This document shows positions 1 to 64,000 of a stretch of 64,000 bases of DNA, piece after piece. The stretch comes from an uncultured Planctomycetaceae bacterium (GTDB taxonomy: Bacteria > Planctomycetota > Phycisphaerae > SM23-33). Both the position numbers and the translations under genes were made by a program. How positions within the stretch are numbered: position 1 is the stretch's first letter; each line of letters begins with the position of its first letter. The notes beneath the pieces are model-generated. The model did no database searches and was not told where the DNA came from. It was given only the letters and a program-made list of their open reading frames with translations. The DNA lies in the NCBI GenBank assembly GCA_964583095.1, contig CAZOVB010000003.1:562-64561 (forward strand). Reading direction: 5' to 3'.

Positions 1-983
<983 letters not shown>

Positions 984-1009
984 AGCCCTTCGGGCGCGGA
1001 GACCCAACC

Positions 1010-1579
1010 GTGAAACACACAATCCTACCGGCACTTGTTCTGGCAGCCCTTACGCTCGGACCGGGATGCAAACAGGACGAAGAACCTCTGTCCTTCAAGG
1101 CCGAGAACGTCGATCGCATCCTGCTCTACGACGTGCGGACCTCCGGACAGGGAGGCTACAACGTCTACGTCGACAAACAGGGACAGGCCTGGGTTCAGGT
1201 GGTCGAGCCGGCAGCGGCCTATTTCGGTGAGAAGCAGTACAGCTTCCGGATCAGCGATGAGCAGCTGGCCGCCCTGATGAACGCGGCCAGTGATCCCGAA
1301 CTGGCCAAGCTCGCCCAGCGCAGGAGCCCTGCCAGGCCCGACGGGAGTACCTCGACGATCGAAATCGCCCTGGATACAGGCGAGACGATCACGATCAGGC
1401 GGAATCCGGAGATCGGCGAGCTTCAGCCCTTCGACGCGACCTATGAGATTCTGCGAAAGGCGGCCGAGGAATCCCCCCGGACCGACCCGATGTACGAAGG
1501 TCGCTTCCGATGGGGTTGGAGGCCTGAAGGATTCGAGATCCCGGCCACTCAGCCGGCCCTGCCGCGTGAGCGACAGTAG
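1010..1579 (+). CDS. hypothetical lipoprotein
   Basis: The N-terminus MKHTILPALVLAALTLGPGC reads as a signal peptide with a lipobox-like Cys. No recognisable catalytic motif is present. Confidence 0.5.
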   Translation: MKHTILPALVLAALTLGPGCKQDEEPLSFKAENVDRILLYDVRTSGQGGYNVYVDKQGQAWVQVVEPAAAYFGEKQYSFRISDEQLAALMNAASDPELAKLAQRRSPARPDGSTSTIEIALDTGETITIRRNPEIGELQPFDATYEILRKAAEESPRTDPMYEGRFRWGWRPEGFEIPATQPALPRERQ

Positions 1580-1598
1580 TCCCGGAACTACCGATCAG

Positions 1599-2102
1599 AC
1601 CCACCGGGCACGCGCTGCCCGGTGGGTTCTGACGGCCCTGCTGGGGGCGATCCTGCTCAATGCTCCCGTCTATCTCTGGACGGTGCATCGACAGGGCGGC
1701 GTGGCCCTGGGGACCCTCCCAGAGCCAGGCCGCTATTACCTGGTCGAAAACCGCCTGATCCGGATGCAGCCCCAACCGGACCCCAAAGACCCAAAACACG
1801 GCACGAGCGTCGACAGGCAGACCTGGATCTTCAACCTGTACTACACCCTGGCCTCGCGGCTCTCTTTCGTTCTGGGCCTCGGGTGTTTCCTGGTGCTCCT
1901 GGCCGAGGCGCTCTATCGTCAGTACTTCCGCAGGGGGCGGGAAGGGGCCACCGGACAACCGGGCGATTCAGCCAAGTGGTTCGCCCTGAGCGTCCTGGTC
2001 TCCTTCTTCGCCCTGGTCGCCTGGGAAGTCGGAGGACAGGCCGTCAAAGACTTCCATATGTCCCATCTGCGCTACAGCCTGATTCAAAAAGGAAACCTCT
2101 AG
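1599..2102 (+). CDS. hypothetical small membrane protein; the start codon is unresolved
   Basis: Hydrophobic helices RWVLTALLGAILLNAPVYLW and LASRLSFVLGLGCFLVLLAEALY, with a further segment FALSVLVSFFALVAW. No in-frame ATG/GTG/TTG lies between the upstream stop at 1579 and the GTG at 1683. Confidence 0.35.
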   Translation, partial: THRARAARWVLTALLGAILLNAPVYLWTVHRQGGVALGTLPEPGRYYLVENRLIRMQPQPDPKDPKHGTSVDRQTWIFNLYYTLASRLSFVLGLGCFLVLLAEALYRQYFRRGREGATGQPGDSAKWFALSVLVSFFALVAWEVGGQAVKDFHMSHLRYSLIQKGNL

Positions 2103-2103
2103 C

Positions 2104-3594
2104 ATGCCTTCCATACAAGAAATCGAATCCGCCACCGATCTATGCCTCTACCCCAAGAGCTTTTACCAGACCCAGGGACTGACCCTCTTCCTGGCCAGAC
2201 GGGGATCGGAAACCTTCGTCGGCTTCCTGGGCAAAAGCCCCCTGCCCGGCGAGTCGGCCGGGAGCGTCGCCGGCCAGGATGTCACGCTCTGCCACCCCCG
2301 CACAGAACTGGCCGAGAAGATCCGCGAGCTTCTGCCCTGGACAGCCCCCCGCTGCATGGGACTGGCCACCAGCGCCGGGCTCGGAGACCGCCTGGGCCTG
2401 GCCACGCCGGGCCATATCCGCGCGATCCGCAGCACCTCCGTCAAGCCCTACCTGGCCCAGCAGTCCATCCGCGAGATGACCCGCACCTCCCGAACGCCCC
2501 AGCAGGTCATGGACTGCGCGACCTTCGGCGTCCTGCAGGAAGGGTTCGAAGAGGGCTTCGGCTCCGACGCCGATCACCTCCAGCAGCCCGAGGATATCGA
2601 CGCCACCGCATCTGTGGGCTTTACCATGTTCACCATCGACCCGGGACTCCACGTGGTCAACCAGGCCGACGAAGCCACCGCCCAAGAGCTGGGCAAAGCC
2701 TATTCGGCGATGGACAAAACCTTCGAGACGCTCGAAATCCGCCCCGACGAGCTCCAGGGGGCCTACGTGGACAAGACCTTCCCGCTGGAAGAGGGCAGCG
2801 AGATCCGCTTCTCGACCGAAACCTTCCTGCGGGCGGCGGTGAAGTACGGCAGCGCCGTGGCCCACACCGTCAACATGTTCCGCCACCTGAGCGACACGGC
2901 CCCGGGGCGGTTCGAACTGGAGGTCTCGGTGGATGAGACCGAGGCCCCGACCAGCCCGGCCGAGCATTACTTCTTCGCAAACGAACTCAAACGCCTCGGC
3001 GTAAAGTGGATCTCGATGGCCCCGCGTTTCGTGGGCCGATTCGAAAAAGGCGTCGACTACATCGGCGACCTCGACGCGTTCCGCAAGAGCTTTTCCCGTC
3101 ACGTGGCGGTCATGCGGACGCTGGGGCCCTACAAGATGTCCATCCACTCCGGCAGCGACAAGTTCAGCATCTATCCGATCGTGGTCGAAGAAGCCGGCGG
3201 ACTGGTGCATCTCAAGACCGCCGGCACGAGCTATCTCGAAGCCCTTCGGGCCATTGCGAAAATTCAGCCCGAGCTCTACCGGGAGATCCTGGATTTCGCC
3301 CGCGACCGCTACGAGACCGACAAGGCGACGTATCACGTCTCGGCCGACGTCTCGAAAGTTCCGCCCGCCTCGGATCTTGGCGACGAGCAGTTGCCCGCCC
3401 TGCTGGATGATTTCGATGCCCGCCAGGTCTTCCACGTGACGTTCGGCTCGGTTCTGACCGCCGGGCAGGGCGAGCAATTTCGCCCCCGGATCTACGAGGC
3501 ACTGGAATCCCATCAGCAGCAGCATTACGATTTCCTCCAAAAGCATCTGGGTCGCCATGTAGACCCTCTCGCCTCGGGCACCAGCCCGGGCTGA
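2104..3594 (+). CDS. probable tagaturonate/fructuronate epimerase-like protein (UxaE family), a sugar-acid TIM-barrel enzyme
   Basis: A 496-aa ORF with clean codon usage, followed by an SDR gene. Motifs such as HLKTAGTSYLEALRAI and SIHSGSDKFSIYP resemble UxaE-type epimerases. This is from memory and needs an HMM check. Confidence 0.35.
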   Translation: MPSIQEIESATDLCLYPKSFYQTQGLTLFLARRGSETFVGFLGKSPLPGESAGSVAGQDVTLCHPRTELAEKIRELLPWTAPRCMGLATSAGLGDRLGLATPGHIRAIRSTSVKPYLAQQSIREMTRTSRTPQQVMDCATFGVLQEGFEEGFGSDADHLQQPEDIDATASVGFTMFTIDPGLHVVNQADEATAQELGKAYSAMDKTFETLEIRPDELQGAYVDKTFPLEEGSEIRFSTETFLRAAVKYGSAVAHTVNMFRHLSDTAPGRFELEVSVDETEAPTSPAEHYFFANELKRLGVKWISMAPRFVGRFEKGVDYIGDLDAFRKSFSRHVAVMRTLGPYKMSIHSGSDKFSIYPIVVEEAGGLVHLKTAGTSYLEALRAIAKIQPELYREILDFARDRYETDKATYHVSADVSKVPPASDLGDEQLPALLDDFDARQVFHVTFGSVLTAGQGEQFRPRIYEALESHQQQHYDFLQKHLGRHVDPLASGTSPG

Positions 3595-3693
3595 GGCCCA
3601 GGCGACAGGCTGGCCCGAAATCGGGCTTGTTCGTCGACTCGATGCAACATCCACACCACCACCAGGCAGCACCAGCCATGGAAAGGAACCATT

Positions 3694-4512
3694 GTGACTG
3701 ACAATCTCTTCAGCGTGCAGGGCAAGCGAATTGCCATAACCGGCGGGGCCGGCGTACTTTGCGGTGAAATGGCCAAGGCCCTGGCCCAGCGCGGCGCTCG
3801 CGTGGCCCTGCTGGACTTCAACTACGAGGGCGCTCAGGAACTGGCTGAGAAAATCGTCTCCGACGGCGGCGAGGCCGTCGCGGTCAAGGTCAACGTGCTG
3901 GAAAAGGACGAGATCCAGGCCGCCTATGACCAGACCGTCGACGCCCTGGGCGGGGTGGACGTGCTCATCAACGGCGCCGGCGGAAACAAGAAGGAAGCCA
4001 CCTGCACCCCGCCAACGACCTTTTTTGAGCTGGATGCCGACGCGATTCGTTGGGTCTTCGACCTCAACTGCCTCGGAACCATGCTCCCCTGCCAGATTTT
4101 CGGCAAGGCGATGGCCGAAAACGGGGCCGGCACGATCATCAACGTCAGCTCCATGAATGCCTTCCGTCCGTTGACGCGGATCGCCGCCTATTCCGGGGCC
4201 AAGGCGGCCATCAGCAACTTCACCCAGTGGCTGGCGGTGTACATGGCCCAGAATCACTCGGTAGACCTTCGGGTTAATGCCATTGCGCCCGGTTTTTTCC
4301 TTACGGAGCAGAATCGTTTCCTCCTGACGGACGAAAATGGTAATCTGACACCCCGAGGCCGGCAGATCGTGGATCACACCCCGGCTGGACGCTTCGGCAA
4401 ACCCGAGGAATTGATCGGCACGCTGGTCTGGTTGATCAGCGACGCGGCAAAATTTGTGACCGGAACCGTCATTCCTGTCGACGGAGGATTCAATGCCTAC
4501 TCGGGTGTCTGA
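3694..4512 (+). CDS. short-chain dehydrogenase/reductase, UxuB-like (fructuronate/mannonate oxidoreductase type)
   Basis: Rossmann motif ITGGAGVLCG and an NAG motif (LINGAGGN). The S-Y-K catalytic residues are present (SSMN...YSGAKAA). It sits adjacent to the UxaE-like gene. Confidence 0.7.
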   Translation: MTDNLFSVQGKRIAITGGAGVLCGEMAKALAQRGARVALLDFNYEGAQELAEKIVSDGGEAVAVKVNVLEKDEIQAAYDQTVDALGGVDVLINGAGGNKKEATCTPPTTFFELDADAIRWVFDLNCLGTMLPCQIFGKAMAENGAGTIINVSSMNAFRPLTRIAAYSGAKAAISNFTQWLAVYMAQNHSVDLRVNAIAPGFFLTEQNRFLLTDENGNLTPRGRQIVDHTPAGRFGKPEELIGTLVWLISDAAKFVTGTVIPVDGGFNAYSGV

Positions 4513-4528
4513 CGATATGTAGTACGAC

Positions 4529-5680
4529 ATGAGAAGATATCGCCCCCCGCGGAACAAACCCGATCGCTCCGAAGCTGCTTTTCCCGGCGTCCTGCTGCGC
4601 CTGGCAGCGATGCTGTTCGTCTCCGGGCTCGCACTGGCTGGCTGCAACTCGTCAGCTACACTGGGAAAGATCACCCAGCCGGGTCCGTCGCCGGTCCAGA
4701 CCAACAGCGACCTGCCAGACTGGCACCGCAGCGAACTTCTGTACCTCTCGGCCGACGGGGCGGAAAGAGTATACGTGCAGATGGACTGCGTGGCGGGCGC
4801 CTGTCCCACACGCGCCGAACGCGACGCCATGGAGACCTTCCTGCGAAGACATCTGCCCGTCGAGAAGCGGATCCTCTTCGACCACAAACCGGCCATCGAC
4901 CGCCGCATGGCCACCGGACGCGACGAGATCCAATTGGCCCTGCACCGGATGAAGATGCCCTCTCATCTGGATGACGGGAAGACCGCGTACATCTATCTCC
5001 TGTTCTACGATTCGGCCCTTACAGGCGATCAGAGCATCGAGGCCGACCCGCCCCGGCGCCCCTACGTGCGGGTGGATTATCCCAGCGCGGTGTTCGTGGA
5101 CATGGCCTACTGGACCCAGCGGAACCGCGCGGTGCTGGCTTCTGCCCTGAAGCACGAGCTGGGTCACGTCCTGGGGCTGACCAAGAACGACGACCACGGC
5201 GACGGTTCGCACTGCAAGCACCCGCTGTGCATCTCGTATCCCTATCTGCGGGTGCCCGAGGAGGGCAAGCGGCCCATCCAGCAGGGACTCTGCCGAGACT
5301 GCCTGGCCGACCTGCAAGACTACCGCAATCGCCCCGCCCCGCCGGAGCTTTCCTTCCAAGGCCCCGTCCTGGTCCGCAAAGCCCGCGGGTACCGCGTGGC
5401 CTCCCTGCCCGGATATACGCGAATGCTCATCGATGCCGACAAATCCCAGCCCGATTGCCGCGAGGTGGCCATCGAGGCACGCCGGTTCGCCGCGACCCGG
5501 TCCGGCCTGGCCGACAAGTGTCACTGCTCCCTGGATACCGGCAAGCTTTCCCTGCGCGACGAAAACCAGAAGCAGAAGATGCTCTGGGCCCTGCTGGAAG
5601 CACGACGCGACCCCGACGCCACCATCGCCGACCTGGCCCGAAAGCTCTACAGCAAGCTGCTCCAAGCCTCGGAGAGATAG
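4529..5680 (+). CDS. putative Zn-metallopeptidase lipoprotein, archaemetzincin-like (M54-like)
   Basis: Lipoprotein signal ...LFVSGLALAGC. The motif HELGHVLGL...CKHPLC...CRDC fits the pattern HExxHxxG...Cx4C...CxxC. Confidence 0.45.
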   Translation: MRRYRPPRNKPDRSEAAFPGVLLRLAAMLFVSGLALAGCNSSATLGKITQPGPSPVQTNSDLPDWHRSELLYLSADGAERVYVQMDCVAGACPTRAERDAMETFLRRHLPVEKRILFDHKPAIDRRMATGRDEIQLALHRMKMPSHLDDGKTAYIYLLFYDSALTGDQSIEADPPRRPYVRVDYPSAVFVDMAYWTQRNRAVLASALKHELGHVLGLTKNDDHGDGSHCKHPLCISYPYLRVPEEGKRPIQQGLCRDCLADLQDYRNRPAPPELSFQGPVLVRKARGYRVASLPGYTRMLIDADKSQPDCREVAIEARRFAATRSGLADKCHCSLDTGKLSLRDENQKQKMLWALLEARRDPDATIADLARKLYSKLLQASER

Positions 5681-5746
5681 AGCGAAGCAGAGGCCGGGCC
5701 ACAGGCCTCGCTCCCGCGCCGGCTTGGCAGAATTGCTGCGCCATTC

Positions 5747-6559
5747 TCAGGCGGCGCTTCGCGACCTGCCTCTTATCGTCACGACAACCGCAGCCAGGAT
5801 CGCCAGGAGCACCACCGCCCCGGCCCCGATTATCCAGGGCCAGACGCCCCAGCGGTCTTCTGCCGGCCAGGCCCGCATGTCCGCTCGCAGGATCCCTGCG
5901 ATCCGATTGGCCTCTTCCTCGCTGAAGTTCCCTGTGATCAGACCTCTTCGCGCCAGCCGGTCTTGAACCATCGGGGCCGAGTACACCCTGCCATCCAGGA
6001 CAATCGCAAGATTCCGCTCGATGTTCTCCCCGGTCAACTCTCCAAGGAGTTCCCCGCCCTTCGAATCCAGGACGAACTCGACGGCCGGGGCCCCAAACCG
6101 ATCAAAGGTCAAACTTGCCTCGATAACGGCCCAGTTCTTTTCCGGATCTTCGGAGTGCACCATCACAAGCGAAGGTCTGTCTGCCAGGAGAACATATCCC
6201 CTGTCGCCGGGTCCCTTTGCGACAATCAACCGGGAATCGCGGAACTCCTCCATTACTCCGCGAAGGGGGAACCACCGAAACCTGCCGTGCTCCCGCGAGG
6301 CCATCTTCCCTTCCTCCTGAAGCACCCGGACAAAGCCATCCCTCTGCTGGGGACTGATCAGCGGCTCGGGTCCCAAGTCCTCGACCATCTCGGGCATCCG
6401 CGGAGCCACGCGCAACTGCAGCCCGCCTCGCTGGCCCAACTGCCGCTTGGCCTCCGGAGGCTCTCGATCCGCCTCCTGGGCCCAGCCGTGAGAGCAAAGG
6501 CACAGACCGATCAAACCGATCAGCCACAGGGCGGGATTAGCAGCAAATGCCTTCATCAA
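5747..6559 (-). CDS. exported protein with a SecD-head-like domain and a C-terminal transmembrane anchor
   Basis: Signal peptide MMKAFAANPALWLIGLIGLCLCSHGWAQ. The segment AIVLDGRVYSAPMVQDRLARRGLITGNFSEEEANRIAGILRA resembles the SecD periplasmic P1 head (…ISGNFT.EEA.DLA.LLRAGALP). A C-terminal TM helix WIIGAGAVVLLAILAAVVV is present. Confidence 0.45.
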   Translation of the reverse strand: MMKAFAANPALWLIGLIGLCLCSHGWAQEADREPPEAKRQLGQRGGLQLRVAPRMPEMVEDLGPEPLISPQQRDGFVRVLQEEGKMASREHGRFRWFPLRGVMEEFRDSRLIVAKGPGDRGYVLLADRPSLVMVHSEDPEKNWAVIEASLTFDRFGAPAVEFVLDSKGGELLGELTGENIERNLAIVLDGRVYSAPMVQDRLARRGLITGNFSEEEANRIAGILRADMRAWPAEDRWGVWPWIIGAGAVVLLAILAAVVVTIRGRSRSAA

Positions 6560-6863
6560 ACCACCTCCTGAGGGGAAAATCCTTCCCCGTCCGCTGGACG
6601 TTGAACACCCAAGCCCGAATCGGGTCCGAGCACAACCCTTTGTCGCAAATCAGTATACCACCCGGGGCCTCGTTCTCAACCCGCAGGAGAATGAAACCAG
6701 GGGGTGGCTTTTTGCAGGCGAGACGGTTTTTCTTCTCCCGTCTCATCTTCCTCTCATCGACCGTTTCGTAGGATAGGGGCGTAATGGGCGAACGGTTCCC
6801 GCCCATTGACCTGGCCACACCGGCCGATTCGAAGTGGAACCAGACTGCAACTGGGAGAAAATC

Positions 6864-7541
6864 ATGAAGGCAAAATCGAAACTGGCATTGATTCTGGCAC
6901 TCACAGCCATCCTGGGGCTCTCCGGGGCCCTGATGGCCGATGACGAAGACGACCGGACGGAAGGACCCAGAAGGCGCTACCCCGGCTGGCAGCAAGGCCG
7001 CCAGGGCCAGCAGCAGCGCTCCGGTGAGCGCGGGCCCGGAATGCGACGCGACCGTGAGCGGGACGATGACGATCAGCGCGACGGCGACCGCCGCCAGGGC
7101 CCCCGGATGCGAAGACCCGGCATGGGCATGGAAATGGGACGCCAGGGGACGACGATCATCGAAGTCAACGGCCAGCGCTTCCTGATCCGCATCATCCCCC
7201 TGCCCTCCCGTGAAGGCGACCAAGGCGAGCGAGGCAGAGGCCGAGGCATGCGCGACAGCGACCAAGGCCGCCGCCCCGGGCAACGTTTCCGCGACCGCGA
7301 CGATGACGAAGATGACGACCGGCGTCCGGGACGACGCTTCCGCGACCGGGACGATGACGAAGACGGCGAGGCTGTCCGCAGGCGACCTTCCCGACGTTTC
7401 CGCGACCGCGACAACGACGAGGATGAAGACGACCGCCGCCCCCGCCGCATGCGCGATGACCGCCAAGGCCGCGACGGGCCTCCCCCCTGGGCCCGGCGTG
7501 CCCATCGCCGCGACCGCGACGAGGAAGAAGAAGACGACTGA
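6864..7541 (+). CDS. secreted Arg/Asp-rich tandem-repeat protein (polyampholyte), upstream of a CusRS-like two-component system
   Basis: The RBS GGGAGA precedes the ATG at 6864. Signal peptide MKAKSKLALILALTAILGLSGALMA. Three tandem repeats of about 17-19 aa (RRPGxRFRDRDDDEDxD) follow. The gene is co-directional with the downstream response regulator and kinase. Confidence 0.6.
   Translation: MKAKSKLALILALTAILGLSGALMADDEDDRTEGPRRRYPGWQQGRQGQQQRSGERGPGMRRDRERDDDDQRDGDRRQGPRMRRPGMGMEMGRQGTTIIEVNGQRFLIRIIPLPSREGDQGERGRGRGMRDSDQGRRPGQRFRDRDDDEDDDRRPGRRFRDRDDDEDGEAVRRRPSRRFRDRDNDEDEDDRRPRRMRDDRQGRDGPPPWARRAHRRDRDEEEEDD
7269..7464 (+). repeat. tandem in-frame nucleotide repeats of about 51-57 nt (x3 or more) inside the RD-rich gene
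   Basis: cgcttccgcgaccg(c/g)gac(g/a)a(t/c)gacga(a/g)ga... recurs three times. The encoded peptide is RRFRDRDDDED each time. Confidence 0.6.
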
Positions 7542-7642
7542 GCCGCTGGACGTTATCATGGACGACCAGGTCGATTCCAATCACCGGCCGCCGGAGACAA
7601 CCGTATGTCTCCGGCGGCCTGTGCAATCTTCAGAGCCAGCCG

Positions 7643-8311
7643 ATGCGTGCACTGCTTGTGGAAGATTATGAGCCGCTTCGCCGGTCCCTCCACCAGGGGA
7701 TCCGCGAGGCGGGCTATGCCATTGACGTTGCCGCCGACGGCGAGGAAGGCTTCTGGTACGCCCGGAACAACCCCTACGACGTCATTGTCCTGGACTTGAT
7801 GCTGCCCAAACTCGACGGCCTGAGCCTTCTGCAGCAACTGCGGGATTCCGGCTCCAAGACGCCGGTGCTCATCCTCACCGCCCGCGACGCGGTGGAGGAT
7901 CGCGTCAAGGGCCTGGACACCGGGGCCGACGACTACCTCACCAAGCCCTTCGCCCTGGAAGAGCTTCTGGCCAGGATGCGGGCACTGGTCCGCCGCAAGT
8001 ACGACAAGTCCCAGACCCTCCTCCAGGTCGGATCGCTCCACCTGGATACCTCTGCCAAACGGGTACATCGCGACGGAGAGGAAATCCAGCTCACCGCCCG
8101 GGAATACTCCCTTCTGGAATACCTGGCCCGGCGGGCGGGGCAGACCGTCAGCCGAACCGAAATCTGGGACCACCTCTACGAATTCGACAGCAGTGCCACC
8201 AGCAATGTGGTCGACGTCTATATCGGCTACCTTCGACGCAAGCTGGACCCTCCCGGGCAGGGGAGCCTGATCCGCACCGTCCGGGGCCAGGGATATCGCC
8301 TGGGAGAATGA
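7643..8311 (+). CDS. OmpR-family response regulator, CusR/CopR-like
   Basis: MRALLVEDYEPLRRSL...DVIVLDLMLPKLDG...KPFALEELLARMRALVRR is a near-canonical receiver domain. A winged-helix C-terminus follows (…VYIGYLRRKLD…IRTVRGQGYRL). Confidence 0.85.
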   Translation: MRALLVEDYEPLRRSLHQGIREAGYAIDVAADGEEGFWYARNNPYDVIVLDLMLPKLDGLSLLQQLRDSGSKTPVLILTARDAVEDRVKGLDTGADDYLTKPFALEELLARMRALVRRKYDKSQTLLQVGSLHLDTSAKRVHRDGEEIQLTAREYSLLEYLARRAGQTVSRTEIWDHLYEFDSSATSNVVDVYIGYLRRKLDPPGQGSLIRTVRGQGYRLGE

Positions 8312-8312
8312 A

Positions 8313-10067
8313 GTGACGAGCCTTCGAAGACGACTGATCCTGGGTATCCTCACATCCACCGCCCTGCTGCTGGTGGCGACCGGGGTGGCCATCTACCTGC
8401 TCCAGAGGCGGGCCCTGCTGGGCGCCTTCGATCAGGCCCTGCTGGCCAAGTCGCGGGCGCTGCGCTCGGCCCTGCGGATCGACCGGGAGACGGGCCTGGT
8501 AGCCCTGGAACCGACCGGCCGGCGTCGCATGGACTTCCGCTTCCCCTGGCGGCGAGACCCCCGCGACGGGGATGGCTTGCGAAGATTCCAGCACCGCGCC
8601 GATAACGACCGGGACGAAGACGGCGATCGGCCCGGTGAGGACTTTTTCCGACGCTTTCGAGGTCCGGACGACGACGAGGAAGACGACGAGGACGAGAACG
8701 AACCGGAAGACGCCCACAGCGATGAACGCCGCCGCGAGCGACCCGGAGACCGCCAGGAGCCCTTGCGTATGAGGCCCGGGCAGGGAGATCGATCGGAACG
8801 GGAAGATTCTCCCAGGCCCCAGGAAGAGGAAAACCCCCTCGATCTGCCCGACTGGTTCCGCGTCCAGACGATGGCCGGGACCGTCCTGCTCCAGTCCGAT
8901 TCCCCCGATCCGGGCTCCCTGCCGGCAGGGGCGCCGGAGAACGAAGAGCCGACCATCGTGGAAACAACCCTCGGGGGCCAAACGCCGGCCCGCATGGCCC
9001 TGCTGCGATTCGAACTGCGATACCCGGGCCCCCCCAACCGCAGGCCTCCCCCGATTCAAGGTGTGCTGATGGCCGCGGAGGACACCCTCGCCCTCCAGAA
9101 CCAGTTGTCAGCCACCGGGTGGATCCTCCTGCTGAGCATCTGCGCCGCCCTGCTTCTGGCCGGCCTGGTCGCCTGGGGTGTCTCAGCCGCTTCACTCAAA
9201 CCCGTGGGCGACATGGCCGAGAGGATCGGAGACATGCGGGAGGACCGGCTCGATGAGCGGCTGGACAGCGACTCCCTGCCCGTCGAACTCCAGCCCGTGG
9301 CCCGGCGGCTCAATGACCTGCTCGCCCGCGTGGGGGCCGCTTTCCGACGCGAACGCGGTTTCACCGCGGATGTCGCCCACGAATTACGAACCCCCCTGGC
9401 CGGGCTCACCACGGCTACCGAGGTCGCGCTGGGACAGGATCGCCCCGCCGGGGACTACCGCCAGGCCCTGACGGAGAACCTCCAGTTGACCCGCCGGATG
9501 CAGCAGCTTGTCGAGAAACTCCTCATGCTCGCGCGCCTCGATGCCGGCCAGTGGCAACACCAGGCCCAGACGGTCTCGCTGCGCCGCCAGACACTGCGAA
9601 GCTGGCAGGCGTTTGTCGATGCGGCCCAGGCGAAGGATCTGACCTTCACCGAGGCCGTACCCCCCGACCTGCACCTCCAGTGCGACGAGCGACTCCTGGG
9701 GGTCATCCTCTCCAACCTCCTGGCCAACGCCGTCCAGTACACCCCCCCCGGCGGGAAGATACACGCCCAGGCCGGCCAGGAGTCCGGCACGATCGGCTGG
9801 TCGCTGACCAACACCGTTGGGACCCCTCTTACCCCCGAGCAGCTCCAGGCGATGTTCGAGCGATTCTGGCGGGCCGACGTCGCCCGCTCAGCCACCGGCA
9901 TGCACTGCGGGCTGGGCCTCTCGCTGGTCCAGCGGTGCGTGGAGATCCTGGGTGCAACGGTCCGGGCGGAGATGCCCGAGCCCGATTCCCTGCGCATCAG
10001 CGTCACCCTTCCCCCCCAGCCGCCTTCCCGGGCCGACGGATGCCGCGACGATCATTCCGCGCGGTAG
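8313..10067 (+). CDS. sensor histidine kinase (CusS-like) with an unusually long, low-complexity periplasmic loop
   Basis: A GTG start overlaps the response-regulator stop. TM1 is LILGILTSTALLLVATGVAIYLL. The roughly 230-aa periplasmic loop is rich in RRFQHRADNDRDEDGDRPGEDFFRRFRGPDDDEEDDEDE. TM2, a HAMP domain, the H-box HELRTPLAGL and the N/G boxes of the HATPase domain follow. Confidence 0.8.
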   Translation: MTSLRRRLILGILTSTALLLVATGVAIYLLQRRALLGAFDQALLAKSRALRSALRIDRETGLVALEPTGRRRMDFRFPWRRDPRDGDGLRRFQHRADNDRDEDGDRPGEDFFRRFRGPDDDEEDDEDENEPEDAHSDERRRERPGDRQEPLRMRPGQGDRSEREDSPRPQEEENPLDLPDWFRVQTMAGTVLLQSDSPDPGSLPAGAPENEEPTIVETTLGGQTPARMALLRFELRYPGPPNRRPPPIQGVLMAAEDTLALQNQLSATGWILLLSICAALLLAGLVAWGVSAASLKPVGDMAERIGDMREDRLDERLDSDSLPVELQPVARRLNDLLARVGAAFRRERGFTADVAHELRTPLAGLTTATEVALGQDRPAGDYRQALTENLQLTRRMQQLVEKLLMLARLDAGQWQHQAQTVSLRRQTLRSWQAFVDAAQAKDLTFTEAVPPDLHLQCDERLLGVILSNLLANAVQYTPPGGKIHAQAGQESGTIGWSLTNTVGTPLTPEQLQAMFERFWRADVARSATGMHCGLGLSLVQRCVEILGATVRAEMPEPDSLRISVTLPPQPPSRADGCRDDHSAR

Positions 10068-10261
10068 AACGTCCCCGATCCGGAATAGCTTTCCCGTGAC
10101 CGCCAGTCCGGACGCCACCAGAGCGTGGCCGTGCCTTCGGGCGGGGCATTTGCGGCGGACTCAAAGGGTCGGGTACCTCACCAGAGAGTACACCAATGCG
10201 TGACACGGAGCAATGCCTTGGCTCTGCTCGTCTGGGAGGCGGGTTCAGAGGCGGAGAAACC

Positions 10262-11191
10262 TTACTCCGCCGGGGCCGGGTATTGCGGGGACTGCCCCTC
10301 GACCACCGCGACCACATCCTTTACCACGTCGCACATGTTCTGGACCGCATCGGGGACCCGGGCGGCCACGTGAGGAGTGAGGATGACGTTGTCCAGCCCG
10401 AACAGCGGATAGTCCTCGGGCATGGGTTCTGGGTCGTGGCAATCGATGACCGCGGCCGAGACGTGAGCGGATTTCAACGCATCGGCCAGGGCATGATAGT
10501 CCACGCAGGGCCCCCGGGCGGCATTGATGAACTGCGCGCCGGGTTTGAACTTGCCGATGGACTCGGCGTTGATCAGCCCGCGCGTCTGGTCGGTAAGCGG
10601 TGTGTGGAGGGTGATGATGTCGCTTTGGGCATAGAGCGTGTCCTTGTCGAGAGCCTCGGCCGGGTAGTCCAGGTCGATCTCCAGGATGTCATTGTAGAGG
10701 ACTTTCATGCCCAGGGCGGCCGCGGCCCGTCCCACGCGGGAGCCGATGCGTCCGCATCCGATGATCCCAAGGGTCATGCTGCTGAGGAATCGCCCGAAGA
10801 TGTTCTTGCGGATCTTGTGGAATTCCTCGGCAGATACGTACCCCTGAAGGGGCCAGAAGCGGCGGTTCATCTCGATGATCATGCGGATCGTGTAATCCAC
10901 AACCGCCAGGGTATTGGCGGCCGGGGTGTGCACGACCTCCACGCCTCGGGCCCGGCAGGCGGGAATGTCGATATTCTCCAGCGCAACGCCGGCCCGGCCT
11001 ACGACCTTGAGCTTGTCGGCCCGGTCGAGCAGATCCTCGTTGACCTGCGTGTAGGTGCGAACGACCAGCCCGTCGACCCCCTGGATGTTTTCCGGGGCCT
11101 CGGAGGCCTCGCAGCGGCGGACCTCGCCATGTCCGGCCAGGAATTCCAGGCTGGACTCGTTGAGCGGTTCGCTGACCAGGTAGATCGCCAT
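10262..11191 (-). CDS. D-isomer-specific 2-hydroxyacid dehydrogenase (PGDH/GyaR family)
   Basis: NAD-binding motif GIIGCGRIGSRVG, and the catalytic R/E/H region ...ITLHTPLTDQTRGLIN... Confidence 0.8.
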   Translation of the reverse strand: MAIYLVSEPLNESSLEFLAGHGEVRRCEASEAPENIQGVDGLVVRTYTQVNEDLLDRADKLKVVGRAGVALENIDIPACRARGVEVVHTPAANTLAVVDYTIRMIIEMNRRFWPLQGYVSAEEFHKIRKNIFGRFLSSMTLGIIGCGRIGSRVGRAAAALGMKVLYNDILEIDLDYPAEALDKDTLYAQSDIITLHTPLTDQTRGLINAESIGKFKPGAQFINAARGPCVDYHALADALKSAHVSAAVIDCHDPEPMPEDYPLFGLDNVILTPHVAARVPDAVQNMCDVVKDVVAVVEGQSPQYPAPAE

Positions 11192-11229
11192 GGGAGCGTC
11201 CTTTCTTCCCGAGAAGCTGTTGACGTCTG

Positions 11230-12639
11230 CTATGCCTGCGAGCGGGCGGACTTTTTCCTGCCCCAGGGCAGGCGATGCCGAATCCGCGACCAGATGCCCG
11301 CGGTACCCAGTTCCCGGGCCAGCTCCACGATATGACGATCTTCCGGATCCATTTCCAGGGCCCGCGACGCGTAGAGCTTTGCCTGTTCCCTGTCGCCCTT
11401 CTGATGATACGCAAGGGCGAGGTTGTAGGTCGCCAACGGGTAATTGGGTTTGTACTTCAGGGCATTGAGGCAGTGACGGATCCCTTCGTCGTAGCGACCC
11501 ATCATGAAGTAGCTCACCGCCAGGTTGTGGTGGGCATAGGCATCCTTGGGACGAAGCTCCACCAGGCGAGAGAGGACCTTCGATGCGTGGCGGGACAACT
11601 GGGCCTCGATGAGCAGTTCGCCCAGTTCCTGTAGAATCTGCGGGTCGGCACCGCTTTGACGCAGTTCGATGACGACATGCTTGGCCGCCTCGTTGACCTT
11701 GCCCTGCTTGACCAGGACGCGGGCCATCTTCGCATGGGCCCCCGTCAGGGACGCATCGAGCTTGATCACCAGGCGGAAGCGATCCAGGGCCTCGGTGAGC
11801 TTGTCGCGCTTCAGCGCCACCTCGCCCAGCCCGAAATGGGCTGAGACGTTCTGGGGCGAGACCTCCAGGGCCTTGCGGAACAGGGCTTCGGCCTGGGCGT
11901 CCTCGTTCATCTCCAGCAGCAACTCGCCGTAATCCAGGAGCATATTGGCATCTTCGCCGTCGAGCTCCATCTCGGCCTGGTAGTGCTCGCAGGCTTTGCT
12001 CAGGTTCCCCCGGGTCCAGTACGCCTCGGCCAGGCGCGCATGGGCCTGGGGCTGATCAGGATCCAGTCGAAGCGCCTGCTGCCAGCAGTAGATCGCCCGG
12101 TCGGTTTCGTCGCGGGCGTGCAGGCTCGTGCCGATGTTGTAGTAGCACAGGGGGCACTCGTCCTTGAACAGACGGGCCAGGTAGAACATCAACTCGGCGT
12201 CTTCGTGGCGGTCGATCTCACAATAAGTGACAATCCGGTTGCAGTAGGCCGGCTCGTAGCTCGGATCGAGCTTTTCGATGGCCTCGAAGCACTTGAGGCT
12301 CTCGGCGTATTTACCCAGACGCGTCAGGTTCACGCCCAGGCAGTTGAGCGTTTCAACATCTTCCGGATCCAGCTTCAACGCGGCTTCGTAGGCTTCCCGC
12401 GCCCGAGGAAAATCGTTCATCGCCTCCAAGGTCAAACCCAGGTTGAAATACCAGGTCGAATTACCGGGATTTACGTCAATCGCTGCCCGAAGTTCAGCGG
12501 CGGCTTCGGCCCATCGCCCCTCTTCGTACAACTCTCGAGCTCGTTCCACCCTCGACTCTGCGTCGATCCACTCGTCCATGTCTGGGTCCTTTTCATCTGT
12601 TGTCGCGTGCTCGATTGCACGCTTCTTTGCCCGAAGCAA
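11230..12639 (-). CDS. TPR-repeat protein
   Basis: Repeated 34-aa W/LG-Y-A-F-A-P tetratricopeptide patterns run throughout the protein (…AYHNLAVSYFMMGRYDEGIRHCLNALKYKPNYPLATYNLALAY…). Confidence 0.8.
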   Translation of the reverse strand: MLRAKKRAIEHATTDEKDPDMDEWIDAESRVERARELYEEGRWAEAAAELRAAIDVNPGNSTWYFNLGLTLEAMNDFPRAREAYEAALKLDPEDVETLNCLGVNLTRLGKYAESLKCFEAIEKLDPSYEPAYCNRIVTYCEIDRHEDAELMFYLARLFKDECPLCYYNIGTSLHARDETDRAIYCWQQALRLDPDQPQAHARLAEAYWTRGNLSKACEHYQAEMELDGEDANMLLDYGELLLEMNEDAQAEALFRKALEVSPQNVSAHFGLGEVALKRDKLTEALDRFRLVIKLDASLTGAHAKMARVLVKQGKVNEAAKHVVIELRQSGADPQILQELGELLIEAQLSRHASKVLSRLVELRPKDAYAHHNLAVSYFMMGRYDEGIRHCLNALKYKPNYPLATYNLALAYHQKGDREQAKLYASRALEMDPEDRHIVELARELGTAGIWSRIRHRLPWGRKKSARSQA

Positions 12640-12829
12640 AGCCCTCCCATAAGCTGCGATTCAGGCCTTTTCGATCCAGATCCATTCTAATCACACAGCC
12701 TCTAATCAACAAGGACCAAAGCACCCACCCACCGCCGAACAGGGGGATTTCCTCATCTATTCTTCCGGGCAGGCCCAATGGCCAGGGTCAACCCTTCCGG
12801 CTGCCCGGGATGCAAGTTACAATCAGAGC

Positions 12830-13375
12830 ATGAGCTATAGCAGGCCTTACCTGGGACAGACCGACGAACAACTCCTCCAGCAGTGTGCCCGGCATATCTA
12901 CAAAGCCTCCGGGCCCGGCGGGCAGCATCGAAACAAGGTCTCCTCGGCCGTGCGTCTCCAGCATGAGCCCACCGGCATCACAGGTCACGGAGACGACTCG
13001 CGCAGCCAGCACGAAAACCGGCGTCTGGCCTTCAAACGCCTCCGAATGAACCTTGCCTGCAAACTCCGCATTCCCTTGGATCCGGCGAAAGATTCACTGC
13101 CCGATGTCCTCTGGGAGTGCGTTCACAAGGCCAAGAAACCCCGCCCGAACCAGGCAGGCAGCCGCCTGAGCGTGGGAAGAAGGGACCATCGCTTCTGGCA
13201 CGTGGCCGCGATTGTCCTGGACCTGATCGACGCCCGCGAGGCTCGCCTGTCTGAAGTCTCAGCCACCTTAGGGGTTTCCACCGGCAATCTCGTCCGGTTC
13301 CTCAAGGGCCAGCGCCACCTGTTTGCAACCTGTCAGGAACTGCGCAAACAGCATGGCCGGAAGCCTCTTTCCTGA
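12830..13375 (+). CDS. class-I release-factor-domain protein (GGQ motif; ArfB/ICT1-like peptidyl-tRNA hydrolase with a C-terminal extension)
   Basis: GPGGQHRNKVSSAVRL is the canonical GGQ peptidyl-tRNA hydrolase motif. At 181 aa it is longer than a typical ArfB. Confidence 0.65.
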   Translation: MSYSRPYLGQTDEQLLQQCARHIYKASGPGGQHRNKVSSAVRLQHEPTGITGHGDDSRSQHENRRLAFKRLRMNLACKLRIPLDPAKDSLPDVLWECVHKAKKPRPNQAGSRLSVGRRDHRFWHVAAIVLDLIDAREARLSEVSATLGVSTGNLVRFLKGQRHLFATCQELRKQHGRKPLS

Positions 13376-13715
13376 ACGGCCCTGCTCTGTGTGGGGAAAG
13401 ATTTCTTGAAACGAGATCCTCTCGCATAGGTGCTGGAAATACCTCTTGCAGACGGCCTTGACCCGCTCACGTGGGAGGGGTTACAATCCGGTGTGGTTTC
13501 CGCACTGATCCAAGACATCTCCCGGGACAGGCCGAAGACGGCAGAAGAGACCCTCGGGCTCGCCCCGAGGCGCCCCCCGAAGCGCTTCTGCACATTCCCC
13601 ACGGCAAGAATTCCTGTAAATCCCTTTACAAATTGGAGATGCAATTTGTGCAAACAGACCCCCTGCCCCGGTGGCAGCGGGTATCTTCTGATTCTCCCCA
13701 ACAGACGGATATTCC

Positions 13716-15431
13716 ATGGCTAGAAAGCAACGCAAACGTATCGGTGAAATCCTGCAGGAATGGGGTGTGGTCTCCAAATCCGGGATCACCGAGGCCCTAG
13801 ACTACGCCCAACGCGAGTATGTTCGCCTGGGCGACGCCTTTATTTCCCTGGGCCTGGCTGAAGAGTCCGACGTGACCAAGGCCTTGGCCCTCCAGTACGA
13901 CATGGAATACGTCGACCTGGACTCCAACGCCGTCCAGCCTGGGCAGATGGATCTGATCCCCGACGATCTGATCCGCAAACACATGATCCTGCCTCTTTCC
14001 AAGGAAGACGGCAAGCTCAAGGTAGCCATCACCGACCCGCTGGATCTGGAAACCCTGGACATGCTCCGTTTCCGTCTCAATGCGGATCTGGAGCCTTGCC
14101 TGGCGCCCAAGAGCCGGATTCGGGCGATCATCGACGAGTTCGTCCGCATGGACCTCTCGATTGACCAGACGGTCTCGGAACTGGAGGATTCCTCCGGAGA
14201 AGGCCTGATGGCCCGCGCCCAGAGCAGCGACCTGGGCCTGGACGAAGATGCCGCCCCCATCGTCCGCCTGGTGACCATGCTTATCAACGAAGGTGTGAAG
14301 ATGCGCGCTTCGGATATTCACATCGAGCCGATGGCCAACCGTGTCCGGGTCCGCTACCGCGTCGACGGCGTCTGCCTCGAACGCGACAACGTCCCCAAGC
14401 GCATGCAGGGGCCGGTGATCAACCGACTCAAGATTCTCTCCAACATGGACCTGGCAGAGAAACGCCTGCCCCAGGATGGGAGAATCAAGATGCGGGTGGC
14501 CAACTCGGACATCGACTTCCGTGTTTCGGCTCTTCCCAGTTACCACGGCGAGAGCATGGTCCTCCGAATCCTGCGGCCTGAAAGCGCCCGAATCGGCATT
14601 CAGGCCCTGGGCTTCGAGGACGATGACTACGCCCGCTTCCTGCGGATCATCCAGCGGCCCAACGGCGTGTTCCTCGTGACCGGTCCGACCGGCTCGGGCA
14701 AGACGACCACGCTCTATTCGGCGCTGAATGAGTTGAACAAGCCCGACACGAAAATCATCACCGCCGAGGACCCGGTGGAGTACAATTTCGTTGGAATTAA
14801 CCAAGTACAGGTTAATGAACAGATCGGTTTATCATTTGCTTCGATCCTCCGTTCAATGCTTCGTCAGGCACCGAACGTCATTCTCGTTGGCGAGATTCGT
14901 GACTCAGAGGTTGCTGAAGTGGCAATTCAGGCCGCCCTTACTGGACACTTGGTCTTCAGTACACTTCATACCAACGATGCATGCTCGGCTGTGACCCGTC
15001 TGATCGACATGGGTGTTAAGCCCTTCCTGGTCGCCAGCAGCATCCAGGCGGTGATGGCCCAGCGGCTTATCCGTGTCATCTGCGAGGACTGCAAAGAACC
15101 CTACCCCGAGCCGGATCGCCAACTCCTGCGGCTGCTGGAGTTCAGCGACGACGAGATCGATAATACAACCTTTTATCAGGGCAAAGGTTGCAACCGTTGT
15201 GGGGGGACCGGATACCGAGGCCGACTCGGCATCTTCGAGTTGATGGAATTCGATAATACACTGCGTGAGCTCGCCTTCCAGAGAGCCCCCGTCGGGGAGA
15301 TCCGCAAGGCCGCCCGAAGCGGTGGAATGCTGTCCCTGCTTGATGACGGAAAACGCAAGATCCGGGGGGGAATTACCACTCCCGAGGAGTTGGTCCGCGT
15401 GACCCAGGCCGAGGCCCTGCTCGAAGACTGA
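13716..15431 (+). CDS. type II secretion / type IV pilus assembly ATPase (GspE/PilB family), copy 1
   Basis: N-terminal T2SSE_N-like domain, Walker A GPTGSGKTTT, Asp box, Walker B and the tetracysteine CxxC...CxxC motif (CEDCKEP…CNRCGGTG). Confidence 0.9.
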   Translation: MARKQRKRIGEILQEWGVVSKSGITEALDYAQREYVRLGDAFISLGLAEESDVTKALALQYDMEYVDLDSNAVQPGQMDLIPDDLIRKHMILPLSKEDGKLKVAITDPLDLETLDMLRFRLNADLEPCLAPKSRIRAIIDEFVRMDLSIDQTVSELEDSSGEGLMARAQSSDLGLDEDAAPIVRLVTMLINEGVKMRASDIHIEPMANRVRVRYRVDGVCLERDNVPKRMQGPVINRLKILSNMDLAEKRLPQDGRIKMRVANSDIDFRVSALPSYHGESMVLRILRPESARIGIQALGFEDDDYARFLRIIQRPNGVFLVTGPTGSGKTTTLYSALNELNKPDTKIITAEDPVEYNFVGINQVQVNEQIGLSFASILRSMLRQAPNVILVGEIRDSEVAEVAIQAALTGHLVFSTLHTNDACSAVTRLIDMGVKPFLVASSIQAVMAQRLIRVICEDCKEPYPEPDRQLLRLLEFSDDEIDNTTFYQGKGCNRCGGTGYRGRLGIFELMEFDNTLRELAFQRAPVGEIRKAARSGGMLSLLDDGKRKIRGGITTPEELVRVTQAEALLED

Positions 15432-15694
15432 CCTTTTTTGACCTCCGGACCCCGGAGTTACACAAGGATCTGTTAACAATAGATTTATGGAGTTTTCACG
15501 CCGAGTTTCTCCGCAATGCCACTGGTCCTGAGCTGAAGAATCAGCGAATAATGACACCGCGAAAGGACACCGAACCATGGCTTTGCGAGGCGGAACCATC
15601 GGCCACGAACCCCAGACGCCCGAGGCGGGCCCCGGGCCCGATACGGACCGTTTGACCCACAGTCACCCCCTTGCTTTGAAGTGAAAGGATCGCC

Positions 15695-16855
15695 GTGGCC
15701 AAGAACATCCACATTGATCGTCTGCTGGAAACCTGCATTCGGCGGGGAGCCAGCGACCTGCATCTGGCCGTGGGACGCCCCCCCACGTTGCGACTCCACG
15801 GCAGGATGCGTCCCCTCCAGACCAAAGTCCTGGAGCCGGAGGATACCGTTGCCCTGATGAAGTCCATCACCCCCGAACGATGCCAGCAGGAACTGCAGGA
15901 ACAGGGAGGCACGGACTTCGGTTTCGAATACGGCGACGCCGGACGTTTCCGAACCGCGGTATTCATGCAGAAGGGAAGCGTCTCGATGGTCCTTCGTCTG
16001 ATTCCCTCCAAGATCTTCACCTTCGAGGAAATCGGCCTGCCCCCCATCGTCAAGACGCTCTGCCGCAGGCCGCGGGGTCTGTTCCTGGTCACCGGCCCGA
16101 CCGGCTCGGGAAAAACCACCACGCTGGCCACCATGCTGCATTACATCAATCAGCATTTCGACAAGCACATCGTGACCGTCGAAGACCCCATCGAGTACTA
16201 CCACTCCCATGGCAAGAGCATTGTCAACCAGCGGGAAGTGGGCGTGGACGTTCCCAGCTTCGATGAGGGCCTGCGACGCGTGCTGCGACAGGATCCGGAC
16301 GTCATCCTCGTCGGCGAGCTTCGTGACCTGGAAACCACCCAGGCGGCCATCCGGGCCGCAGAAACAGGCCACCTCGTCTTTGGCACCCTGCACACCACTA
16401 CCGCTGCCCGAACCATCACCCGCCTGATCGACCAGTTCCCCGTCGACCAGCAGGAACAGGTTCGCGTGCAGGTCTCCGAGTCCCTGATCGCCGTGCTCTG
16501 TCAGGCCCTGATGCCCCGGGTCGACGCCAAGGGCATGATCGCGGCCTTCGAGTTTCTCGTCATCACCAACGCCATCGCCCACCTGATTCGCGAAAACAAG
16601 ATTTTCCGTATTCCCTCGGAGATCCAGACCGGCAAGAAGATGGGTATGCAGTTGCTCGATGAGCACCTCTTCAGTCACTTCCGCCAAGGCAAGATCGCCG
16701 AAGAAGACGCCGTTGACCGCAGCCAGAACCCCGGAGAACTCCAGGAGAAGATCGACATGTTCAAATCCGGCAAGCTTGCCAACGTGGACCAGACTGCGTT
16801 CGAGAGAGCCATCGCCGAGCAAGAAGAATCCGAAGAACAAGCCGTGAGGAAATAA
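15695..16855 (+). CDS. pilT: twitching-motility retraction ATPase PilT
   Basis: MAKNIHIDRLLETCIRRGASDLHL..., GPTGSGKTTTLATMLHYIN, and the [17 protein letters not shown] PilT signature. Confidence 0.85.
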   Translation: MAKNIHIDRLLETCIRRGASDLHLAVGRPPTLRLHGRMRPLQTKVLEPEDTVALMKSITPERCQQELQEQGGTDFGFEYGDAGRFRTAVFMQKGSVSMVLRLIPSKIFTFEEIGLPPIVKTLCRRPRGLFLVTGPTGSGKTTTLATMLHYINQHFDKHIVTVEDPIEYYHSHGKSIVNQREVGVDVPSFDEGLRRVLRQDPDVILVGELRDLETTQAAIRAAETGHLVFGTLHTTTAARTITRLIDQFPVDQQEQVRVQVSESLIAVLCQALMPRVDAKGMIAAFEFLVITNAIAHLIRENKIFRIPSEIQTGKKMGMQLLDEHLFSHFRQGKIAEEDAVDRSQNPGELQEKIDMFKSGKLANVDQTAFERAIAEQEESEEQAVRK

Positions 16856-16858
16856 CCC

Positions 16859-18598
16859 ATGGCCGAATACCAGGTAGACCAACTAAAAGGCAGACCCATC
16901 GGACGCATTCTGGTCAAGATGGGCAAGATCACCAGAGACCAGGTCCACGAGGCTCTTGCAGCTCAGCGGGAGCGAGGAGGCCCGTTGGGCCAGATCCTCG
17001 TGGACCTCGGCTATGTCGACGGCCCCACGGTGTCGCTGGCCCTGGGCTTCCAGGTCGGAATGGAATACATTGACCTGGAACAGCAGGACGTTCCCGCCTC
17101 GGTCATCCAGCGTATCCCGCCGGAAATGGCCAAGACCTACAAGCTGGTTCCCGTCGAGTACGACCAGGAAAGCAACCACCTGACCATCGCGGTCGCCTCG
17201 GCGGACAACTTCCACGCCGTAGACGACCTTCGCACGCTGATGGGCTTTTCCGTTACCGCCCGGATCACCTACGAGGAGCAACTGGACCGCTCCCTGGCCA
17301 AGTACTACGGGGCCGAAGAAGAATCCATGGGCGATATCCTCAACCAGATCGCCGTGGATGAGGACCTGGCCGCCCTGGAAAATCGCGGCGAGAGTATCGA
17401 CCTGGACGCGATTCAGCAGGCCGCAGACTCCAACCCCGTCCGCCGACTGGTCAATATGGTCCTGCTCGAGGCGATCCGCAACCGGGCCTCGGACATCCAC
17501 TTCGAGCCGTTCGAGGATGAGTTCAAGATGCGCTACCGCATCGACGGCCACCTCTACGAGATGATGCCTCCCCCGACGCACATCGCCACGGCCATTGCCT
17601 CCCGCGTCAAGGTCATGGCCAATTTGGACATCGCCGAGCGCCGTATGCCCCAGGACGGCCGAATCGAACTGCTGGTCAACGGCCAGCCGGTCGACCTGCG
17701 TATCTCCGTGCTGCCTACCAGCTTTGGTGAGAGCGTGGTGATGCGTGTTCTGGACCGCTCGAATGTGAACCTGGACCTGGAACGCCTGGGGCTGCGCGAC
17801 GATGACCTGCGGATCTTCCGCCAGTTGATCAACCGTCCTCACGGGATCGTGATCGTCACCGGCCCGACCGGCTCGGGAAAAACCACCACGCTGTATTCCG
17901 CCCTGAGCGAGTTGAACAGTACCGAGGTCAAGATCCTCACCAGCGAAGACCCGGTGGAATACGACATCGACGGGTTGATCCAGGTCCAGACGCGATCCGA
18001 TATCGGCCTGACCTTCGCCCGGTGCCTCCGAAGCTTTCTGCGACAGGACCCGGATATTGTTCTGGTCGGCGAGATTCGCGACCTGGAAACCGCCGAAATC
18101 GCCGTCCAGGCCTCTCTGACCGGCCACCTGGTCTTCACGACCATCCATACCAACGACGCCCCCTCCACCATCGCACGTGTTCTGGATCTGGGCCTGGAGC
18201 CCTACCAGTTGACCGCCACGCTGGAGGGTGTCGTCGCCCAGCGCCTGGTGCGGACCATCTGCACCCGCTGCAAAGAGCCCATGACCCCCACCGATGAGCA
18301 GTTGATGGAACTGGGCCTGACCCAAGAGGATGTCAAAGGTCGCAGCTTCTTCCAGGGCGCCGGATGCGAGTTCTGCCGGGGCACCGGATATTCGGGTCGA
18401 AACGCCATTTACGAAATCATGCTGCTGGATGATCACATTCGCGACCTGATCATGCAGCACAGTTCCACCGCCCGGATTCGCGAAGCCGCCCGCAAACGCG
18501 GGATGCGCAGTCTGCGTGAAAGCGGAACGCTGGCCATCTTCGATGGCAAAACCACCGTAGAAGAAGTCGTCTCCCAGACCATCTTCGATGAAACCTGA
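16859..18598 (+). CDS. type II secretion / type IV pilus assembly ATPase (GspE/PilB family), copy 2
   Basis: A second full-length GspE-like protein: T2SSE_N, GPTGSGKTTTLYSAL, and the CTRCKEP…CEFCRGTG Zn motif. Confidence 0.9.
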   Translation: MAEYQVDQLKGRPIGRILVKMGKITRDQVHEALAAQRERGGPLGQILVDLGYVDGPTVSLALGFQVGMEYIDLEQQDVPASVIQRIPPEMAKTYKLVPVEYDQESNHLTIAVASADNFHAVDDLRTLMGFSVTARITYEEQLDRSLAKYYGAEEESMGDILNQIAVDEDLAALENRGESIDLDAIQQAADSNPVRRLVNMVLLEAIRNRASDIHFEPFEDEFKMRYRIDGHLYEMMPPPTHIATAIASRVKVMANLDIAERRMPQDGRIELLVNGQPVDLRISVLPTSFGESVVMRVLDRSNVNLDLERLGLRDDDLRIFRQLINRPHGIVIVTGPTGSGKTTTLYSALSELNSTEVKILTSEDPVEYDIDGLIQVQTRSDIGLTFARCLRSFLRQDPDIVLVGEIRDLETAEIAVQASLTGHLVFTTIHTNDAPSTIARVLDLGLEPYQLTATLEGVVAQRLVRTICTRCKEPMTPTDEQLMELGLTQEDVKGRSFFQGAGCEFCRGTGYSGRNAIYEIMLLDDHIRDLIMQHSSTARIREAARKRGMRSLRESGTLAIFDGKTTVEEVVSQTIFDET

Positions 18599-18620
18599 TC
18601 GACCCGTGCAGGAGTAATAC

Positions 18621-19907
18621 ATGCCAACCTTCCAATACGAAGCCATGAACAAGGTAGGCCAGCCCGTCAAGGGCAAGATCGAGGCCGCCAACCAGGAAGA
18701 AGCTACCGCGCGCATCCGCTCGATGGGCAACTTCCCCACCAAGATCAAACAGCAGGCCGGGAAACGCAAACCGGACCAGAAGAAAGATTCCCAGCCCGGT
18801 GGCGGCGCCGGCGGAGGCGGCGGCGGGAGCCAGCAGAAACGCCGCACCGCCGGCAAGGTCTCCAAGAAACTCCTGACACAGTTCACACGCCAGCTCTCTA
18901 CGCTGGTCGATGCCGGCCTGCCCATCCTGCGATCGCTTCGTATCCTCGAACAGCAGCAGAAACCCGGCATGCTTCGCCTGGCCATCCGCATTGTGGCCGA
19001 GGACGTCGAAGGCGGAGCCACCCTCTCCGAGGCAATGGCCAGACACCCCAAGGCGTTCGACCGACTGTATGTCAACATGGTCCGCGCAGGCGAGCTGGGC
19101 GGCGTGCTGGATCTGATCCTCCAGCGCCTTTCGGACTTCATGGAACGCAGCCAGGCCCTGCGACGCAAGATCATCGGGGCGATGATCTACCCCGCCGCAG
19201 TGATCAGCTTCGCGGTCCTGATCGTCACGGGCCTGCTGGTGTTTGTCGTGCCGCAGTTCAAGGACATCTTCGAAGGCATGCAGATCCCCCTGCCCGGCGT
19301 GACCATCGCCCTGCTGAACTTCAGCGACTGGATGGTCCGCATCGGCTGGATCGTCCTGCTTGGCTCGCCCCTGGCGGTCTACGCACTGATCAAACTCCTG
19401 AGGACCAGCGACGGGGGCCGATATGCCGTGGACAAGTTCAAACTCAAAATTCCGCTGTTCGGATTGATCGCCTCCAAAGGCTCGATCGCACGTTTTTCCC
19501 GGACACTGGGAACGCTGCTCTCTGCCGGTGTCCCGATCCTCGAGGCCATCAACATCACCCGCGAAACCTCCGGAAACGAGGTGTATGTCCGGGCGCTGGG
19601 CCGCGTGCATGACGGCATCCGCGAGGGTGAAAGCTTCGCCGAGCCGCTGCGACAGGCCAAAATCGTCGACCCGATGGTCGTCAATATGATCGACGTCGGC
19701 GAAGAAACCGGTGAACTGGACCAGATGCTCACCAAGGTCGCCGACACGTACGACGAAGAGGTCGAGGTTCTCGTCGGGGCCATGACCAGCGTCATGGAGC
19801 CGGTTCTGATCATCTTCCTGGGTGTGTTGGTAGGCTTCATCGTCATCGCGCTGTTCTCCCCGATGATCGCCCTGCTCAAGAGTGCCCAGGACCGAGCCGG
19901 AGGCTGA
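18621..19907 (+). CDS. inner-membrane platform protein GspF/PilC
   Basis: Two T2SSF repeats (…LSTLVDAGLPILRSLRIL…, …LGTLLSAGVPILEAINIT…). It carries an N-terminal poly-Gly insert, QPGGGAGGGGGGSQQKRR. Confidence 0.85.
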   Translation: MPTFQYEAMNKVGQPVKGKIEAANQEEATARIRSMGNFPTKIKQQAGKRKPDQKKDSQPGGGAGGGGGGSQQKRRTAGKVSKKLLTQFTRQLSTLVDAGLPILRSLRILEQQQKPGMLRLAIRIVAEDVEGGATLSEAMARHPKAFDRLYVNMVRAGELGGVLDLILQRLSDFMERSQALRRKIIGAMIYPAAVISFAVLIVTGLLVFVVPQFKDIFEGMQIPLPGVTIALLNFSDWMVRIGWIVLLGSPLAVYALIKLLRTSDGGRYAVDKFKLKIPLFGLIASKGSIARFSRTLGTLLSAGVPILEAINITRETSGNEVYVRALGRVHDGIREGESFAEPLRQAKIVDPMVVNMIDVGEETGELDQMLTKVADTYDEEVEVLVGAMTSVMEPVLIIFLGVLVGFIVIALFSPMIALLKSAQDRAGG

Positions 19908-19920
19908 GAAAGGAAACCAG

Positions 19921-20619
19921 ATGCACGCTTTGCCAGGCATCAGAAGAGAAAAACCAGGCTGCTTCCCTGCAGGCAAGAGAGCATTTACCCTGCTGGAACT
20001 GCTGATTGTCATCGCCATCCTTGCCCTGCTGGCCGGAATCATCGTCCCCAGCCTGATGAAAGTCCGCCAGGCCGGATCGCGCGTCACCATCGAAGCCCGC
20101 ATCGCGATGCTAAGCCGCGCTGCCCAGCAGTACAAGCAGCTCAACCAGTACTACCCCGGACAGCGGTATCTTCGTGACGGCTACAACGGAGGGGTCTCCT
20201 GGGTCAAGACCGGCAGCCAGATGCTGGCCCTGTCGATCTTCTCCCCCGAAGACGACGCATCGGAGTTCCCCGCAGACAGCCGCTACTGCTCCCAATTTGA
20301 GAAGGAACTGCTCTTCACCTTCGAAAACGGCGGGACGCAGTACCAGAACACGCTTGCCGACAGCTCCAACGAGACCGCGCCGATCTGCTACTACCCCTGC
20401 GACCCGAGAAGCCGGGACCAGAGCGCCCAGAAGCAGTACAGCAAGGCGTTCGACTGGAACAAGGCCTACACAGGCTCGACTGCGGCGGAGTTCTACGCCT
20501 TCATTACCGACGGAGGCGATGGGAGCGACACCCCCCGCCGGAGCAACGAATTCCTGCTGATCGCTCCCGGGCCCGACGGAGAGTTTTTCACCTCCGACGA
20601 CATCCACAACATGAACTGA
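19921..20619 (+). CDS. GspG-like pseudopilin (prepilin-type N-terminal methylation domain), paralog 1
   Basis: RBS aaaggaaacc. The N-terminus has the prepilin motif G/FTLLELLIVIAILALLAGI, with a Glu at +5. The C-terminus ...LLIAPGPDGEFFTSDDIHN has the GspG-like xGxDGxxxxxDDI signature. Confidence 0.75.
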   Translation: MHALPGIRREKPGCFPAGKRAFTLLELLIVIAILALLAGIIVPSLMKVRQAGSRVTIEARIAMLSRAAQQYKQLNQYYPGQRYLRDGYNGGVSWVKTGSQMLALSIFSPEDDASEFPADSRYCSQFEKELLFTFENGGTQYQNTLADSSNETAPICYYPCDPRSRDQSAQKQYSKAFDWNKAYTGSTAAEFYAFITDGGDGSDTPRRSNEFLLIAPGPDGEFFTSDDIHNMN

Positions 20620-20635
20620 CCGGAAGGACCCAGAC

Positions 20636-21310
20636 GTGATCCCGCGAAATACAAGACAACCCGCCGGAGCTGAGAGGGGCTTTACGCTCCTGGAAGTTCT
20701 GATCGTGATCGCGATTATCTCGATTCTGGTCGTGATCGCCGTGCCCAGCATCTACAAAGCCAGGCAGCAGGCCGACCTGGCCCGATCCCGGGCGAGAATG
20801 ATCTCCCTGGAAGATGGCCTGTCGGCATTTCACGCCTTCGACGGGCGCAACTATTTTCCCGGACAGGACCGCAGGGGCCAGGACGCCCTCCGAAACGGCA
20901 TGACCGGATCTGAACTGCTGGCCCGGGCCATGTGGACCCCGCGGGAGGAAGACTATCTGGACAGCGACACCCCCGACGGATACCCCTCCGGCGTCTATTC
21001 CGGCCATTCCACGGACTACGAAATGGAATACGAGGGCGTTGCCCCCCTGCCCTCCGACGAGTTCGGTTCCGACCCCATGCCCATCCTGTACTACCCTGCC
21101 CGGCCGGGAACGATCGGCAAGAATGCCGACGTCCAGTACGAATACAACCACAACAAAACCATCACGCCCGATGCAAAGCGCAGCGATTTCTACGACTTCA
21201 TCACCTTCCAGGACAGCCGGCCTTACGCGCCGGGCAAGTTCCTCCTGATCTCCGCGGGAATCGACCGACGCTACTTCACCCAAGACGACCTGACCAACTT
21301 CGAAAGATAA
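20636..21310 (+). CDS. GspG-like pseudopilin, paralog 2
   Basis: RGFTLLEVLIVIAIISILVVIAVPSI, and a C-terminus LLISAGIDRRYFTQDDLTNF. Confidence 0.75.
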   Translation: MIPRNTRQPAGAERGFTLLEVLIVIAIISILVVIAVPSIYKARQQADLARSRARMISLEDGLSAFHAFDGRNYFPGQDRRGQDALRNGMTGSELLARAMWTPREEDYLDSDTPDGYPSGVYSGHSTDYEMEYEGVAPLPSDEFGSDPMPILYYPARPGTIGKNADVQYEYNHNKTITPDAKRSDFYDFITFQDSRPYAPGKFLLISAGIDRRYFTQDDLTNFER

Positions 21311-21314
21311 CGAT

Positions 21315-22010
21315 ATGTTCCGACATCCAGACAACCAGGTCCGCCACCGGCCAGGGGTACGTGGACGCCCCTCGGGCTTCACCCTCTTGGAGATGCTGAT
21401 CGTAATCGCGATTCTGGGCCTGCTGGTCTCCATCGCGGTTCCGGCCCTTCTGGCCGTCCGGGAGCGTGCGAAGATCTCCGTCTCGCAGCAGCGCATCGAC
21501 AGCATCGCCGCCGGCGTCGAGCAGTACCACAGCGAACACGGCGATTACCCGCCCGAAAGCATCGACGGTCTCAACAGCGCCCGGACGCTCTGCCTGTACA
21601 TGACCGGCTGGGCCAAAGACCGGAACCACGACGGACAGGCGGCAACCGGGGCATTGGACTTTCACGAAGACGACGGCAACGATGGCTTGGGCTGGCGCAG
21701 GCCCGACTCCCCCCGTGGACGCGTCTACGGACCCTACAAGGGCCTCGACGACGCCCCCCGATCCGACGGGAGCACGCCCACCCTCCTGGACGAGTTCGGC
21801 AATACGATCTGGTATGCGCGTTACGACGCCGCCTCGGGCAAGATGGTAATCAAAGACGATCCCGGTCTGCCCGGCAAATACTTCCAGGATGAAGACGACA
21901 AGTATTACCGGAAGGACTTCGGGGTCTTCTCTGCCGGGCCCGACGGCGACTTCCAGCGATATGCCTCCGACAGCGGATCCGACGACCTGAGCAACTTCTT
22001 ACCCCAGTGA
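21315..22010 (+). CDS. GspG-like pseudopilin, paralog 3
   Basis: SGFTLLEMLIVIAILGLLVSIAVPAL, and a C-terminus FSAGPDGDF...SDDLSNF. Confidence 0.75.
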   Translation: MFRHPDNQVRHRPGVRGRPSGFTLLEMLIVIAILGLLVSIAVPALLAVRERAKISVSQQRIDSIAAGVEQYHSEHGDYPPESIDGLNSARTLCLYMTGWAKDRNHDGQAATGALDFHEDDGNDGLGWRRPDSPRGRVYGPYKGLDDAPRSDGSTPTLLDEFGNTIWYARYDAASGKMVIKDDPGLPGKYFQDEDDKYYRKDFGVFSAGPDGDFQRYASDSGSDDLSNFLPQ

Positions 22011-22525
22011 GCGAATCGATGGCGAGCAAACCCAACAAGACATTCCGAGCCCGGCGCGGCTTTACCCTCATCGAGCTGCTGGTGGTCATGGTGATCCTGG
22101 CGATCATCATCGCCCTGGCCGTGGCGATCGGAGGCTACATCAACGAGGAATCCTCCCGAAAACGGACACAGACGGCCCAGGAGATCCTGAAGACGGCCGT
22201 GGACATGTATGAAAAGGCCTACGACGGCCGGGCCCCCAGCGATGAGTGGGATTCCTCCTGGTCGGTGACCAAGCCCGGCGACGAAGCCGAGGCCACCACC
22301 GTTGCGCTGCTCCAGAGGCTCAAGGAAGTGCCCAAGAGCTGGAAGATCGTGGAGAAACTCGAAGAGGAGATCTTCGAAGACGCCCAGACCCCCCTGACCG
22401 ACGGCTTCGGCTACCCGATGAAGTACGTCGACGACGGCGGACGGGGCAAGGCGCCGGTACTGATCTCCACGGGGCCCGATGGGAAATTCGGTACAGAAGA
22501 CGACATTCGATCGGACAAACAATGA
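22007..22525 (+). CDS. GspG-like major pseudopilin, paralog 4
   Basis: RGFTLIELLVVMVILAIIIALAV, and a C-terminus GYPMKYVDDG...VLISTGPDGKFGTEDDIRSDK, typical of GspG. The start overlaps the previous stop by 4 nt. Confidence 0.8.
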   Translation: MSESMASKPNKTFRARRGFTLIELLVVMVILAIIIALAVAIGGYINEESSRKRTQTAQEILKTAVDMYEKAYDGRAPSDEWDSSWSVTKPGDEAEATTVALLQRLKEVPKSWKIVEKLEEEIFEDAQTPLTDGFGYPMKYVDDGGRGKAPVLISTGPDGKFGTEDDIRSDKQ

Positions 22526-23271
22526 CAAGCCTGAAAACAACCCGGATGCACCGCAAGAGCAACCTTGGCTTCACGCTGATCGAGATCCTCGTGGTTCTCG
22601 GCGTCATTGCGATCCTCGTCGGGATCACCCTGCCGGGAATCATCGATATCTTCAGTTCCGGATCCGAAGGCCAGGCCTACAGCGTCACCAACTCGCTGCT
22701 TCGCACGGCCCGGGCCTATGCGATCGAGAACAGCGTCTACACGGCCGTGCACTTCCAGCCCGCCGACCGCGACCTGGAGGAATTCAGCGACCGCTGGTCC
22801 ACGTTCGCCTCGATCATGGCCTGGAACGAGGAAGACGGCTACTTCCAGATGCCCGCGGGGTTCGAGCCGGTGGCCATTCCCGGCGGCATGGCCGTCGGAG
22901 CCGTCGACGACCGCTTCTTCAATTCCGACGGCTCGATCAAGAACATCACCCAGCCCGAAAAGCTCGTCACCGCGACGGTGATCTTCTCCCCGGAGGGCAA
23001 GGTCGTCCGCTGGGCGCCGACCTCCAACGGCCACGCGAAATTCGACCTCGCCGACGGCGCCCTGTTCGACAAGGACGATGACCTGCGGATCTGGGACAAC
23101 GACAACAGCACCTGGAATATGCATACCCTCGGTGTTACCGCGGTGACATTCTTCCCCCTCCAGGAGTACATGAGCCTTACCAACACATCATCGCGAACGT
23201 ACTTCCTCCAGGACAAGGCCGCCTTTACCGGAATCAACCTCTACACCGGACAACTGTTCCCAAGGAAGTGA
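22522..23271 (+). CDS. minor pseudopilin (prepilin-type N-terminal domain)
   Basis: The ATG sits at 22522 within ATGA, overlapping the GspG stop. The N-terminus is ...LGFTLIEILVVLGVIAILVGITLPGII. Confidence 0.65.
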   Translation: MTSLKTTRMHRKSNLGFTLIEILVVLGVIAILVGITLPGIIDIFSSGSEGQAYSVTNSLLRTARAYAIENSVYTAVHFQPADRDLEEFSDRWSTFASIMAWNEEDGYFQMPAGFEPVAIPGGMAVGAVDDRFFNSDGSIKNITQPEKLVTATVIFSPEGKVVRWAPTSNGHAKFDLADGALFDKDDDLRIWDNDNSTWNMHTLGVTAVTFFPLQEYMSLTNTSSRTYFLQDKAAFTGINLYTGQLFPRK

Positions 23272-23276
23272 TTCAT

Positions 23277-24107
23277 ATGCAAACTCCATTTGAACATCAC
23301 GTTACACCCGACCGGCGGGGCTTTACGCTGGTGGAAACGATGTTTGCCATCGTGATCATGGGCATTGCACTGACCATGGTAGCCGGCGTGGTCCCGGTCG
23401 GCATCGAGCTGAGCCGGTCCAGCGTGGGCGCGGTGGAATCCAAGGTCGGCTCCCGCAACGCTGTGACCTTCATTCGGTCCATGCTCACCCGCCGGCACAT
23501 GCTTGACCAGGGGGTGACGCGGCAGTTCGTGGAAATCGACGTCGACTCGCTGTTGACCACAGACGTCTATATCGATGATCCCGGCGACTACGAAACCACC
23601 AACCTGACACACCCGCTTGCCCGCAAGTCCGACGATGACCTGGTCGAGGACGAACGAAAGGGCTTCAGACTCCTGGCCCGGAGGATGGATTCCGAGCCGG
23701 ACCCCAGCCTCGCCCGCAACGACTACCTCCTGGCCATCTTCTACTACCTGGAGAACGAGATCTTCGAAGAAGATCCGGACGAAGACGGCAATGAGATGGC
23801 CCTGAAACCCATCGGCATCGACTCGGTCGACCACGATGACCGGCAAGTGAGCATCTCCAACCAGTCGCAGGCCAAGTTCTTCCAGCCGGGCAGTATCGTA
23901 CTTGGTCAGAACGGCTCCTGGGCGCGGATCGAAAGCATCGACGGCAAGACGATTCAGCTCGACCGCGCCCTGAGCGGCTCCCAGTCGGCCATCGAGCCTC
24001 TCTGGACCATCTACGAACACGACGGGGACGCCGACGCCCCCCTGCCGGTCATGAGCCCGGGACTGGGGCTTCTCACCGTCCGCACCGCATTGAGGAACGC
24101 ACCATGA
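23277..24107 (+). CDS. minor pseudopilin (prepilin-type N-terminal domain)
   Basis: The RBS AGGAAG lies 9 nt upstream of the ATG at 23277. The N-terminus is RRGFTLVETMFAIVIMGIALTMVAGVV. Confidence 0.6.
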   Translation: MQTPFEHHVTPDRRGFTLVETMFAIVIMGIALTMVAGVVPVGIELSRSSVGAVESKVGSRNAVTFIRSMLTRRHMLDQGVTRQFVEIDVDSLLTTDVYIDDPGDYETTNLTHPLARKSDDDLVEDERKGFRLLARRMDSEPDPSLARNDYLLAIFYYLENEIFEEDPDEDGNEMALKPIGIDSVDHDDRQVSISNQSQAKFFQPGSIVLGQNGSWARIESIDGKTIQLDRALSGSQSAIEPLWTIYEHDGDADAPLPVMSPGLGLLTVRTALRNAP

Positions 24108-25024
24108 GACACACACCCACAATGAGAACGCGACGGGGCATGACGCTGATCGAACTGCTTGTCACCGTGGTGGTTATCGCCGCGATCCTCTACGTGTTCA
24201 ACATGGTCCTCACCAGCAGTCAGCAGTTCGTGACGACCACCCAGAGCCGCTCGCGTGCCAACAGTGCGGCCGAGGCCATCGCGAGGACGATCCGCTCGGA
24301 CCTGGAACGGATATCGCGCCAGGGATTCCTGTTGATCTGGCACAAACCCTCTGAAGGCTATCGAATGTGCTTCACCCAGGCCGGCAGGTTCAACTCCACC
24401 CTGGCAGATAAAGGCACCCCCGCCTACGCGACGCGCGCAACCGGCGCGGTGGTCGCCTACGGCATGGCCGACAACACGCATCCGGCCTATCCCGGAAAGG
24501 TCCTGCTCCGCAAGCAGCTTCTGCTGGTCGGAACCAGCATGTCCGATCCGCTGCCTGCCGATGCGGATGGCGGCGACCCCGACAGCGGTTCGGATCCGTT
24601 TTTCGGACCCACCAACCCGTCGATCAGCCCCACTCTGGGCACCATCCAGTTCACGCGGGAATCGAAGCTGCTTGACCAGATCCTGGGCGGTCCAAGTGAT
24701 GAATCCTTCATGGAGTCCGTGCCCGAATCGATCCGGGTTCCTGCAAACAACAACCTGAATGAGGTCAGGGACCTCTGGGAAGTCCTGAGCCCGGGGATCG
24801 AACTCGTCGGCGTCCGTTACGCGATGCCCGACCCGCATACAGGAAAGCCCAAGTGGCATGCGATCGACCTGAGCAAGAGCTACCAGAATTTCTGGACGCA
24901 CGAGGATCCCTCCGACTGGCCTTTGGCGCTACACCTGATATTCCGTCTTAACGATCCGGACCTGCCCGAGGAGTTGCAGAACGAATCGACGCTTTACCAC
25001 GTGGTCGCCCCGATCGGCCAGTAA
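24104..25024 (+). CDS. minor pseudopilin (prepilin-type N-terminal domain)
   Basis: RRGMTLIELLVTVVVIAAILYVFNMV. The start overlaps the upstream stop by 4 nt. Confidence 0.6.
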   Translation: MRHTPTMRTRRGMTLIELLVTVVVIAAILYVFNMVLTSSQQFVTTTQSRSRANSAAEAIARTIRSDLERISRQGFLLIWHKPSEGYRMCFTQAGRFNSTLADKGTPAYATRATGAVVAYGMADNTHPAYPGKVLLRKQLLLVGTSMSDPLPADADGGDPDSGSDPFFGPTNPSISPTLGTIQFTRESKLLDQILGGPSDESFMESVPESIRVPANNNLNEVRDLWEVLSPGIELVGVRYAMPDPHTGKPKWHAIDLSKSYQNFWTHEDPSDWPLALHLIFRLNDPDLPEELQNESTLYHVVAPIGQ

Positions 25025-25042
25025 ACTTTGCAGAGGTGCACG

Positions 25043-27730
25043 ATGAAACGCACACATAATCAACGAGGTTCGGTCCTGCTGATGGTGGTTGGTCTTCTGA
25101 CCATCCTCTACATGCTCCTGGGCACCTTCCTGATCGTAGCCCGCTATGATGAGTCCGAGGCCCTGAGCCTGGCCACCGAAGCCCAGAACGATCCCGGCGC
25201 ATCGGGTGTGGTCGGCCTGATCAAGCAGCGACTGGCCGATGACCTTCATACCGATGCCAACAATCCCTACGCGTCCCTGACGCCGGATCCGCAGGGGTGG
25301 AAGGGCTTCATCGACTACCCGGCCGAGGATGTCGACGATCACCTGGCCACCAGCTACGACCCAGCTCTGTTCCGTTGGAAGCACCTGACCAACCTCGTGG
25401 GACTGGATTCAGCCAAGGTCACCAACGTCGTTTACAATCAGGACGTCACCTCCCCGGACTACGAGTATTTCCTCGACCTCGACGGCGACAAGCATGAAGA
25501 CTCCTATCGTTTCGAGACCGGCATGGTGGATCCCAAGGGCAGGGCCATCTACGGATTCGTCCGCATCCTGGATACGTCCTCGTTTTTGAACATGACGATC
25601 GGCAACGGACCCGACTGCCTCTACTATGCCCCCGGATCTCTGGAGGCTAACTGGACTGCCTCCGGCGGAAATGGCGTGGTGGACAAGTGGAATGATTGGA
25701 GCAATATCGGGTTGGTCACAACGATGCTCACCACACCGTCCGATATTGACGTAGCCAAGCTACTGGATTCTGCCGTCCTTGGCGCCTTCCATTACAGTCG
25801 CATCGACACCTCCACTCCAACGACGAGCAACACCTACTGGTACGAGTTCGCCCAGCATCCTCACAGGCCCGGTCCCTATATGGGTCTACCCGAGCCCTCG
25901 GACCCTTACAGGCCCTTCGACCCCGGGGAGGAGATCTTCCTGCGGTACACGGGCCCTTCGTCCGACAACGCCGGGCTCCTGCCCCAGTTGATCATCGACT
26001 CCAATCCCAGCGACCGGATCGATCGCAAACGCATATTCACTACGACCAGCGTCTCGCGGCAGCTTCTTCGCCGCCCGAAGACGGGCTCTGCCGATCCCAA
26101 CGACGACCGCATCAAGCGGATGCTGCTCTCCCGGAATTTCGAGCCCGACCAATGGCTCTATGAGCAGTTGGTCGCCGCCGGGGCCGGTAAAAAAGAGGCC
26201 GCCCACTTCCTGGCCAACCTCTGGGCGTACACGTCCCCCGACCAGGCCCACAACAACGCCTTTGCCTTCAGTCCCTCCGGCGAGAGTTTTAAGGTCTACG
26301 GGGCCGTCGAGCAGTTGGTCATCACCGATGCCTACGTCTACTACAAGCCCCAATCGACTCCCGGCACGGACGATTCCGGCTGGGCGGTAGCCATTGAACT
26401 GATGAACCCCTGCTGGAAAAGCGTCAACATCCAGAACTACGAGGTCGAAGGCTTCGACCTGGGCACCCTGGGTCCGACCGCGGTAGCCCCTGGCAACTCG
26501 ATCGTCCTCTGGACGGTCGGCAACGGCCCCGGTGCGACCACGCCGCTGGACTCCTCGGATTTCAAGTTCCCGCCCGAGTACGAAGTACCCGAACTGGCCA
26601 CGCTGGCCAAGGATGCCGGAACGATCGAGATCACCCGCGACGTCGGCACCGAGAGCGATATCCCCGTCGACAAGGTCTCGGCCTTTGATCTGGGGTACAC
26701 CAAACCCGCCACGGGGGAAGCTGCCGTCAGCGCCCTGGCCCTGCGAGACGACGACTGGGGACCCTACAACCCCGCCGCTGGACAATACGGCGGGCGCCAG
26801 CGCGCCCTGGTGGCGGAGTACCAGACATCTGCTCCGGGAATGAACTTCAGCAGCGCCGGGGGCAATGGGCTGGCCGCCTCGTCTCTTTCCAACGTGAACC
26901 AGGGCTTTGGCCTCCACCGCCTCGGCGGGGTTCCCTACAACCTGGGCGAGCTGGCGCGGGTCTTCACCGTCGGGCCCGACGACAGCGGCAACGACCTGCC
27001 CCACCAGCTCAAGAGCCTGGCCGGCAGCGTCTCACGCGGAAAGCTCAACTTCCATGCCAATGCCGCAAGCGGGGACGGCAACTACCCCACGCTGCCCTGG
27101 GCGACGATTCTGCCCGAGCTGGTGGACGTGCTGCCCGGCGACAGGACCAGAGGGCCGCTTGACCCTGCTGATGGCCACGTCGAGCTCCGACGCGTCTACG
27201 GGCGGGTGAACATCAACACCGCCTCGCGTGAAGTCCTGGCCGCCCTGCCCTGGCCGGACGAACTGCTCTACCGATCGGCTCCGCTGGTCATCGATGCGAC
27301 CGAGAGAGCTCGAATCGCCGAGTACATCCAGTGCTACCGCGACGGTGAGCAAGTCAGCGGGGGGCCCGATTACTCCAACCGCGCAGCGGCCAGCGGAATC
27401 GGCGGGCTTCGCGACGGCGTGACCCACAACGGCTTCCTTACCCCGGGCGAACTGGCCATTCCCTTAGGCGACTATGTAGCCTCCCGGCTTTCGCCGGCCG
27501 AGAGGAAGCGGGCGGATTACGCCTCCATGTTCGGCCGCTACGGCCTGTACCGGGCGGTAAGCAACCTGGTCACCGTCCAGAGCGACACGTACGTGGTGCT
27601 CCTGGCCCTGCAGATCAAAGACAGCCGGGGCCGGCCCAAGACGTGGCGATACATGGCCTTGCTCGACAGGAGCATCGTGGGCAAGACCGGTCAGCAGCCG
27701 GCCGTGCTGATGTTCACCAAGCTGGAGTAG
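25043..27730 (+). CDS. giant GspK-like minor pseudopilin (about 895 aa)
   Basis: The RBS GAGGTG precedes the ATG at 25043. The N-terminus QRGSVLLMVVGLLTILYMLLGTFLIVAR is GspK-like. The C-terminal VYGRVNINTASREVLAALP resembles the GspK helix-hairpin-helix segment. The long Pro/Gly/Asp-rich middle region is unusual for GspK. Confidence 0.5.
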   Translation: MKRTHNQRGSVLLMVVGLLTILYMLLGTFLIVARYDESEALSLATEAQNDPGASGVVGLIKQRLADDLHTDANNPYASLTPDPQGWKGFIDYPAEDVDDHLATSYDPALFRWKHLTNLVGLDSAKVTNVVYNQDVTSPDYEYFLDLDGDKHEDSYRFETGMVDPKGRAIYGFVRILDTSSFLNMTIGNGPDCLYYAPGSLEANWTASGGNGVVDKWNDWSNIGLVTTMLTTPSDIDVAKLLDSAVLGAFHYSRIDTSTPTTSNTYWYEFAQHPHRPGPYMGLPEPSDPYRPFDPGEEIFLRYTGPSSDNAGLLPQLIIDSNPSDRIDRKRIFTTTSVSRQLLRRPKTGSADPNDDRIKRMLLSRNFEPDQWLYEQLVAAGAGKKEAAHFLANLWAYTSPDQAHNNAFAFSPSGESFKVYGAVEQLVITDAYVYYKPQSTPGTDDSGWAVAIELMNPCWKSVNIQNYEVEGFDLGTLGPTAVAPGNSIVLWTVGNGPGATTPLDSSDFKFPPEYEVPELATLAKDAGTIEITRDVGTESDIPVDKVSAFDLGYTKPATGEAAVSALALRDDDWGPYNPAAGQYGGRQRALVAEYQTSAPGMNFSSAGGNGLAASSLSNVNQGFGLHRLGGVPYNLGELARVFTVGPDDSGNDLPHQLKSLAGSVSRGKLNFHANAASGDGNYPTLPWATILPELVDVLPGDRTRGPLDPADGHVELRRVYGRVNINTASREVLAALPWPDELLYRSAPLVIDATERARIAEYIQCYRDGEQVSGGPDYSNRAAASGIGGLRDGVTHNGFLTPGELAIPLGDYVASRLSPAERKRADYASMFGRYGLYRAVSNLVTVQSDTYVVLLALQIKDSRGRPKTWRYMALLDRSIVGKTGQQPAVLMFTKLE

Positions 27731-27770
27731 CAGAGCGTTTCGGAACAAACGGCCGGACCACTCCGGCCTC

Positions 27771-28670
27771 TCAGGCGTCGGTCTCGATCGCCCCTGCCCC
27801 CGTGAGCAGGGCGCAGACGACTTGGGCCATCGTCAGCAGATCCAGGACATTGTGGTGGAGTACATCGGCGATCTGCCTCGCGTTGCCGCTTTCTACAAAA
27901 CTGTGATAGGCATCGGGGATCTGCGCTCCGGGAATGTCGCCCCTTCGCAGGCGCCCGCAGAGGCACCGCTCCAGTGTCTGGAGTTTGCAGTTGGGCAGGC
28001 CCCCCTTCCATCGCCTCCGCGAAGCGTGGAGCAGGTCCAGATGCGGCGGATCCCGCAAGGGCAACTCCACTGCGTGAAAGGCCGAGCGTTCCCGGATCAT
28101 GTTCAGGTCGAACGACTTGCCGTTGAAGGTCACCAGCACCCCGGCCTGGTCGTATCGGTCGGCAAAAGCCTGAAGGATCGCCCCCTCCTCGCTGTAGTCC
28201 CGGGCGAGGAACTGATCGAAGACCAGGGCTCCATCCTCCCACTGCATCAGCCCCACCAGGAAGATCGGACAGCCCGAGAACCCGCAGGTCTCCAGGTCCA
28301 TGAAGAGCAGATCGGCGCAGTCGGCGTTTGCCACGTGGCACAGCTCGGCCGAGGCTTCGAGTTCATCAAAGCGGTGGCGCGCCCCCTTGAGCACCGAGCT
28401 GTACTGCTTCTCGATGCTGCCACCCTCGGCGTCGATCTTCTGCAGCTCGCGGCGGACCCGCCAGAAGGCCCCCTCGCCCAGGGGCGTTGTCAGGCGATGT
28501 TCGATCCCTTCGCACGCCTGGGCCAGCTCCAGCGGAGCCAGCGGATCTTTCGGGGCCTTCGCGCTTGACCCGACACCCTTGAGCACATCCTGCGCTGCGG
28601 GCAGGTCCCCCCGGGCGATGCGACGGGTGAGCATCTCGAGCTTGCGTTTTCGGCTTGGGGACATGGCCAT
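27771..28670 (-). CDS. RNase-H-like 3'-5' exonuclease-fold protein (YprB/RNase_H_2-like)
   Basis: The exonuclease motif I is ...LLFMDLETCGFSG... (DxE). The start is taken at MAMSPSRK, with the RBS GGTGAGAG upstream; the ORF extends a further 28 codons upstream to 28754. Confidence 0.5.
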   Translation of the reverse strand: MAMSPSRKRKLEMLTRRIARGDLPAAQDVLKGVGSSAKAPKDPLAPLELAQACEGIEHRLTTPLGEGAFWRVRRELQKIDAEGGSIEKQYSSVLKGARHRFDELEASAELCHVANADCADLLFMDLETCGFSGCPIFLVGLMQWEDGALVFDQFLARDYSEEGAILQAFADRYDQAGVLVTFNGKSFDLNMIRERSAFHAVELPLRDPPHLDLLHASRRRWKGGLPNCKLQTLERCLCGRLRRGDIPGAQIPDAYHSFVESGNARQIADVLHHNVLDLLTMAQVVCALLTGAGAIETDA

Positions 28671-28832
28671 GGCTCTCACCTCTGATCCCCCCAGGTCGGG
28701 GACGGCGAACCGGGAGCCCGAATGCGAAGATCCGACAAAAGCGGATTGTACCATGTCGCCTGCCGGCGACCAAACAGATCCCTGATATAGCCCGGCAGAA
28801 GGTCAAATGGAGAGCTCTGGCTGGGATCGGGC

Positions 28833-29282
28833 TCAAAGCGCGGGTTCGGGATCGTCGGCAACGGCGAGACGCTCGACCTCCTCCAGGACACGGGGCAGGT
28901 CCAGGCAGCAGAGAAGCAGGTCCCCCCAGGTCGTGAGGCTCTCGACCAGCGGCTCGATGCGGGCGGGCAGTTGGCCCGACGGGATGTGCCTGTCCTCAGG
29001 CTCTGCCGCTACGACATCTCCCGTCCTGTCGACGAGAAGCCCGGCCTGGACCTCATCGCACTCCACAACCACCACCGCCCTGCGAGGCGAGTCGGTTTTC
29101 TCCAGGCCCATCATGCCCGACAAGTCCAACACGGGCAGAAGGCTGCCGCGCAGGTTCATCAGGCCCGAGATCACATCGCTGCATGGAGGAACGGGAGTCA
29201 ACGGGCCCGGACGCAGGATTTCCCGGACGTGGTGGACGCGCAACCCGAACCATTTGCTGCAGATACGCACCAGAAGCATGCC
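28833..29282 (-). CDS. CheW-like coupling protein
   Basis: ...[22 protein letters not shown]...[18 protein letters not shown]... matches the CheW domain consensus. The start is taken at the internal Met (MLLVR); the ORF continues upstream to 29366. Confidence 0.6.
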
Positions 29283-29627
29283 ATTGTCGGGCCGGATATC
29301 CCCGGGGGCGATCTGCCGGTTCGGCTGGGATCGCTGGATTCTTCTTTGCAAAGGCCTGGGACGCAATGGATTCTCCCGTTTAGGGCAAAATCGCTGCCTG
29401 CCAACAGAGTATTCTCATCGGTCATCCCGGGGGCCAACTTGTCCAGGAAGCCTGTTGAGCCGGCCGGCCCCGCAGGGCGCAAAGCTAGTCAAGTCGGGGG
29501 GTCTTTGGGACGATGTAAGGGCCGTATAGATGGAAATACTCCAAAGGGCACCGAGCTTCTGAGTATTGGCGTGGTCTCCCCCTGGCTTCGCAGTCTCGGA
29601 AGACAGGCACCGTCAAGGGGCACCACG

Positions 29628-32374
<2,747 letters not shown>

Positions 32375-32387
<13 letters not shown>

Positions 32388-34003
32388 TCGCCGAAGACGA
32401 CCGGATCTCGCGCCAGGCGCTGGATTCGCTGATGAAAAAATGGGGCTATGACACCGTCTGTGTCGAAGACGGACTGGCCGCCTGGGAAAGACTCCGCGCC
32501 CCCAATGCGCCCAGACTGGCCATCCTGGACTGGAACATGCCCGGCATGAGCGGGCTGGACGTCTGCAGGCACGTCCGCGAAGCCCTCTCGGGCTCCTATG
32601 CCTACCTGATCATGCTCACCGCGCGCGATCGCAAAGAGGACATCGCACAGGGGATCGAAGCAGGGGCCGATGATTACATCATCAAGCCCTTCGACGCAAA
32701 GGAGCTTCGGGCCAGAATCCGCGCAGCCGAGAGAATCCTCGATCTTCAGCAGGAACTGCTGGGGGTCCAGTCCTCCCTGCGGTCTTCCCAGGCGGAGCTT
32801 TCGGCCATCTTCACCAGCGCCCCCACGGCCATCCTGGTCATCGACAAGGACATCCTCGTTCGCAATGCCAATCCCGCGGCTACCCAACTGGCCAACCGAT
32901 CGCTTTCGGAGATGATCGGACGCAGGCCCGGCGACGCAATGGGGTGCGAACATGCCAGGAATCTCGGCTGCGGAAACTCGCCGGCCTGCGAGATGTGCAG
33001 GCTGCGAAGCATCGTCAGTGACCTGGTCGCCAATGGCTGTCCGCATCATCGCGGGGAGGCCTCCCTGCTGAGAAAAGAAGGCGCAAGCCTCAACCAGTAT
33101 TTCTTCCACGTGACGTCCTCACCCCTGCGGGTCGGCGGAGAAGAGATGGCCCTGCTGTGCCTGGAGGACATCACCCAGCGAAAGGCCGCCCAGCGCGAAC
33201 TGGAAATCCTCAACGAGACCCTCGAATCCCAGGTGCAGGATCGAACCGAGAAGGTCCAGCAACTTCTCAAGCAGAAGGACCAGTTCGTCAATCAGCTCGG
33301 GCACGACCTGAAAACCCCCTTAACGCCCCTGGTGGCCCTGCTTCCGATGCTCAGCAAACGCATCGAGGACCCCAAGTCCCAGGAGATCCTCACCGTGACG
33401 ATGGACAACGTCCGCTATATGCGGCGACTGGTCGAAAAGACCCTCAGCCTGGCCCGGCTGAACTCATCGGCCGTCCAGTTCGACATGGAACCGATCGATC
33501 TGCTCACCGAGTCGCGAAACATTGTCGCCTCGATGGGGCCCATCCTCACAGAGAATCAATTGCACGTGGAGAACAACATCACCGAGCCGACGGTCGTGTT
33601 GGCCGACCACATCCACCTGCGCGAGGTCTTCCACAATATCATCTCCAACGCAACCAAGCACACCCCGCCCGGCGGGACGATCACCCTCAGCGCCTTTGTC
33701 GGCGAGCAAGACATGATCCACGTGGCCATTACCGACACAGGCTGCGGGATGAACGCCGATCAACTCGATCGCATCTTCCTGGAGTTTCATAAGGCCGACG
33801 AATCGCGGCATGACCGGGGCAGCACGGGGCTGGGGCTTTCCATCTGTCAGTGTATCATCCAGCGCCATGGGGGGCGCATCTGGGCCACCAGTCCGGGGAT
33901 CGAAGAGGGAACCACCATCACCTTTACGCTGCCTCCCCCCCACAGGGCGGGGCAGGACCTTTCAGACACTCAGCAGCAACAGGCACAGGAGAACCAGACA
34001 TGA
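32375..34003 (+). CDS. response-regulator / histidine-kinase fusion (REC - PAS - HisKA - HATPase)
   Basis: Starts [14 protein letters not shown]...[12 protein letters not shown] (a receiver domain), overlapping the upstream stop by 13 nt. A PAS domain, the H-box (…[12 protein letters not shown]…) and the ATPase G-boxes (TGCGM…GLGLSICQ) follow. Confidence 0.8.
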
Positions 34004-34377
34004 CCGCCCGAATACTGACTGTAGACGACGATCCTTCCATCCGGACGACCGTCGGGATGGTCCTGGAAGAGGCCGGCATAGAAGTCGAATTCGCCTCCAG
34101 CGGCCCCGAAGCCATCGAGAAGATCCAACAGGGGTTCAGGGGCCTGATCCTCCTGGATATCATGATGCCCGAGATGGATGGATGGCAGACGCTGGACACC
34201 ATCGTCCAGAAAGGCCTCTACCCGGGCAACGTTGTCTGCATGCTCACGGCCGTGCTGGACCCGGGGCCGGAAATGGAGTCTCTCAAGGAATTCGTCCTGG
34301 ATTACGTCCGCAAGCCCTTTACCCCCGAAGAACTCGTCGCCGCCGTAGAAGACGCACTGAGCTACTGCCTCGCCTGA
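34000..34377 (+). CDS. receiver (REC) domain corresponding to the CheB N-terminal domain; it ends at an in-frame UGA followed by the methylesterase domain
   Basis: [17 protein letters not shown]...LILLDIMMPEMDG...KPFTPEEL has the canonical receiver-domain residues. The ATG at 34000 sits within ATGA, overlapping the previous stop. Confidence 0.75.
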   Translation: MTARILTVDDDPSIRTTVGMVLEEAGIEVEFASSGPEAIEKIQQGFRGLILLDIMMPEMDGWQTLDTIVQKGLYPGNVVCMLTAVLDPGPEMESLKEFVLDYVRKPFTPEELVAAVEDALSYCLA

Positions 34378-34413
34378 CATCCCGCTCCCGCATCCAGATG
34401 GAAATCGATTGAT

Positions 34414-34989
34414 ATGAGCCTTAACCTGGTCCTGCTGGGCATCTCCACCGGTGGCCCGAAAACCTTACGCAAACTCGTGCCCAACCTCGGACGCCTCAAT
34501 GCGGCCGTGGTCCTGGTTCAGCATATGCCCAAGTTCATCAACCAGTCCGTCTGCAAGACCCTTGCAGAGTCTTCCGAGATGGACGTTTACCTGGCCCGCG
34601 ACGGCCAGAAGATCCAGACCGGGGGATTTTACGTAGCCCCCAGCGAAGTCCATCTGAGCCTCTCTGCCAACAACAGCATCCAGCTCCAGGGCGGCCCGAA
34701 GGTCTGCTTCGTCTGCCCCTCGGTGGATGTCATGATGAAATCCGTCACCCGTTCCAGCGGCAAGATCCTTGGAGTGGTCATGACCGGCATGGGCAAGGAC
34801 GGCGCGGAAGGCCTGGCCCATCTCAAGAGCATCGGAGCAGAAACCATCGCACAGGACGAGCAGAGCAGCGTGATCTGGGGCATGCCCGGCGCGGCCGTGG
34901 AAATGGGCGTCGCCGATCACGTCCTCGCTCCGGAAGATATCGCTCAGTTGATCCGGTCCCGGGTGGGCGTGGCACCGGTGGCGGCCTGA
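34414..34989 (+). CDS. CheB-type protein-glutamate methylesterase catalytic domain (no receiver domain on this ORF)
   Basis: GISTGGP (Ser nucleophile), VQHMP (His) and MTGMGKDGAEG (Asp) together form the CheB catalytic triad context. It is in the same reading frame as the upstream receiver ORF, separated by one TGA and 12 sense codons. Confidence 0.8.
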   Translation: MSLNLVLLGISTGGPKTLRKLVPNLGRLNAAVVLVQHMPKFINQSVCKTLAESSEMDVYLARDGQKIQTGGFYVAPSEVHLSLSANNSIQLQGGPKVCFVCPSVDVMMKSVTRSSGKILGVVMTGMGKDGAEGLAHLKSIGAETIAQDEQSSVIWGMPGAAVEMGVADHVLAPEDIAQLIRSRVGVAPVAA

Positions 34990-35102
34990 GAAAGCTGCCA
35001 CCTCGGACACCCGCCCCGGGCGGTCAAAAGCAGGCCGGCACAGACGTCACTTCCCCCGCAGCCGAAACTGCAAATCCCCTGCCGAGATGCCCGCACCTTT
35101 GA

Positions 35103-35210
35103 TCAGCCCATCTTGCGGAAATCCTGCACGATCAACGCAACAGGTCCCAAGGCGACCATCCCCAGCACGCTTACGCACATCAGGACGTATCCAAGCAGTC
35201 TGAGTTTCAT
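35103..35210 (-). CDS. candidate 35-aa hydrophobic small protein, absent from the ORF track because it is under 60 aa
   Basis: The minus strand reads GGAGGG-N6-ATG, then MKLRLLGYVLMCVSVLGMVALGPVALIVQDFRKMG, then a stop. It has a strong RBS and a single TM-like helix. Confidence 0.3.
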   Translation of the reverse strand: MKLRLLGYVLMCVSVLGMVALGPVALIVQDFRKMG

Positions 35211-35486
35211 TTCAGGCCCTCCAAAAGCCTATCCCTACGGTGTAACATCCCATGCCCGGCCTCCTCCAGGCCAAGCATGTGTTATTGTAGCCCCAAAGCG
35301 CGTTTCTGTGGCAAGCGTTTTGTCAAGAAATCCACATTTTTACGTAAACCCCTTTCCTCGGGGATGTTGACGCCCTGTCCGCCCTGACTTTCCCGCACGT
35401 TTTCCGACCGGAAAAGGCAAAGACTCTTTGAGACCCCGGGGTAGAAATTGCTTGTAAACGCCGCCCGGTTTCGACAGGCTCGATTC

Positions 35487-36260
35487 ATGATGAAACGCGC
35501 CTCTCCATGGTTGGTGTGGTTGTTGACGGCCCTGCTCTGGGCCGGGGGCTGCAAGACCCCTGAACCGGGCCCCGAGGCCCTGGCTGTCCGGCAGACCCGC
35601 ACCTTTCTGGACCGGGGGGGACGGATCGACGCCCCGCTGGAATCCGGCTCTTCCAGGCTGCACGAGGCCTGCAGGAAGGGCTACGCGCGATGGGCGCGTT
35701 TCTGCCTCGAAGCCGGGGCCGACCCCGACAGGCCCGACCCGGCCGGAAGCCGTCCTGTGCATATCGCATGCTCCAGCGGGGACTTCCAGACCCTCAAGGT
35801 TCTCCTGGAGTACCAGCCGGACGTAAATGCACCCGACAGTCGGGGGCGGGCCGGCCTGCACCGGGCCCTGGAGTCCAGGAACTGGCCCGCAGCGAGGCTC
35901 CTGCTCATGGGACGTGCCCTGCCCTGTCGGGCCGATCGCAAGGGATACACCCCCCTGCACCTGGCCGCTGAACAGGGCCCCCCGGACATTCTGGCCAAAC
36001 TCCTTCGCAAAGCCCCCCACTGCGTAGATGCCCAGGATTCCCAGGGCCGGACGCCCCTGATGTGCGCCGCTGCGGAAAACCGCCCCGAGGCCGTCCACCT
36101 CTTGCTCCAGGCCGGGGCCGATCCGGACATCCTTGACGCCCGGGGGCGAACAGCCGCCATGCGCAGCTCGCTGCCGGCCATTCACGAAATGCTCCGGTCG
36201 ATACCCGATGGGTCCAATTCCGCCACGGAGCAAAATGATTCACTCCAAAACGCCGATTAG
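35487..36260 (+). CDS. ankyrin-repeat lipoprotein
   Basis: Signal/lipobox MMKRASPWLVWLLTALLWAGGC. At least four ankyrin repeats follow (…GSRPVHIACSSGDFQTLKVLLEYQPDVNAPDSRGRAGLHRA…GYTPLHLAAEQG…GRTPLMCAAAENRPEAVHLLLQAGADPD). Confidence 0.75.
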   Translation: MMKRASPWLVWLLTALLWAGGCKTPEPGPEALAVRQTRTFLDRGGRIDAPLESGSSRLHEACRKGYARWARFCLEAGADPDRPDPAGSRPVHIACSSGDFQTLKVLLEYQPDVNAPDSRGRAGLHRALESRNWPAARLLLMGRALPCRADRKGYTPLHLAAEQGPPDILAKLLRKAPHCVDAQDSQGRTPLMCAAAENRPEAVHLLLQAGADPDILDARGRTAAMRSSLPAIHEMLRSIPDGSNSATEQNDSLQNAD

Positions 36261-36335
36261 GTATTGAACAGCCGAAAAAGTTGGCTATAGTACTGAATCC
36301 CCCAACGCCGGAACGCTTCCGGCTGGGGCCAGTTT

Positions 36336-36408
36336 GGCCCCATCGTCTAGTGGCCTAGGACACCGGGTTTTCATCCCGGCAACCGGGGTTCGAGTCCCCG
36401 TGGGGTCA
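36336..36408 (+). tRNA. tRNA-Glu (anticodon UUC)
   Basis: GGCCCCATCGTCTAGTGGCCTAGGACACCGGGTTTTCATCCCGGCAACCGGGGTTCGAGTCCCCGTGGGGTCA. The acceptor stem is 7 bp with one G·U pair. The D-loop TCTAGTGGCCTAGGA is typical of tRNA-Glu. The anticodon loop tTTTCAt gives anticodon TTC. The T-arm is GGTTCGAGTCC. No CCA is encoded. Confidence 0.85.
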
Positions 36409-36412
36409 ATGG

Positions 36413-36451
36413 GTGCAGGTCCGTGCTCGCGCATGGGCCTGCACTTTTTTT
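36413..36451 (+). terminator. rho-independent terminator downstream of tRNA-Glu
   Basis: GTGCAGGtCC...GGgCCTGCAC forms a stem, followed by TTTTTTT. Confidence 0.6.
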
Positions 36452-36482
36452 CTGCGCAAAGCAAACTGAACCCGGCCTCGGC

Positions 36483-37235
36483 TCAGGAAGCGCTGGCAAT
36501 GGCCGATGCGATGGGGTTGAGCACCTGGGGAATCACCTGCCGGGCCACGAGGTCCTCGCACATTTCCACCTGGTCGGCGAAGGCCTGCTTCATTTCAATA
36601 AGATGACCCGGGCGTGCATAGCGTCGAATCGTGAAGTAGATGCTGATCGGCTCGTCGTCGTAGTTGCCCGTTCGAACCTGGTAGCTGTTGCTGCGAGTCT
36701 CCAGCGAAAGCCGGGCCTGGAGATAGCAGTCCTCATCCAGTGCGATTACGACGCTGGGCTCGCACTCGACGCACTTTTCCGAGCCCTCACTCAGAAGCGA
36801 CGAAAGCGGCGCGCCGGAAAACAGCGCCTGGGCCACGATGGCATCCCGGTTGCCCCGGTAGTCCATGTTGAAGCCCATCAGCACATCCAGCGCGTCGATG
36901 TCCAGCGGGCTGACGCCCAGGAAGTACACGCTCCTGTCCAGAAGCCAGGTATGGAGCCGCTGAGCCTTGGCCAGCTCGGGCGGATTGAAGTAGCCGGCCG
37001 AGAGACGGTGAGCACTGAGTTCCATCCAGCGATAGCTGCCGCTCTCCCGGTCGCCTTCGAGCACGAAATCTCCGCTCTCGCGCTGGTAGAAGGCCGTCAT
37101 CGACGGAAATTCCTTCTGAACCGCTTCGCAGAAATGCAGCAGCGACTCCCGGCTGTTGGGCAGGGCGAGAGTGGTCTGGAGGTTCAAATTCACGAAAAAA
37201 TCATCAGCGAGTCCGCTGAAATCGGTCGACATCAT
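36483..37235 (-). CDS. hypothetical protein
   Basis: A 250-aa ORF with balanced amino-acid composition, whereas the overlapping plus-strand ORF is Arg/Gly/Ala-rich antisense-like. No recognisable motif is present. Confidence 0.45.
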   Translation of the reverse strand: MMSTDFSGLADDFFVNLNLQTTLALPNSRESLLHFCEAVQKEFPSMTAFYQRESGDFVLEGDRESGSYRWMELSAHRLSAGYFNPPELAKAQRLHTWLLDRSVYFLGVSPLDIDALDVLMGFNMDYRGNRDAIVAQALFSGAPLSSLLSEGSEKCVECEPSVVIALDEDCYLQARLSLETRSNSYQVRTGNYDDEPISIYFTIRRYARPGHLIEMKQAFADQVEMCEDLVARQVIPQVLNPIASAIASAS

Positions 37236-37341
37236 TCACTCCGTGGAGCTGGCTTTGGATTAACCCTTGTCAACCTGCACTATACCCGCGCATTGAGAGC
37301 CTTGCAACCGCGCGAAACGCCCGGCCGCGACTGTTTCGGGC

Positions 37342-38265
37342 CTATCCGGGCTTGTCCTTCTTGTTGCGCACGGTGAGCCGGGGCGCCTCGCCGGCCACAA
37401 GCGAACCGGCCGAGATGCTCTCCATCACAAACGTGTTGCCCGCGATCGTCACGCCCCGCCCGATGACGGTATCTCCGCCCAGGATGGTGGCATTGGCGTA
37501 GATGGTCACGTTATCCTCGATGGTCGGGTGGCGTTTGAGGCCCTTGATGGCCCGGCCTCGCTCGTCCTTGGGGAAGCTCTTGGCCCCGAGTGTCACGCCC
37601 TGATAGATCTTCACGTTGTCGCCGATCTCGCTCGTCTCGCCGATGACCACACCGGTGGCATGGTCGATAAAGAACCGCTTGCCGATAGTGGCCCCCGGAT
37701 GAATGTCCGTACCGGTCAGGCTGTGGGCGTGCTCGGAGATGATCCGCGGCATCAGGGGTACCTCCAGCTCGAACAGCTCGTGGGCGATCCGGTGGAGTGT
37801 CACCGCGTAGAAGCCGGGGTAGCAGTAGACGATTTCGTCGATGCTTCTCGCGGCGGGGTCCCCGTCGTAGGCCGCTTCGGCATCCAGGGCCAGCACCTCT
37901 CGCAGCTTGGGGATCCGGGCCAGGAACGCCCCGGTGATCCTCTCGGCCCGCTCGCGGCACTGCTCACTGGAGACTCCCTCGCAGTCTCGGGCGGCGTGGA
38001 AGCAGTGGTTGATCTGCTCGGAAAGCCCCCGCCCGATACGGTTGAGCAGTTCGCCCAGGTGGTAGCGGACGTTCTGCATGTCCAGTCGCTCATCGGTGTG
38101 GAAGCCCGGGAAGAGCACGCGCCGGATCTCGCCGGTCAGGGCGACGATTCGCGCGTTGCTGGGCAGGGCCTGATGCCCGATGCGGTGGGTCGCCTGGCTG
38201 CGGCGGTAGCTTTCCAGAATCGGTTCGAGCAGATCGGGCAGGTTTTCACTCCAGGAATCATTCAT
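37342..38265 (-). CDS. cysE: serine O-acetyltransferase
   Basis: The C-terminal hexapeptide left-handed beta-helix reads ...[37 protein letters not shown]...[19 protein letters not shown].... The SATase N-terminal helical domain is present. The start is taken at MNDSWSEN; the long upstream ORF extension is a GC-bias artifact. Confidence 0.8.
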
Positions 38266-39434
38266 CGTTTTCGGGCCTTGGGCAGTGCATTGGGCAGTTG
38301 ACGTTTCATCTCGTCGAAAAAGGAGACGCGGTCTTCGGCGTACTTTTCCGCTTCCAGCGGTTCGATAATTCCCTGCCGGACCAGCATCACCAGGCTGCGT
38401 TCCATTGTAGTCATCCGCTCGGAAGGGACATCCTTGGTCTTGGTCTGCATGTGGGAGTAGATCTGCTCCAGCTTGCGAAGGCGGATGAGATTGCCCACCG
38501 CATAGCTGTTGGCGAGAATTTCCATGGCCACCACGCGCCCCTGACCGTCGCTTCGAGGCACGAGCTTCTGGCTGATGACATATTTGAGTCCCAGGGAAAG
38601 CTGCGAGGAAACCTCGTCCTGCCGGGTCGGGGGGAACATATCCAGAATCCGGCTGACGCTTCCCCGGGCATCTCGCGTGTGCAGGGTAGAGAACACCAGG
38701 TGCCCCGTCTCGGCTGCGGTGAGCGTCCAGGCGGTGGACTCCACGTCGCGCATCTCGCCGACGAAGATCACGTCCGGGTCTTCCCGAAGGCAGTCGCGAA
38801 GCCCCCGGCTGAAACTGGGCACGTCGCGTCCCATCTCCCGCTGGGAGATGATGCCCTGGTGGCTCTGGAGGCGATACTCGACGGGGTCTTCTAGGGTGAT
38901 GATCCTGCAAGGCCTCTGGCGGGCGATCCGGTCGATCAGCGAGGCGATGGTCGTGCTCTTGCCCGCGCCGGTCACGCCGGTAATCAAAACCAGGCCCTGC
39001 TGCATCTGGATGATGTCCTCCCAGATGCCGTTGGGAAAGCCGATTTCCTCCACCGGCGGGGGCAGGCCCTCCAGGGCACGGACGGCGATGCAGGGGCCAT
39101 CGTTTTCGTAGAAGATATTCAGGCGGTAGTGCATCTGCTCGGTCGTCGCGGAGGTATCGACGCTTCGGTCCTGTTCAAGCGCCTCCAGTTCGGCCTCGCT
39201 GAGAAACACGCCGATCATCCGCCGGAGAATCTCCCCGGTCAGGGGCTCACCCTCCATCGGCTGGAGCCTGCCGTCGGTTCGATAGATCGGGGGCAGCCCC
39301 ACCTTCAGGTGCATATCCGAGACGCGCATGGACCCCCACTGGACAAAGGTATCCAGCAGGTCCACGAGGCTGAGCATCCGGCCCGGCTCGACGGGATAAA
39401 TCGGACTTTCCAATGTCAGTCTGGAGCTTTCCAT
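38262..39434 (-). CDS. PilT/PilU-family ATPase, an orphan copy outside the main pilus cluster
   Basis: [18 protein letters not shown] (Walker A), ...[21 protein letters not shown]. The start is taken at MESSRLT. The stop overlaps the cysE start by 4 nt. Confidence 0.75.
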
Positions 39435-39750
39435 GGCCTGTTCCCTTGCCTCCCTCCGGGGGGGCAGAATGTCCACAATACCCGCCTGGGCACCGCGGAA
39501 CAAGCCGCGCTTTGGCCGGGCCGGCAGCGGGCGTCGAAAAATAGATTTTTCAGCAATACCCCCCGGGCCATTCCGTTATCTTGTAGGTAGGCCAAACGGC
39601 GGTCCCCCTGCGCCCGCAGGCGCCGTGCCCACATCCATGCAGAGAGAGAATCGCGGGACCGTTCGCGAGAGAGATTCCAGGCAGCACAGACAACCCTCAG
39701 CCTAGAGCCAAGCAAGGCTGTGGGGAAGATGTTCAGGAAAGGGAATCACC

Positions 39751-41313
39751 ATGAGGACACCTCCAACGCCAACCCTTCCGGCCTTGATCCTCCTTACAGG
39801 CCTCGCAGCAGCGTCGCCTCCCAGCGTGTATGAGTCGCAGGTCGAGCCGACGCCGGCCGGCGACCTGGACCGGGCCCTCTTCGCCGCCTGGAAAGCCAAG
39901 GGAATCCAGCCGGCCCGGGTCTGTACCGACGCCGTCTTCATCCGACGAGCCTACCTGGACGTGCTGGGCATCCTTCCGGAGGTCCAGGAAGTCCAGGAAT
40001 TCCTGGCAGACAAGGGCACCGACAAGCGGACCAGGCTCATCGACGAACTGCTCCAGCGAGAAGAGTTTGCCGACTACTGGGCCATGCACTGGAGCGACGT
40101 GCTGCGGGTCCGCTCGGAGTTCCCGATCAATCTCTGGCCCAATGCCGTCCAGGCCTATCATCGCTGGCTTCACGAAGCCCTGTCCCGGAACCTCCCGTAT
40201 GATCAGTTTGCCCGGCAGTTGCTCACACTCAACGGCAGCAACTTCCGTGTCCCAGCCGTCAACTTCTTCCGCGCCGTCCAGAGCAAGGAGCCGGAGAACC
40301 TGGCCTCGGCGGCCGCACTGGTCTTCATGGGAGATCGGATGGAGACCTGGCCTCAGCAGAGACGGGAGGGACTGGAAGTCTTCTTCCAGCGGGTCGGGTA
40401 CAAGTCCACCAAGGAGTGGAAGGAGGAGATCGTCTTCTTCGACACCTCCAAGCCCCATACACCCGAAGGGATTCTGCCCGACGGAACCCGTGTCAAGCTG
40501 GCCCCCGATCAGGACCCCCGCACGGTCTTTGCCGACTGGCTGGTTCGCAAGGACAACCCGTGGTTCGCCAAGGCCATGGCCAACAGGACCTGGGCCTGGG
40601 TGTTTGGCCGGGGGCTGATCCACGAGCCCGACGACATCCGCAAGGATAACCCTCCTTCCTGTCCCGAGGCGCTTGCGGTGCTGGAAAAGCGGTTCATCGC
40701 GTCGGACTACGACTTCAAAGCCCTGCTTCGGGAGATTCTCACCTCCACCACGTATCAGCTTTCCTGCGTCCCGCGCAGCGAGAAACCCGAAGTGCAGAGC
40801 TTCTTCGCCGCGTACCCGCTGCGGCGTATCGATGCAGAGATTCTCATCGACATCCTCTGCAAGGTCACCGGGACCACCGAGGAGTATCACAGCAAGATCC
40901 CCGAACCGTTTACCTGGGTCCCCGAGCACCAGCGGACGGTACGGCTGGGTGACGGGAGTATCACCAGTTCCTTCCTGGAGCTGTTTGGACGTCCCGCTCG
41001 CGACAGCGCGATGATGTCGGCCCGAAGCAACGAGTTCACCCCCGCACAGGCGCTGCACCTGCTCAACTCCAGCCACATCCGCAACAAGATCGAGCGCGGG
41101 GGCAAGCTCCGCAGCCTTCGGGGGCGGATCAACCGCAGCCCCGACGAGGCGCTGGAGGTCATCTACCTGACGTTGCTTTCGCGCAAGCCGACGGCCGAGG
41201 AAGTCCAGGCCATCAAGACATACATGGAAGATAAATCGGTTCCGAGGCACCTGGCCTCTGTGGACATTATCTGGGCACTGATCAACTCTCCGGAATTCCT
41301 GTATCGCCATTAA
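39751..41313 (+). CDS. DUF1549/DUF1553-domain protein (planctomycete PSCyt2/PSD1-type)
   Basis: The signal peptide is followed by …DELLQREEFADYWAMHWSDVLRV… (DUF1549-like). The C-terminal …LLNSSHIRNKIERGG…EVIYLTLLSRKPTAEE… is DUF1553-like. Proteins of this kind are characteristically paired with a DUF1501 gene. Confidence 0.6.
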   Translation: MRTPPTPTLPALILLTGLAAASPPSVYESQVEPTPAGDLDRALFAAWKAKGIQPARVCTDAVFIRRAYLDVLGILPEVQEVQEFLADKGTDKRTRLIDELLQREEFADYWAMHWSDVLRVRSEFPINLWPNAVQAYHRWLHEALSRNLPYDQFARQLLTLNGSNFRVPAVNFFRAVQSKEPENLASAAALVFMGDRMETWPQQRREGLEVFFQRVGYKSTKEWKEEIVFFDTSKPHTPEGILPDGTRVKLAPDQDPRTVFADWLVRKDNPWFAKAMANRTWAWVFGRGLIHEPDDIRKDNPPSCPEALAVLEKRFIASDYDFKALLREILTSTTYQLSCVPRSEKPEVQSFFAAYPLRRIDAEILIDILCKVTGTTEEYHSKIPEPFTWVPEHQRTVRLGDGSITSSFLELFGRPARDSAMMSARSNEFTPAQALHLLNSSHIRNKIERGGKLRSLRGRINRSPDEALEVIYLTLLSRKPTAEEVQAIKTYMEDKSVPRHLASVDIIWALINSPEFLYRH

Positions 41314-41323
41314 GAGGTGAAGC

Positions 41324-42676
41324 ATGATGAGTCGCGAACAAATCTACACGCTGTCCCGGCGAGGACTGCTCAAGGGCGCCCTGGGCGCAGGGGCCGGAGC
41401 CTTCCTGGCAGGGCCGACGTTCTGGCCCGAGCTTCTCTCGGCCGCTCCCACGCCCAAGGCCGCCAAGGCCAAGTCCATCATCCAGATCTGGATGTGGGGT
41501 GGACCGTCCCACATCGACACGTTCGACCCCAAGCCCGATGCCGGCCAGGACTACACCGGGCCGCTGAACAAGCCCATCGAGACCAACGTCAAGGGCGTCC
41601 GGATCGGCCAGCTCCTGCCCCTGCTGGCCAAGCAGGCCGACAAATACGCAATCCTGCGAAGCATGACACACGGCATCAACGGCCACGAGACCGCCTCCTA
41701 CATGGTCCAGACCGGTCGCAGGCCCGGCGGACGCATCAGCTTCCCCAGTGTCGGGGCGGTGGTCTCGTACTTCAAGGGATACGAGGCCGGCTACAAGGGG
41801 CTCATCCCGCCCTACATCGTCATCACCCGCCCGCAAGGCCGATTCTCCGAGGCCGGCTTCCTGGGCAATCGCTTCAAGCCCTTTGCTACCGGAGGGAATC
41901 CCGCCCGCGATCCCTTTGCGGTCGAGGGCGTGGTGGCCCCGGGCATCACCCGCCAGAGGCAGCAGAGCCGCCGACAGCTTCTGGGCAAGCTGGACTCCCT
42001 CGGGAAAGTCCTCAAGGGAACCGAGCAGATGCGGGAGCACCGCGAGGCGACCGAAAAAGCCTACGACCTGATCCTCGGAGATGCCGGAAAGGTCTTCGAT
42101 CTTACCCAGGAACCCGACGAGCTGCGCGACCGTTACGGCCGGACCGCCTTTGGCCAGTCCTGCCTGGCCGCCAGACGACTGGTCGAACAGGGCGTGCCCT
42201 ACATCACCATCAACTATCCCGGGTGGGATACCCACAAGCAGCACTTCCCCCAGATGCAGCAGAAGCTGCCCGAACTGGACAAGGGCTTCGCCACCCTCCT
42301 GGAAGACCTCAGCAGCCGGGGCCTGCTCGAGAGCACGATCGTCTGGTGGACCGGGGAATTCGGCCGAGGCCCCAAGGTCCAGTGGGAAGCGCCCTGGAAC
42401 GGCGGCAGGAGCCACTATGGCCGATGCTTCACATCCATCCTGGCCGGGGGCGGATTCCAGGGAGGCAGCGTCGTGGGCAGCTCGGACGAGAAAGGCATGA
42501 CCGTCAAGGACCGCCCCATCTACCCCTGGGACCTCATTGCAAGCCTCTATACCCAGATGGGCATTCCGCTGGACGCAAAACTCCAGCACCCCCTGGGACA
42601 GAAGGTGCCCGTTCTGGCAGCCGACACGGACGACAAAGACGGCGGACAGATCCGCCCCCTGACCGAGATCATGTAA
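41324..42676 (+). CDS. DUF1501-domain protein (sulfatase-like fold) with a Tat signal
   Basis: The twin-arginine signal is SRRGLLKGALGAGAGAFLAG. It is paired with the upstream DUF1549/1553 gene. Confidence 0.6.
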   Translation: MMSREQIYTLSRRGLLKGALGAGAGAFLAGPTFWPELLSAAPTPKAAKAKSIIQIWMWGGPSHIDTFDPKPDAGQDYTGPLNKPIETNVKGVRIGQLLPLLAKQADKYAILRSMTHGINGHETASYMVQTGRRPGGRISFPSVGAVVSYFKGYEAGYKGLIPPYIVITRPQGRFSEAGFLGNRFKPFATGGNPARDPFAVEGVVAPGITRQRQQSRRQLLGKLDSLGKVLKGTEQMREHREATEKAYDLILGDAGKVFDLTQEPDELRDRYGRTAFGQSCLAARRLVEQGVPYITINYPGWDTHKQHFPQMQQKLPELDKGFATLLEDLSSRGLLESTIVWWTGEFGRGPKVQWEAPWNGGRSHYGRCFTSILAGGGFQGGSVVGSSDEKGMTVKDRPIYPWDLIASLYTQMGIPLDAKLQHPLGQKVPVLAADTDDKDGGQIRPLTEIM

Positions 42677-42691
42677 CCACCGGAGAAGATC

Positions 42692-44986
42692 ATGCACATT
42701 TCCACCAGAAATCGCGGATGGGTCCTGGTTCTGGCCCTGATTCTCTCCAGCGCACCTGCCTGGGCCCAGCGATGGCGGGAGCCTCCGCAGATCGGCTATG
42801 CCTACCCTTCGGGAGGCCGACAGGGAGAAACCCTCCAGGTCACCGTCGGGGGCCAGCGATTCAAGGATGAGGCAAAGGTCTTCATATCGGGCCAGGGCGT
42901 CCAGGCCCAACTGGTCGAGTACCTGCCCCCCCTCCGCCAGAAGGAAATCAGCAAGATCCGGGAGGTCCTCAGGACCGCCCAGAAGCGTTTCCGCGAGGAA
43001 AGCAAGAAAAAGGAAGGCAACGTCGCCCAGCGATCTCCTCAGGGCCGAGCCCTCCTGCGGAAACTCGTAGCCGAAGAGGCCAAAAAGAAAGAAGTCACCC
43101 TTCAAGATATCCAGCGCCTGCGCGAGTGGCAGAGACGCCGCCAGGACCCCAAGCGACAACTCAACCCGCAACTGGCCGAGACCATGACGGTGGAGATCCA
43201 GATCGATGCCGATGCAGCCCCCGGCGTGCGAACCCTGCGCGTGATGACCAACACGGGCCTGAGCAATCCGATCCGCTTCCTCGTGGGCCAACTGCCCCAG
43301 ATGGATGAGATCGAACCCAACAGCCAGCCCGACCAGGCCACCAAAGTCGACAACCTGCCCATCGTCGCCAACGGCCAGATCATGCCCGGCGATGTGGATC
43401 ACTTCCGCTTCACCGGCAAAAGGGGCCGGCAGATCGTCATCGATGTCGACGCGCGAAAGATCGTCCCCTACCTGGCCGATGCGGTGCCCGGATGGTTCCA
43501 GGCCACCGTCGCCCTGCTGGACGCCCAGGGCAACGAACTGGCGTTCGTCGATGACTTCCGTCACGACCCCGACCCGATCCTCGCCTATCAGATCCCCGAA
43601 GACGGGGAGTACATCGTGCAGATCCGCGATTCGATCTACCGGGGCCGAGAGGACTTCGTCTACCGCATCCGCATCGGACAACTGCCCCAGATCACCGGCG
43701 TCTATCCCCTGGGCGTGGAAGCAGGCAAACAGGCCGGCGTCGAGCTGACCGGCTACAACCTGCCCCCCAACCAGCGGAAGCAGAAGCTGCGGCCCACATC
43801 CCCCGGAAAGGTCCCTGTGCAGGTCCAGGCGGGCAAGGTGGTCTCCGAGCCCTGGTATGTCCGCGCTGTGGATACACCGGTTATCGAGGCGGCCGAACCC
43901 AACGACAGCCCCGCCGACGCCCTGGAAGTCAAAGGCTCCGCGGCCATCAACGGGCGCATCGAGACCGAAGGAGATGTCGATGTCTTCGCCGTCCACGCTC
44001 GAAAGGGCCAAGCCCTCATCGCCCGTGTGGAGGCCCGGACGCTCAACTCGCCGCTGGACTCGCTGCTCTGGATCACCGACGAAACGGGCAAGGAACTGGC
44101 CCGCAACGACGACTACGAAGACCCCGGCCATGGGCTGATCACCCACCATGCCGATTCGCGGCTGGAGTTTCACGCCCCGGCCGACGGGAAGTACCTGCTC
44201 TGGATCGGGGACACCCAGCACCGCGGCGGCCAGGCTTTTACGTATCTGCTTCATGTCGGGTCCTCGGCGGGAGACTTCGACCTGCGCATCACCCCCTCCG
44301 GGGTCAACGCCCAAGCCGGCCAGGCGCTGCCCATCGAGGTCTTTGCGCTTCGCAAGGGCGGCTTTGACGGGCCGATCCAACTGGAACTTGTCGATGCGCC
44401 CGAGGAGTACTCCCTCTCGGGAGCGACCATCCCCGCCGGAGTGGACAAGGTACGTCTGACCCTCCACCTGCCTGCCCGCATGAAGGAAGACGCCGTCCAG
44501 ACGCTCCGGATGGCCGGGCAGGCAAAGATCGACGGGCGCGACGTGGAGCGTCTGGCCGAGCCGGCCGACGATCAGATGCAGGCGTTCATCTACCACCACC
44601 TGGTCTGCGTCGACCAGTGGACCTTCAACATCAGAAAACGGCGATACGGCGGGCCGACCTGGACGCCCAAAACCAAACTGCCCGTCACGCTCCAGCCGGG
44701 GCAAAAGGTCGAGTACGTCCTTCAGGCCGATCGGATCCCCCCCAACGGCAAGTTCCAGATCCGCCTGGACAACCCGCCCGAGGGAATTTCCCTGGCGGGG
44801 GTGAAGATCGATGGCAACACCGTTACCATGGGCATCCGGGCAGCCAAGGACGCCAAGCCCTCGGCCGGCAACCTGATGATGGAAGCCTTGGTGATCCGGA
44901 CCTTCAACCCCGGCAAACCCAATCAGCGCGTTCGAACGATCCCGGTCGGTTACCTGCCGGCCACCCCGTACGTCCTGGAAAAATAG
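42692..44986 (+). CDS. secreted protein with two pre-peptidase C-terminal (PPC)-like beta-sandwich domains
   Basis: Signal peptide MHISTRNRGWVLVLALILSSAPAWAQ. Two repeats follow, each with a GDVDxF...G....I.V.A (PPC-like) pattern. Confidence 0.45.
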   Translation: MHISTRNRGWVLVLALILSSAPAWAQRWREPPQIGYAYPSGGRQGETLQVTVGGQRFKDEAKVFISGQGVQAQLVEYLPPLRQKEISKIREVLRTAQKRFREESKKKEGNVAQRSPQGRALLRKLVAEEAKKKEVTLQDIQRLREWQRRRQDPKRQLNPQLAETMTVEIQIDADAAPGVRTLRVMTNTGLSNPIRFLVGQLPQMDEIEPNSQPDQATKVDNLPIVANGQIMPGDVDHFRFTGKRGRQIVIDVDARKIVPYLADAVPGWFQATVALLDAQGNELAFVDDFRHDPDPILAYQIPEDGEYIVQIRDSIYRGREDFVYRIRIGQLPQITGVYPLGVEAGKQAGVELTGYNLPPNQRKQKLRPTSPGKVPVQVQAGKVVSEPWYVRAVDTPVIEAAEPNDSPADALEVKGSAAINGRIETEGDVDVFAVHARKGQALIARVEARTLNSPLDSLLWITDETGKELARNDDYEDPGHGLITHHADSRLEFHAPADGKYLLWIGDTQHRGGQAFTYLLHVGSSAGDFDLRITPSGVNAQAGQALPIEVFALRKGGFDGPIQLELVDAPEEYSLSGATIPAGVDKVRLTLHLPARMKEDAVQTLRMAGQAKIDGRDVERLAEPADDQMQAFIYHHLVCVDQWTFNIRKRRYGGPTWTPKTKLPVTLQPGQKVEYVLQADRIPPNGKFQIRLDNPPEGISLAGVKIDGNTVTMGIRAAKDAKPSAGNLMMEALVIRTFNPGKPNQRVRTIPVGYLPATPYVLEK

Positions 44987-45026
44987 CTTCCTTGCCATGC
45001 GGCGCAGCGGACAGTACCTTCAAGGC

Positions 45027-45734
45027 ATGGCCAAGCGCTTCCTGGATGCTTACGACGTGGTCTTGTTGGACGTGGGCGGCACGTTCATGTTCGACTGCGA
45101 TCGGTTCGACGAAACGATGGCCAGGACCTACGCCCGGATGGGAGGAAGATCTCTCTGCCCGGCGCAGGTCCAGACCATCCTGGGGGATCTCTATACACAG
45201 ATGCTGGCCATCGGACGCGACCCCTGCTGCCACGACAACTTCCCCCGTGTGCGCAGCCACCTGGCCCGCCTGGAGACCGCCGAAAATCTCGGTTGGGATG
45301 AACTGGACCTGCTGGCCCGTGTTTTCGCCGCCCACGAGGTGGGCCACATCCCCGAAAGCTCAGCCGAAATCCTCCACGCACTGGGCGGGAATCATCGCCT
45401 GGGTGTCGTCTCCAACGTCTGGTCGGACAGCGATATTTTTCTGAACGCCTTCAACCAGGCCGGCATCGAGGATTTGCTCGACGTGATCGTTTTCTCGTCC
45501 GACCATGGATGGATCAAGCCCTCCCGTCGCCTCTTCGATAAAGCCATCGAGTATCTGCAGATCCCCCGAGAGCGAATCGTGCATGTGGGCAACAGCTTTG
45601 ATTGCGACGTCGTGGGAGCCAGGCGAGCCGGAATCGCAGCCGTCTGGATCAACCCCGAGGGCCTGGAACCCCCCGCCAACGAGCCCATCCCGGATCTGAC
45701 CCTCCAGAACCTGGGGCAACTGCTCGAAGCGTAG
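45027..45734 (+). CDS. HAD-superfamily hydrolase
   Basis: Motif I is VVLLDVGGT, and a C-terminal motif IV-like VGNSFDCDVVGARRAG is present. Confidence 0.6.
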   Translation: MAKRFLDAYDVVLLDVGGTFMFDCDRFDETMARTYARMGGRSLCPAQVQTILGDLYTQMLAIGRDPCCHDNFPRVRSHLARLETAENLGWDELDLLARVFAAHEVGHIPESSAEILHALGGNHRLGVVSNVWSDSDIFLNAFNQAGIEDLLDVIVFSSDHGWIKPSRRLFDKAIEYLQIPRERIVHVGNSFDCDVVGARRAGIAAVWINPEGLEPPANEPIPDLTLQNLGQLLEA

Positions 45735-45997
45735 GGAGGGGAATTCTCGACGGTAAGGCGTAGGGCGGGCAACTCCCCAGGCGAAGCGCAGGGGTTGCCC
45801 GCGGGAGAAGGAAACAGGGGGATCAATTCGTACCCCCCCGGCGCAATTCGTTCCGAGACCAGCCCTTCGCGGCCAAGGCCGCTGCGGGATCTGCCCGCCC
45901 TACGGAGCAACCCGCGGGCGCAAACTGAAATCGCCGGGAACGACCCATGGCCGCTCCCGGCGATTCAGGAGGAGGTCCTTCAGATGAAAAAGCTTAC

Positions 45998-46747
45998 TTA
46001 CGCACGGCGCCTGCGACGCAGGGCCACCAGACCGCCCAGACCCAGCAGACTCATCGTCGCCGGCTCGGGAATGGTCTCAATGGTCATGCTGTAGATCGAG
46101 TCACCACTTCCGCCAGGGGAAATATTGATGTTGTACTTGTCATGTCCGTCGGCGGCGAGAGTGTCATCGTTGAGATCCAATGCAAAATTGGCAACGAGAT
46201 AGTCGCCTCCCGAAGGGGTACCATCGTAGTAGCCCTGAAGGAAAGTCTTAAGGGCTGATGCGCCCGCCGCAGAGAGGGAGACAGCAGTCTCATTGCCGAT
46301 CCCCTCTGTGAAGTAATCATCCTGGATCATCGTCCACATACCGATGCCACCTGTATAATCCATCGGCGCCAGATAGTCACCCTCGGCCAAGGTGATGCCA
46401 CCACCCTCGTCCGCGGCTTGGATCTTTACGAACAGCGCGGCCGTCGCTGTTGGTGGCTCGTTGTCATCCGACAAGTGTTCGGCACGATGCTCCATTTCGA
46501 GGTCCACCGAATCGACGTCCAGTCCACCCAGATCCGGCAGCAGATATGTCGTCGCTGCCGAGTACGGAGTTCCACTGTTCTGACCTACATTCGAATCCTG
46601 GGTGGCTGACCTTGTAGCGGCACCGGACGTACCGAGTTTCCACCATCCGCCATTCTCGACGTCCGGAGTCACAGTGACTGCGCCTTGTGCCAAGGTTCCG
46701 ACTGCCAATACTGCCACTAAACTTGCTGCGATTGCGACTTGCTTCAT
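45998..46747 (-). CDS. PEP-CTERM sorting-domain protein, a putative exosortase substrate
   Basis: An N-terminal signal peptide. The C-terminal ...IPEPATMSLLGLGGLVALRRRRRA carries the PEP motif, a TM helix and an Arg cluster. Confidence 0.8.
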   Translation of the reverse strand: MKQVAIAASLVAVLAVGTLAQGAVTVTPDVENGGWWKLGTSGAATRSATQDSNVGQNSGTPYSAATTYLLPDLGGLDVDSVDLEMEHRAEHLSDDNEPPTATAALFVKIQAADEGGGITLAEGDYLAPMDYTGGIGMWTMIQDDYFTEGIGNETAVSLSAAGASALKTFLQGYYDGTPSGGDYLVANFALDLNDDTLAADGHDKYNINISPGGSGDSIYSMTIETIPEPATMSLLGLGGLVALRRRRRA

Positions 46748-46895
46748 AGCAAAGCCTCCTTCTCTCTCGTTTTCCTAGTGGTTACCGAAATGCTCCTCAA
46801 CATCACTGCTGAAAGTTTATACTGAATTCGCCCGGGTGTCTGTTGCACTTTGCGTTATAATTGTTCGACTTTACGACATCTTTCAGGAGCCTGTC

Positions 46896-48134
46896 ATGCG
46901 ACGCAAGATCGCCGTCTTCCCCGGTAGTGACCGCAACAGCCATCGCAGCCGAAAGACCCTCCAGGGCATCCGAGACTACTGCGAACACGGCTCGCCGTGG
47001 ATCATCCGCAGCCTGGGATACTGGCCCGAGGGCATGCAGGAGGAAGCATCCATCGGCCGCAGCGCAGGCCGTTGGCCGGCAGACGGCGGGATCGTCTATC
47101 GCGACGGCATCGGGCACCCCACCCTGTTCGGCAGAAAGGGCAGGTTCCCCGTCGTGTCCGTTCTCGAGAGCTATTCCAAGCCGGACCCCCACAAACTGCC
47201 CAAGGGCCTGTCAATGCGGATCCTGGTCGACAATCACGAGATCGGCCAAAGGGCGGCCGAGCACCTGCTCACCTGCGGCCAGCAGCGTTTCGCCTACATC
47301 GGCGCAGAAGGCGTCCACCAGTGCAACCAGCGACTGGAGGGCTTCTGCGGACATCTGAAAAGAAGCGACCTGGAATGCCTCCCCTTCCGCGTCGACCTGA
47401 CCCGGGCCAGGATGATCTACTCCCACGCCTGGCTGGCGCCGGATCCCCAGGTGGCCAACTGGCTCAAAGAGCTTCCCAAACCGGTGGGCATCTTCGCAGA
47501 CGGCGACGCCCTGGGACGCGAGATCCTGGATTCCTGCATGGCCCTGGATATCCGCGTGCCCCAGGAGGTGGCCGTTGTCGGCATCAACAACGACGAAGAC
47601 CTCTGCCTGGCCTCGCATCCCCTGCTTTCTTCGGTGCCGATCCCCTTTGATCGGATCGGCTACGAGGCGGCCTCCTGGCTGGATCGCCTGATGGACGGCG
47701 ACTCTCCCCCCAAGGACCTGGTCTACATCCCGATCCCCCCGGCCATCCGACGCGAGTCGACCAACATTGCCGCCCTGGATGAGCCCCTCCTGGCCGATGC
47801 GATCCACTTCGTGCGGGAACACGCCTGCGATCCGATCGATGTCAACCGGATCCTCGAAGAGGTCCCCATCGGGCGCCGGCGCCTCGAGCGGGGCTTCCAG
47901 CGGACGCTGGGCCTCTCTCCCCATGCCGAGATCCGCCGCGTGCAGATGGAAAAGGCCTGCAAGCTGCTGATCGAGTCGGATTTGAGCGTCGGGCGCATCG
48001 CAAAAGCGGTCGGGCTCACCCGCGCCCACTTCGGCAAGGTCTTCCGCGATGAGCAGGGCCTGTCCCCCCTGGCCTACCGCAGGGAGTACCGCGGAAACGC
48101 GGCCGTCTCCAGCCGGCAAGGCCCACAGGCGTAG
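46896..48134 (+). CDS. XylR-like AraC-family transcriptional regulator (periplasmic-binding-protein-like sensor plus AraC HTH)
   Basis: The RBS AGGAG precedes the ATG at 46896. The C-terminal …LLADAIHFVREHACDPI…VGRIAKAVGLTRAHFGKVFRDEQGLSPLAYRREYR is an AraC-type HTH. The N-terminal two-thirds is LacI/PBP-like. Confidence 0.7.
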   Translation: MRRKIAVFPGSDRNSHRSRKTLQGIRDYCEHGSPWIIRSLGYWPEGMQEEASIGRSAGRWPADGGIVYRDGIGHPTLFGRKGRFPVVSVLESYSKPDPHKLPKGLSMRILVDNHEIGQRAAEHLLTCGQQRFAYIGAEGVHQCNQRLEGFCGHLKRSDLECLPFRVDLTRARMIYSHAWLAPDPQVANWLKELPKPVGIFADGDALGREILDSCMALDIRVPQEVAVVGINNDEDLCLASHPLLSSVPIPFDRIGYEAASWLDRLMDGDSPPKDLVYIPIPPAIRRESTNIAALDEPLLADAIHFVREHACDPIDVNRILEEVPIGRRRLERGFQRTLGLSPHAEIRRVQMEKACKLLIESDLSVGRIAKAVGLTRAHFGKVFRDEQGLSPLAYRREYRGNAAVSSRQGPQA

Positions 48135-48174
48135 TCCCTTGCCTTTACAGGTGGGGATGGTATGCTCGGAGCCC

Positions 48175-48735
48175 ATGTTGAAACGTTCCATCCAGATAGC
48201 CATTCTGGTCGCGACCGCCGCTGCCTGCCTGGCAGGGGCCCTTTGGGCTTACCACGCCCACGTGTTCGTGGACAACTTCGACATTGTCGTTCCCGGCAAG
48301 CTCTATCGCAGCAGGCAGCCTCGGCGCGACGACTACTCGACCCTCCAGCGATACGGCATTGCCCGGGTGGTCAATCTCCGCGCCATGGAAGAAGGCCCCG
48401 CCCAGCGCCGCCGCCAGCGGCGCATCCTGGCCACCATGAAGATCGACCATCTGGAGATCCCCATCGCACGCAAGGTCCCAACCGTCGAGCAGGTCCGGGC
48501 GTTCTTCCAGGCCGTCGATACCGCGCCGGGCCCCGTGCTGGTTCACTGCCGGCACGGCGAGGACCGCAGCGGGGTTCTGGTGGCCGCCTGGCGAGTCGCA
48601 CGCCAGGGCTGGTCGATCGAAAAAGCCCTCCACGACATGCGACGCCATCGCTGCCGGATCTCCGGCGAAAAGCTTCGCAGCGTTCGCGACCTGCTGGAGA
48701 CCTTCCGCTCATCTGGGCCGGCTTCGAATCAATAG
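48175..48735 (+). CDS. membrane-anchored protein-tyrosine / dual-specificity phosphatase
   Basis: The N-terminal TM helix is IQIAILVATAAACLAGAL. The CX5R P-loop is VHCRHGEDRSGV. Confidence 0.65.
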   Translation: MLKRSIQIAILVATAAACLAGALWAYHAHVFVDNFDIVVPGKLYRSRQPRRDDYSTLQRYGIARVVNLRAMEEGPAQRRRQRRILATMKIDHLEIPIARKVPTVEQVRAFFQAVDTAPGPVLVHCRHGEDRSGVLVAAWRVARQGWSIEKALHDMRRHRCRISGEKLRSVRDLLETFRSSGPASNQ

Positions 48736-48754
48736 CACAAAAAAAGGAGTAGCC

Positions 48755-50104
48755 ATGTCCTCTGTCGCCACGCCGTTGTATCCGCGAAGCGCCAAACCCG
48801 GGAAGAGCTATGACGTGATCGTCGCCGGGGGAGGCCCGGCCGGGATCGGCGCCGCCCTGGCCGCCGCCATCACCGGGGCCGATACGCTCATCCTCGAGGC
48901 CCGCAGCCAATTCGGGGGCACGGCCACCGCGGCGATGTGGATGGAGATCAACTTTATTTTCAAGGACAACCACGAGACCGACCGCGGCGGGGTCCATCGC
49001 GTGCTGACCGATGCGATTCGAAGCTGGGGACCCGACGCCTCGCGCCCGGGCCCCCACAAACCCGACGCTCCGGGCAGCGGGGGAAACCTCAACGTCCATC
49101 CGGAATACCTCAAGAAGGTCCTCTTTGACCTCTTCGAAAAGCATGGGGTGGACTACCAGCTTTACAGCCCGGTCTTCGACGCCCGCAAGCAGGGCAATCG
49201 CCTCACCGGCGTTGTGGTCGGGGCCAAGGAGGGACTGGTAACCTACCGGGGCAAGACGTTTGTCGATGCGACCGGTGACGGCGACCTGGCCGCCCGGGCC
49301 GGCTGCGAGATGGCCACCCAGGGCGACGAACAGACCGGCTGGCGACCCCCCGTCACCGTCGCCTGGGCTATCTGCAACGTGGATACCCAAAGGCTCTACC
49401 AATGGCTGGAAGACGACCTGGAACTCGACCGGCATCAGTACAAGGCCTTTAACGAATTGATCGGCGACTACCGCGAGAAAGGCTATAACCTGCCCAACTG
49501 GATGGGCCTGAACCGCACAACCCTTCCCGGAGTGGTCTCGGTCAACAGCGGTACCAGCCTGGATTACTCCCTGGACTGCTCCCGAAGCGAGATGCTGACG
49601 ATGATCGAGAAGATGGCCATCGACCAGTCGATCGACTTCATCCGCTTTGCGCGGGAGAACAAGATTCCGGGCATGGAGGAGGTTTGCCTGATGCGGACCG
49701 GCGGCTTTGCGATGGCCCGCGACACCCGGCGCCTCGTCGGCAAGTACATCTTCGATGACCGGGACGTGATGGAGGGCACGGAGTTTCCCGACGCGGTGGC
49801 CAGCAAGTACGGCGGAAGCGATCCGGTCGGCAAGCAGAGACCCTACACCGGCATCAAGCAGGGAGCCCTGTTCCCCTATCGCAGCCTGCTTCCCCGCGAC
49901 GTGAATGGCCTGCTGGTGGCGGGCCGATGCAGTTCCGCCACCATGCTCGGGCATTACGGCGGAAAGAGCATGGGAAACATGATCTCGATCGGCCAGGGAG
50001 CGGGAGTAGCCGCCGCCCTCAGTGCCGAAGAAAACGTCGTGCCCCGGGATCTTCCCGTCGAGAAGATTCAGCACCAACTGGAGAAGATGGGCGTGAGTCT
50101 GTAG
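48755..50104 (+). CDS. FAD-dependent oxidoreductase (FAD_oxidored family)
   Basis: YDVIVAGGGPAGIGAALAAA is a GxGxxG dinucleotide-binding motif at the N-terminus. A C-terminal ...VAGRCSSAT... segment is present. Confidence 0.65.
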   Translation: MSSVATPLYPRSAKPGKSYDVIVAGGGPAGIGAALAAAITGADTLILEARSQFGGTATAAMWMEINFIFKDNHETDRGGVHRVLTDAIRSWGPDASRPGPHKPDAPGSGGNLNVHPEYLKKVLFDLFEKHGVDYQLYSPVFDARKQGNRLTGVVVGAKEGLVTYRGKTFVDATGDGDLAARAGCEMATQGDEQTGWRPPVTVAWAICNVDTQRLYQWLEDDLELDRHQYKAFNELIGDYREKGYNLPNWMGLNRTTLPGVVSVNSGTSLDYSLDCSRSEMLTMIEKMAIDQSIDFIRFARENKIPGMEEVCLMRTGGFAMARDTRRLVGKYIFDDRDVMEGTEFPDAVASKYGGSDPVGKQRPYTGIKQGALFPYRSLLPRDVNGLLVAGRCSSATMLGHYGGKSMGNMISIGQGAGVAAALSAEENVVPRDLPVEKIQHQLEKMGVSL

Positions 50105-50140
50105 CGCCCGACTTCCGGACCCGGCACCCGACGGAAAAGC

Positions 50141-50662
50141 TCAGTCCGGATCGGTGCAGAGCTTCGCAGCCTTTTCGAACAGGGCCTTGAGTTTGGGGGT
50201 GATCCAGCTCAACTGCGCGAACTGGCCAAGCGTCTTTCCCAGGGGCCCCGGCTCCAGGCGGGTGATGCGAACGTTGTGCATGGTCAGCCCGGCCGCGATG
50301 GCTGCGTGGTAAAGCACCAGCGACACCTGGCGAGCGGGTCCCTCGGACAGAAGCGAGGCCTCCCGCTTGGCCACCGCCTTGATTTCCTCGAGCTGCTCCA
50401 GGGGGGTGATGGAATCGGTCAGGCAGGTCTCGAGCGTGCCGGGCCCGTCGCTGCGAGTTTCTCGGGTCGCACGGGCCACGAGGCTCTCGATCTGCTTCCA
50501 TTGCTTCAGGGTATCCTGGGACGACTCAGCCAGCCGAGAGCTCAGCAGGTCCTTCTTGGCCTGGTCCGGCTGATGATTCCGGCTTTGGGGTGTATAGAGC
50601 GCAATCTCCAGCAGCTTTGCCATTCTGGCAGCGGTCGTATCCAACGGCGAGTGTTTCTGCAT
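50141..50662 (-). CDS. hypothetical protein downstream of the ECF sigma factor
   Basis: A 173-aa ORF with no TM helices and no recognisable motif. Its position suggests a sigma-factor partner, which is speculative. Confidence 0.35.
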   Translation of the reverse strand: MQKHSPLDTTAARMAKLLEIALYTPQSRNHQPDQAKKDLLSSRLAESSQDTLKQWKQIESLVARATRETRSDGPGTLETCLTDSITPLEQLEEIKAVAKREASLLSEGPARQVSLVLYHAAIAAGLTMHNVRITRLEPGPLGKTLGQFAQLSWITPKLKALFEKAAKLCTDPD

Positions 50663-50775
50663 GTCAAATCTCGAAACCCGAAAGGTGCATAAGACAACGC
50701 CCCCCCCTTCACGCAGGCGACCTTCGCCGTAGGCAGCGTGCCCTTGCCCTGTTGTTTTCTATGCGCGGCGGGGGC

Positions 50776-51546
50776 CTATCCTGCGCAGGAACCGGAGAGA
50801 ATCTTCATCAACTCCCGGATTTCCTCTTCGACATTTTCGCCGGGGCGAAGATTGCGTCGGACAGCCGATTGCAACTGTGTGCGAAACCTGCGCTTAACAG
50901 TCACCAGCATGTTCGATACCTGGGTCGGATCCTCCAGGCCGTGCTTGCGGCACAACCGGGAAAGCTCGGGCGACTCCTGACCGTGGAGCAGCGGATCGAC
51001 CACGCGGGCTTCAAACAGGGCCCAGTGAACGGCTAGGCCGTCGGTCTGGCAACTGCCTCGGACCTCCTCGAGGACTTCCTCCAGCAGCGAGGCCGCCCAG
51101 GCGAAGGTGAACGCCTCCTGGGGAGATCGGGCCGCCGAGGTCAGATCCATCTGGCCCGCCTCGGCGTCGCTGAGCGAGAACAGCCCCTGGCGGGGCATGC
51201 GCTTCTGCGAGGTGCTCTTGCGATACTCCTGGCGGACAAAGCAGTTCAGGGCCGTCAGAAGAAAACTCCGGAAGCGCCCGCGGCTGCGATCCGCCTGGGC
51301 GATCAGATCCTTGCCGAAGACGATCTCGGCAAAAAACGCCTGCGTCAGATCGCGGGCATCTTCGTGGGACTGGCCCCGGAACCGGAGATACGAATAGACC
51401 GGCCGCCAGTACCTTCGGCACAGGTCGTCCAGGATGGCCTGTCGCTCCTGCTCGTCGGCTTCGGGAATCCGCCCGATTTCGGTCCACTGGGTCTCCTCGA
51501 ACCGACTGCCGGGACCGTGGGGGCCCGTGGAATGCGGGGGAATCAT
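50776..51546 (-). CDS. ECF-type RNA polymerase sigma-70-family factor (planctomycete STK-associated type)
   Basis: A region-2-like segment ...DLCRRYWRPVYSYLRFRGQSHEDARDLTQAFFAEIV..., and a region-4-like C-terminus. It is divergent from an operon that contains a Ser/Thr kinase. Confidence 0.65.
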   Translation of the reverse strand: MIPPHSTGPHGPGSRFEETQWTEIGRIPEADEQERQAILDDLCRRYWRPVYSYLRFRGQSHEDARDLTQAFFAEIVFGKDLIAQADRSRGRFRSFLLTALNCFVRQEYRKSTSQKRMPRQGLFSLSDAEAGQMDLTSAARSPQEAFTFAWAASLLEEVLEEVRGSCQTDGLAVHWALFEARVVDPLLHGQESPELSRLCRKHGLEDPTQVSNMLVTVKRRFRTQLQSAVRRNLRPGENVEEEIRELMKILSGSCAG

Positions 51547-51844
51547 GGGCAGATTCCGACCTGCCCGGAGCGGGCTCGTACATTTTCGATCCCCCGCATT
51601 GCGGGCCGAAAACAGAGTCCGGATGCTGCATACGACATATTGATACCTCTTGACAGAATCAGGCGATCCATCTATACAAAGACAGTGTCGTCTCGCTCAT
51701 TGTAATCGGATGTCTTCTTCAGGGCCAACAATCGTCCCGGAGGACCAAGGCGTACCGGCCGCAGGCAGGCTTGGTGGTCCAAGGGCAACGGACGCCGAGG
51801 TCACCGAGGTCATCCGCCTGTCTTGTGTTCTGAAAGGATGAACA

Positions 51845-52909
51845 ATGATCCACTCGACCTTCTCGGCCGTTCCCCGCCGACGGCAAGGGCGCCTGCTGGG
51901 ACTCGTCCTTTTGACCTGCCTGCTGCTCGGACCCCGGCTCCTCCGAGCCGGCGACTACAGCCAAGGCAACTTCGGTCATCGATTCTCGGCGGCATTGACA
52001 CGCTTCTCGCCCTATGCCGACGTAGCAGCCGCCGGGGGCGCCAGCGCCGGCAGCAAGTGGTTCTCTTCGCTGAACCCGGCCAGCGCAGCCTGGAATCTCA
52101 AGTTCAACGACAGGAGCCTCTTCCTCTCGCCCCAGTATTCGCTGCTGTGTTTCTCCGAGGGACAAAAGCTCCACGTAGCCACCCAGTCGGCCACGATCGA
52201 CCTGGGCAAGTGGGGCAGCCTGATTCCCGCCTGGGCCCAAGCCCACAGCAACACCCGCAAGACCAAGGCAGGACTGGACTTCCAGTACGACCTGCGCCAG
52301 TTCCAGTTGCAGTACGGCCTGAACGTATCGGAGCGGACCGCCCTGGGGGCCGCCTTTGGCTTTTCCGACGCATCCATTCAGTTCGATTGGGGGAATCTGC
52401 AGGTCTCCGACAGTGATTCCGAGACGTACATGTTCCGCCTGGGCGGACTCCACCGCATCACAGAAAAATGGCTGGCCGGGCTGGTGATCGAGTACGCCTT
52501 CTCCCGCGGGAGAACCACCGAGTACGACCTGACCGGCTTTCTCCCGGATGTCAAGACGGCCGATACGGCGCATCAAATCCTCCTTCGCCCGGGCGTGTCG
52601 CTGGAGTACCAGGAAGATTCCAGCGTCTTCTTCGACTACGAGTTGGCGTCCTTCTGGGACCACAGCGGCCATCTGAACCTCAATCGCTTTCATCTTGGGA
52701 TCGACCACCAGGTGGTCCGGGGGATCTTCATCCGGGGCGGGACGGTCGTGGACTTGCGCGGCGAATGGACGTGGACGACGGGCTTTGGCCTGGCCCCCAC
52801 CGACTGGATGTCGGTGGACGTGGCGTACCAGTGCAACGCCATGCCCGAGCTGGAAGAGGAATTCGGCACCAGCCGGCAGGTAACGGTCTCGGTTTCTTTG
52901 AGTTGGTAA
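51845..52909 (+). CDS. putative outer-membrane beta-barrel protein
   Basis: A signal peptide. Alternating hydrophobic beta-strand patterns run throughout. The C-terminal ...VTVSVSLSW ends in an aromatic residue, as expected for a beta-barrel protein. Confidence 0.4.
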   Translation: MIHSTFSAVPRRRQGRLLGLVLLTCLLLGPRLLRAGDYSQGNFGHRFSAALTRFSPYADVAAAGGASAGSKWFSSLNPASAAWNLKFNDRSLFLSPQYSLLCFSEGQKLHVATQSATIDLGKWGSLIPAWAQAHSNTRKTKAGLDFQYDLRQFQLQYGLNVSERTALGAAFGFSDASIQFDWGNLQVSDSDSETYMFRLGGLHRITEKWLAGLVIEYAFSRGRTTEYDLTGFLPDVKTADTAHQILLRPGVSLEYQEDSSVFFDYELASFWDHSGHLNLNRFHLGIDHQVVRGIFIRGGTVVDLRGEWTWTTGFGLAPTDWMSVDVAYQCNAMPELEEEFGTSRQVTVSVSLSW

Positions 52910-52925
52910 GGCCCCGGCGGCGACC

Positions 52926-55025
52926 ATGCAGGATGAACAGCATGACAGCAGGAAGCGGCCCGTAGGCGACAGCAAGGAGCTGTTCTCGGTGGAGCTTTCG
53001 GCTTTTACCGCCGACGGACAGGAGACGCGCGAGACCCTGGGGCCGATCGAACGGACCAAGCCCGAGGTGGAAGGGTACGAAGTGCTCTCTCCGCTGGGCA
53101 GCGGAGCGATGGGGACCGTCTGGAAGGCCCGTCAACTCGGTACGAATCAGCACGTGGCGCTGAAGGTTCTGGATATGGGCCCCGGAGACCCAAACCGGCA
53201 ACGCAACCGGTTCGAGCGGGAGATTGAACTGGCAGCCCAGTTGAACCACCCCAACATCGCCCGGGTCTACCATGCGGGCCTCAGCCAGGACAAATGCTGC
53301 TACCTGGCCATGGAACTCATCGAGGGCGAGCACCTGGATGTCTACCTGGAGCGCAAGCGAAAGGAAGCGAATCTCAGCGACGAGGAATACACCGCCCTGG
53401 TGCTGATGCTGATGGAAGAGGTCTGTGCCGGGGTTGAACATGCCCACCAGGGCCAGGTGGTCCATCGGGATCTCAAGCCCTCCAATATCATGGTTCGACC
53501 GGACGGAAGCGTCGTAATCGTGGACTTCGGCGTAGCCAAGACCGTCACCGGCCAGGGCGAGAGTTCCCGGTCGCTGCTGGAAGTCCTCCAGAGCAGCAGA
53601 AGACAGCAAGCCGATGAACCGGATCTCCAGGCCCGGGCGGACCATCCGCCGGCGCCACCGGAAAGCGGTTCGCCCGATGGGTCGTTTCCCGAGTGGAGCC
53701 GGAGCGGGCCGATGGTCTCCCGCCATTCGATGCCGGCCACCAGCAAAGGCGTCCTGGTCGGAACGCTGGCCTACATGTCTCCCGAGCAGGCAGCCGGGAT
53801 GAACCAGCAGCTCACGACCCAAAGCGACGTCTACAGTCTCGGGGTGATCCTCTACAAGCTCCTCACGGGCCGCTATCCACACGATCTTTCCGGCGGAGAT
53901 CCGGAGGCCGTACGGTTCCGAAAGATCAACAATCCCGTCCTGCCCCCGGAGGAAGCCAAGCCCGAACTCGCCCCCCCGCTTGCGGCCATGCTCCGCCGGG
54001 CCCTGCAACGCGAGCGGACAAACCGCTACGCGTCGGTCTCCCAGCTTCAGCATGACATCCGGGCCTATTTCGAGGACAACCCCCTCCTGGCCTACGAGGA
54101 GACTGCCGGCAGGGCGATTCTCCGGAGGGTTTCGGCCTACAACATCCCGATCGCCATCGCCCTGTCCCTGGTGGTCACGATGGGCCTGTGCGTCTGGGTA
54201 CATCTGGCGGGGATGAAGGTCATCAACGTCATCTCGGTCTATGACCTGCTGGGCCTGGCTATGCTCAGCGGCATCAGCTTCGTGTTCTTCCTGGCCTATG
54301 TGACCTGTGGCAGGAGGAAGATCGACCTGGTCTTCGGTACGTTGATCTCCTGCAGCGCGATCGTCTGCGGAATCACCTTCCTGGCCGACAACCTGGTCCT
54401 GGTGGGACACTCCGCAGTCGACAAGCCCTGGGCAGCCCGGGCTGCCCTGATGATCGGCTGGGGCCAGTGGGGCATGGCCATCCTGGCCCTGCCGCTGGAG
54501 ATCCACTTCGTACTGGTCTACTGCGGACTGGACCGGAAATACCGCAAGACCCTCTATGGCGTCTATGCACTGGCCTTTGCCGCCTTGCCGGCCGTGTTCC
54601 ACCCCGGATTCCTCAAGCAGGCCTCCAAGCCCAATGCCTCCGTCGCCTCGGTCAGCCACCTGGCGGTCTGGCTGGCCCAGCCGCAACCGGGCGCCACGCT
54701 CTGCCTGGTCGCCTGGATCGTCATAAACGTCGGCATCCTCCTGCTGCTCCACCGGCAAAAGACCCGGAAGGACCGCTTTGGCCCGTATCGCTGTATCCAC
54801 CTGGTCCAGTGGGCTATCGCCGTACAGGCCATCGGCGTCCTGGGAGACATTACACAGGCGTTCTTCTCGATCAGCACCCTCTCGGCCTACGTCGGCTGTG
54901 CGATGATCTCCGCGATGCTCCTTTCTGCCGCCCTGGTCCGCGAACGCATCGAGAGCAGCCGAAAGATCCTTTACGACTCGGTCAAGGAAATCAAGAACAC
55001 CCAAGCCCGAACCCAGGCCGCCTGA
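52926..55025 (+). CDS. Ser/Thr protein kinase fused to a C-terminal polytopic membrane domain
   Basis: LGSGAMGTVWKA (Gly loop), VALK, HRDLKPSNIMV and DFGVAK form a Hanks-type kinase. The C-terminal roughly 300 aa contains about 8 predicted TM helices. Confidence 0.8.
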   Translation: MQDEQHDSRKRPVGDSKELFSVELSAFTADGQETRETLGPIERTKPEVEGYEVLSPLGSGAMGTVWKARQLGTNQHVALKVLDMGPGDPNRQRNRFEREIELAAQLNHPNIARVYHAGLSQDKCCYLAMELIEGEHLDVYLERKRKEANLSDEEYTALVLMLMEEVCAGVEHAHQGQVVHRDLKPSNIMVRPDGSVVIVDFGVAKTVTGQGESSRSLLEVLQSSRRQQADEPDLQARADHPPAPPESGSPDGSFPEWSRSGPMVSRHSMPATSKGVLVGTLAYMSPEQAAGMNQQLTTQSDVYSLGVILYKLLTGRYPHDLSGGDPEAVRFRKINNPVLPPEEAKPELAPPLAAMLRRALQRERTNRYASVSQLQHDIRAYFEDNPLLAYEETAGRAILRRVSAYNIPIAIALSLVVTMGLCVWVHLAGMKVINVISVYDLLGLAMLSGISFVFFLAYVTCGRRKIDLVFGTLISCSAIVCGITFLADNLVLVGHSAVDKPWAARAALMIGWGQWGMAILALPLEIHFVLVYCGLDRKYRKTLYGVYALAFAALPAVFHPGFLKQASKPNASVASVSHLAVWLAQPQPGATLCLVAWIVINVGILLLLHRQKTRKDRFGPYRCIHLVQWAIAVQAIGVLGDITQAFFSISTLSAYVGCAMISAMLLSAALVRERIESSRKILYDSVKEIKNTQARTQAA

Positions 55026-55036
55026 GAAGGATTTCT

Positions 55037-57016
55037 TCAGTCGAGATGGCCCTGTAGCAACAGGCAGCAGTGAGGTTCGATTTCAAGATCGCCAAGCTCG
55101 CTGAATCCCAGCGCGCGCTGCGACCAGACATCGCGAAATTCCCCAGGCAGGGCGCAATCATCGGCTTCCAGACCGGCCCCGATCGGTCGGGCCTCCTGGC
55201 TCCAGTTGAACAGGCCAAGCAGGATTCGATCTCCATCTCGCTTGAGCAATCGCTCGGGCAACGGCGAGGCTGGATCCAAGGGCACGCCCGGCTGACCGCC
55301 GGAAAGCTCCAGTACCTTGCCGACGATGTCCAGGCCTCGGTCGTTGAGCCCCTTGAAGCGGTCGCCCAGGATCACCAGTCCTCCCGAGAGAATCACGCAC
55401 GAAGCCCACATCTGCGCTTCGCTGAGCGTGAAGACCTCCTTGCCGCCCTTTTCCACGTTGTGCCAGTCCATCATGTCGGCCTTGGCGGTATCCTTGCCTC
55501 GAAAGACCGCGAAATCCGGATCGCTCAGCCAGAGCCGGCCCTGGAGGTGATAGTTGAACAGTACCGATCGGGCACAGTTGAGCAGTTGGGACCAGTACAC
55601 GTGAACATCTGCACTGATGCGCGAAGCGTCCATCAATCCGGCGCCGGTGGCATAGAGGGTTCCGCACCCCGTCCAGAAGCTCTCGGGCCCGATGGCCTGC
55701 CGCAAGGCTTGCATGCAGCGGCGATGGGCGCGGATCAACCCCTGGTCCGGATCGTGGAAGGCAAGCTCGATCTTGTTTCCCGGGACGTCATCCCCCACCC
55801 CGAAGGCGGGCTTGATCGGATTGCTCAGAAAGTCCGTCTTGAAATACCCGTAGCCCCAGTCGCGGAACTTCCGGTAGGTCTTCTCGATGTGCTCGACCAC
55901 CTCCTGCCGCGTCGGGTCCAGTTGGCAGCGATCGCCCCAGGGCGGGGCGCAGCCCGTCAGGGCCCAGAAGGAGTACGGCCGGCCTTGGCACTGAACGGCC
56001 AGGTCCGGCCTTGCGCTTAGCAGCCGGCTGTGGCGATTGGCCAGAAACGGCGCGGACCACAGGCCCGGCACGAAGCCCGCCTGGCGAATCCTCGCCGCCA
56101 GTTCGGCCATGTCCATCCCGAAGCGCTCGCTCACATCCCAGTCTCCCACCATCGTCTCCCAGCCGTCATCGACAATGATGTAACGAATCCGGCTGCGCAA
56201 GCGCGGATCCGAGGCCAGGAACTCCACGTTCTCCAGCACGTCCCGGGCGGTGACCTCCAGGCGGTAGTAGTCCCAACTGTTCCAGCCGAAGTGCTCGGCG
56301 GTCTTCTCGGCCGGGACACGCGGCTGATAGGTCGGCTTGATCCGCACCATACCCTCGGTTACGGGCAGATCCAGGCTCAGCAGCAGGCGGTCGGATTGCA
56401 GTTGTGTCCGGAGTGGGACGTCGATTCGGCTGCTGAGGCGAAGGCGGGTCCCCTGAACGTCGACCCCATCTGCCCACTGACAATTCTGGCGGAAACCGAA
56501 ACACAAGGCCTCGACGCTTTGTGGATCGAAGATGGCCCCCTGCCAGTACGGATCGAACTTCGGCGGGATCGGCTCGCCAAGCCGGAACTGTCCCGGCCTG
56601 CCCCACACGTCAAAGGGCTGGGTCCACCTGCAAAGCTCGTCGAGGTCCTTCTCGCCCAGCCAGGAATCCTCCAGGTCCAGGATCATCGGATCGTGCGAAA
56701 GCAGACGCACCTTCTCCGGCCCGCTGGATTCGAACGTGGTCTGCATTTCCAGCAGGTCTTCTTCCAAGGGGGTCATGCGGATACCCCACCGGAGCGGGTC
56801 CTGCCCGGAGCGGATCTCCAGGCCGCCTTCTCTCTGCTGCAAGGTGCATCCGGAAAAGAGGCTCGCCTCGTTGCATCCGCTGGGTGTCTGAAAGATCACC
56901 TTCCCCGAGAAACGGATATACCGCTCTGCAATGCGGATCTCACAGAGGCCTTGGCCTGGGTCCAGTAGGATCTCGAATTTTCCAACCTTCTCAACGGCGG
57001 TTTGCGAATCAGTCAT
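55037..57016 (-). CDS. glycoside hydrolase, alpha-galactosidase-like (clan GH-D, GH36/GH27-type)
   Basis: ...YIIVDDGWETMVGDWD... (a DDGW motif) and ...GYGYFKTDFL... (K-x-D). The start is taken at MTDSQTAV; the upstream part of the ORF would overlap the AraC gene. Confidence 0.5.
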   Translation of the reverse strand: MTDSQTAVEKVGKFEILLDPGQGLCEIRIAERYIRFSGKVIFQTPSGCNEASLFSGCTLQQREGGLEIRSGQDPLRWGIRMTPLEEDLLEMQTTFESSGPEKVRLLSHDPMILDLEDSWLGEKDLDELCRWTQPFDVWGRPGQFRLGEPIPPKFDPYWQGAIFDPQSVEALCFGFRQNCQWADGVDVQGTRLRLSSRIDVPLRTQLQSDRLLLSLDLPVTEGMVRIKPTYQPRVPAEKTAEHFGWNSWDYYRLEVTARDVLENVEFLASDPRLRSRIRYIIVDDGWETMVGDWDVSERFGMDMAELAARIRQAGFVPGLWSAPFLANRHSRLLSARPDLAVQCQGRPYSFWALTGCAPPWGDRCQLDPTRQEVVEHIEKTYRKFRDWGYGYFKTDFLSNPIKPAFGVGDDVPGNKIELAFHDPDQGLIRAHRRCMQALRQAIGPESFWTGCGTLYATGAGLMDASRISADVHVYWSQLLNCARSVLFNYHLQGRLWLSDPDFAVFRGKDTAKADMMDWHNVEKGGKEVFTLSEAQMWASCVILSGGLVILGDRFKGLNDRGLDIVGKVLELSGGQPGVPLDPASPLPERLLKRDGDRILLGLFNWSQEARPIGAGLEADDCALPGEFRDVWSQRALGFSELGDLEIEPHCCLLLQGHLD

Positions 57017-57123
57017 TACGGCTCCAGTTTCTTCTGCGGCGCGGGTCGGCAGGTATCTGTAGATTCCGACCCGGGCAAGGAAGAGGAAGTATGCTCGCCC
57101 GCGGGGCCCGATGCAAGGTGTTG

Positions 57124-58086
57124 CTACTTGCGGTACTCCGAGGGCGTCTTGCCGGTGGCCTGCTTGAATCGTCGGGAGAAATGGTACTCGTCCCGAAAGC
57201 CGCACGCGGCGGCCAACTCCTGGTTGCTGGGCGAGAAGCGCAGCAGCATCTGCTTGGCCGCCTCGATGCGATGCAGGAACTGGTAGCGGCTGGGAGACTG
57301 GCCCGACAGACGGGCAAATCGCTTGCGGAAGGTTTCGTAGGACATGTTCAACCCCGAGGCGACCTGGGCCAGGGGCGGGATGCGCCCGAGGTCCTCCCCT
57401 TCCAGCGCCCGCCGGGCCCTTCGGAGCCAGTTTCGGTCCCGGTGGGAAGGATCGTGACTGCGGCGGTAGTCGTGCATGTCGGCCAGCAGGGCCTGAAGTG
57501 TGGCCATTGCCTGCAGCGGGCCCGACGTTCCCCCGCTACCCATCCTGGCCAGGGCGCGGATCCTGTGGGACCAGTGTTCGACCGGCAGCAGGGAAACCAC
57601 CGGCGGCTGATCTCCCAGGAGACCCTTGCTTCTCCACAGGTCGAAGATCGGCCCCTCGAAGGAGACGAACAGTTCGTGCATTTCGCCCCCGGCCAGGGGC
57701 TGATGCAACCAGCGGGTTCCGGGCATCAGGCGAATCAGACCGCCCGGATCGAGTAGTTTCTCGCCCTGCCGGTTGTCGCGGTATTCGCCTCGGCCTGAGG
57801 TGATGTAGATCAGCGAGTAGTACCCCGCTTCGAGCCAGGTATCGCGACGGGGCAGCGGTCCCCACCCGATGCTGCGGAGGGTCCCCAGGGGCGTTTTCAA
57901 ATGCAGCGGTCTGCCGAAATGTCGGGCGCCGGAACGAGCCATGAGTAAGACAATACCAGAATCGCCAAAGAAACTACCACCTTCGCCATGGAGAATCGCC
58001 GGTTTTTCTGGGATAAGAGCAGCCCAAGGGCAGAGGCTACTTGCCCGGGCATCCCAAAATCGATACAGCGCAAAGGAATCCTTCAT
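57124..58086 (-). CDS. AraC-family transcriptional regulator (cupin-like N-terminal domain plus HTH)
   Basis: The C-terminal ...LAQVASGLNMSYETFRKRFARLSGQSPSRYQFLHRIEAAKQMLL...AAACGFRDEYHFSRRFKQATGKTPSEYRK contains two AraC HTH motifs. Confidence 0.8.
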   Translation of the reverse strand: MKDSFALYRFWDARASSLCPWAALIPEKPAILHGEGGSFFGDSGIVLLMARSGARHFGRPLHLKTPLGTLRSIGWGPLPRRDTWLEAGYYSLIYITSGRGEYRDNRQGEKLLDPGGLIRLMPGTRWLHQPLAGGEMHELFVSFEGPIFDLWRSKGLLGDQPPVVSLLPVEHWSHRIRALARMGSGGTSGPLQAMATLQALLADMHDYRRSHDPSHRDRNWLRRARRALEGEDLGRIPPLAQVASGLNMSYETFRKRFARLSGQSPSRYQFLHRIEAAKQMLLRFSPSNQELAAACGFRDEYHFSRRFKQATGKTPSEYRK

Positions 58087-58933
58087 GCTTCGATTCTCCA
58101 TCTGCAGCTACAGCTTCCACCGTCTGCTGGCCGAGGGAAAGCAGGATATCTTCCAGTACATCACCGACTGCAAGGAGCTTGGCTGCTCGGAACTGGAGCC
58201 CTGGTCGGCCCACCTGGCCAAGCTCAGCAAGGGCGAAGACGCCATCTATGCCGGGCACAACCCGGGCCAGACCGACCTGACCCTCCACACCCAGGACACC
58301 GAATACCTCGATAAGGTCAAGCAGGCCGCCGACCAGGCCGGCATGCCCTTCGGGTGCATCGCCGCCGACGGCCCGTTGTACGCATGGGCTTCCGATGACA
58401 AAACCCAGCAGGCCCAGCACGAACTGGCAAAAAAATGGATCGACGTCGCCGGCCACCTCCAGGCCAAGTACATCCGCATCGACCCGGGCTGCCGGGAAGA
58501 GAAGCCCGAGCGCAAGGTGCTCGAAGCGGTGGCCGACGGATACCGCGAGTTGATCGCCTACGCCTCTTCCAAAGGCGTGAACATGCTGGTGGAAAACCAC
58601 TGGGGCTGCTCAAACCATCCGGACAACCTGCTCATGCTGCTCAACGAAGTCGACGGCCTGGGCCTGCTCTTCGATACCAACAACTGGGCCCGAGGCCAGC
58701 AAGGCAGGGGCTGGAGGGAACTGGCCCCCTACGCCAAGGCAACCCACGTCAAGTGCCTCTACTGGGCCAAGGACGGGGATGAACTGACCCAGCACGTCGG
58801 CCACGCACTGGAGCTTCTCCAGCAGGCCGGCTACAAGGGCGCCTGGGGCATCGAGAGCGTGCCGCGCGAAGTCGACGAATACCAGGGCGTCCGCAACACC
58901 ATGAACCTCATCCGCAAGTACGTAAAGGAATAG
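58085..58933 (+). CDS. sugar-phosphate isomerase/epimerase (xylose-isomerase-like TIM barrel)
   Basis: MLRFSICSYSF...ELGCSELE... is typical of the AP_endonuc_2 / xylose-isomerase-like TIM family. The ...LVENHWG... Glu motif is present. Confidence 0.65.
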   Translation: MLRFSICSYSFHRLLAEGKQDIFQYITDCKELGCSELEPWSAHLAKLSKGEDAIYAGHNPGQTDLTLHTQDTEYLDKVKQAADQAGMPFGCIAADGPLYAWASDDKTQQAQHELAKKWIDVAGHLQAKYIRIDPGCREEKPERKVLEAVADGYRELIAYASSKGVNMLVENHWGCSNHPDNLLMLLNEVDGLGLLFDTNNWARGQQGRGWRELAPYAKATHVKCLYWAKDGDELTQHVGHALELLQQAGYKGAWGIESVPREVDEYQGVRNTMNLIRKYVKE

Positions 58934-58936
58934 AAC

Positions 58937-60040
58937 GTGACAGACAAAGACATCCGTATCGGCATCATCGGTTGCGGCCTCATCGGCAAGCGCCACATCG
59001 AGAAATACCAGGCCATCCCCGGAGCGAAGATCGTAGCCCTGTGCGACATCGACGCCAAAGCCGTCCAGGACGCCTCGCAGAAGTACGACGTCTCCGAGAC
59101 GTACACCGATTACGAGGAGATGATCGCCCGGGACGATCTGGACGCCGTCGACGTCTGCCTCCACAACCAGTTGCACCGCCCGGTGAGCATCGACGCCCTC
59201 CAGGCCGGCAAGAACGTCTACTGCGAGAAGCCCATCGCAGCGACCTACGCCGATGGCCTGGCCATGGTCGAAGCGGCCAACAAGACCGGAAAGAAGCTCC
59301 ATATCCAGGTGGGCACGATGTTCGGCGACAACACCCGCGCAGCCAGGGCGATGATCGACGCCGGCAAACTCGGGGACGTCTACCACGGACGCGTCTACGT
59401 GAATCTGCGACGCAACCGTCCCTTCGTGGACGGGGCAGCCACTACGCCCGCCTTCGTCCGCAAGGAGACCGCCGGCGGCGGCGCCCTGATCGACTGGGGC
59501 ATTTACGTCATCTGCCAGGGGCTGTACCTGATGGGCAACCCCAAGCCCAAGCGCATCACCGGCCAGACCTACGACAAAATTCCCATGGATGCCCGGCGCC
59601 GGGAGGAATCCGGCTACGACGTGGAGGAAATGGGCTGCGGCTTCGTCCACTTCGAGAACGGCGCGACGATGGACGTCCTGGCCGCCTGGGCGCTGAACCT
59701 GGACAACATCTCCTCCTGCTCGATCGCGGGCGTTGACGGCGGCATCGTCATGCCCTCGTTCTTCGACCGGAGCCCCATGCAGTTCATCCACCTCGAAGAG
59801 CACATGGAGATGACCACCCAGCTTGACGCAAAGAAACTCGTCAAGCGGTGGTCGGTTCTGGATGGCCAGGGCGACGCCTACGACAGCCCGCAGCACCACT
59901 GGATCCGCGCGCTGCAGGGCAAGGTGGAACTCATGCCCACCGCCGAGGTGGCTTTGAACATGATCTTCATCGCCGAGGGAATCTACAAATCGGTCGACAT
60001 GGACCGGGAAGTGACCGCCTCGGACCTGCTTAACGGCTGA
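58937..60040 (+). CDS. Gfo/Idh/MocA-family NAD(P)-dependent oxidoreductase
   Basis: The N-terminal Rossmann segment IRIGIIGCGLIGKRHIEKY is followed by ...EKPIA..., the family signature. Confidence 0.8.
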   Translation: MTDKDIRIGIIGCGLIGKRHIEKYQAIPGAKIVALCDIDAKAVQDASQKYDVSETYTDYEEMIARDDLDAVDVCLHNQLHRPVSIDALQAGKNVYCEKPIAATYADGLAMVEAANKTGKKLHIQVGTMFGDNTRAARAMIDAGKLGDVYHGRVYVNLRRNRPFVDGAATTPAFVRKETAGGGALIDWGIYVICQGLYLMGNPKPKRITGQTYDKIPMDARRREESGYDVEEMGCGFVHFENGATMDVLAAWALNLDNISSCSIAGVDGGIVMPSFFDRSPMQFIHLEEHMEMTTQLDAKKLVKRWSVLDGQGDAYDSPQHHWIRALQGKVELMPTAEVALNMIFIAEGIYKSVDMDREVTASDLLNG

Positions 60041-60057
60041 GCCGTCAAGGACGCGAC

Positions 60058-61779
60058 ATGAAATACGAACCCCCCTATTCCATCTACTGCGACTGGGGCA
60101 TGCACGACGAGCTGGGCGACACGGTCGAGCTCGACGAGGCCATGACCTTCCGCGCACTGGACCGCCTGGAGCAGTGGAAGAACAAGTTCGGCCTGAGCTT
60201 CGACTATTACCTCTTCGACTGCTTCTGGTACGACCAGTCCAAGGGCTACATGGAGTTCAAGAAGCCCCACTGGCCCAACGGGCCCGAGAAGGCCTTTGAG
60301 CGGATCCGCAGCCTGGGCATGGCCCCGGGGCTGTGGTACTCCACCAGCGGAAGCTGGTTCAATGTCGAGGCCTGGAACCCCAGCCGGGGAACCGACGACT
60401 GGCATCACAGCATGATCGATGGGCCCTACGCCGACCTGCTGGAAGAGGCCTGGATGCACGCGGTCAACAACTGGGGCGTGCGGTTCTTCAAGCTGGACTT
60501 CGTCAACTTCGCCACCCGGACGGCCCGGTCCGACCTGGGCCATGACGAGACCTACCGGCTCGCGGTGAAGCGATTCAAGGGGATCCTGCATCGGGTCAAG
60601 CAGGCCTGTCCGGAGCTTCGGGTGCTGGTCCACTGCGGCTGGCATCGCGTCAAATGGGACCAACGCAGCGGTTCGGGAAAGTCGCCGATTCACGACCCGG
60701 CCTGGCTGGAGGTGCTCGACAAAATGTTCGCCGGCGACCCGCATCCCTGCGACATACCGCGCAGCGACCTGGTCCGCTGCAACGACCTGTTCCAGGATCA
60801 GCAGATGTGGAAGGTCAACCGCGCGGGCATGCCCCTGGAGCACCTGGACGACCACGGGGTGATGATCGGAAACACCAACACCTGCTTCTATCGAGGCAGG
60901 CACGGCTTGCGCCGCTCGCACCTGGCCCAGCTCGCCCGCGGATGCAGGCGAGACATGTACTACGGGGACCCGTCCCTGGCCAACGATGACGACGTCGAGG
61001 GCATGGCCAGGACCCGCAAGCTCTTCTTCGACGCCTACGGGCGAAACCTGCCCACCGTGGCTGTCGGAGAAGGCGAACCGGGCGTGGCCCCTTGGCACGG
61101 ATACCTTACCGGCGGGGGCGACCGCGGGCTTGCGTACCTGGTCAACGGTTCGCTGGCCAACCAGCGGGTGGAGCTGGATATCCCGGGGGTCTTTGAAGCA
61201 CGGGTGCTCTTCGGCGACGGCCCGGCGGGGCCCGACGTACAGGTGACCCCCGACGGGATCTGCCTGGATCTGCTCCCGGAGCAGATGGTTTTGGTGGGCC
61301 TGGGAGAATACGCCGACGAGGCATGGGACCTGGGTCGAAACACCGACGGCCCACAGATGGTCTCCTGCAGGCCCCTGCCGGTGAGCTTCGGCGGCGCAGG
61401 CGACTGGGATCTTCAGGCCGATCTGCCCGACTGCCTCGAAGGGAACGAAGAACTGATGGTGGTGGCTGAGGCGATGGCCGGCCCCCCCAACGGGCCGCTT
61501 TGCAGCCCGCCGTATCGCTTCGCCCGACAGGGAACCAGAAAGTCCAAGGACATGGAGCCGTTGTCACACAAGCTGCTTCGGATCGAGCTCCAGGCCGACG
61601 GAGCCGACCTGCCCTTCCGAAAACGCATCCCGGAGGTACCGGTCTTCTCGGGCGTCAGTTGGGTGGTCAAAATCTTCCCCAAGCCATCCGTCGGCCCCTG
61701 CACGTTGCGGATCAGCCAGGACTTCGAAGAGACCCGACGCATCCGCGCCAAGGCCTACGCTGTAAAGTTCGCCGAGTAG
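60058..61779 (+). CDS. putative glycoside hydrolase, alpha-galactosidase-like TIM barrel (clan GH-D-like)
   Basis: ...YYLFDCFWYD... (DDGW-like) and ...WGVRFFKLDF... (K-x-D), followed by a C-terminal beta-sandwich region. The assignment is tentative. Confidence 0.4.
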   Translation: MKYEPPYSIYCDWGMHDELGDTVELDEAMTFRALDRLEQWKNKFGLSFDYYLFDCFWYDQSKGYMEFKKPHWPNGPEKAFERIRSLGMAPGLWYSTSGSWFNVEAWNPSRGTDDWHHSMIDGPYADLLEEAWMHAVNNWGVRFFKLDFVNFATRTARSDLGHDETYRLAVKRFKGILHRVKQACPELRVLVHCGWHRVKWDQRSGSGKSPIHDPAWLEVLDKMFAGDPHPCDIPRSDLVRCNDLFQDQQMWKVNRAGMPLEHLDDHGVMIGNTNTCFYRGRHGLRRSHLAQLARGCRRDMYYGDPSLANDDDVEGMARTRKLFFDAYGRNLPTVAVGEGEPGVAPWHGYLTGGGDRGLAYLVNGSLANQRVELDIPGVFEARVLFGDGPAGPDVQVTPDGICLDLLPEQMVLVGLGEYADEAWDLGRNTDGPQMVSCRPLPVSFGGAGDWDLQADLPDCLEGNEELMVVAEAMAGPPNGPLCSPPYRFARQGTRKSKDMEPLSHKLLRIELQADGADLPFRKRIPEVPVFSGVSWVVKIFPKPSVGPCTLRISQDFEETRRIRAKAYAVKFAE

Positions 61780-61908
61780 CCTCCGCCGCAGGGCAGACAA
61801 ACGCCGCATGACGGCCAGATCCCGTAGGGCGGGCAAATCCCGAGCGCAGCCGGGGCTGCCCGCGGAACGAACGGATCCAACTGCACAGAATCCCCCTGTT
61901 CGGCCGGC

Positions 61909-63858
61909 TCAGTCCCCCGGATTCTCGATCCGCTCCAGGATGTCCGGGATGACGTTCTGCTTCATACGAATATCATCCGTATTCGACGTCCTGACGGCCA
62001 TGTGGGCCTCGAGCAGCTTTCGTATGGGGCGCCCGAGCTTCACAAGCTGCTCGACCGCCTCGCTGCGCTTTGCTTTGTCTTGCGAGGCTAGAGCGGCCAC
62101 GCACTTGGCCACCAGGTCGCGGATCTCCTGGGGCATCGACTCATCGCTGCGCTGGAGGCTGCGGACGTATTCAACCGGGATCTCCAGGTTCATCCCGCCC
62201 GGGTGGCGGAAGCTCAGGCCCCCCGGGGCCAGAATGCCCTGGTGCGAGGATCCGTCCCACATGCGAAGCTCCACCTGGCTACCTTTGCCGGCGGCAGAGA
62301 GATGATAGATCATCCCCGAGGGGACCGGAATCGTGCCGTAGGCGTTTGTCAATTGGAACTGCGTCGGGGCCAGATCTCCAAGAAGCACGTCGCCGTTGTT
62401 GAGTTCCAGCTCCAGCGGCCGGGGGATTTCCTCGGTATCGGTGGCCAGCTCGAACTGGTGGATCAGGTGAACGGGGATGGTTGCGATCCGGGCCGAATCC
62501 CGTAGCGTCACCTCCAGGGCTGATTCCGCGAGCATTCCGCCCAGTTGCCCTCCATCCCGCAAGAAAGCGGTATGGACGCCGTGGTCTTCCCGCCGCAGGA
62601 GAATGGAGGCCAGGCTCCCGGGGTCCAGTTCCACCAGGCCGTAGCGTGTGCGGAATCTCAGCTGCGCGCCCCCCGGCTCGAATGCCAGGCGGCTGCCCGA
62701 ATCCAGCACGAGATAGGGACCGCGGAAAGGCTGATCCTCGGGGCGGTCCGAGTCGATGCGGTAGGACCATTGGGAGAATCGCCACGGATCGACCGAAAAG
62801 GCCCCCGCGGCCGGGATTTCGATGCGAAGGGGACCGAGCAGGTCGCCGGCGAAGATCTGCCCGTCGCGCGTCAGCACGCGGACCTGTCTCCTTGCCCCGC
62901 CGGGCAGTCGGACCATCCCCACGACTCTCTCGGCCGGCAGTGTCAGACGCCCGAAGAACATTTCCAGTTCGAACGAATCGTTGAGGACCTTTCCCAGCAG
63001 GCGATCCGGGCCGGCCAGTTGGATCACATCATTCCACGGGTCACGATCGAGCTCCAGCGAGGTCAGCGGATTGCCTGCGCCGAAGTTCAGGATCATCTTC
63101 CGGGCCTTGGGCGGAAGGTCCCGCATGAGCTTGCGGTAGGGAAGCTTGCCGTTGAGGAGTTCCTCCAGCCTGGCCGGCTGATGGCCCTGGCTGTGGAAGT
63201 AACAGACAGCCACCGTGGACTTGGCCGGGACACTCACGCGGTAGCGGACGTTGATCTGCGTACCGTTGATCTCCACCGACGGGCGGAGCTTGCCCCCGGG
63301 CCCGCAGAGAATCTGCGCAACACCCGGCGTGTTTCCCTGGTTGTGAGCGGGCAGCGTATAGAAGCCCCAGTCCTTTGGACCGAAGTCCCGATCGGCATCG
63401 GTGGTCTTCATGGCCCCGATTCCGTAGTTCATGTGCGAGTAGACACGCACTTCCACCGAGACGGGCTGGTCGGAGATATTCTCCAGGACCTCAAGCCAGC
63501 GGCAGAGGGGGAACTGCTTGTATACGCGCACCCGGCGGTAGGTTCGCAGGCCCTGGTGGTTCTGGTGTTGGCTGGGGCCCAGTTGCACCTCGCGACCATC
63601 CTGGCTGAGGGTGCCCTGCGAGTGGGACCGCGAAGAGCCGTCGATGTACAGATAGGCCCCGTTGCCGTAGGCGTAGTTGGTTCCCGAGCCGATGTGCCCC
63701 CCGTACTGGATATCCCACAGGAAGTCTTTGGAATCCGAAAGCCGGTAGGGAAAGGACGTGGCGCGTTGTTTGGGCAGAAGGAGAGGATTCTGGGCCATGG
63801 CGTGCGACGAACTCAGCAGCATCAGACCCAGCAGTAAACCTTTGGCTCTGCAGCGCAT
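61909..63858 (-). CDS. secreted hypothetical protein
   Basis: The signal peptide MRCRAKGLLLGLMLLSSSHAMAQ is taken as the start; the ORF extends a further 8 codons upstream to 63882. Its composition is typical of secreted proteins (Y/N/G-rich). The overlapping plus-strand ORF looks like antisense. Confidence 0.5.
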   Translation of the reverse strand: MRCRAKGLLLGLMLLSSSHAMAQNPLLLPKQRATSFPYRLSDSKDFLWDIQYGGHIGSGTNYAYGNGAYLYIDGSSRSHSQGTLSQDGREVQLGPSQHQNHQGLRTYRRVRVYKQFPLCRWLEVLENISDQPVSVEVRVYSHMNYGIGAMKTTDADRDFGPKDWGFYTLPAHNQGNTPGVAQILCGPGGKLRPSVEINGTQINVRYRVSVPAKSTVAVCYFHSQGHQPARLEELLNGKLPYRKLMRDLPPKARKMILNFGAGNPLTSLELDRDPWNDVIQLAGPDRLLGKVLNDSFELEMFFGRLTLPAERVVGMVRLPGGARRQVRVLTRDGQIFAGDLLGPLRIEIPAAGAFSVDPWRFSQWSYRIDSDRPEDQPFRGPYLVLDSGSRLAFEPGGAQLRFRTRYGLVELDPGSLASILLRREDHGVHTAFLRDGGQLGGMLAESALEVTLRDSARIATIPVHLIHQFELATDTEEIPRPLELELNNGDVLLGDLAPTQFQLTNAYGTIPVPSGMIYHLSAAGKGSQVELRMWDGSSHQGILAPGGLSFRHPGGMNLEIPVEYVRSLQRSDESMPQEIRDLVAKCVAALASQDKAKRSEAVEQLVKLGRPIRKLLEAHMAVRTSNTDDIRMKQNVIPDILERIENPGD

Positions 63859-64000
63859 CTTCTCACTCCTTTTCCCAGCCATGCCTGCAGGCTTCGACGT
63901 CTGGGCCGGATGAAGGTTCCGGGCTCTTTGCCGAAATCATCTCGTATCGTGGGGCGATTCCGGCAGCGAAGCCAGGCGCTTCTGGGATTCCCGTAGAAAC

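Follow-up and report, generated by a model that had tools for sequence, protein, structure and literature searches.

A secreted Arg/Asp-repeat protein and a resembling, predicted disordered insert in the sensor domain of the adjacent histidine kinase

Within the 64 kb of DNA analysed here (the window), a gene for a secreted protein rich in Arg and Asp (A) lies upstream of genes for an OmpR-family response regulator and a sensor histidine kinase, and the periplasmic sensor domain of the kinase carries a predicted disordered insert that resembles A somewhat beyond shared composition. By analogy, this may be an accessory module of the DbfQ/CpxP type in which a disordered polyampholyte is used instead of a folded domain and is paired with a related insert in the kinase, a reading to which we give a probability of about 0.4.

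Organization of the locus

The three genes are transcribed rightwards in the order A, regulator, kinase, from the ATG of the repeat gene at 6864 to the final base of the kinase stop codon at 10067. A and the regulator gene are separated by 101 nt, and the kinase starts 1 nt past the regulator stop.

6864..7541, + strand: gene A, secreted disordered R/D polyampholyte of 225 aa (ORF and translation)
6864-6938, + strand: signal peptide of A, part of gene A
7643..8311, + strand: OmpR-family response regulator, 222 aa (Pfam)
8313..10067, + strand: sensor histidine kinase, 584 aa, GTG start (Pfam, NCBIfam, AlphaFold2)

The first-pass annotation had placed a signal-peptide repeat protein directly upstream of, and co-directional with, a two-component system, and its coordinates are exact. 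A Shine-Dalgarno sequence (GGAGAA, 6854-6859) lies 5 nt ahead of the ATG of A. The neighbouring genes encode a metzincin-like lipoprotein, a SecDF-P1-head protein, a 2-hydroxyacid dehydrogenase and a TPR protein; no metal efflux or resistance genes were found among the ORFs and Pfam matches of the neighbours.

The repeat protein

The N-terminus of A (MKAKSKLALILALTAILGLSGALMA) is a Sec-type signal, with a hydrophobic window and an AlphaFold2 helix at residues 4-22. Three clear units of the form RRP(G/S)xRFRDRD(D/N)DED occupy residues 136-152, 153-172 and 173-190, with 67-75% DNA identity between them, and are preceded by a degenerate unit (GMRRDRERDDDD) and followed by another.

7269-7319, 7320-7379 and 7380-7433, + strand: tandem repeat units of A, with periods of 51 and 60 nt
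7434-7478, + strand: degenerate fourth unit of A, RRPRRMRDDRQGRDG (contains RRPRRMRDD)
7149..7196 (residues 96-111), + strand: beta-hairpin of A, TTIIEVNGQRFLIRII, the sole predicted folded element (AlphaFold2)

The clear units make up about 55 of the 200 mature residues, the remainder being degenerate R/D/G/Q-rich sequence around one hydrophobic hairpin; the earlier description of A as made largely of repeats was right about the units and overstated their extent. Mature A has 55 positive and 56 negative charges and is thus net neutral, with 28% Arg, a single His and its Met residues in R-M-R contexts, and its charge blocks are segregated beyond shuffles (z 2.9). AlphaFold2 predicts only the signal helix and the hairpin (strands 96-101 and 104-109; block pLDDT ~89), the rest being predicted disordered. 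The hairpin bears a likeness, not statistically significant, to the final hairpin in PepSY proteins from relatives (VIDGQEFELKIA; hhalign E 0.24, no Pfam match). A matched no Pfam or NCBIfam family, and sequence searches of 5.8e9 and 1.84e9 proteins returned no homologue.

The two-component system and the kinase insert

The regulator matches Pfam Response_reg (3.7e-29) and Trans_reg_C (6.9e-26), and the kinase matches HisKA, HATPase_c and, weakly, HAMP and 2CSK_N. The best specific Foldseek matches to the kinase are cytoplasmic fragments of HprS and CusS (TM 0.74-0.86 on target, 27-32% identity), and its likeness to these proteins is confined to the cytoplasmic transmitter. Membership of the CusS/CusR families as whole proteins was rejected: the regulator scores 238.4 bits against TIGR01387 (cut-off 279.2), the kinase scores 242.5 bits against TIGR01386 (cut-off 292.55) over residues 252-566 only (model positions 146-456), and the CusS-type sensor domain is unmatched. 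The label 'CusR/CusS-like' in the first-pass annotation thus holds for the transmitter and not for the sensor domain, and the locus has no metal-resistance genes nearby. The sensor domain minus the insert has no sequence relative in the PDB.

The kinase model has a mean pLDDT of 77, with TM1 at about residues 7-30 and TM2 at about 264-296. Between them lies the insert, which includes the loop sequence quoted earlier (residues 90-128).

8514..8834 (residues 68-174), + strand: disordered R/D/E insert in the kinase periplasmic sensor domain (AlphaFold2, alignment with relatives)
8580-8636, + strand: repeat-like unit in the insert, RRFQHRADNDRDEDGDRPG
8637-8696, + strand: repeat-like unit in the insert, EDFFRRFRGPDDDEEDDEDE

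The pLDDT is below 50 at residues 68-154 and 156-174, flanked by strands at 63-65 and 181-186 in what is otherwise a confident helix-plus-sheet model of the sensor domain. A (bar the hairpin) and the insert are both predicted to be disordered. Typical relatives of ~470 aa have 4-5 residues at this site, between 'PEF' and 'P.YFQ.W', and on this alignment the 107-residue insert is lineage-specific.

Similarity of A and the insert

A and the insert share a unit grammar of RR-F/M-R, an acidic run and RPG, and positions 8613-8690 match 7356-7433 of A collinearly over 26 aa (78 nt), or one and a half units. The pattern R[FMWY][RQ] with at least five acidic residues in the next 12 is present five times when the 64 kb is read in all six frames, A having three of these sites and the insert the other two, and the kinase is the best non-self match to an HMM of the A units among the six-frame ORFs of the window. 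Composition-adjusted BLASTP of A against the kinase is not significant (E 0.44). By Smith-Waterman alignment the observed score is matched by 12 or 51 of 1000 insert shuffles, varying with how the insert is delimited, and by 5 of 1000 for the C-terminal 66 aa of A. The HMM of the three units gives p 0.0045 for the best hit and 0.0015 for the top two against 2000 insert shuffles, and DNA local alignment against codon-order shuffles gives z 3.76 (2/500). On these comparisons composition accounts for most of the similarity and not for all of it, the order-level excess being modest. A purely compositional likeness, which the first-pass annotation named as counting against its proposal, is not borne out, since shuffled controls do not equal the observed scores in the Smith-Waterman, codon-shuffle and HMM comparisons.

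Orthologous loci and wider relatives

Two orthologous loci were found (L001/L002 and L003), and the pairing proposed by the first-pass annotation is present in both: repeat-protein C-termini (...RRMRRDDDDEREGPRG... and ...RRFRDRDEEQED...PPPWARRDRESERDD, ending at the stop) lie directly upstream of the regulator and kinase genes, and the kinases have R/D/E inserts at the same site. The pairing is therefore known from three genomes, in two of which A can be seen only over its C-terminal 39-66 residues, the short-read assemblies all being interrupted within the gene.

For two of the three genomes, A scores better with the insert of its own kinase than with those from elsewhere (protein z 2.97 and 2.81; DNA z 3.76 and 3.66), which together with the 26-aa collinear match makes a common origin of the A and insert sequences plausible. 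The L003 insert has lost the motif that its A keeps (A/insert z 0.25-1.4), an exact motif match therefore not being required. Charge blocks are segregated above shuffles in all six A and insert sequences (z 2.0-3.7), even where the sequence has diverged, and RR[FMW] is over-represented in all six. The retention of the insert and its charge patterning in all three orthologues suggests that the insert is under selection.

These data bear on whether slippage-prone, GAC/CGN-rich DNA simply grew in both genes and left a resemblance without function, which we consider improbable. Both regions are fast-evolving, the kinase orthologues being 54-58% identical as against 84% for one neighbouring protein; L001 has perfect 48-nt tandem units, and therefore a recent expansion; and these features, like the non-significant BLASTP, would fit neutral growth. 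So would the related kinases of L011, L016 and L006, which have a low-complexity sensor segment and a secreted charged-repeat or low-complexity protein nearby, the resemblance between the two not exceeding composition. Neutral growth is harder to reconcile with the maintained reading frame, signal peptide and stop position, with the charge segregation in six of six sequences, with order-level similarity at p 0.0015-0.0045, with the restriction of such sequence to these two genes in 64 kb, and with the strongly conserved regulatory block upstream of A.

Secreted proteins with FRDRD repeats occur widely in metagenomes from soil and freshwater; for most of them the available DNA, chiefly short contigs, contains no two-component genes. 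An independent fusion is seen in metagenome locus L139, where a protein combining FRDRDGD repeats with a CpxP/Metal_resist domain is encoded directly upstream of an OmpR-type regulator.

Regulatory elements

Two non-coding regions flank gene A.

6733..6809, + strand: conserved non-coding block upstream of gene A, candidate promoter and operator
6741-6758, + strand: perfect direct repeat TCTCATC-N4-TCTCATC, found once in the window
6769-6774, + strand: -10-like TAGGAT, within the block
6783-6807, + strand: palindrome AATGGGCG/CGCCCATT, within the block
7586..7619, + strand: GC-rich stem-loop, perfect 14 bp, between A and the regulator gene

The upstream block is ~97% identical to its counterpart in the orthologous genome L208, where protein identity is 54-84%, and the remaining intergenic region is poorly conserved; it has no match in Rfam. 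The TCTCATC repeat may act as an operator, since an 11-bp spacing is typical of OmpR/PhoB-family sites, and the block as a whole is a candidate promoter plus response-regulator operator. The stem-loop (-48.3 kcal/mol, z -5.1) has no T-run and was not called by a consensus terminator scan, and hairpins of 13-14 bp with other sequences stand at the same position after A in L001 and L003. It probably serves as a partial terminator or stabilises the mRNA.

An excess of A over the regulator and kinase, which this hairpin suggests, would suit a product with its own task. A could be an output of the system and not a partner of the kinase, namely an envelope or extracellular polyampholyte that binds, for example, polyanionic polymers, surface or matrix material, or mineral, the resemblance to the insert being a by-product of exchange between two nearby repeat-prone regions. 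The FRDRD-repeat proteins found mostly apart from two-component genes are consistent with such a role, as the DNA-level match is with recombination or gene conversion. We nonetheless hold it unlikely, given that all three orthologues retain the insert and its charge patterning and that relatives use the upstream slot for an accessory protein.

Comparison with known systems

The gene order of A, regulator and kinase is that of dbfQ-dbfR-dbfS in Vibrio cholerae, an autoregulated operon of small protein, regulator and kinase in which DbfQ contacts the DbfS sensor domain through electrostatic pairs (PMC12714742); modules of this type are marked by direct binding of the small protein to the kinase sensor domain, which biases the kinase towards phosphatase activity. 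In DbfQRS and in PepSY two-component modules (e.g. PA2658/BqsRS), the gene for a small Sec-exported protein likewise comes immediately before those for an OmpR-type regulator and its kinase, on the same strand. Autoregulation of the DbfQRS operon has a parallel in the conserved candidate operator that precedes A. Several relatives of the kinase carry PepSY or PepSY_like genes in the slot of A, with PF03413 at 7e-8 in L007, PepSY_like matches under the curated cut-off in L005 and L010, and a 'faint' PepSY_like match in L205; such a gene is not universal there, the slot being occupied by an arylsulfotransferase-like gene in L006/L207 and by MacB in L206. Unlike DbfQ, A has no detectable PepSY domain and is predicted disordered, and the present locus differs further in the strong hairpin between its first two genes and in the 107-residue disordered kinase insert related to A. 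A was rejected as a PepSY protein (no Pfam match at E <= 10; BLASTP E 8.3 against the L007 PepSY protein; hhalign E 0.24 over 12 columns against the PepSY-repeat profile of relatives).

With CpxP-CpxA, ZraP-ZraS and Spy the locus shares the logic of a periplasmic accessory protein encoded beside a two-component system that probably induces it and on whose kinase it acts in return, and in L139 a domain of this LTXXQ/Metal_resist type is fused to the repeats. A itself was rejected as a member: it has no LTXXQ/Metal_resist match in Pfam or NCBIfam and no predicted helices beyond the signal peptide (AlphaFold2). CpxP is not known to resemble the sensor domain of CpxA. Homology of A with known accessory proteins is not established, because A has neither a PepSY nor an LTXXQ domain. 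The CpxP-CpxA-like logic put forward earlier fits the DbfQ-DbfRS precedent (PMC12714742) and the PepSY genes in the slot of relatives; the role of soluble mimic or decoy suggested along with it is hypothetical.

Metal systems offer a further comparison. SilE and PcoE are disordered periplasmic proteins that bind silver and copper and are controlled by CusRS-type systems, and A likewise has a signal peptide, disorder and an adjoining heavy-metal-type regulator and kinase. Membership of this class was rejected for A, a net-neutral Arg/Asp polyampholyte that has one His and no HxxM or MxxH motifs. The acidic patch of PhoQ and the ExxE motifs of PmrB and BqsS are cation-sensing acidic clusters in kinase sensor domains; this kinase also has periplasmic Asp/Glu clusters and a modelled helix-plus-sheet sensor fold, with the difference that its acidic runs alternate with Arg blocks in a long disordered insert and do not make up a short patch on a folded domain. 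Among acidic PepSY proteins, which bind uranyl, Fe3+ and lanthanides, UipA and lanpepsy are small, exported, highly carboxylate-rich members of the family found in the equivalent slot of relatives, folded and strongly acidic (LanP pI 4.6) where A is disordered and neutral (PMC9988556).

A common ligand, the alternative raised by the first-pass annotation, is conceivable, if rather unlikely: the acidic runs of A and the insert would bind the same hard cation (Ca2+, Mg2+, Fe3+ or a lanthanide), the insert serving as a low-affinity, PhoQ-like sensor and A as a system-controlled periplasmic buffer or sponge like SilE/PcoE, with no contact between A and the kinase needed. Both proteins have long Asp/Glu runs and one DxDxDG-like stretch each (DDDEDG in A, DRDEDG in the kinase), although these stretches are not conserved in orthologues. 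The transmitter falls in the heavy-metal sensor subgroup, acidic PepSY proteins provide the precedent noted above, and the secreted charged-repeat protein beside the related L016 system has an EF-hand; the locus analysed here, however, lacks nearby efflux or metal-resistance genes and A lacks SilE/PcoE-type motifs. Mature A, net neutral and 28% Arg, is also unlike high-capacity cation binders, because cations would meet competition from the Arg blocks at the carboxylates, and cation binding does not account for the basic-aromatic element (RRF/RRM) that the motif has in both proteins.

Proposed mechanism and implications

Under the preferred accessory-module reading, A would occupy the accessory slot as a secreted, net-neutral, blocky Arg/Asp polyampholyte in place of a folded PepSY or LTXXQ protein, and a loop of the kinase sensor domain would have gained a related disordered insert of 107 residues, probably arising from, or exchanging sequence with, the A repeat region 1.3 kb upstream. 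The regulator would drive the A promoter in an autoregulated feedback, and the hairpin after A would raise the level of A above that of the regulator and kinase. Once in the periplasm, A may pair electrostatically, through its basic and acidic blocks, with complementary blocks of the insert and so set the balance of kinase and phosphatase activities, the kinase being released when the pairing is screened or competed by multivalent cations, ionic strength, pH or polyanions, or when A is proteolysed. In favour of this reading are the conserved pairing, the PepSY genes in the slot of relatives, the electrostatic contact of DbfQ with DbfS and the L139 fusion. Against it stand the modest size of the similarity and its failure in composition-adjusted BLASTP, the loss of resemblance in L003, the likeness of composition only in L011, L016 and L006, and the many secreted FRDRD-repeat proteins that lie apart from two-component genes on mostly short contigs. 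A bolder proposal, to which we attach a low probability, is that A and the insert are matched block polyampholytes that recognize each other through charge blocks and Arg-aromatic contacts and possibly co-condense; association of the disordered regions, and not a folded pocket, would then be what lets the system sense ionic strength, multivalent ions or polyanions, with recurrent exchange of sequence between the two genes keeping the match.

CpxP, DbfQ and other periplasmic accessory proteins that tune histidine kinases are folded, and so are the sensor domains on which they dock. The first-pass annotation did not recognize the architecture as described; the arrangement of small periplasmic protein, regulator and kinase has been described already, and what was not found described is the matched disordered pair. 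Nor did a limited literature search turn up a bacterial periplasmic sensor in which sensing or recognition of a partner is ascribed to disordered regions.

Should repeat instability alone account for the resemblance, what remains is an ordinary two-component module, evolving fast, of an uncultured planctomycete-like lineage. The analysis also draws attention to a broader class of secreted Arg/Asp-repeat proteins, as yet uncharacterised, among environmental bacteria; one member is fused to a CpxP-like domain. If the matched-pair reading is true, this would be a bacterial sensory mechanism of a kind not found described, and if A and the insert interact, the locus would offer a compact operon for studying envelope signalling by electrostatic pairing of disordered sequences and for asking how such pairs co-evolve.

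Gene organization

The repeat gene lies directly upstream of a two-component gene pair and, as proposed in the first-pass annotation, all three genes within 6864–10067 are co-directional:

6864–7541 (+): gene A, the first of the three, an ORF encoding a 225 aa secreted Arg/Asp repeat protein
7643–8311 (+): OmpR-family response regulator, separated from A by a 101-nt spacer
8313–10067 (+): histidine kinase of 584 aa, starting 1 nt past the regulator stop codon, with HisKA and HATPase_c domains and weak HAMP and 2CSK_N matches

Gene A has a ribosome site (GGAGAA) 5 nt ahead of its ATG, and its product carries a Sec-type signal at the N-terminus (MKAKSKLALILALTAILGLSGALMA). The mature protein begins DDEDD and contains 28% Arg, 20% Asp, 12% Gly and 8% Glu (charges +55/−56). 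Three clear RRP(G/S)xRFRDRD(D/N)DED units occupy residues 136–190, with periods of 51 and 60 nt in the DNA, and are flanked on either side by degenerate units (e.g. GMRRDRERDDDD and RRPRRMRDD); the sole hydrophobic stretch is TTIIEVNGQRFLIRII. Apart from the signal helix, a single-sequence AlphaFold2 model has a lone beta-hairpin (96–101 and 104–109; pLDDT ~89), with low confidence throughout the rest of the protein. Database searches match A to no family in Pfam or NCBIfam, an LTXXQ domain is absent, and no homologues were found among 5.8 × 10⁹ proteins (word-indexed search) or 1.84 × 10⁹ representatives (exhaustive HMMER search); the exact A sequence is absent from the protein collection searched.

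An antisense ORF of 347 aa (6537–7580, −) spans the entire gene A, and its product consists of Val/Ala-rich repeats corresponding to GAC/CGC read from the opposite strand. It was rejected as coding because the rightward frame has a signal peptide, a Shine-Dalgarno sequence and a conserved C-terminus, and because the collection's gene call on a related contig (L209, 3–191) is on A's strand at A's 5′ end; GC3 does not discriminate between the two strands. The ORF is most likely an artefact of a kind by which gene callers could be misled.

The description of the kinase as CusS-like holds for its transmitter, which together with the regulator is nearest the heavy-metal group in NCBIfam and whose cytoplasmic core has HprS and CusS as its closest solved structures, yet the matches are below the curated cut-offs and that on the kinase is limited to residues 252–566. 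An AlphaFold2 model built with 21 homologues (mean pLDDT 77) predicts, ahead of TM2, a long N-terminal helix, short strands at 54–56 and 63–65, and five more strands (181–257). Residues 68–154 and 156–174 have pLDDT <50 and correspond to the R/D/E-rich sequence quoted in the first-pass annotation; the segment contains RRFQHRADNDRDEDGDRPG (90–108) and EDFFRRFRGPDDDEEDDEDE (109–128) as well as RRRMDFRF and LRMRPGQGDRSERED. Typical kinase relatives are ~470 aa long and have just 4–5 residues at this site, between 'PEF' and 'P.YFQ.W' motifs, and this marks the 107 residues as an insert specific to this lineage, located in a loop of the sensor domain.

Resemblance of A to the kinase insert

The largest share of the resemblance between A and the insert is explained by composition, and composition-adjusted BLASTP of A against the kinase gives E = 0.44; an order-level signal of modest statistical strength nevertheless remains in four composition-preserving controls. 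The observed Smith-Waterman score is reached in 12/1000 or 51/1000 shuffled inserts, according to how the insert is delimited, and in 5/1000 shuffles when the C-terminal 66 aa of A are used. Local alignment of the DNA gives z = 3.76 against codon-order shuffles (2/500), and there is a collinear match of 78 nt/26 aa between DEDGEAVRRRPSRRFRDRDNDEDEDD in A and DEDGDRPGEDFFRRFRGPDDDEEDDE in the kinase. With an HMM of the three units of A, the kinase is the top non-self match among six-frame ORFs of the window, with p = 0.0045 for the best hit and p = 0.0015 for the top two against 2000 shuffles. The loose motif R[FMWY][RQ] with five or more acidic residues among the following 12 has five occurrences over six frames of the 64 kb, three in A and two in the insert. 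The earlier claim of A-like sequence in the kinase loop thus survives shuffling at modest strength.

An apparent third charged segment (22246–23271) is not protein, and is instead read-through ahead of where a prepilin-type gene really starts. A run of genes at 21315–25024 (+) has prepilin-type N-terminal motifs (GFTLIEILVV, GFTLVETMFA and GMTLIELLVT).

Orthologous loci

Only two kinases are close relatives, P0002 (54% identity) and P0003 (58%), with the next at ≤44%; among the matches listed in a scan of genome contigs for close relatives, there were only relatives of ≤38% identity. The P0002 and P0003 contigs share downstream genes and are therefore orthologous loci. Orthologues of A were reached through the kinase only, and each orthologous contig stops within the gene upstream of the regulator, so that A is known there as C-terminal fragments of 39 and 66 aa. 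The N-terminal halves were sought via the divergent SecDF-like neighbor, where the contigs end before or inside A. The short-read assemblies at L001, L002, L003, L208 and L209 all break inside or just ahead of the repeat gene, and public protein collections therefore lack gene A.

The in-frame end of A is DDDEREGPRGRRMRRDDDDEREGPRGRRMREHRDEDEDD followed by a stop codon in L001, with perfect 48-nt tandem units, and RPARRFRDRDEEQEDERRGRRFRDRDDDDEQEGPRRRRRPGPPPWARRDRESERDD followed by a stop codon in L003; the P0002 and P0003 kinases both have R/D/E(/P) inserts at the same site as in the window kinase. The pairing, first noted in one genome, therefore recurs at every locus where it could be checked. 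The six sequences (A and insert from the window, L001 and L003) conserve pattern, not sequence: the charged-residue fraction is 0.54–0.77, net charge lies at or just below neutrality, the segregation of charge blocks exceeds that of shuffled sequences (z 2.0–3.7), and RR[F/M/W] is over-represented in all six. That the insert and its charge patterning are retained counts against neutral expansion, in which repeat instability enlarged both regions and they resemble each other without tied function, and which we regard as improbable. Binding of one cation by both A and the kinase without mutual contact, a common ligand having been suggested earlier, is somewhat doubtful, since A is charge-neutral and the basic-aromatic half of the motif is conserved, neither being expected of a plain cation sponge.

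A and insert are more alike within a genome than between genomes in the window and L001, both as protein (z 2.97 and 2.81, versus 0.1–1.2 across genomes) and as DNA (z 3.76 and 3.66); for example, L001 has REHRDEDEDD in A and REHDEDDEED in the kinase. This own-genome excess fails in L003, where A retains RRFRDRD and the insert has lost it. A may alternatively be the output of the system, with the resemblance due to sequence exchange, although we consider this unlikely.

FRDRD repeats in other proteins

Among the matches listed in a metagenome scan for tandem FRDRD, the proteins are for the most part unrelated. The repeats are common in tails of ribosomal protein S6, PNPase(-like) proteins, DEAD-box helicases and RluB(-like) proteins, and since these are cytoplasmic and RNA-associated, the motif alone is no sign of periplasmic function. 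Many small secreted FRDRD proteins are also present, most without two-component genes on the available DNA (mainly short contigs). In one secreted family both the N-terminal region (RGLGQTVSGWTQxGIRGxELAERIHWLQRMR) and the downstream neighbors are conserved, with no two-component genes on the available DNA. A fusion in L139 provides independent support for putative periplasmic R/D repeats in two-component accessory proteins.

L088, L092, L094, L100, L105, L108, L141, L158, L159 and L163, among others: cytoplasmic RNA-associated proteins with C-terminal FRDRD tails
L090 (112–1296), L110 (9115–10290), L118, L098, L113, L117, L150 and L099/L106/L140/L164: small secreted proteins made up mainly of (D)RFRDRD(D) repeats, of several unrelated-looking families
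L139 (soil metagenome), 1108–1710 (−) and 210–1061 (−): FRDRDGD repeats N-terminal to a CpxP/LTXXQ/Metal_resist domain (PF13801, 2.7e-13), in the gene immediately preceding that of an OmpR-type regulator

Comparison with known accessory proteins

In distant planctomycete relatives and one contig labelled Anaerolineales, the position upstream of the regulator is occupied by a small secreted PepSY/PepSY_like protein (e.g. L007, PF03413, 7e-8; L005, L010 and L205). This PepSY-regulator-kinase order is the same as in DbfQ-DbfR-DbfS, one of the widespread PepSY-TCS modules, in which the periplasmic PepSY protein DbfQ binds the DbfS sensor domain via charge pairs (Kd 30 nM) and pushes DbfS towards phosphatase activity (PMC12714742). 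A occupies the PepSY position but, unlike DbfQ, has no detectable PepSY domain; its hairpin looks similar by eye without statistical support, and a degenerate PepSY origin was rejected, leaving a positional analogy only. Complementary charge between PepSY tail and short kinase loop in typical relatives is likewise unsupported (acidic tails at 2/4 loci; loop charge varies).

Related two-component systems in L011 and L016 likewise have secreted charged-repeat proteins as neighbors. In L016 the sensor of the kinase contains a charged low-complexity insert, and in L011 a moderately R/E-rich segment; the likeness of the secreted proteins to these kinases is within composition. The same is true of the 679 aa upstream protein of L006, which has a G/P/R-rich tail. 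Copying of neighboring secreted low-complexity proteins by kinase inserts was rejected as a general rule (z ~0 in L016, L011 and L006).

L011 (Planctomycetota), 2915–3427 and 2510–2878 (−): charged-repeat proteins with DRAEDRRDHRENVRD and HPEAREKL repeats
L016 (Pontiellaceae), 2213–2920 (−): charged-repeat protein with an EF-hand, then ERGNRGEYAQRG repeats
L006, 875–2914, and L207, 757–2565: arylsulfotransferase-like gene (600–680 aa) upstream of the regulator, in a clade with Pro/Gly/Arg-rich kinase inserts

Candidate regulatory sequences and neighboring genes

4529–5680 (+): metzincin-like putative lipoprotein with HELGHVLG (weak reprolysin and archaemetzincin matches only); its counterpart in L208, an orthologous contig, has 84% identity, and it is syntenic with the module
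6733–6809: conserved 75-nt non-coding block upstream of A, ~97% identical to L208 (minus strand, ~1–80)
7586–7619: GC-rich stem-loop (perfect 14 bp, without a T-run) between A and the regulator gene

The upstream block is shared by genomes with protein identities of just 54–84%, and in L208 conservation does not extend to the rest of the intergenic region. It contains a perfect direct repeat, TCTCATC-N4-TCTCATC, found once in the window, with the 11 bp spacing expected of an OmpR/PhoB-type site, and 3′ of this are TAGGAT and an 8-bp palindrome. Hairpins of 13–14 bp with other stem sequences, also lacking a T-run, are at the same place in L001 (~163–208) and L003 (~239–273), and may act as a terminator without a U-tract or a transcript-stabilizing element. 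Neither block nor hairpin matches Rfam. The stem-loop, upstream block and direct repeat point to regulated expression, probably with autoregulation at the promoter of A and with the transcript partly terminated or stabilized downstream of A.

Nothing among the module's neighbors (the metzincin-like lipoprotein, a SecDF-P1-head protein, a 2-hydroxyacid dehydrogenase and a TPR protein) suggests metal resistance. The lipoprotein may act as a protease on Arg-rich, disordered A, although this is pure speculation.

A proposed disordered accessory protein

The three-gene architecture is already known, and a limited literature search found no description of a matched disordered pair such as A and the insert. 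The proposal that A is a mimic or decoy of the kinase loop with CpxP-like logic is partly supported; strict mimicry is disfavored by the L003 insert, which has lost the motif. We tentatively favor, with a probability of about 0.4, a feedback module of the DbfQ/CpxP type in which A, as a disordered polyampholyte, would replace the folded accessory domain and would engage the related disordered insert of the kinase through electrostatic pairing of charge blocks. Release of A from the kinase could then follow from ionic conditions, competing polyions or proteolysis.

Follow-up and report, generated by a model that had tools for sequence, protein, structure and literature searches.

What kind of machine is encoded when GspG- and GspK-like pilins share a locus with a PilT retraction ATPase: a T2SS that has gained PilT, or a type IV pilus? 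The locus that raises this question occupies positions 13716-27730 of the forward strand in the 64-kb stretch of DNA that was analysed (the window). We find that it is a real 12-gene operon carrying the motor, platform and fibre subunit genes of a retractable type IV pilus.

Organisation of the locus

The twelve co-directional, tightly spaced genes were recovered in the order, strand and span given by the original prediction. They encode an assembly ATPase (E1), PilT, a second assembly ATPase (E2), an inner-membrane platform protein, four GspG-like pilins (P1-P4), three minor pilins (P5-P7) and a giant GspK-like protein (K). Intergenic gaps are between -4 and 22 nt, with the exception of the 263 nt that separate E1 from PilT, and the start codons agree with the gene calls on Logan contig L069, whose platform protein is identical to that of the window. 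A sigma-70-like promoter candidate on the forward strand (TTGACC-18-TACAAT, 13458..13487), a consensus match only, lies about 230 nt upstream of E1; it is the sole promoter-like site between 12600 and 29000, a count not above shuffle expectation. At the other end, a GC-rich, terminator-like hairpin (27751..27768; 7-bp stem, 6 GC), likewise a pattern match only, separates the operon from an adjoining, convergent gene for an RNase_H_2-type exonuclease, a neighbourhood that is conserved in relatives.

The motor ATPases and the platform protein

Both assembly ATPases are of the PilB type. E1 (571 aa; 13716..15431, + strand) and E2 (579 aa; 16859..18598, + strand) match Pfam T2SSE (E = 5e-131 and 6e-139, respectively) together with MshEN, and they are 41% identical to each other. 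The top NCBIfam model for each was the PilB model TIGR02538, which scored 611 bits over the full length of E1, against 589 bits for GspE (both below their cut-offs), and 636 bits for E2, again below the curated cut-off. The best matches in the PDB were to T4aP PilB proteins (Geobacter, Myxococcus and Thermus PilF). For E1 these reached 481 bits over the full length, compared with 399 bits for GspE over the C-terminal part only, and for E2 545 bits over the full length, compared with 420 bits for GspE without the first ~80 residues. All catalytic motifs are intact in both proteins, and in E1 these comprise Walker A and B, the Asp box, the His box and the tetracysteine motif. E2 also carries a tandem MshEN-type c-di-GMP-binding motif, which scored 55 bits with NF053729 (cut-off 38 bits) and of which both 24-residue copies were located by regular expression; E1 fell just under the NF053729 cut-off.

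PilT (386 aa; 15695..16855, + strand) scored 445.5 bits with the PilT/PilU family model TIGR01420, well clear of the 319.1-bit cut-off, and has Walker A and B, the His box and the AIxxLIRE motif (as AIAHLIRE). Every related locus that extends over this region has it between E1 and E2. The platform protein (428 aa; 18621..19907, + strand) contains two Pfam T2SSF domains (E = 8e-65); it scored 393 bits with the GspF model and 364 and 355 bits with the PilC models, all below the curated cut-offs. Thus in NCBIfam none of E1, E2 and the platform reached an equivalog cut-off, whether for PilB/PilC or for GspE/GspF.

Because PilB is a better match to E1 and E2 than GspE is, and one that spans their full length, and because PilT passes its curated cut-off, the motor set is, as judged from sequence, that of a type IVa pilus and not that of a secreton with an added PilT. 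The original prediction had described two full-length GspE-like ATPases flanking a PilT; the arrangement and the genuine PilT stand, but the ATPases are closer to PilB. Its further suggestion, that the machine both extends and retracts, is very probably correct given the intact motifs of PilT and its constant position between the two assembly ATPases. In T4aP operons of Myxococcus, Geobacter and cyanobacteria the core gene order is pilB-pilT-pilC, and the order found here, ATPase-PilT-(ATPase)-platform, is that core.

The pilins and the GspK-like protein

Searched by regular expression in all six frames, the 64 kb yielded exactly seven class-III (prepilin) signal peptides, all of them within the locus, and Pfam N_methyl matches the same number of locus proteins, P1 to P7. 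That four of these are GspG-like, as had been proposed, was borne out by phmmer matches of P1-P4 to E. coli GspG, with E values from 1.5e-11 to 1.9e-8. P1 (232 aa; 19921..20619, + strand; E = 1.5e-11) has Ala at position -1 (KRA/FTLLE), and in BLASTP its N-terminus and a C-terminal GPDGExxTxDDI motif align with GspG. P2 (224 aa; 20636..21310, + strand; E = 2.6e-11) is 34% identical to P1 over its full length. P3 (231 aa; 21315..22010, + strand; E = 1.9e-8) has the C-terminal GPDG...DD motif in common and scored 53 bits with the GspG model TIGR01710, under the cut-off. P4 (168 aa; 22019..22525, + strand) has 29% identity to E. coli GspG across 154 residues, in an alignment that begins at residue 16, extends almost to both C-termini and includes a GPDGxxGTEDDI motif, and it is the only one of the four to pass Pfam T2SSG (23.9 bits, cut-off 21 bits); the NCBIfam GspG cut-off was reached by none of them. 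The pilins are of the GspG type and, unlike classic type IVa pilins, have no disulfide at the C-terminus.

P5 (249 aa; 22522..23271, + strand; signal G/FTLIE), P6 (276 aa; 23277..24107, + strand; G/FTLVE) and P7 (306 aa; 24104..25024, + strand; G/MTLIE) follow as minor pilins. Known pilin models match P5 at the N-terminus only, and its place in the order is kept in relatives, at 26-40% identity; P6 gave weak N-terminal matches only, and those of P7, to PilV and to Verru_Chthon cassette protein C, were both below cut-off. The prediction of three minor pseudopilins therefore holds in so far as these are three further prepilin-type proteins with N_methyl; the confirmation does not extend to identities as GspH, GspI or GspJ.

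The last gene encodes K (895 aa; 25043..27730, + strand), which had been predicted to be GspK-like. Sequence models did not bear this out, since Pfam gave no match and NCBIfam GspK scored 16 bits at the N-terminus only, and a K family profile found no match among PDB sequences either. The structural model does have a GspK-like fold, with an Ig-like insertion, an N-terminal pilin helix and a beta-strand at the extreme C-terminus, at moderate confidence (mean pLDDT 63). A cis beta-strand arrangement has been described for GspK, for competence and V. cholerae PilK orthologues and for CpaL (PMC13533445), and the modelled terminal strand of K matches it. K has no Glu at +5 and retains a helix-hairpin-helix-like NINTA motif. 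Stand-alone K homologues were located in polysaccharide loci.

It might be argued from these proteins that the operon encodes a T2SS variant, in which a short GspG-type pseudopilus with a GspK cap pushes folded exoproteins (for example, glycoside hydrolases) through a secretin encoded elsewhere and PilT resets the piston. In favour are the GspG-like P1-P4, the GspK fold of K, the slightly higher score of the platform with GspF than with PilC, an order of G-like pilin, minor pilin and K genes that mirrors gspG-K of E. coli, and the pairing in PVC bacteria of PulG-like pseudopilins with polysaccharide-utilisation genes (PMC13274419). We nevertheless consider it unlikely, as GspC, GspL, GspM and GspD are absent in cis in every relative, the architecture of E1 and E2 is that of PilB and not GspE, the conserved PilT is not a T2SS component, and K, at about three times the size of GspK, is better suited to an adhesin than to a piston cap.

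Conservation of the operon and components absent in cis

At least 25 MAGs of uncultured Phycisphaerae/Planctomycetota carry the whole operon with its gene order unchanged, kept as a single unit between flanks that vary. In these relatives the motors are 63-87% identical and the pilins and K 23-46%, the lower values being those expected of surface-exposed parts; E1 and E2 are each kept at 61-83% identity across the clade, and platform orthologues are 62-79% identical. The number of G-like pilins differs between relatives. Extra cassettes of K and minor pilins were seen elsewhere in related genomes (L020, L022 and L046). In a Phycisphaera metaproteome, type IV pilus proteins were reportedly abundant (PMC7029141).

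The window contains no secretin, prepilin peptidase, PilM/N/O or GspC/L/M, as originally predicted. This was the outcome of Pfam searches of the large ORFs outside the locus whose codon bias is coding-like, supplemented by NCBIfam for seven of those without a Pfam match; of six-frame phmmer with E. coli seeds; and of searches with a planctomycete secretin HMM and PilM-N fusion seeds. Nor were a secretin, PilM/N/O/P/Q, GspC/L/M or PilD found within ~10 kb of the marker gene, on either side, in ~45 relatives. The genes for T4aP are typically spread over several loci (PMC6668835, PMC4793230), and for such pili it is normal to find no outer-membrane pore gene close by. Another filament locus, in MAGs of the Sedimentisphaerales and other Planctomycetota, encodes a secretin and a PilM-PilN fusion, and a Gemmataceae genome has been reported to contain PilQ, PilM/N/O and PilD (PMC7397252). 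The missing conduit had been read as a sign of a non-classical envelope, which is unsupported because T4aP are normally multi-locus and secretin and PilM/N genes occur elsewhere in the class; in addition, the window has one autotransporter beta-barrel match, and a TolC-like OEP gene adjoins the operon in one relative.

The same absences would suit a secretin-independent retractile endopilus, either periplasm-confined or envelope-spanning, that captures and reels in macromolecules such as polysaccharide or DNA and whose work might extend to assembling PulG-like pseudopilins, a repertoire that is expanded in PVC bacteria. None of the ~45 loci, whose flanks vary, has secretin or alignment genes beside the operon, and also in favour are the NINTA motif of K, the exonuclease gene kept beside the operon and the stand-alone K homologues in polysaccharide loci. 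We think such a machine quite improbable, since T4aP as a rule lack these genes in cis (PMC6668835), outer-membrane protein genes are present in relatives and secretins in the class, and no direct sign of uptake was found. A similarly poor prospect is that of two machines in one operon, with E1 and E2 serving different pilin sets (one, for example, making a long pilus for adhesion and the other a short pseudopilus for secretion or competence) through a common platform and PilT: the two ATPases split long ago yet each is well conserved, the several G-like pilins vary in copy number and extra K and minor-pilin cassettes exist, but the operon has a single platform and a single tip cassette, neither ATPase is tied to any pilin subset, and a heteromeric or sequentially acting motor fits the data equally well.

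A model for the pilus

The reading that we favour, and hold to be reasonably probable, is that the locus encodes the cytoplasmic and inner-membrane core and the fibre of a Phycisphaerae-specific retractile pilus of the type IVa class; the operon is a lineage-specific variant of a known machine. E1 and E2, as paralogous PilB-type hexameric ATPases, would drive the insertion of pilins into the fibre at the PilC/GspF platform, and would probably be gated by c-di-GMP because both have N-terminal MshEN-type domains, while PilT would power disassembly and retraction. P5-P7 and K may form a priming complex that ends at the fibre tip, with the GspK core of K contributing the terminal beta-strand itself and the Ig-like and other additional domains serving as an adhesin, and the GspG-like P1-P4 may make up the shaft, perhaps as major subunits that replace one another or are mixed. 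The prepilin peptidase, PilM/N/O-type alignment proteins and outer-membrane secretin would be encoded in trans, as is usual for type IVa pili, and the pilus could serve in adhesion or uptake.

Several points count against the type IVa reading. PilM/N/O/P/Q and PilD are assumed to be present in the same genomes, the GspG-type pilins are without the classic disulfide, E1, E2 and the platform score below cut-offs, the model of K is of moderate confidence, and there is a second extension ATPase, which is not found in canonical T4aP. The original description of a pseudopilus/pilus hybrid rather than a classical secreton is fair as to mixed character, the pilins being GspG/GspK-like and the motors not secreton-like; a T2SS-like cluster that gained PilT is not supported, since the motors are of T4aP type. 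The full-length PilB matches of E1 and E2 and the pilB-pilT-pilC-like order speak against such an acquisition. A derivation of the T2SS from within T4aP has been proposed (PMC6668835), and therefore GspG-like pilins in a deep-lineage operon of T4aP type need no special explanation.

Comparison with known systems

The best full-length matches to E1 and E2 come from the type IVa pilus of Myxococcus xanthus and Geobacter (PilB, PilT, PilC; PDB 3JC8, 5TSG, 5ZFR, 6OLJ), with which the operon has in common a bona fide PilT, the pilB-pilT-pilC core order and, on the reading favoured here, a spread over several loci (PMC6668835). It differs from that system in having a second PilB paralogue after PilT, GspG-like pilins without a D-region disulfide, the 895-aa K in place of a separate PilY1, and no PilM/N/O/P/Q located in the window or the ~10-kb flanks of ~45 relatives. 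From the proteobacterial T2SS (GspC-O; GspK-I-J structures 3CI0 and 5VTM) it differs in its PilT, its PilB-like ATPases, the lack of GspC, GspL, GspM and GspD in cis and a K that is ~3x larger with an Ig-like domain, and every Gsp equivalog score is below cut-off.

Similar in character are atypical systems outside the Proteobacteria: the so-called T2SS of Bacteroidetes (Cytophaga) branches with T4aP, and the chlamydial T2SS is chimeric (PMC6668835). Like the operon, these show mixed T2SS and T4aP profile matches and fail strict models, but the conserved PilB-PilT-PilB motor block is not in their descriptions; the comparison is one of profile matches and gene content. K itself resembles Caulobacter CpaL (Tad) and Vibrio MshQ (PMC13533445) in being large, in being encoded last after the minor pilins and in having (in the model of K) an extreme C-terminal strand, which in those proteins is proposed to complete the tip beta-sheet. 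There is, however, no detectable sequence relationship, the core of K is GspK-like, and docking of its strand is a suggestion by analogy.

Finally, the compact filament locus of Sedimentisphaerales/Planctomycetota (L067, L068 and L050) is from the same class and has the same ATPase and platform families and a class-III pilin. It shows that there are secretins in the class but is a different machine: it is self-contained, with one ATPase, a ComGC-like pilin, a PilM-PilN fusion, a short secretin (~430 aa) and no PilT, and its ATPase in L050 is only 39% identical to E1.

A conserved twelve-gene operon for a probable pilus

The locus at 13716-27730 comprises twelve genes, all on the plus strand and separated by -4 to 22 nt with one exception. 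They encode, in order, a large PilB-type ATPase (E1), PilT, a second PilB-type ATPase (E2), a platform protein, seven pilins (P1 to P7) and an 895-aa tip protein (K), which bears out the co-directional gene set and the gene content described in the original prediction. The start codons match the gene calls of a public contig (L069) whose platform protein is identical to that of the window. The sole sizeable gap of the operon, 263 nt between E1 and PilT (15432-15694), gave no match in Rfam; among the relatives it mostly measures about 125-165 nt, with about 260 nt in one of them (L071). A single sigma-70-like site about 230 nt 5' of the first gene and a GC-rich hairpin after the last gene, ahead of the convergent gene, are both pattern matches only. 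An upstream c-di-GMP riboswitch was also considered and was dropped, as in the locus Rfam detects no RNA, riboswitches included.

When genomes were scanned with a profile of K, 60 loci were recovered, nearly all from Phycisphaerae or Planctomycetota metagenome-assembled genomes (MAGs). The order E1-PilT-E2-platform-pilins-K was found by tblastn in 23 loci and additionally on two contigs of 554 kb and 402 kb; full synteny is present in at least 25 MAGs, and the twelve-gene module is widespread in uncultured Phycisphaerae. Among the relatives the motors and platform share 61-87% identity and the pilins and K 23-46%, and the number of G-like pilins differs. The flanks vary from genome to genome and include MgtE, an RND efflux system with a TolC-like OEP, GcpE and glycoside hydrolases; since they differ between genomes, the operon is a discrete unit. 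We conclude that the locus is a conserved pilus operon of Phycisphaerae, in which two PilB paralogues stand on either side of PilT, the pilins are GspG-like and a giant tip protein is derived from GspK. The operon is newly defined here as a discrete twelve-gene module, and has no established name.

After the operon, and convergent to it, lies a gene for an RNase_H_2 protein (PF13482, PolB-exonuclease-like; 27771-28754, minus strand). Its position is kept in at least 11 related loci (L001, L010, L016, L017, L019, L021, L029, L035, L039, L043 and L044), with 29-66% identity. Just downstream on the plus strand is a signalling cluster (28971-34989). It encodes two kinases, one a hybrid histidine kinase in which PAS and Hpt accompany two receiver domains and the other a receiver-PAS-kinase, together with a lone receiver and a protein with a CheB methylesterase domain. 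This cluster was set aside as a dedicated regulator, as it is not found after the operon in the related loci L001, L070 and L071.

The motor proteins

E1 (571 aa) and E2 (579 aa) share 41% identity, both have Pfam T2SSE and MshEN domains, and in both the Walker A, Walker B, Asp box, His box and tetracysteine motifs are intact. For each, the top NCBIfam model is that of the type IVa PilB, aligned over the full length (611 bits for E1 and 636 for E2, below the equivalog cut-off of 675.65), with the GspE model TIGR02533 second (589 and 626 bits, below its cut-off of 630.25). Likewise, the highest scores in the PDB come from type IVa PilB of Geobacter and of Myxococcus along with Thermus PilF, again over the full length (481 and 545 bits), whereas Vibrio GspE scored 399 and 420 bits and left the N-terminal approximately 170 residues of E1 and 80 residues of E2 unaligned. 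The two proteins therefore differ from the GspE-type ATPase of type II secretion (T2SS), since they fall below the cut-off of the GspE model and that model is outranked by PilB. Public pipelines have named near-identical E2 orthologues variously as PilB, GspE/PulE family, type II secretion ATPase GspE and even Flp pilus TadA.

The PilT encoded between them scored 445.5 bits with TIGR01420, the model of the PilT/PilU family (cut-off 319.1), and has the catalytic motifs along with the PilT signature AIAHLIRE, as a type IVa pilus (T4aP) PilT should. A T2SS has no retraction ATPase, whereas here PilT is kept within the operon among the relatives. The PilT is therefore genuine, and there is good support for the earlier suggestion that the machine is dynamic, with both extension and retraction. 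The platform protein has two Pfam T2SSF domains and scored about equally with the GspF model (393 bits, cut-off 424) and the PilC equivalog models (364 and 355 bits, cut-off 700). A Gly-rich low-complexity insert, GGGAGGGGGGS, was also seen in this protein (18621-19907) at approximately residues 59-69, where it separates the N-terminal region from the first T2SSF domain. The succession ATPase-PilT-platform is the pilB-pilT-pilC order of Myxococcus, Geobacter and cyanobacteria. Taken at the level of sequence, the motor block is best assigned to the type IVa pilus type.

The MSHA pilus was a further candidate, as its ATPase MshE also carries the c-di-GMP-binding domain MshEN. In E2 the two MshEN motifs of 24 residues are both present, and the protein scores 55 bits with the c-di-GMP-motif model (cut-off 38), while E1 falls just under the cut-off at 35 bits. 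However, MSHA has no PilT and comprises mshI-Q: PilT is present here, and no Msh-specific genes were detected among the locus proteins with Pfam or NCBIfam.

One PilB would be expected in a T4aP, but the operon encodes two paralogues, and the second PilB is its least ordinary feature. Throughout the clade E1 and E2 each retain 61-83% identity, which indicates that both are functional. It is possible that they form a mixed motor, act sequentially or serve separate pilin sets.

Secreton-like pilins

Pfam N_methyl was found in seven locus proteins, and a six-frame pattern scan of the 64 kb returned exactly seven class-III signal peptides, all of them inside the locus; this clustering is not a chance pattern. 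P1 to P4 resemble GspG: the Escherichia coli protein detected all four with E-values of 1.5e-11 to 1.9e-8. P4 aligned with it at 29% identity from residue 16 to near the C-terminus, the GPDGxxGTEDDI motif included, and passed Pfam T2SSG (23.9 bits, cut-off 21), while P1 matched E. coli GspG at both ends with an insertion between. The GspG model TIGR01710 gave 35-53 bits on P1 to P4 against a cut-off of 88.85. A C-terminal GspG-type GPDG...DDI motif is common to all four, in place of the C-terminal disulfide-bonded D-region that characterises a T4aP major pilin: the mature forms of P2 and P4 have no cysteine, that of P3 has one and that of P1 has three, and no pair is conserved. P1 (19921-20619) also has Ala at position -1 of the prepilin cleavage site (KRA|FTLLE), where the other six pilins have Gly.

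P5, P6 and P7 are 249, 276 and 306 aa in length, and known pilin models match only their N-terminal helix. Together with K they are candidates for the priming set of a T4aP (FimU/PilV/PilW/PilX-like proteins plus a tip adhesin), there being three extra prepilins and a GspK/PilX-fold protein in the expected order. Membership of the Verru_Chthon cassette family (TIGR02596, TIGR02599) was rejected, as the models for proteins C and D matched the N-terminal helix at 20-25 bits against cut-offs of 70 and 256.5, and the other cassette models had no match among the locus proteins at E<=0.01.

The tip protein

The N-terminus of K (QRG|SVLLM) lacks a Glu at +5, as in GspK and PilX, and as is characteristic of the GspK-type minor pseudopilin of a T2SS. 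Sequence searches did not recognise K: Pfam returned nothing, nor did a 15-sequence family profile run against all PDB sequences, and the NCBIfam GspK model gave 16 bits. An AlphaFold model built with 15 family members (pTM 0.69, mean pLDDT 63) has a long helix at the N-terminus (residues 13-67), its very C-terminus forms a beta-strand, and the likeness to GspK was recovered by fold comparison only. The original description of this protein as GspK-like is thus right at the level of the predicted fold. The family is large, with 3174 clusters (at 50% identity) at E<=1e-3 and 567 at E<=1e-30, and neither Pfam nor NCBIfam has a model for it.

In a recently described scheme, the final beta-strand of the tip complex comes from the GspK-type protein itself, and large insertions in it serve as adhesins, as in CpaL (PMC13533445). 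We infer that K fits this GspK/CpaL scheme of a self-supplied strand. Homologues of K also occur away from any ATPase (L003, L004, L020, L022, L026, L027 and L046). Some of these stand alone in polysaccharide-biosynthesis neighbourhoods, among them that of L004 with an adjacent N_methyl gene; those of L020 are two in tandem, and extra P5-P7-like genes lie near those of L022 and L046. It is suggested that K-type tip cassettes are exchangeable.

Envelope components

The Pfam search covered the twelve locus genes and the large coding-like ORFs elsewhere in the window, and NCBIfam seven without a Pfam match. Six-frame phmmer was seeded with E. coli GspC/D/L/M/O and HofM/N/O/P/Q, and separate searches used an HMM of 80 planctomycete secretins and PilM-PilN fusion seeds. 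Planctomycete equivalents probably lie beyond the reach of the HofM/N/O/P and GspC/L/M seeds from E. coli, so that the silence of these seeds is weak evidence, and Pfam and the planctomycete seeds were therefore added. With Pfam, NCBIfam, six-frame phmmer and the secretin HMM, no secretin, prepilin peptidase, PilM/N/O or GspC/L/M was found in the window, and no secretin, PilM/N or peptidase lay within about 10 kb on each side in any relative. GspC/L/M and GspD of a T2SS are normally encoded at the same locus, yet they are absent from the window and the related loci; the PilM/N/O/P, PilQ and PilD proteins of a T4aP, which are likewise absent from the window and the relatives' flanks, are often encoded at other loci.

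Secretins are nevertheless found in the class. A distant locus (L050) ends in a secretin fragment, 80 homologues of which are short Planctomycetota secretins of about 420 aa, those of Sedimentisphaerales included. It belongs to a compact filament locus of Sedimentisphaerales and other Planctomycetota MAGs (L067, 1209-11302; L068, 571-10414; L050, 3759-13068) that is self-contained and encodes a single ATPase together with a platform and a ComGC-like pilin. It also has several small genes of unknown kind, a protein of 530-580 aa and a PilM_2-PilN fusion, as well as a short secretin of about 430 aa, which closes the locus in L067 and L068. This is a different machine from the operon: it has no PilT, and the L050 ATPase is 39% identical to E1. 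JAFGCD01, an NCBI MAG with the compact secretin locus, is absent from the operon-bearing set, and the contigs of the secretin matches have no length in common with those of the E2 matches. A Gemmataceae genome has been reported with PilQ, PilM/N/O, PilD and PilT (PMC7397252), and type IV pilus proteins were reported to be abundant in a Phycisphaera metaproteome (PMC7029141).

The window also contains an ORF with an Autotransporter beta-domain (51842-52909, plus strand; Pfam 28.5 bits, cut-off 26) adjoining a Ser/Thr kinase gene, a match that points to probable outer-membrane beta-barrel proteins in this organism. The original prediction had taken the missing conduit as consistent with a non-classical envelope. 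This is not supported, as such pili normally lack these genes in cis, and the autotransporter match, the OEP gene beside one relative's operon and the secretins in the class speak further against it. We conclude that the operon is no evidence for an unusual envelope.

Nature of the machine

The T4aP are a varied, multi-locus group, within which the T2SS has been inferred to have arisen (PMC6668835, PMC4793230); the operon is therefore most simply read as that of a lineage-specific, type IVa-class retractile pilus. The envelope-spanning parts and the peptidase of such a pilus would be encoded elsewhere in the genome. A hybrid rather than a classical secreton, as originally proposed, remains apt as a description, but the direction was reversed: the operon is better described as a pilus with secreton-like pilins than as a secreton with PilT. 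A bolder proposal, to which we give very little credence, is that in Phycisphaerae a PilT-powered, dual-PilB, GspG-type fibre without a dedicated secretin acts as a retractile endopilus, which bears a giant GspK-derived adhesin as its cap and reels polysaccharide or DNA into the cell. Such an endopilus might, in addition, assemble the PulG-like pseudopilins, of which PVC bacteria have a very large repertoire. In mechanism, on present data, the module remains ordinary within the type IV filament superfamily. By combining type IVa motors, secreton-type pilins and two extension ATPases around PilT in one module, it provides a natural test case for how the T2SS evolved from type IV pili and for why some machines carry two PilB motors.

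Other features of the window

The GC content is approximately 59-68% in 2-kb steps, and the planctomycete hallmark genes PSCyt2/PSD1 and DUF1501 lie at 39706-42676. The sole RNA gene found with Rfam is a tRNA-Glu (anticodon TTC; 36335-36409, plus strand). Eight sizeable ORFs with coding-like codon bias had no match in Pfam (896-1579, 4523-5680, 6537-7580 (-), 10196-11335, 36483-37235 (-), 50141-50758 (-), 60034-61779 and 61909-63936 (-)), and all but those at 896-1579 and 50141-50758 also had none in NCBIfam (six of the eight). A second, orphan ATPase of the PilT/PilU family is encoded at 38262-39575 on the minus strand (TIGR01420, 345 bits, cut-off 319). Its Walker A is a variant, GVTGAGKST, and AVGNLIRL replaces AIRNLIRE; the next minus-strand ORF downstream, read by eye, has a C-terminus like that of a hexapeptide-repeat acetyltransferase.

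Follow-up and report, generated by a model that had tools for sequence, protein, structure and literature searches.

A cluster of type IV pilus-like genes is found on the forward strand of the window, by which is meant the whole stretch of 64,000 nucleotides of planctomycete DNA that was analysed. The last gene of this cluster encodes a protein of 895 aa and is preceded by genes for PilB, PilT, a second PilB/GspE (PilB2), PilC/GspF and seven prepilins, as follows:

13716-15431 (+), PilB-like ATPase (Pfam, NCBIfam)
15695-16855 (+), PilT (NCBIfam, 445.5 bits; cutoff 319.1)
16859-18598 (+), PilB/GspE-like ATPase with a c-di-GMP-binding MshEN N-terminus (Pfam, NCBIfam)
18621-19907 (+), PilC/GspF (Pfam, NCBIfam)
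19960..25024 (+), seven prepilin genes directly upstream of the 895-aa gene (Pfam N_methyl on 7/7, translations)
25043..27730 (+), stop codon included, GspK/PilK-family minor pilin of 895 aa with a giant insert (ORF, full-length homologues, hhalign against the canonical GspK profile)

The start codon of the first prepilin gene is uncertain, the longest ORF beginning at 19882. The last three prepilin genes overlap at stop/start, and no gene lies between the prepilins and the 895-aa gene. The same gene order (PilB, PilT, PilB2, PilC, six to seven pilins and a gene of the 895-aa type) recurs in MAGs of Phycisphaerae/Planctomycetota, at 17 loci or more.

The ORF list and the translation give an intact frame at 25043-27730, with an ATG start at 25043. 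The longest frame (25028-27730) has a TTG start and encodes 900 aa. AGAGG precedes the ATG at 25043, and the starts of the homologues coincide with this ATG, at the MK..RGS position. The intact frame and the full-length homologues, which are 27-58% identical, confirm the existence of the giant GspK-like ORF proposed in a preliminary description of this DNA. Its size had been given there as about three times that of GspK, and this is correct because the canonical GspKs collected have 286-393 aa, with a median of 327; the canonical set used for the profile comprised 34 sequences. The parts that can be distinguished in the protein are the following:

25043..25243 (+), prepilin-like leader (MKRTHNQRG, then S) and long hydrophobic/amphipathic α1, residues ~10-67 (sequence, AF2, hhalign)
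25475..25501 (+), DLDGDKHED, residues 145-153, a conserved DxDxDxxxD loop (family alignment)
25502..25600 (+), two β-strands (154-162 and 168-177), then the first GspK-type motif, IYGFVRILDTSSFLNMT, at the end (AF2, hhalign)
25613..27184 (+), family-specific insert, residues ~191-714, ~525 aa (hhalign, conservation, pLDDT)
26300..26750 (+), predicted lamin-tail-domain-like (LTD-like) β-sandwich, residues ~420-570 (Pfam LTD, AF2 strands)
27200..27565 (+), second GspK-type motif and helix-hairpin-helix (HhH)/SAM-like helices, residues ~720-841 (Pfam, hhalign, model)
27566..27727 (+), three C-terminal β-strands (849-859, 865-875 and 887-894), including the terminal PAVLMFT (hhalign, AF2)

The N-terminus consists of a short basic leader with a terminal Gly, MKRTHNQRG, followed by the hydrophobic helix that begins with SVLLMVVGLLTILYMLLGTFLIV; the family consensus at the leader and α1 is RGSVLLMVVGLLT. 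In the AF2 model the α1 helix spans residues 10-67 (58 residues) and is followed by two strands and then the three C-terminal strands. All seven upstream prepilins carry Glu+5, in the form G then (F/M)TLxE, whereas the 895-aa protein reads QRG then SVLLM and has Met at this position. Glu+5 has been reported to be invariably absent from PilK/GspK homologues (PMC13533445), and a prepilin-type leader followed by a hydrophobic α1 without Glu+5 corresponds to the GspK/PilK family in its broad sense. Residues 5-70 align with GspK 3-68 by hhalign (E 5e-7), and the NCBIfam GspK model (NF037980) gives a weak match on residues 7-73 only, at 16 bits where the cutoff is 130. Comparison by hhalign with single GspG, GspH, GspI, GspJ and GspK sequences showed the similarity of α1 to be generic to pilins, those of E. 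coli GspG, GspJ and GspK scoring alike.

In the DLDGDKHED loop D145, D147 and D153 are invariant and D149 is conserved in at least 90% of the family, the consensus being DTDGDGxxDA. By its likeness to the known DxDxDG motif class this loop is possibly calcium-binding. The first NxN motif, IYGFVRILDTSSFLNMT, has the family consensus YYAAVRVxDLSGxLNVNTA and aligns with GspK 92-109 (G-v---i-Dlq-cFNLNA; hhalign, P 7e-4). The helical region further downstream reads RVNINTASREVLAALPWP (residues 720-737), then YIQCYRD and then GFLTPGELAIPL, and its helices are present in a model of pLDDT 88. By hhalign this region aligns with GspK 208-260, with NINTA on GspK 208-226. A profile of the C-terminal 181 aa alone places the C-terminal strands on GspK 263-310, which is the C-terminal sheet of GspK (probability 94.3%, E 1.1e-7).

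When a mini-profile made of the N- and C-terminal parts was compared by hhalign with the 34 canonical GspKs, probabilities of 96.5-97.2% and E values of 8e-10 to 4e-11 were obtained over 248-249 aligned columns (GspK 3-289). Without the TM helix the E value was 2e-7, and reversed-profile controls gave P 0.17-0.57. The piecewise matches are colinear along GspK, running from α1 (3-68) through the first NxN motif (92-109) and NINTA (208-226) to the C-terminal strands (263-310). Globular homology to GspK beyond the TM helix, which also belongs to the broad definition of the GspK/PilK family, is thus detected by hhalign. The mini-profile also paired the DxDGDG loop with GspK 'DWIDxD...GAED'; this pairing was set aside and is not relied on, as it is out of order relative to the match obtained separately for the first NxN motif.

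A T2SSK HMM search had been chosen beforehand as the check on which the GspK assignment could fail, and it gave no significant match: Pfam T2SSK (PF03934) scored 14.3 bits (cutoff 24.2; E 0.053), its positions 1-14 matching 14 residues only (722-735) in the RVNINTASREVLAALPWP region. Only 2 of 18 family members match T2SSK at E<1. PF21687 (T2SSK_1st) had no match at E<=10 and NF037980 stayed below its cutoff, so that the protein belongs to the curated GspKs neither by NF037980 nor by T2SSK plus T2SSK_1st. In Foldseek searches of PDB with the full-length AF2 model (pLDDT 69) and with a model of residues 620-895 (pLDDT 88), no GspK/XcpX was among the 50 matches listed for each. The matches listed were generic α+β folds (NTF2-like, cystatin) with best E values of 0.24-0.28; the pilin module is split along the sequence. 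Against PDB sequences, hmmsearch with the full-length family profile gave no matches, and with the C-terminal family profile no GspK, the sole match being the HhH of EEPD1 (E 1.7). The comparison by hhalign with the single E. coli GspK sequence was not significant (P 0.012). The N- and C-terminal match to GspK, as first described, holds in the profile-profile comparison, the missing Glu+5, the NxN motifs, the C-terminal strands and the gene order, and is not recovered by the curated HMMs or among the Foldseek matches listed. Judged from the sequence, homology to GspK is supported, through sensitive methods only. Since the T2SSK and NCBIfam GspK scores are below cutoff and no GspK structure was among the Foldseek matches listed, the 895-aa protein is a remote relative of the GspK/PilK family, outside the curated GspK equivalog.

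The insert has no detectable similarity to GspK (hhalign, P 0.2). It carries the signature motifs AAHFxANLWAY (386-396), IELxNP (451-456) and RDD (568-570) and holds 23 of the 44 invariant columns of the family, its conservation being equal to that of the pilin part. With these columns and a confident predicted fold at residues 360-570 (AF2, pLDDT 80-95) it is not a low-complexity region. The extra region had been called rich in Pro, Asp, Gly and Thr; this is weakly the case, with 8.2, 7.6, 9.7 and 6.7% respectively against 6.8, 7.8, 9.2 and 6.4% in the whole protein. Pfam LTD (PF00932) matches residues 434-493 at 15.6 bits (cutoff 34.3; E 0.021), and AF2 predicts an all-β region with strands between 426 and 568. 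The same Pfam model matches 23 of 47 family members at E<=0.01 (best 1.5e-10), the scores in individually checked members being 20-32 bits. No LTD structure was among the matches listed by Foldseek for the full-length model against PDB. Golvesin_C is present in 11 of the 47 members, a galactose-binding-like domain in one and FG-GAP in one. Carbohydrate-binding-like modules occur in some of the relatives, where they seem to have been swapped in at one hot spot.

The family comprises 612 cluster representatives at E<=1e-30 and 3,396 at E<=1e-3, with a median length of ~925 aa. Every member carrying a source name is called 'hypothetical protein', and the family is unnamed and has no curated model. 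Pfam PilX_N is matched by one member (E 0.003). Our literature searches returned nothing specific on planctomycete minor pilins or LTD-containing pilins, and nothing on Phycisphaerae pili.

The protein could be a true T2SS GspK, as was first assumed, and cap a pseudopilus that does not retract and belongs to a planctomycetal secretion system. The GspE/GspF models score near those of PilB/PilC on the ATPase and platform proteins, GspG is the best match for several of the operon pilins, and the terminal strand appears to be provided in cis, as in T2SS GspK (PMC13533445). However, the operon holds two PilB-type ATPases and a bona fide PilT retraction ATPase, which is kept in related loci. Moreover a Pfam scan of selected large ORFs of the window, reaching to ~55 kb, detected neither GspC, D, L or M nor a secretin, PilMNOP or a prepilin peptidase. 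This differs from a T2SS, in which GspC, D, L and M are present and a retraction ATPase is absent, and the protein itself is outside the format of T2SS GspK (~290-390 aa with an α-domain of ~180 residues). A T2SS GspK is for these reasons very unlikely, and the pseudopilus as host machine is not borne out. With a genuine PilT and no GspC, D, L or M among the scanned ORFs, the machine to which the protein belongs appears to be a retractile type IV pilus system with PilT rather than a classical T2SS.

In such a system a large protein encoded at the end of the minor-pilin block recalls PilY1, whose gene has this place in T4aP operons and whose size is similar, and the DxDxDxxxD loop is reminiscent of calcium-binding loops. 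The protein would then be a non-pilin tip adhesin or large accessory protein of the PilY1/PilC type, docked on a separate PilK-like minor pilin encoded by one of the seven genes upstream. None of these is a PilK/GspK candidate, however, because all seven keep Glu+5. The N-terminus is pilin-like and not a Sec signal peptide, the C-terminus aligns with the GspK sheet and is predicted to form helices followed by a three-strand sheet, and the PilY1/PilC β-propeller (Neisseria_PilC) is not matched even at E<=10. The C-terminal β-propeller and Sec-type signal peptide that characterise PilY1/PilC are thus not seen, and we hold this explanation to be highly improbable. Much the same can be said of the ComEA-like family, named from the beginning as an alternative, by which the protein would be a membrane-anchored DNA-binding protein with a plain signal anchor and with the NINTA HhH as its DNA-binding domain, and not a pilin subunit. 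Weak matches to HHH_3, the ComEA-type Pfam family, occur in 4 of 18 family members and in 4 of 47, the best of them with E 4.3e-7, and with the C-terminal profile the EEPD1 HhH mentioned above was the one match obtained among PDB sequences. HHH_3 does not discriminate here, since bona fide canonical GspKs (P0229, P0244 and P0248) are also matched, and on the 895-aa protein it has no match at E<=10. [quoted passage not shown] ComEA proteins are small and membrane-anchored, with HHH_3 as the main domain, whereas the architecture found here is far larger and pilin-like. A ComEA-like protein is hence hardly to be expected at this locus.

The 895-aa protein is probably a minor pilin of the GspK/PilK/PilX family that takes the apical place in a retractile machine resembling a type IV pilus, in a Phycisphaerae-type planctomycete, and its conserved insert would be displayed at the tip. 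Together with the preceding minor pilins it would form the complex that primes filament assembly, supplying its own terminal β-strand as does T2SS GspK, and it would then remain at the filament tip. Relative to GspK, ~430-525 residues would be inserted inside the region that corresponds to the GspK α-domain. The conservation of this insert within the α-domain region, its LTD-like β-sandwich and the carbohydrate-binding-like modules of the relatives suggest that it is exposed at the pilus tip, where it would most likely serve as an adhesin that binds ligands or surfaces. We infer as likely that the priming subunit presents a binding module at the tip, and this module may take the place of a separate PilY1/PilC adhesin, which is absent from the operon.

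Within the Planctomycetota, the Phycisphaerae are abundant and degrade polysaccharides of algae and of particles. It is conceivable, though rather doubtful, that the insert, with its LTD-like β-sandwich and the helix-hairpin-helix region, is a tip receptor by which polysaccharide particles, algal surfaces or extracellular DNA are grappled with the power of PilT, and that it represents a built-in adhesin of a new class, which is fused into the α-domain of GspK and replaces PilY1 in all of the Phycisphaerae. The family offers in any case a concrete candidate for the tip/receptor subunit of the main PilT-containing pilus operon in Phycisphaerae. It would extend to a new phylum the recent idea that large modules are built into PilK/GspK homologues where a separate PilY1 is missing, and the inside of the GspK α-domain would be a new insertion site for such modules. 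A family model would moreover enable annotation pipelines to name these genes.

The closest comparison is with GspK/XcpX, the T2SS minor pseudopilin (PDB 3CI0, 5VTM; Pfam PF21687 and PF03934; NCBIfam NF037980). Shared features are the prepilin-like N-terminus without Glu+5, the β-hairpin ending in DxxxxφNφN, the φNφNTA helix-hairpin-helix motif, a C-terminal three-strand sheet whose terminal strand is probably in cis, and the place of the gene as last pilin gene after those for the ATPase and platform. Unlike GspK/XcpX (~330 aa), the protein has 895 aa, with ~430-525 extra conserved residues and the predicted LTD-like β-sandwich; it scores below all curated GspK HMM cutoffs, GspK is not among the Foldseek matches listed, and its operon includes PilT, with no GspC/D/L/M among the scanned window ORFs. 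With T4aP PilK/PilX it would share the role of an apical minor pilin without Glu+5 in a PilB/PilT/PilC system, the apical place being here a predicted one. PilK/PilX are small and receive their last β-strand in trans from PilY1 (PMC13533445), whereas in the 895-aa protein, whose operon has no PilY1, the strand is probably built in, along with a large module.

Large insertions in PilK homologues have been described where PilY1 is absent, namely in CpaL, ComZ and V. cholerae PilX (PMC13533445). ComZ of Thermus, CpaL/TadG of the Caulobacter Tad pili (~600 aa) and PilX of the V. cholerae competence pilus have been proposed as tip proteins in which the donor strand is the protein's own C-terminal one (PMC13533445, PMC6561018). 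The 895-aa protein has in common with them a pilin-like module with a large inserted module, in a system without PilY1. Their insert separates the sheet from the donor strand and is folded differently, as a β-solenoid in the case of ComZ, whereas here it lies between the retained GspK-type NxN and HhH motifs. Modular pilins, in which a module often of lectin or adhesin type is displayed by the filament, are an established concept (PMC8179133). As in the modular type IV pilins PilB and PilC of S. sanguinis and CofB of ETEC, a functional module seems to be grafted on a pilin. In these three the module is C-terminal, joined via a linker to a pilin with the canonical IPR012902 motif, whereas that of the 895-aa protein is internal, in a GspK-type pilin without Glu+5.

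The target gene is an open frame without interruption from a TTG at 25028 to 27730, and from the ATG at 25043, which has AGAGG just 5' of it, it encodes 895 aa. This start (MK..RGS) is common to the homologues. The N-terminus is MKRTHNQRG↓SVLLMVVGLLTILYMLLGTFLIV, with a Met at +5, and residues 720-737 are RVNINTASREVLAALPWP. A loop of the DxDxDxxxD form (DLDGDKHED, residues 145-153, window 25475-25501; family consensus DTDGDGxxDA) is conserved and lies immediately N-terminal to the pilin module's first β-hairpin. Its spacing is that of DxDxDG-type calcium-binding loops and, going by the motif class alone, it may bind calcium. The gene is the last of a co-directional cluster, as annotated with Pfam and NCBIfam:

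13716-15431, + strand: PilB-type ATPase with an MshEN-type N-terminus (Pfam/NCBIfam)
15695-16855, + strand: bona fide PilT (TIGR01420: 445.5 bits, cutoff 319.1)
16859-18598, + strand: second PilB/GspE-type ATPase with a c-di-GMP-binding MshEN N-terminus
18621-19907, + strand: PilC/GspF
about 19960-25024, + strand: seven prepilin genes, each with the canonical G↓(F/M)TLxE and Glu+5
25043-27730, + strand: the target gene

The PilT gene lies between two full-length PilB-type assembly ATPase genes of one operon (13716-18598), and this ATPase trio is kept in related Phycisphaerae loci. The second PilB-type ATPase scores above the cutoff of the NCBIfam c-di-GMP-binding motif model (55 bits against 38). 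The longest ORF of the fifth prepilin (22246-23271, 341 aa, GTG at 22246) overlaps the preceding gene by ~280 nt. Its true start is probably near 22520, since the NLG↓FTLIE motif begins only at residue ~103.

The canonical GspKs collected by searching with E. coli K-12 GspK range from 286 to 393 aa (median 327), so the preliminary description was correct in placing the protein at about three times the canonical size. Its match to GspK was recovered by profile-profile comparison with an alignment of 34 diverse canonical GspKs. With the insert (residues ~191-714) removed, the family profile (residues 1-190 plus 715-895) aligned over 248-249 columns to GspK positions 3-289 (probability 96.5-97.2 %, E 8e-10 to 3.7e-11). 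The match persisted at E 2e-7 when the membrane helix was left out, and the C-terminal 181 residues by themselves gave 94.3 % and E 1.1e-7, against P values of 0.17-0.57 for the same queries when the GspK alignment was column-reversed. The insert showed no similarity to the GspK alignment (P 0.2). Moreover, the piecewise matches are colinear with the GspK order:

α1: GspK 3-68
YYAAVRVxDLSGxLNVNT: G-v---i-Dlq-cFNLNA, GspK 92-109 (P 7e-4)
YGRININTA..vL..LP: l-INvNTa, GspK 208-226
YR: R of GspK
ITVnSDtFAv-I-VQ: l-v-S-yF-l of GspK
last strand, PAVLLFT: GspK terminal strand

Similarity in the N-terminal helix is common to pilins in general, as single sequences of E. coli GspG, GspJ and GspK score alike. 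What points specifically to GspK is hence the lack of Glu+5, together with both NxN motifs and the C-terminal sheet.

Curated models did not recognise the protein as a GspK. The suggested check with Pfam T2SSK gave no significant match (14.3 bits over 14 residues, cutoff 24.2), T2SSK_1st did not match, and NCBIfam GspK reached 16 bits of a required 130, at the N-terminus only. No GspK was found when PDB sequences were searched with the family profiles, or among the 50 listed Foldseek matches in the PDB with AF2 models of the full protein (pLDDT 69, pTM 0.73) and of residues 620-895 (pLDDT 88), whose best matches were generic α+β folds (E 0.24-0.28). A ComEA-like origin of the helix-hairpin-helix segment had been named as the alternative. 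The corresponding family, HHH_3, gives weak matches to 4/47 family members and likewise to genuine GspKs, and is non-discriminating. Membership of the GspK/PilK family is, on balance, probable.

The insert had been described as rich in Pro, Asp, Gly and Thr; the enrichment is only mild, and the region is not of low complexity. In an 18-sequence alignment 23 of the 44 invariant columns fall within it, including AAHFxANLWAY, IELxNP and RDD. Residues 360-570 are predicted to form two paired helices and then a β-sandwich (pLDDT 80-95). The Pfam lamin tail domain (LTD) matches 12/18 and 23/47 family members (best E 1.5e-10), although for the target the E-value is only 0.021 and individually checked members score under the gathering threshold. 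Longer relatives carry additional modules immediately before the AAHF helices. Golvesin_C was found in 11/47 members (up to E 5e-60); a galactose-binding-like domain and FG-GAP each occur in one member. This points to a hot spot for the swapping of binding modules.

A word-indexed search yielded 17 full-length relatives (841-1158 aa, 27-58 % identity), all from Planctomycetota MAGs or metagenomes and annotated as hypothetical protein wherever a source name is given. When 1.84 billion cluster representatives were searched exhaustively with a profile, 3,396 matched at E<=1e-3, of which 612 reached E<=1e-30. The 150 best are mostly full-length proteins, and pooled with the first 17 relatives they have a median of about 925 aa. 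As far as sampled, this large, unnamed family is restricted to Planctomycetota, mostly Phycisphaerae, and our literature searches found no paper describing it. Scanning a single genome for each species provided 25 loci, all from Phycisphaerae or Planctomycetota MAGs. By tblastn of the window proteins, the order PilB, PilT, PilB2, PilC, 6-7 pilins and target homologue is kept in at least 17 of them. A minority of paralogous or long members lie outside the operon (L003, 10001-13477; L022, 10001-13408; L025, 728-3976). In the first two a single divergently oriented prepilin gene adjoins the family gene, and that of L003, with one or two Golvesin_C carbohydrate-binding-like modules, also lies amid polysaccharide-modification genes (sulfotransferase, pyruvyl transferase, NeuB).

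Tail-to-tail with the target gene is an RNase_H_2-superfamily/PolB-exonuclease-like gene (27771-28754, - strand). It is found downstream of the family gene in at least eight related loci (tblastn, 53-66 % identity) and has no evident link to the pilus operon. A signalling cluster (28971-34989) follows, with a hybrid histidine kinase of 1138 aa (PAS, two receiver domains, Hpt), a receiver-PAS-histidine kinase and a stand-alone CheB methylesterase domain protein. A second PilT/PilU-family ATPase is encoded 10 kb downstream in the opposite orientation (38262-39503, -; 345 bits, cutoff 319). The window was taken as planctomycetal because of a PSCyt2/PSD1 (DUF1549/DUF1553) gene followed by a DUF1501 gene (39751-42676), a pair typical of Planctomycetota.

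The pseudopilus of a T2SS, the setting assumed earlier, is disfavoured by the PilT in the operon. No GspC/L/M were found among the selected large window ORFs scanned, to about 55 kb, and neither were a secretin, PilMNOP or a prepilin peptidase. PilK/GspK homologues are described as the most apical subunits and as always lacking Glu+5, and assembly of the tip priming complex is described as licensed by a C-terminal β-strand supplied in trans by PilY1 (T4aP) or in cis by GspK (T2SS) (PMC13533445). In systems without PilY1 the PilK homologue often has a large insertion, as in CpaL, ComZ and V. cholerae PilX (PMC13533445), and modular pilins displaying grafted binding modules are widespread (PMC8179133). 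Because the target fits this picture (no Glu+5, its own terminal strand, no PilY1 and a big conserved module), we propose that it would prime filament assembly jointly with the preceding minor pilins and stay at the filament tip. We infer that the LTD-containing module may be a binding surface presented on a PilT-retractable filament. Sequence homology, architecture and synteny are what the data show; complex formation, the position at the tip and ligand binding are proposed on that basis.

In its mode of working the target would resemble GspK/PilK. Nevertheless it falls outside curated GspK membership by its HMM score, by its size and by T2SS context, and it differs from the large tip pilins of the ComZ/CpaL type in retaining the GspK NxN/HhH motifs with the insert between them. 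The earlier observation is borne out and its interpretation partly supported: the target is probably a remote tip pilin of the GspK/PilK family whose setting would be a type IV pilus-like system and not a T2SS.

Follow-up and report, generated by a model that had tools for sequence, protein, structure and literature searches.

In the canonical CheB of Escherichia coli and Salmonella (PDB 1A2O, 6YMZ) a receiver (REC) domain, a linker and a methylesterase domain lie in one chain; in 1A2O the receiver occludes the active site, and the catalytic triad of the Salmonella enzyme is S164/H190/D286. Single-domain receivers are ubiquitous, among them the stand-alone CheY-like protein 3CG4 of Methanospirillum hungatei, which is of uncharacterised function and has no known esterase partner. 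Receiver-less forms of CheB are also already known, the CheB of Campylobacter jejuni being a methylesterase without a CheY-like domain (PMC3879368). UGA followed by C is an inefficient terminator in E. coli (PMC5289835), and UGA-C read-through is represented by the E. coli prfB context and phage Q-beta A1. The planctomycete cassette described here, which combines a receiver-less esterase with a single-domain receiver, is uncharacterised.

The window, a 64,000 nt stretch of DNA from an uncultured Planctomycetaceae bacterium, contains a REC and a methylesterase open-reading frame in the same frame, parted by a single UGA. The original prediction regarded these as one CheB gene interrupted between its domains, whether by a recent split, by programmed read-through or by a nonsense mutation or sequencing error. 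In our analysis they are very probably two separate, intact genes which close a four-gene phosphorelay operon of a planctomycete, probably a Phycisphaerae-like one, the shared frame and stop-free spacer being incidental. The first gene (34000..34377, + strand) encodes a stand-alone single-domain response regulator of 125 aa (Pfam Response_reg), the second (34414..34989, + strand) a REC-less CheB-type protein-glutamate methylesterase/glutaminase of 191 aa (Pfam CheB_methylest, full length), and the two are separate proteins in the public gene calls for the source contig of 205,791 bp. The REC gene stops at a TGA at 34375-34377, with C as the next base. The 36 nt intergenic spacer that follows (34378..34413, + strand), which we read from the sequence as the translation-initiation region of the esterase, gives HPAPASRWKSID (H-P-A-P-A-S-R-W-K-S-I-D) in the REC frame with no second stop. 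The esterase ATG at 34414 is in the frame of the REC gene and has a Shine-Dalgarno-like GGAAA at 34400-34404, 9 nt upstream, whilst the REC ATG at 34000 forms a 4 nt ATGA overlap with the end of the upstream REC-PAS-kinase gene at 34003. The observations behind the prediction were therefore sound, namely the two domain identities, the shared frame with its 12-codon stop-free spacer and every coordinate given for it, the esterase's own ATG with an RBS-like sequence, and the ATGA coupling of REC to the kinase. The interpretations placed on them, as an interruption, a recent split, a pseudogene, an error or read-through, fared less well, as set out below.

The esterase scores 183 bits on CheB_methylest (PF01339), for which the cut-off is 24, and covers the complete profile (1-174 of 174). 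Its catalytic triad, S11, H37 and D129, does not vary among the 12 relatives of alignment A1 and aligns to the STGG, QHMP and GMG(N/K)DG motifs of PDB 1chd and 3sft; matches to 1chd and 1a2o reached an E-value of ~1e-33. In its full-length PF01339 domain and Ser-His-Asp triad, and in the receiver encoded immediately upstream, the locus resembles canonical CheB, yet the receiver and the esterase are on separate polypeptides, divided by the stop at 34375-34377 in an arrangement that is kept in orthologues. Full-length CheB models confirm the distinction: the esterase alone scored 187-190 bits on the NCBIfam CheB models NF001965 and NF009206 (cut-offs 293 and 342 respectively), and a hypothetical 329 aa fusion, in which the REC stop was replaced by Trp, scored 232 and 226 bits, below both cut-offs. 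Metagenome and genome scans with alignment A1 returned, among the matches listed, mostly distant canonical CheBs with a best identity of 53%, without the source genome among them, and only ~12 of 160 loci were usable.

The receiver matches Response_reg at 82 bits across the whole profile (1-111 of 111) and retains the acidic pocket D9/D10/D11, the phospho-acceptor D53, T83 and K105. With PF00072 only and no output domain, it is by domain content a single-domain response regulator. Among solved structures its best match is 3cg4, a stand-alone CheY-like protein, at 95 bits; all other receivers score ≤61 bits, and the receiver of the CheB structure 1a2o gave no match at E ≤ 1e-12. To judge from these comparisons REC is not a CheB-type receiver; it is no nearer to the receiver of CheB than to generic CheY-like receivers, which is a further difference from the canonical enzyme. 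It differs from 3CG4, its best solved relative by sequence, in that its gene adjoins that of an esterase.

The two genes stand at the end of a tightly coupled operon on the + strand. The first operon gene (29628..32387, + strand; Pfam) encodes a hybrid histidine kinase with the arrangement PAS-HisKA-HATPase-REC-REC-Hpt; its start is approximate, the reading frame being open from 28971. It is followed, with a 13 nt overlap, by a gene for a REC-PAS-HisKA-HATPase kinase of 542 aa (32375..34003, + strand; Pfam and sequence reading), which in turn overlaps the REC gene by 4 nt, and the 36 nt spacer then leads to the esterase. A cheW-like gene (28836..29366, - strand; Pfam CheW, 90 bits) is divergent from the operon. 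A promoter and terminator scan within the operon gave nothing above shuffled expectation. The cassette of hybrid kinase-Hpt, REC-PAS-kinase, REC and esterase occurs in the same order in the orthologous loci L001, L003, L167, L169 and L177-L180. Orthologues of the hybrid kinase (861-899 aa) are present in L001 and L177-L179, the 542 aa REC-PAS-kinase gene is likewise called in L006, and cheW is often divergent just upstream of the cassette in orthologous loci, with a CheW gene at the equivalent place in L001 and L177-L179. The REC/esterase gene pair recurs in Planctomycetota and other phyla, the whole cassette in closer relatives.

We scanned the six cassette genes and 43 further open-reading frames, all within positions 21-60040 of the window, against Pfam and found no CheA, CheR or MCP; besides the esterase, the sole chemosensory family in these scans was the CheW at 28836-29366. 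The cheA/cheR/MCP cluster that goes with a canonical CheB is thus missing from the scanned 21-60040, and the upstream kinases are of the HisKA type, not CheA. The esterase shares the receiver-less state with the CheB of C. jejuni but differs from it in having a dedicated REC gene directly upstream, inside a phosphorelay operon, in lacking a CheA, CheR or MCP nearby, and in its lineage, Planctomycetota.

Separate genes are the norm in this family and not a recent departure from it, contrary to the "interrupted" or "recently split" CheB that had been proposed. Among the best 120 esterase homologues, 117 consist of the esterase domain only, in most cases with ~190 aa, and only three (P0046, P0086 and P0092, 318-324 aa) carry a REC domain. 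All of the best 120 REC homologues are REC-only (119-143 aa), those with a name belonging to Phycisphaerae, Brocadiaceae and Scalindua. We compared the REC/esterase junction in 18 distinct orthologous lineages, the window included. Five junctions are in frame and stop-free: those of the window (36 nt spacer), L001 (30 nt), L167/L172-176 (39 nt) and L003-5 (33 nt), all with TGA+C, and that of L088 (30 nt, TAG+G). A sixth, in L087 (27 nt), is in frame with a second stop within the spacer. The other 12 are out of frame, with spacers of 32 nt in L184/185, 40 nt in the L178 group (TGA+G), 73 nt in L181, 29 nt in L168, 22 nt in L169 (TAA then TAG), 22 nt in L089/90 and 19 nt in L091, and in L182 28 nt to a likely TTG start or 82 nt to the called ATG; in the remaining four the genes overlap, by an ATGA (4 nt) in L093, 8 nt in L007, 11-17 nt in L008 and 11 nt in L092. 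Over the 18 lineages spacers therefore range from 19 to 73 nt and overlaps from 4 to 17 nt, with TGA, TAG and TAA all in use as stops. Adjacent genes on the same strand share a frame by chance in one case in three, and the observed 6 of 18 is exactly this share (binomial p = 0.59), so the in-frame placement of the REC stop and the esterase looks to be no more than coincidence.

What is constant is where each gene ends and begins. REC ends at a homologous position (~residue 124-125) in all split lineages, across several phyla, and every split esterase gene starts ~8 codons before the GISTGG motif, the start codon being ATG except in L182, where it is likely TTG; closer relatives carry a Shine-Dalgarno-like purine tract ~9 nt upstream of that start. 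A fixed REC stop position and a fixed esterase start, combined with a varying frame, imply two independently translated genes. The comparison indicates that the UGA is the normal, ancient stop codon of REC and that the two-gene state predates the spread of the family over several phyla. The original prediction had itself named orthologues with different frames or spacing as the sign of a stable split, and this is what the orthologues exhibit. More generally, in-frame open-reading frames parted by one UGA can mimic an interrupted gene, and in this case it is the orthologues that reveal a stable pair.

Among the alternatives, leaky or programmed read-through at UGA-C in the sub-clade of the window survives best, although we consider it very unlikely. 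The locus would then yield three products, REC alone from the majority of ribosomes, a 329 aa fusion from a fraction of them, and the esterase alone from its own ATG, the amino acid inserted at the UGA being probably Trp, possibly Cys or Arg. The TGA+C context, a poor terminator in E. coli (PMC5289835), is present at the junctions of the window, L001, L167 and L003, each with an in-frame, stop-free spacer. A natural fusion (P0086), whose linker is of similar length, can be aligned with the read-through product over its full length, and its existence means that this product would probably fold. With the described UGA-C systems the locus shares the UGA-C and an open in-frame continuation. It departs from them in that the frame varies among orthologues, in the lack of a stimulatory structure, and in a downstream domain with its own conserved start and RBS. 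Programmed read-through would be expected to conserve both the frame and a stop-free continuation, but the two genes are out of frame in 12 of the 18 lineages, and the spacer of a further one contains a second stop. The closest relatives are the most telling: L003 and L184/L185 agree in the REC C-terminus (IALTG) and the esterase N-terminus (MPLRNLIVMG), and a single 90%-identity cluster holds their esterases, yet the spacer has 33 nt in L003 and 32 nt in L184/L185. This difference of one nucleotide lies within a purine run and puts the L184/L185 genes out of frame. Similarly, L178 is sister to L003 in the tree, yet has TGA+G and a 40 nt spacer.

The sequence between the genes also behaves as an initiation region and not as a linker. 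Its 3' half, GGA(A/G)..TCGATT followed by ATG, is common to the window and L003/L184, the latter carrying AAGGAG + 9 nt, so that what is conserved between the genes is a Shine-Dalgarno region with the 9 nt behind it, and not a peptide. A resemblance between PASRWK in the window and PVSRCK in L167, with several synonymous differences, was considered as peptide conservation and discounted, since these codons are also the purine-rich Shine-Dalgarno region and the alignment had been chosen post hoc. Third-position GC in the pooled spacers (~0.61, a hand count) is near the overall composition of the window (0.63) and below that of genes (roughly 0.8). When the 100 nt surrounding the stop were folded as RNA for five lineages, z-scores were +0.18 to +1.28, less structure than shuffled sequence, with the window at +1.28; low structure is as expected for an initiation region, and neither a stimulatory structure nor any other RNA signal was found by folding 3' of the stop. 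TGA+C is moreover a common ending in the window, terminating ~12% of 49 open-reading frames picked by codon-position GC (TGA as a whole ends ~53%).

The strongest form of read-through would be confined to the window sub-clade, where all three junctions (window, L001 and L167, the esterases of the latter two sharing 82% and 75% identity with that of the window) are TGA+C, in frame and stop-free at differing spacer lengths. Setting the window aside as the selected case leaves two of two close relatives, a chance of 1 in 9. If selection had kept the weak UGA-C and in-frame spacer here for a minor tethered REC-esterase, a single locus would supply free esterase alongside a minority, phosphorylation-gated fusion enzyme, but this we rate as very unlikely too. 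Background read-through would give rise to traces of a fusion, which would probably fold.

A recent fission, or a nonsense pseudogene in which a fused REC-CheB gained a stop and is now decaying or newly split, is extremely unlikely. The layout of two in-frame ORFs with a single stop between them would suit it, as would the existence of the fused relatives P0086, P0046 and P0092. Of these, P0086, with 324 aa, is encoded by a true REC-esterase open-reading frame, free of any interruption, in two metagenome contigs; its full-length alignment with the hypothetical read-through product has 46% identity and an E-value of 3e-100. It has a shorter linker in place of the stop and spacer, and has no Met at the esterase start position. 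REC and esterase are accordingly a fusion/fission pair, as had been anticipated. However, the nearest relative of P0086, P0245 (80% identity), is a stand-alone 191 aa esterase, and P0086 groups with split lineages in a tree built by neighbour-joining from concatenated REC and esterase sequences, so that the fusion looks secondary; fused forms in this family, which lie among split lineages in the tree, look to be rare and derived. The homologous REC end in split lineages of several phyla and the conserved downstream start codon also argue against a recent event. The functional residues are all intact, catalytic and phospho-acceptor residues being kept in both proteins, and the stop recurs in every orthologue, neither of which fits a nonsense pseudogene.

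We modelled P0086 with AlphaFold from an alignment (A3) with full-length CheBs as anchors. The domains were predicted confidently (pLDDT 94), the inter-domain orientation being uncertain (pTM 0.69). The model esterase matched 3sft with a TM-score of 0.89, and the model REC matched 3cg4 with a TM-score of 0.89, an rmsd of 1.5 Å and 39% identity. The whole chain, compared with 1a2o, gave a TM-score of 0.54 and an rmsd of 18 Å and superposes domain by domain only.

A sequencing or assembly error, or a UGA recoded as selenocysteine, has nothing beyond the in-frame UGA itself in its favour and a negligible probability: error is excluded by the recurrence of the same TGA+C in orthologue contigs assembled from several samples, a second assembly (L006, Logan SRR15425352) being identical across the junction, and selenocysteine is ruled out by orthologues with TAG or TAA at the homologous stop, there being neither a hairpin 3' of the UGA nor an Rfam match at the junction.

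On this comparative evidence the locus is a pair of separate genes, and no canonical CheB that has been interrupted or recoded. For this pair we propose the following scheme. The esterase would be translated from its own ATG behind the Shine-Dalgarno-like GGAAA. The hybrid kinase/Hpt protein and the REC-PAS-kinase may phosphorylate the small REC, which in turn may modulate the receiver-less esterase in trans, or compete for phosphate on its behalf. An action of REC in trans, either together with the esterase or upon it, is suggested by their persistent adjacency and by the rare natural fusions, which by Rosetta-stone logic point to a functional partnership; the occasional switching between split and fused states in the family supports such a partnership. 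The esterase would then demethylate or deamidate a methyl-accepting receptor encoded elsewhere. In a cassette of this kind an adaptation enzyme of the chemotaxis type would be wired to HisKA-type kinases in place of CheA. Just upstream of the cassette lies a large type IV pilus-like cluster (13716-25024), and a link between the two is speculation only.

Whether the receiver (REC) and CheB-type esterase genes lie in one reading frame differs even between otherwise near-identical relatives, as the REC-esterase spacers of two orthologous loci, L003 (5968-6000) and L184 (1245-1276), are 1 nt apart in length, the site of the difference being a purine run which reads gggaaaaaagg in L003 and gggaggaagg in L184. 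Owing to this single nucleotide, REC and esterase are in frame in the former and out of frame in the latter. A natural fusion of the two domains, P0086, is encoded at 3001-3975 of L170/L171, and its closest relative is P0245, a split-type esterase of 191 aa, with which it shares 80% identity. The P0086 gene is located outside the kinase operon, with an IS240-type transposase fragment nearby; downstream of the gene lies a REC fragment of 75 aa.

Divergent to the kinase operon of the window lies an orphan cheW (28836-29366, minus strand), whose position relative to that operon is kept in the orthologous loci L001 and L177-L179. The hybrid-kinase ORF as listed (28971-32387, 1138 aa) runs too far 5′, its first part (28971-29627) extending over the opposite-strand cheW; as hybrid-kinase orthologues are only 861-899 aa long, the true start is placed near 29628. 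No CheA, CheR or MCP was found among the window ORFs scanned (the six cassette genes and 43 others, 21-60040). The presence of cheW and the esterase suggests an uncharacterised chemosensory-like module, with HisKA-type kinases as its drivers.

Downstream of the cassette, a small hydrophobic ORF of 35 aa (MKLRLLGYVLMCVSVLGMVALGPVALIVQDFRKMG; 35103-35210, minus strand) is convergent with the esterase gene and is called in the same location in L006, the second assembly identical to the window across the REC-esterase junction, and in L167 and L172-L176, its place in L001 being occupied by a 57-aa ORF. Also on this side is an ankyrin-repeat protein gene (35448-36260, plus strand), and such a gene likewise comes after the esterase in L002 and L006.

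Immediately 5′ of the cassette is a type IV pilus/T2SS-like cluster (13716-25024), in which Pfam identified three T2SSE ATPases, two of them with MshEN domains, one T2SSF platform protein and six proteins with the N_methyl prepilin motif; a 900-aa protein just 3′ of the cluster (25028-27730) had zero Pfam matches, and a further PilT-like ATPase is encoded 3′ of the cassette (38262-39503, minus strand). A 181-aa protein (12830-13375, plus strand), in which RF-1 (GGQ) is the sole Pfam domain, resembles an ArfB-type ribosome rescue factor or peptidyl-tRNA hydrolase, with no evident connection to the UGA between the REC and esterase ORFs. Finally, genes for a PSCyt2/PSD1 (DUF1549/DUF1553) protein and then a DUF1501 protein occupy 39751-42676 (plus strand), a pair typical of Planctomycetota and thus in keeping with the names that the closest homologues bear: Phycisphaerae, Brocadiaceae and Scalindua.
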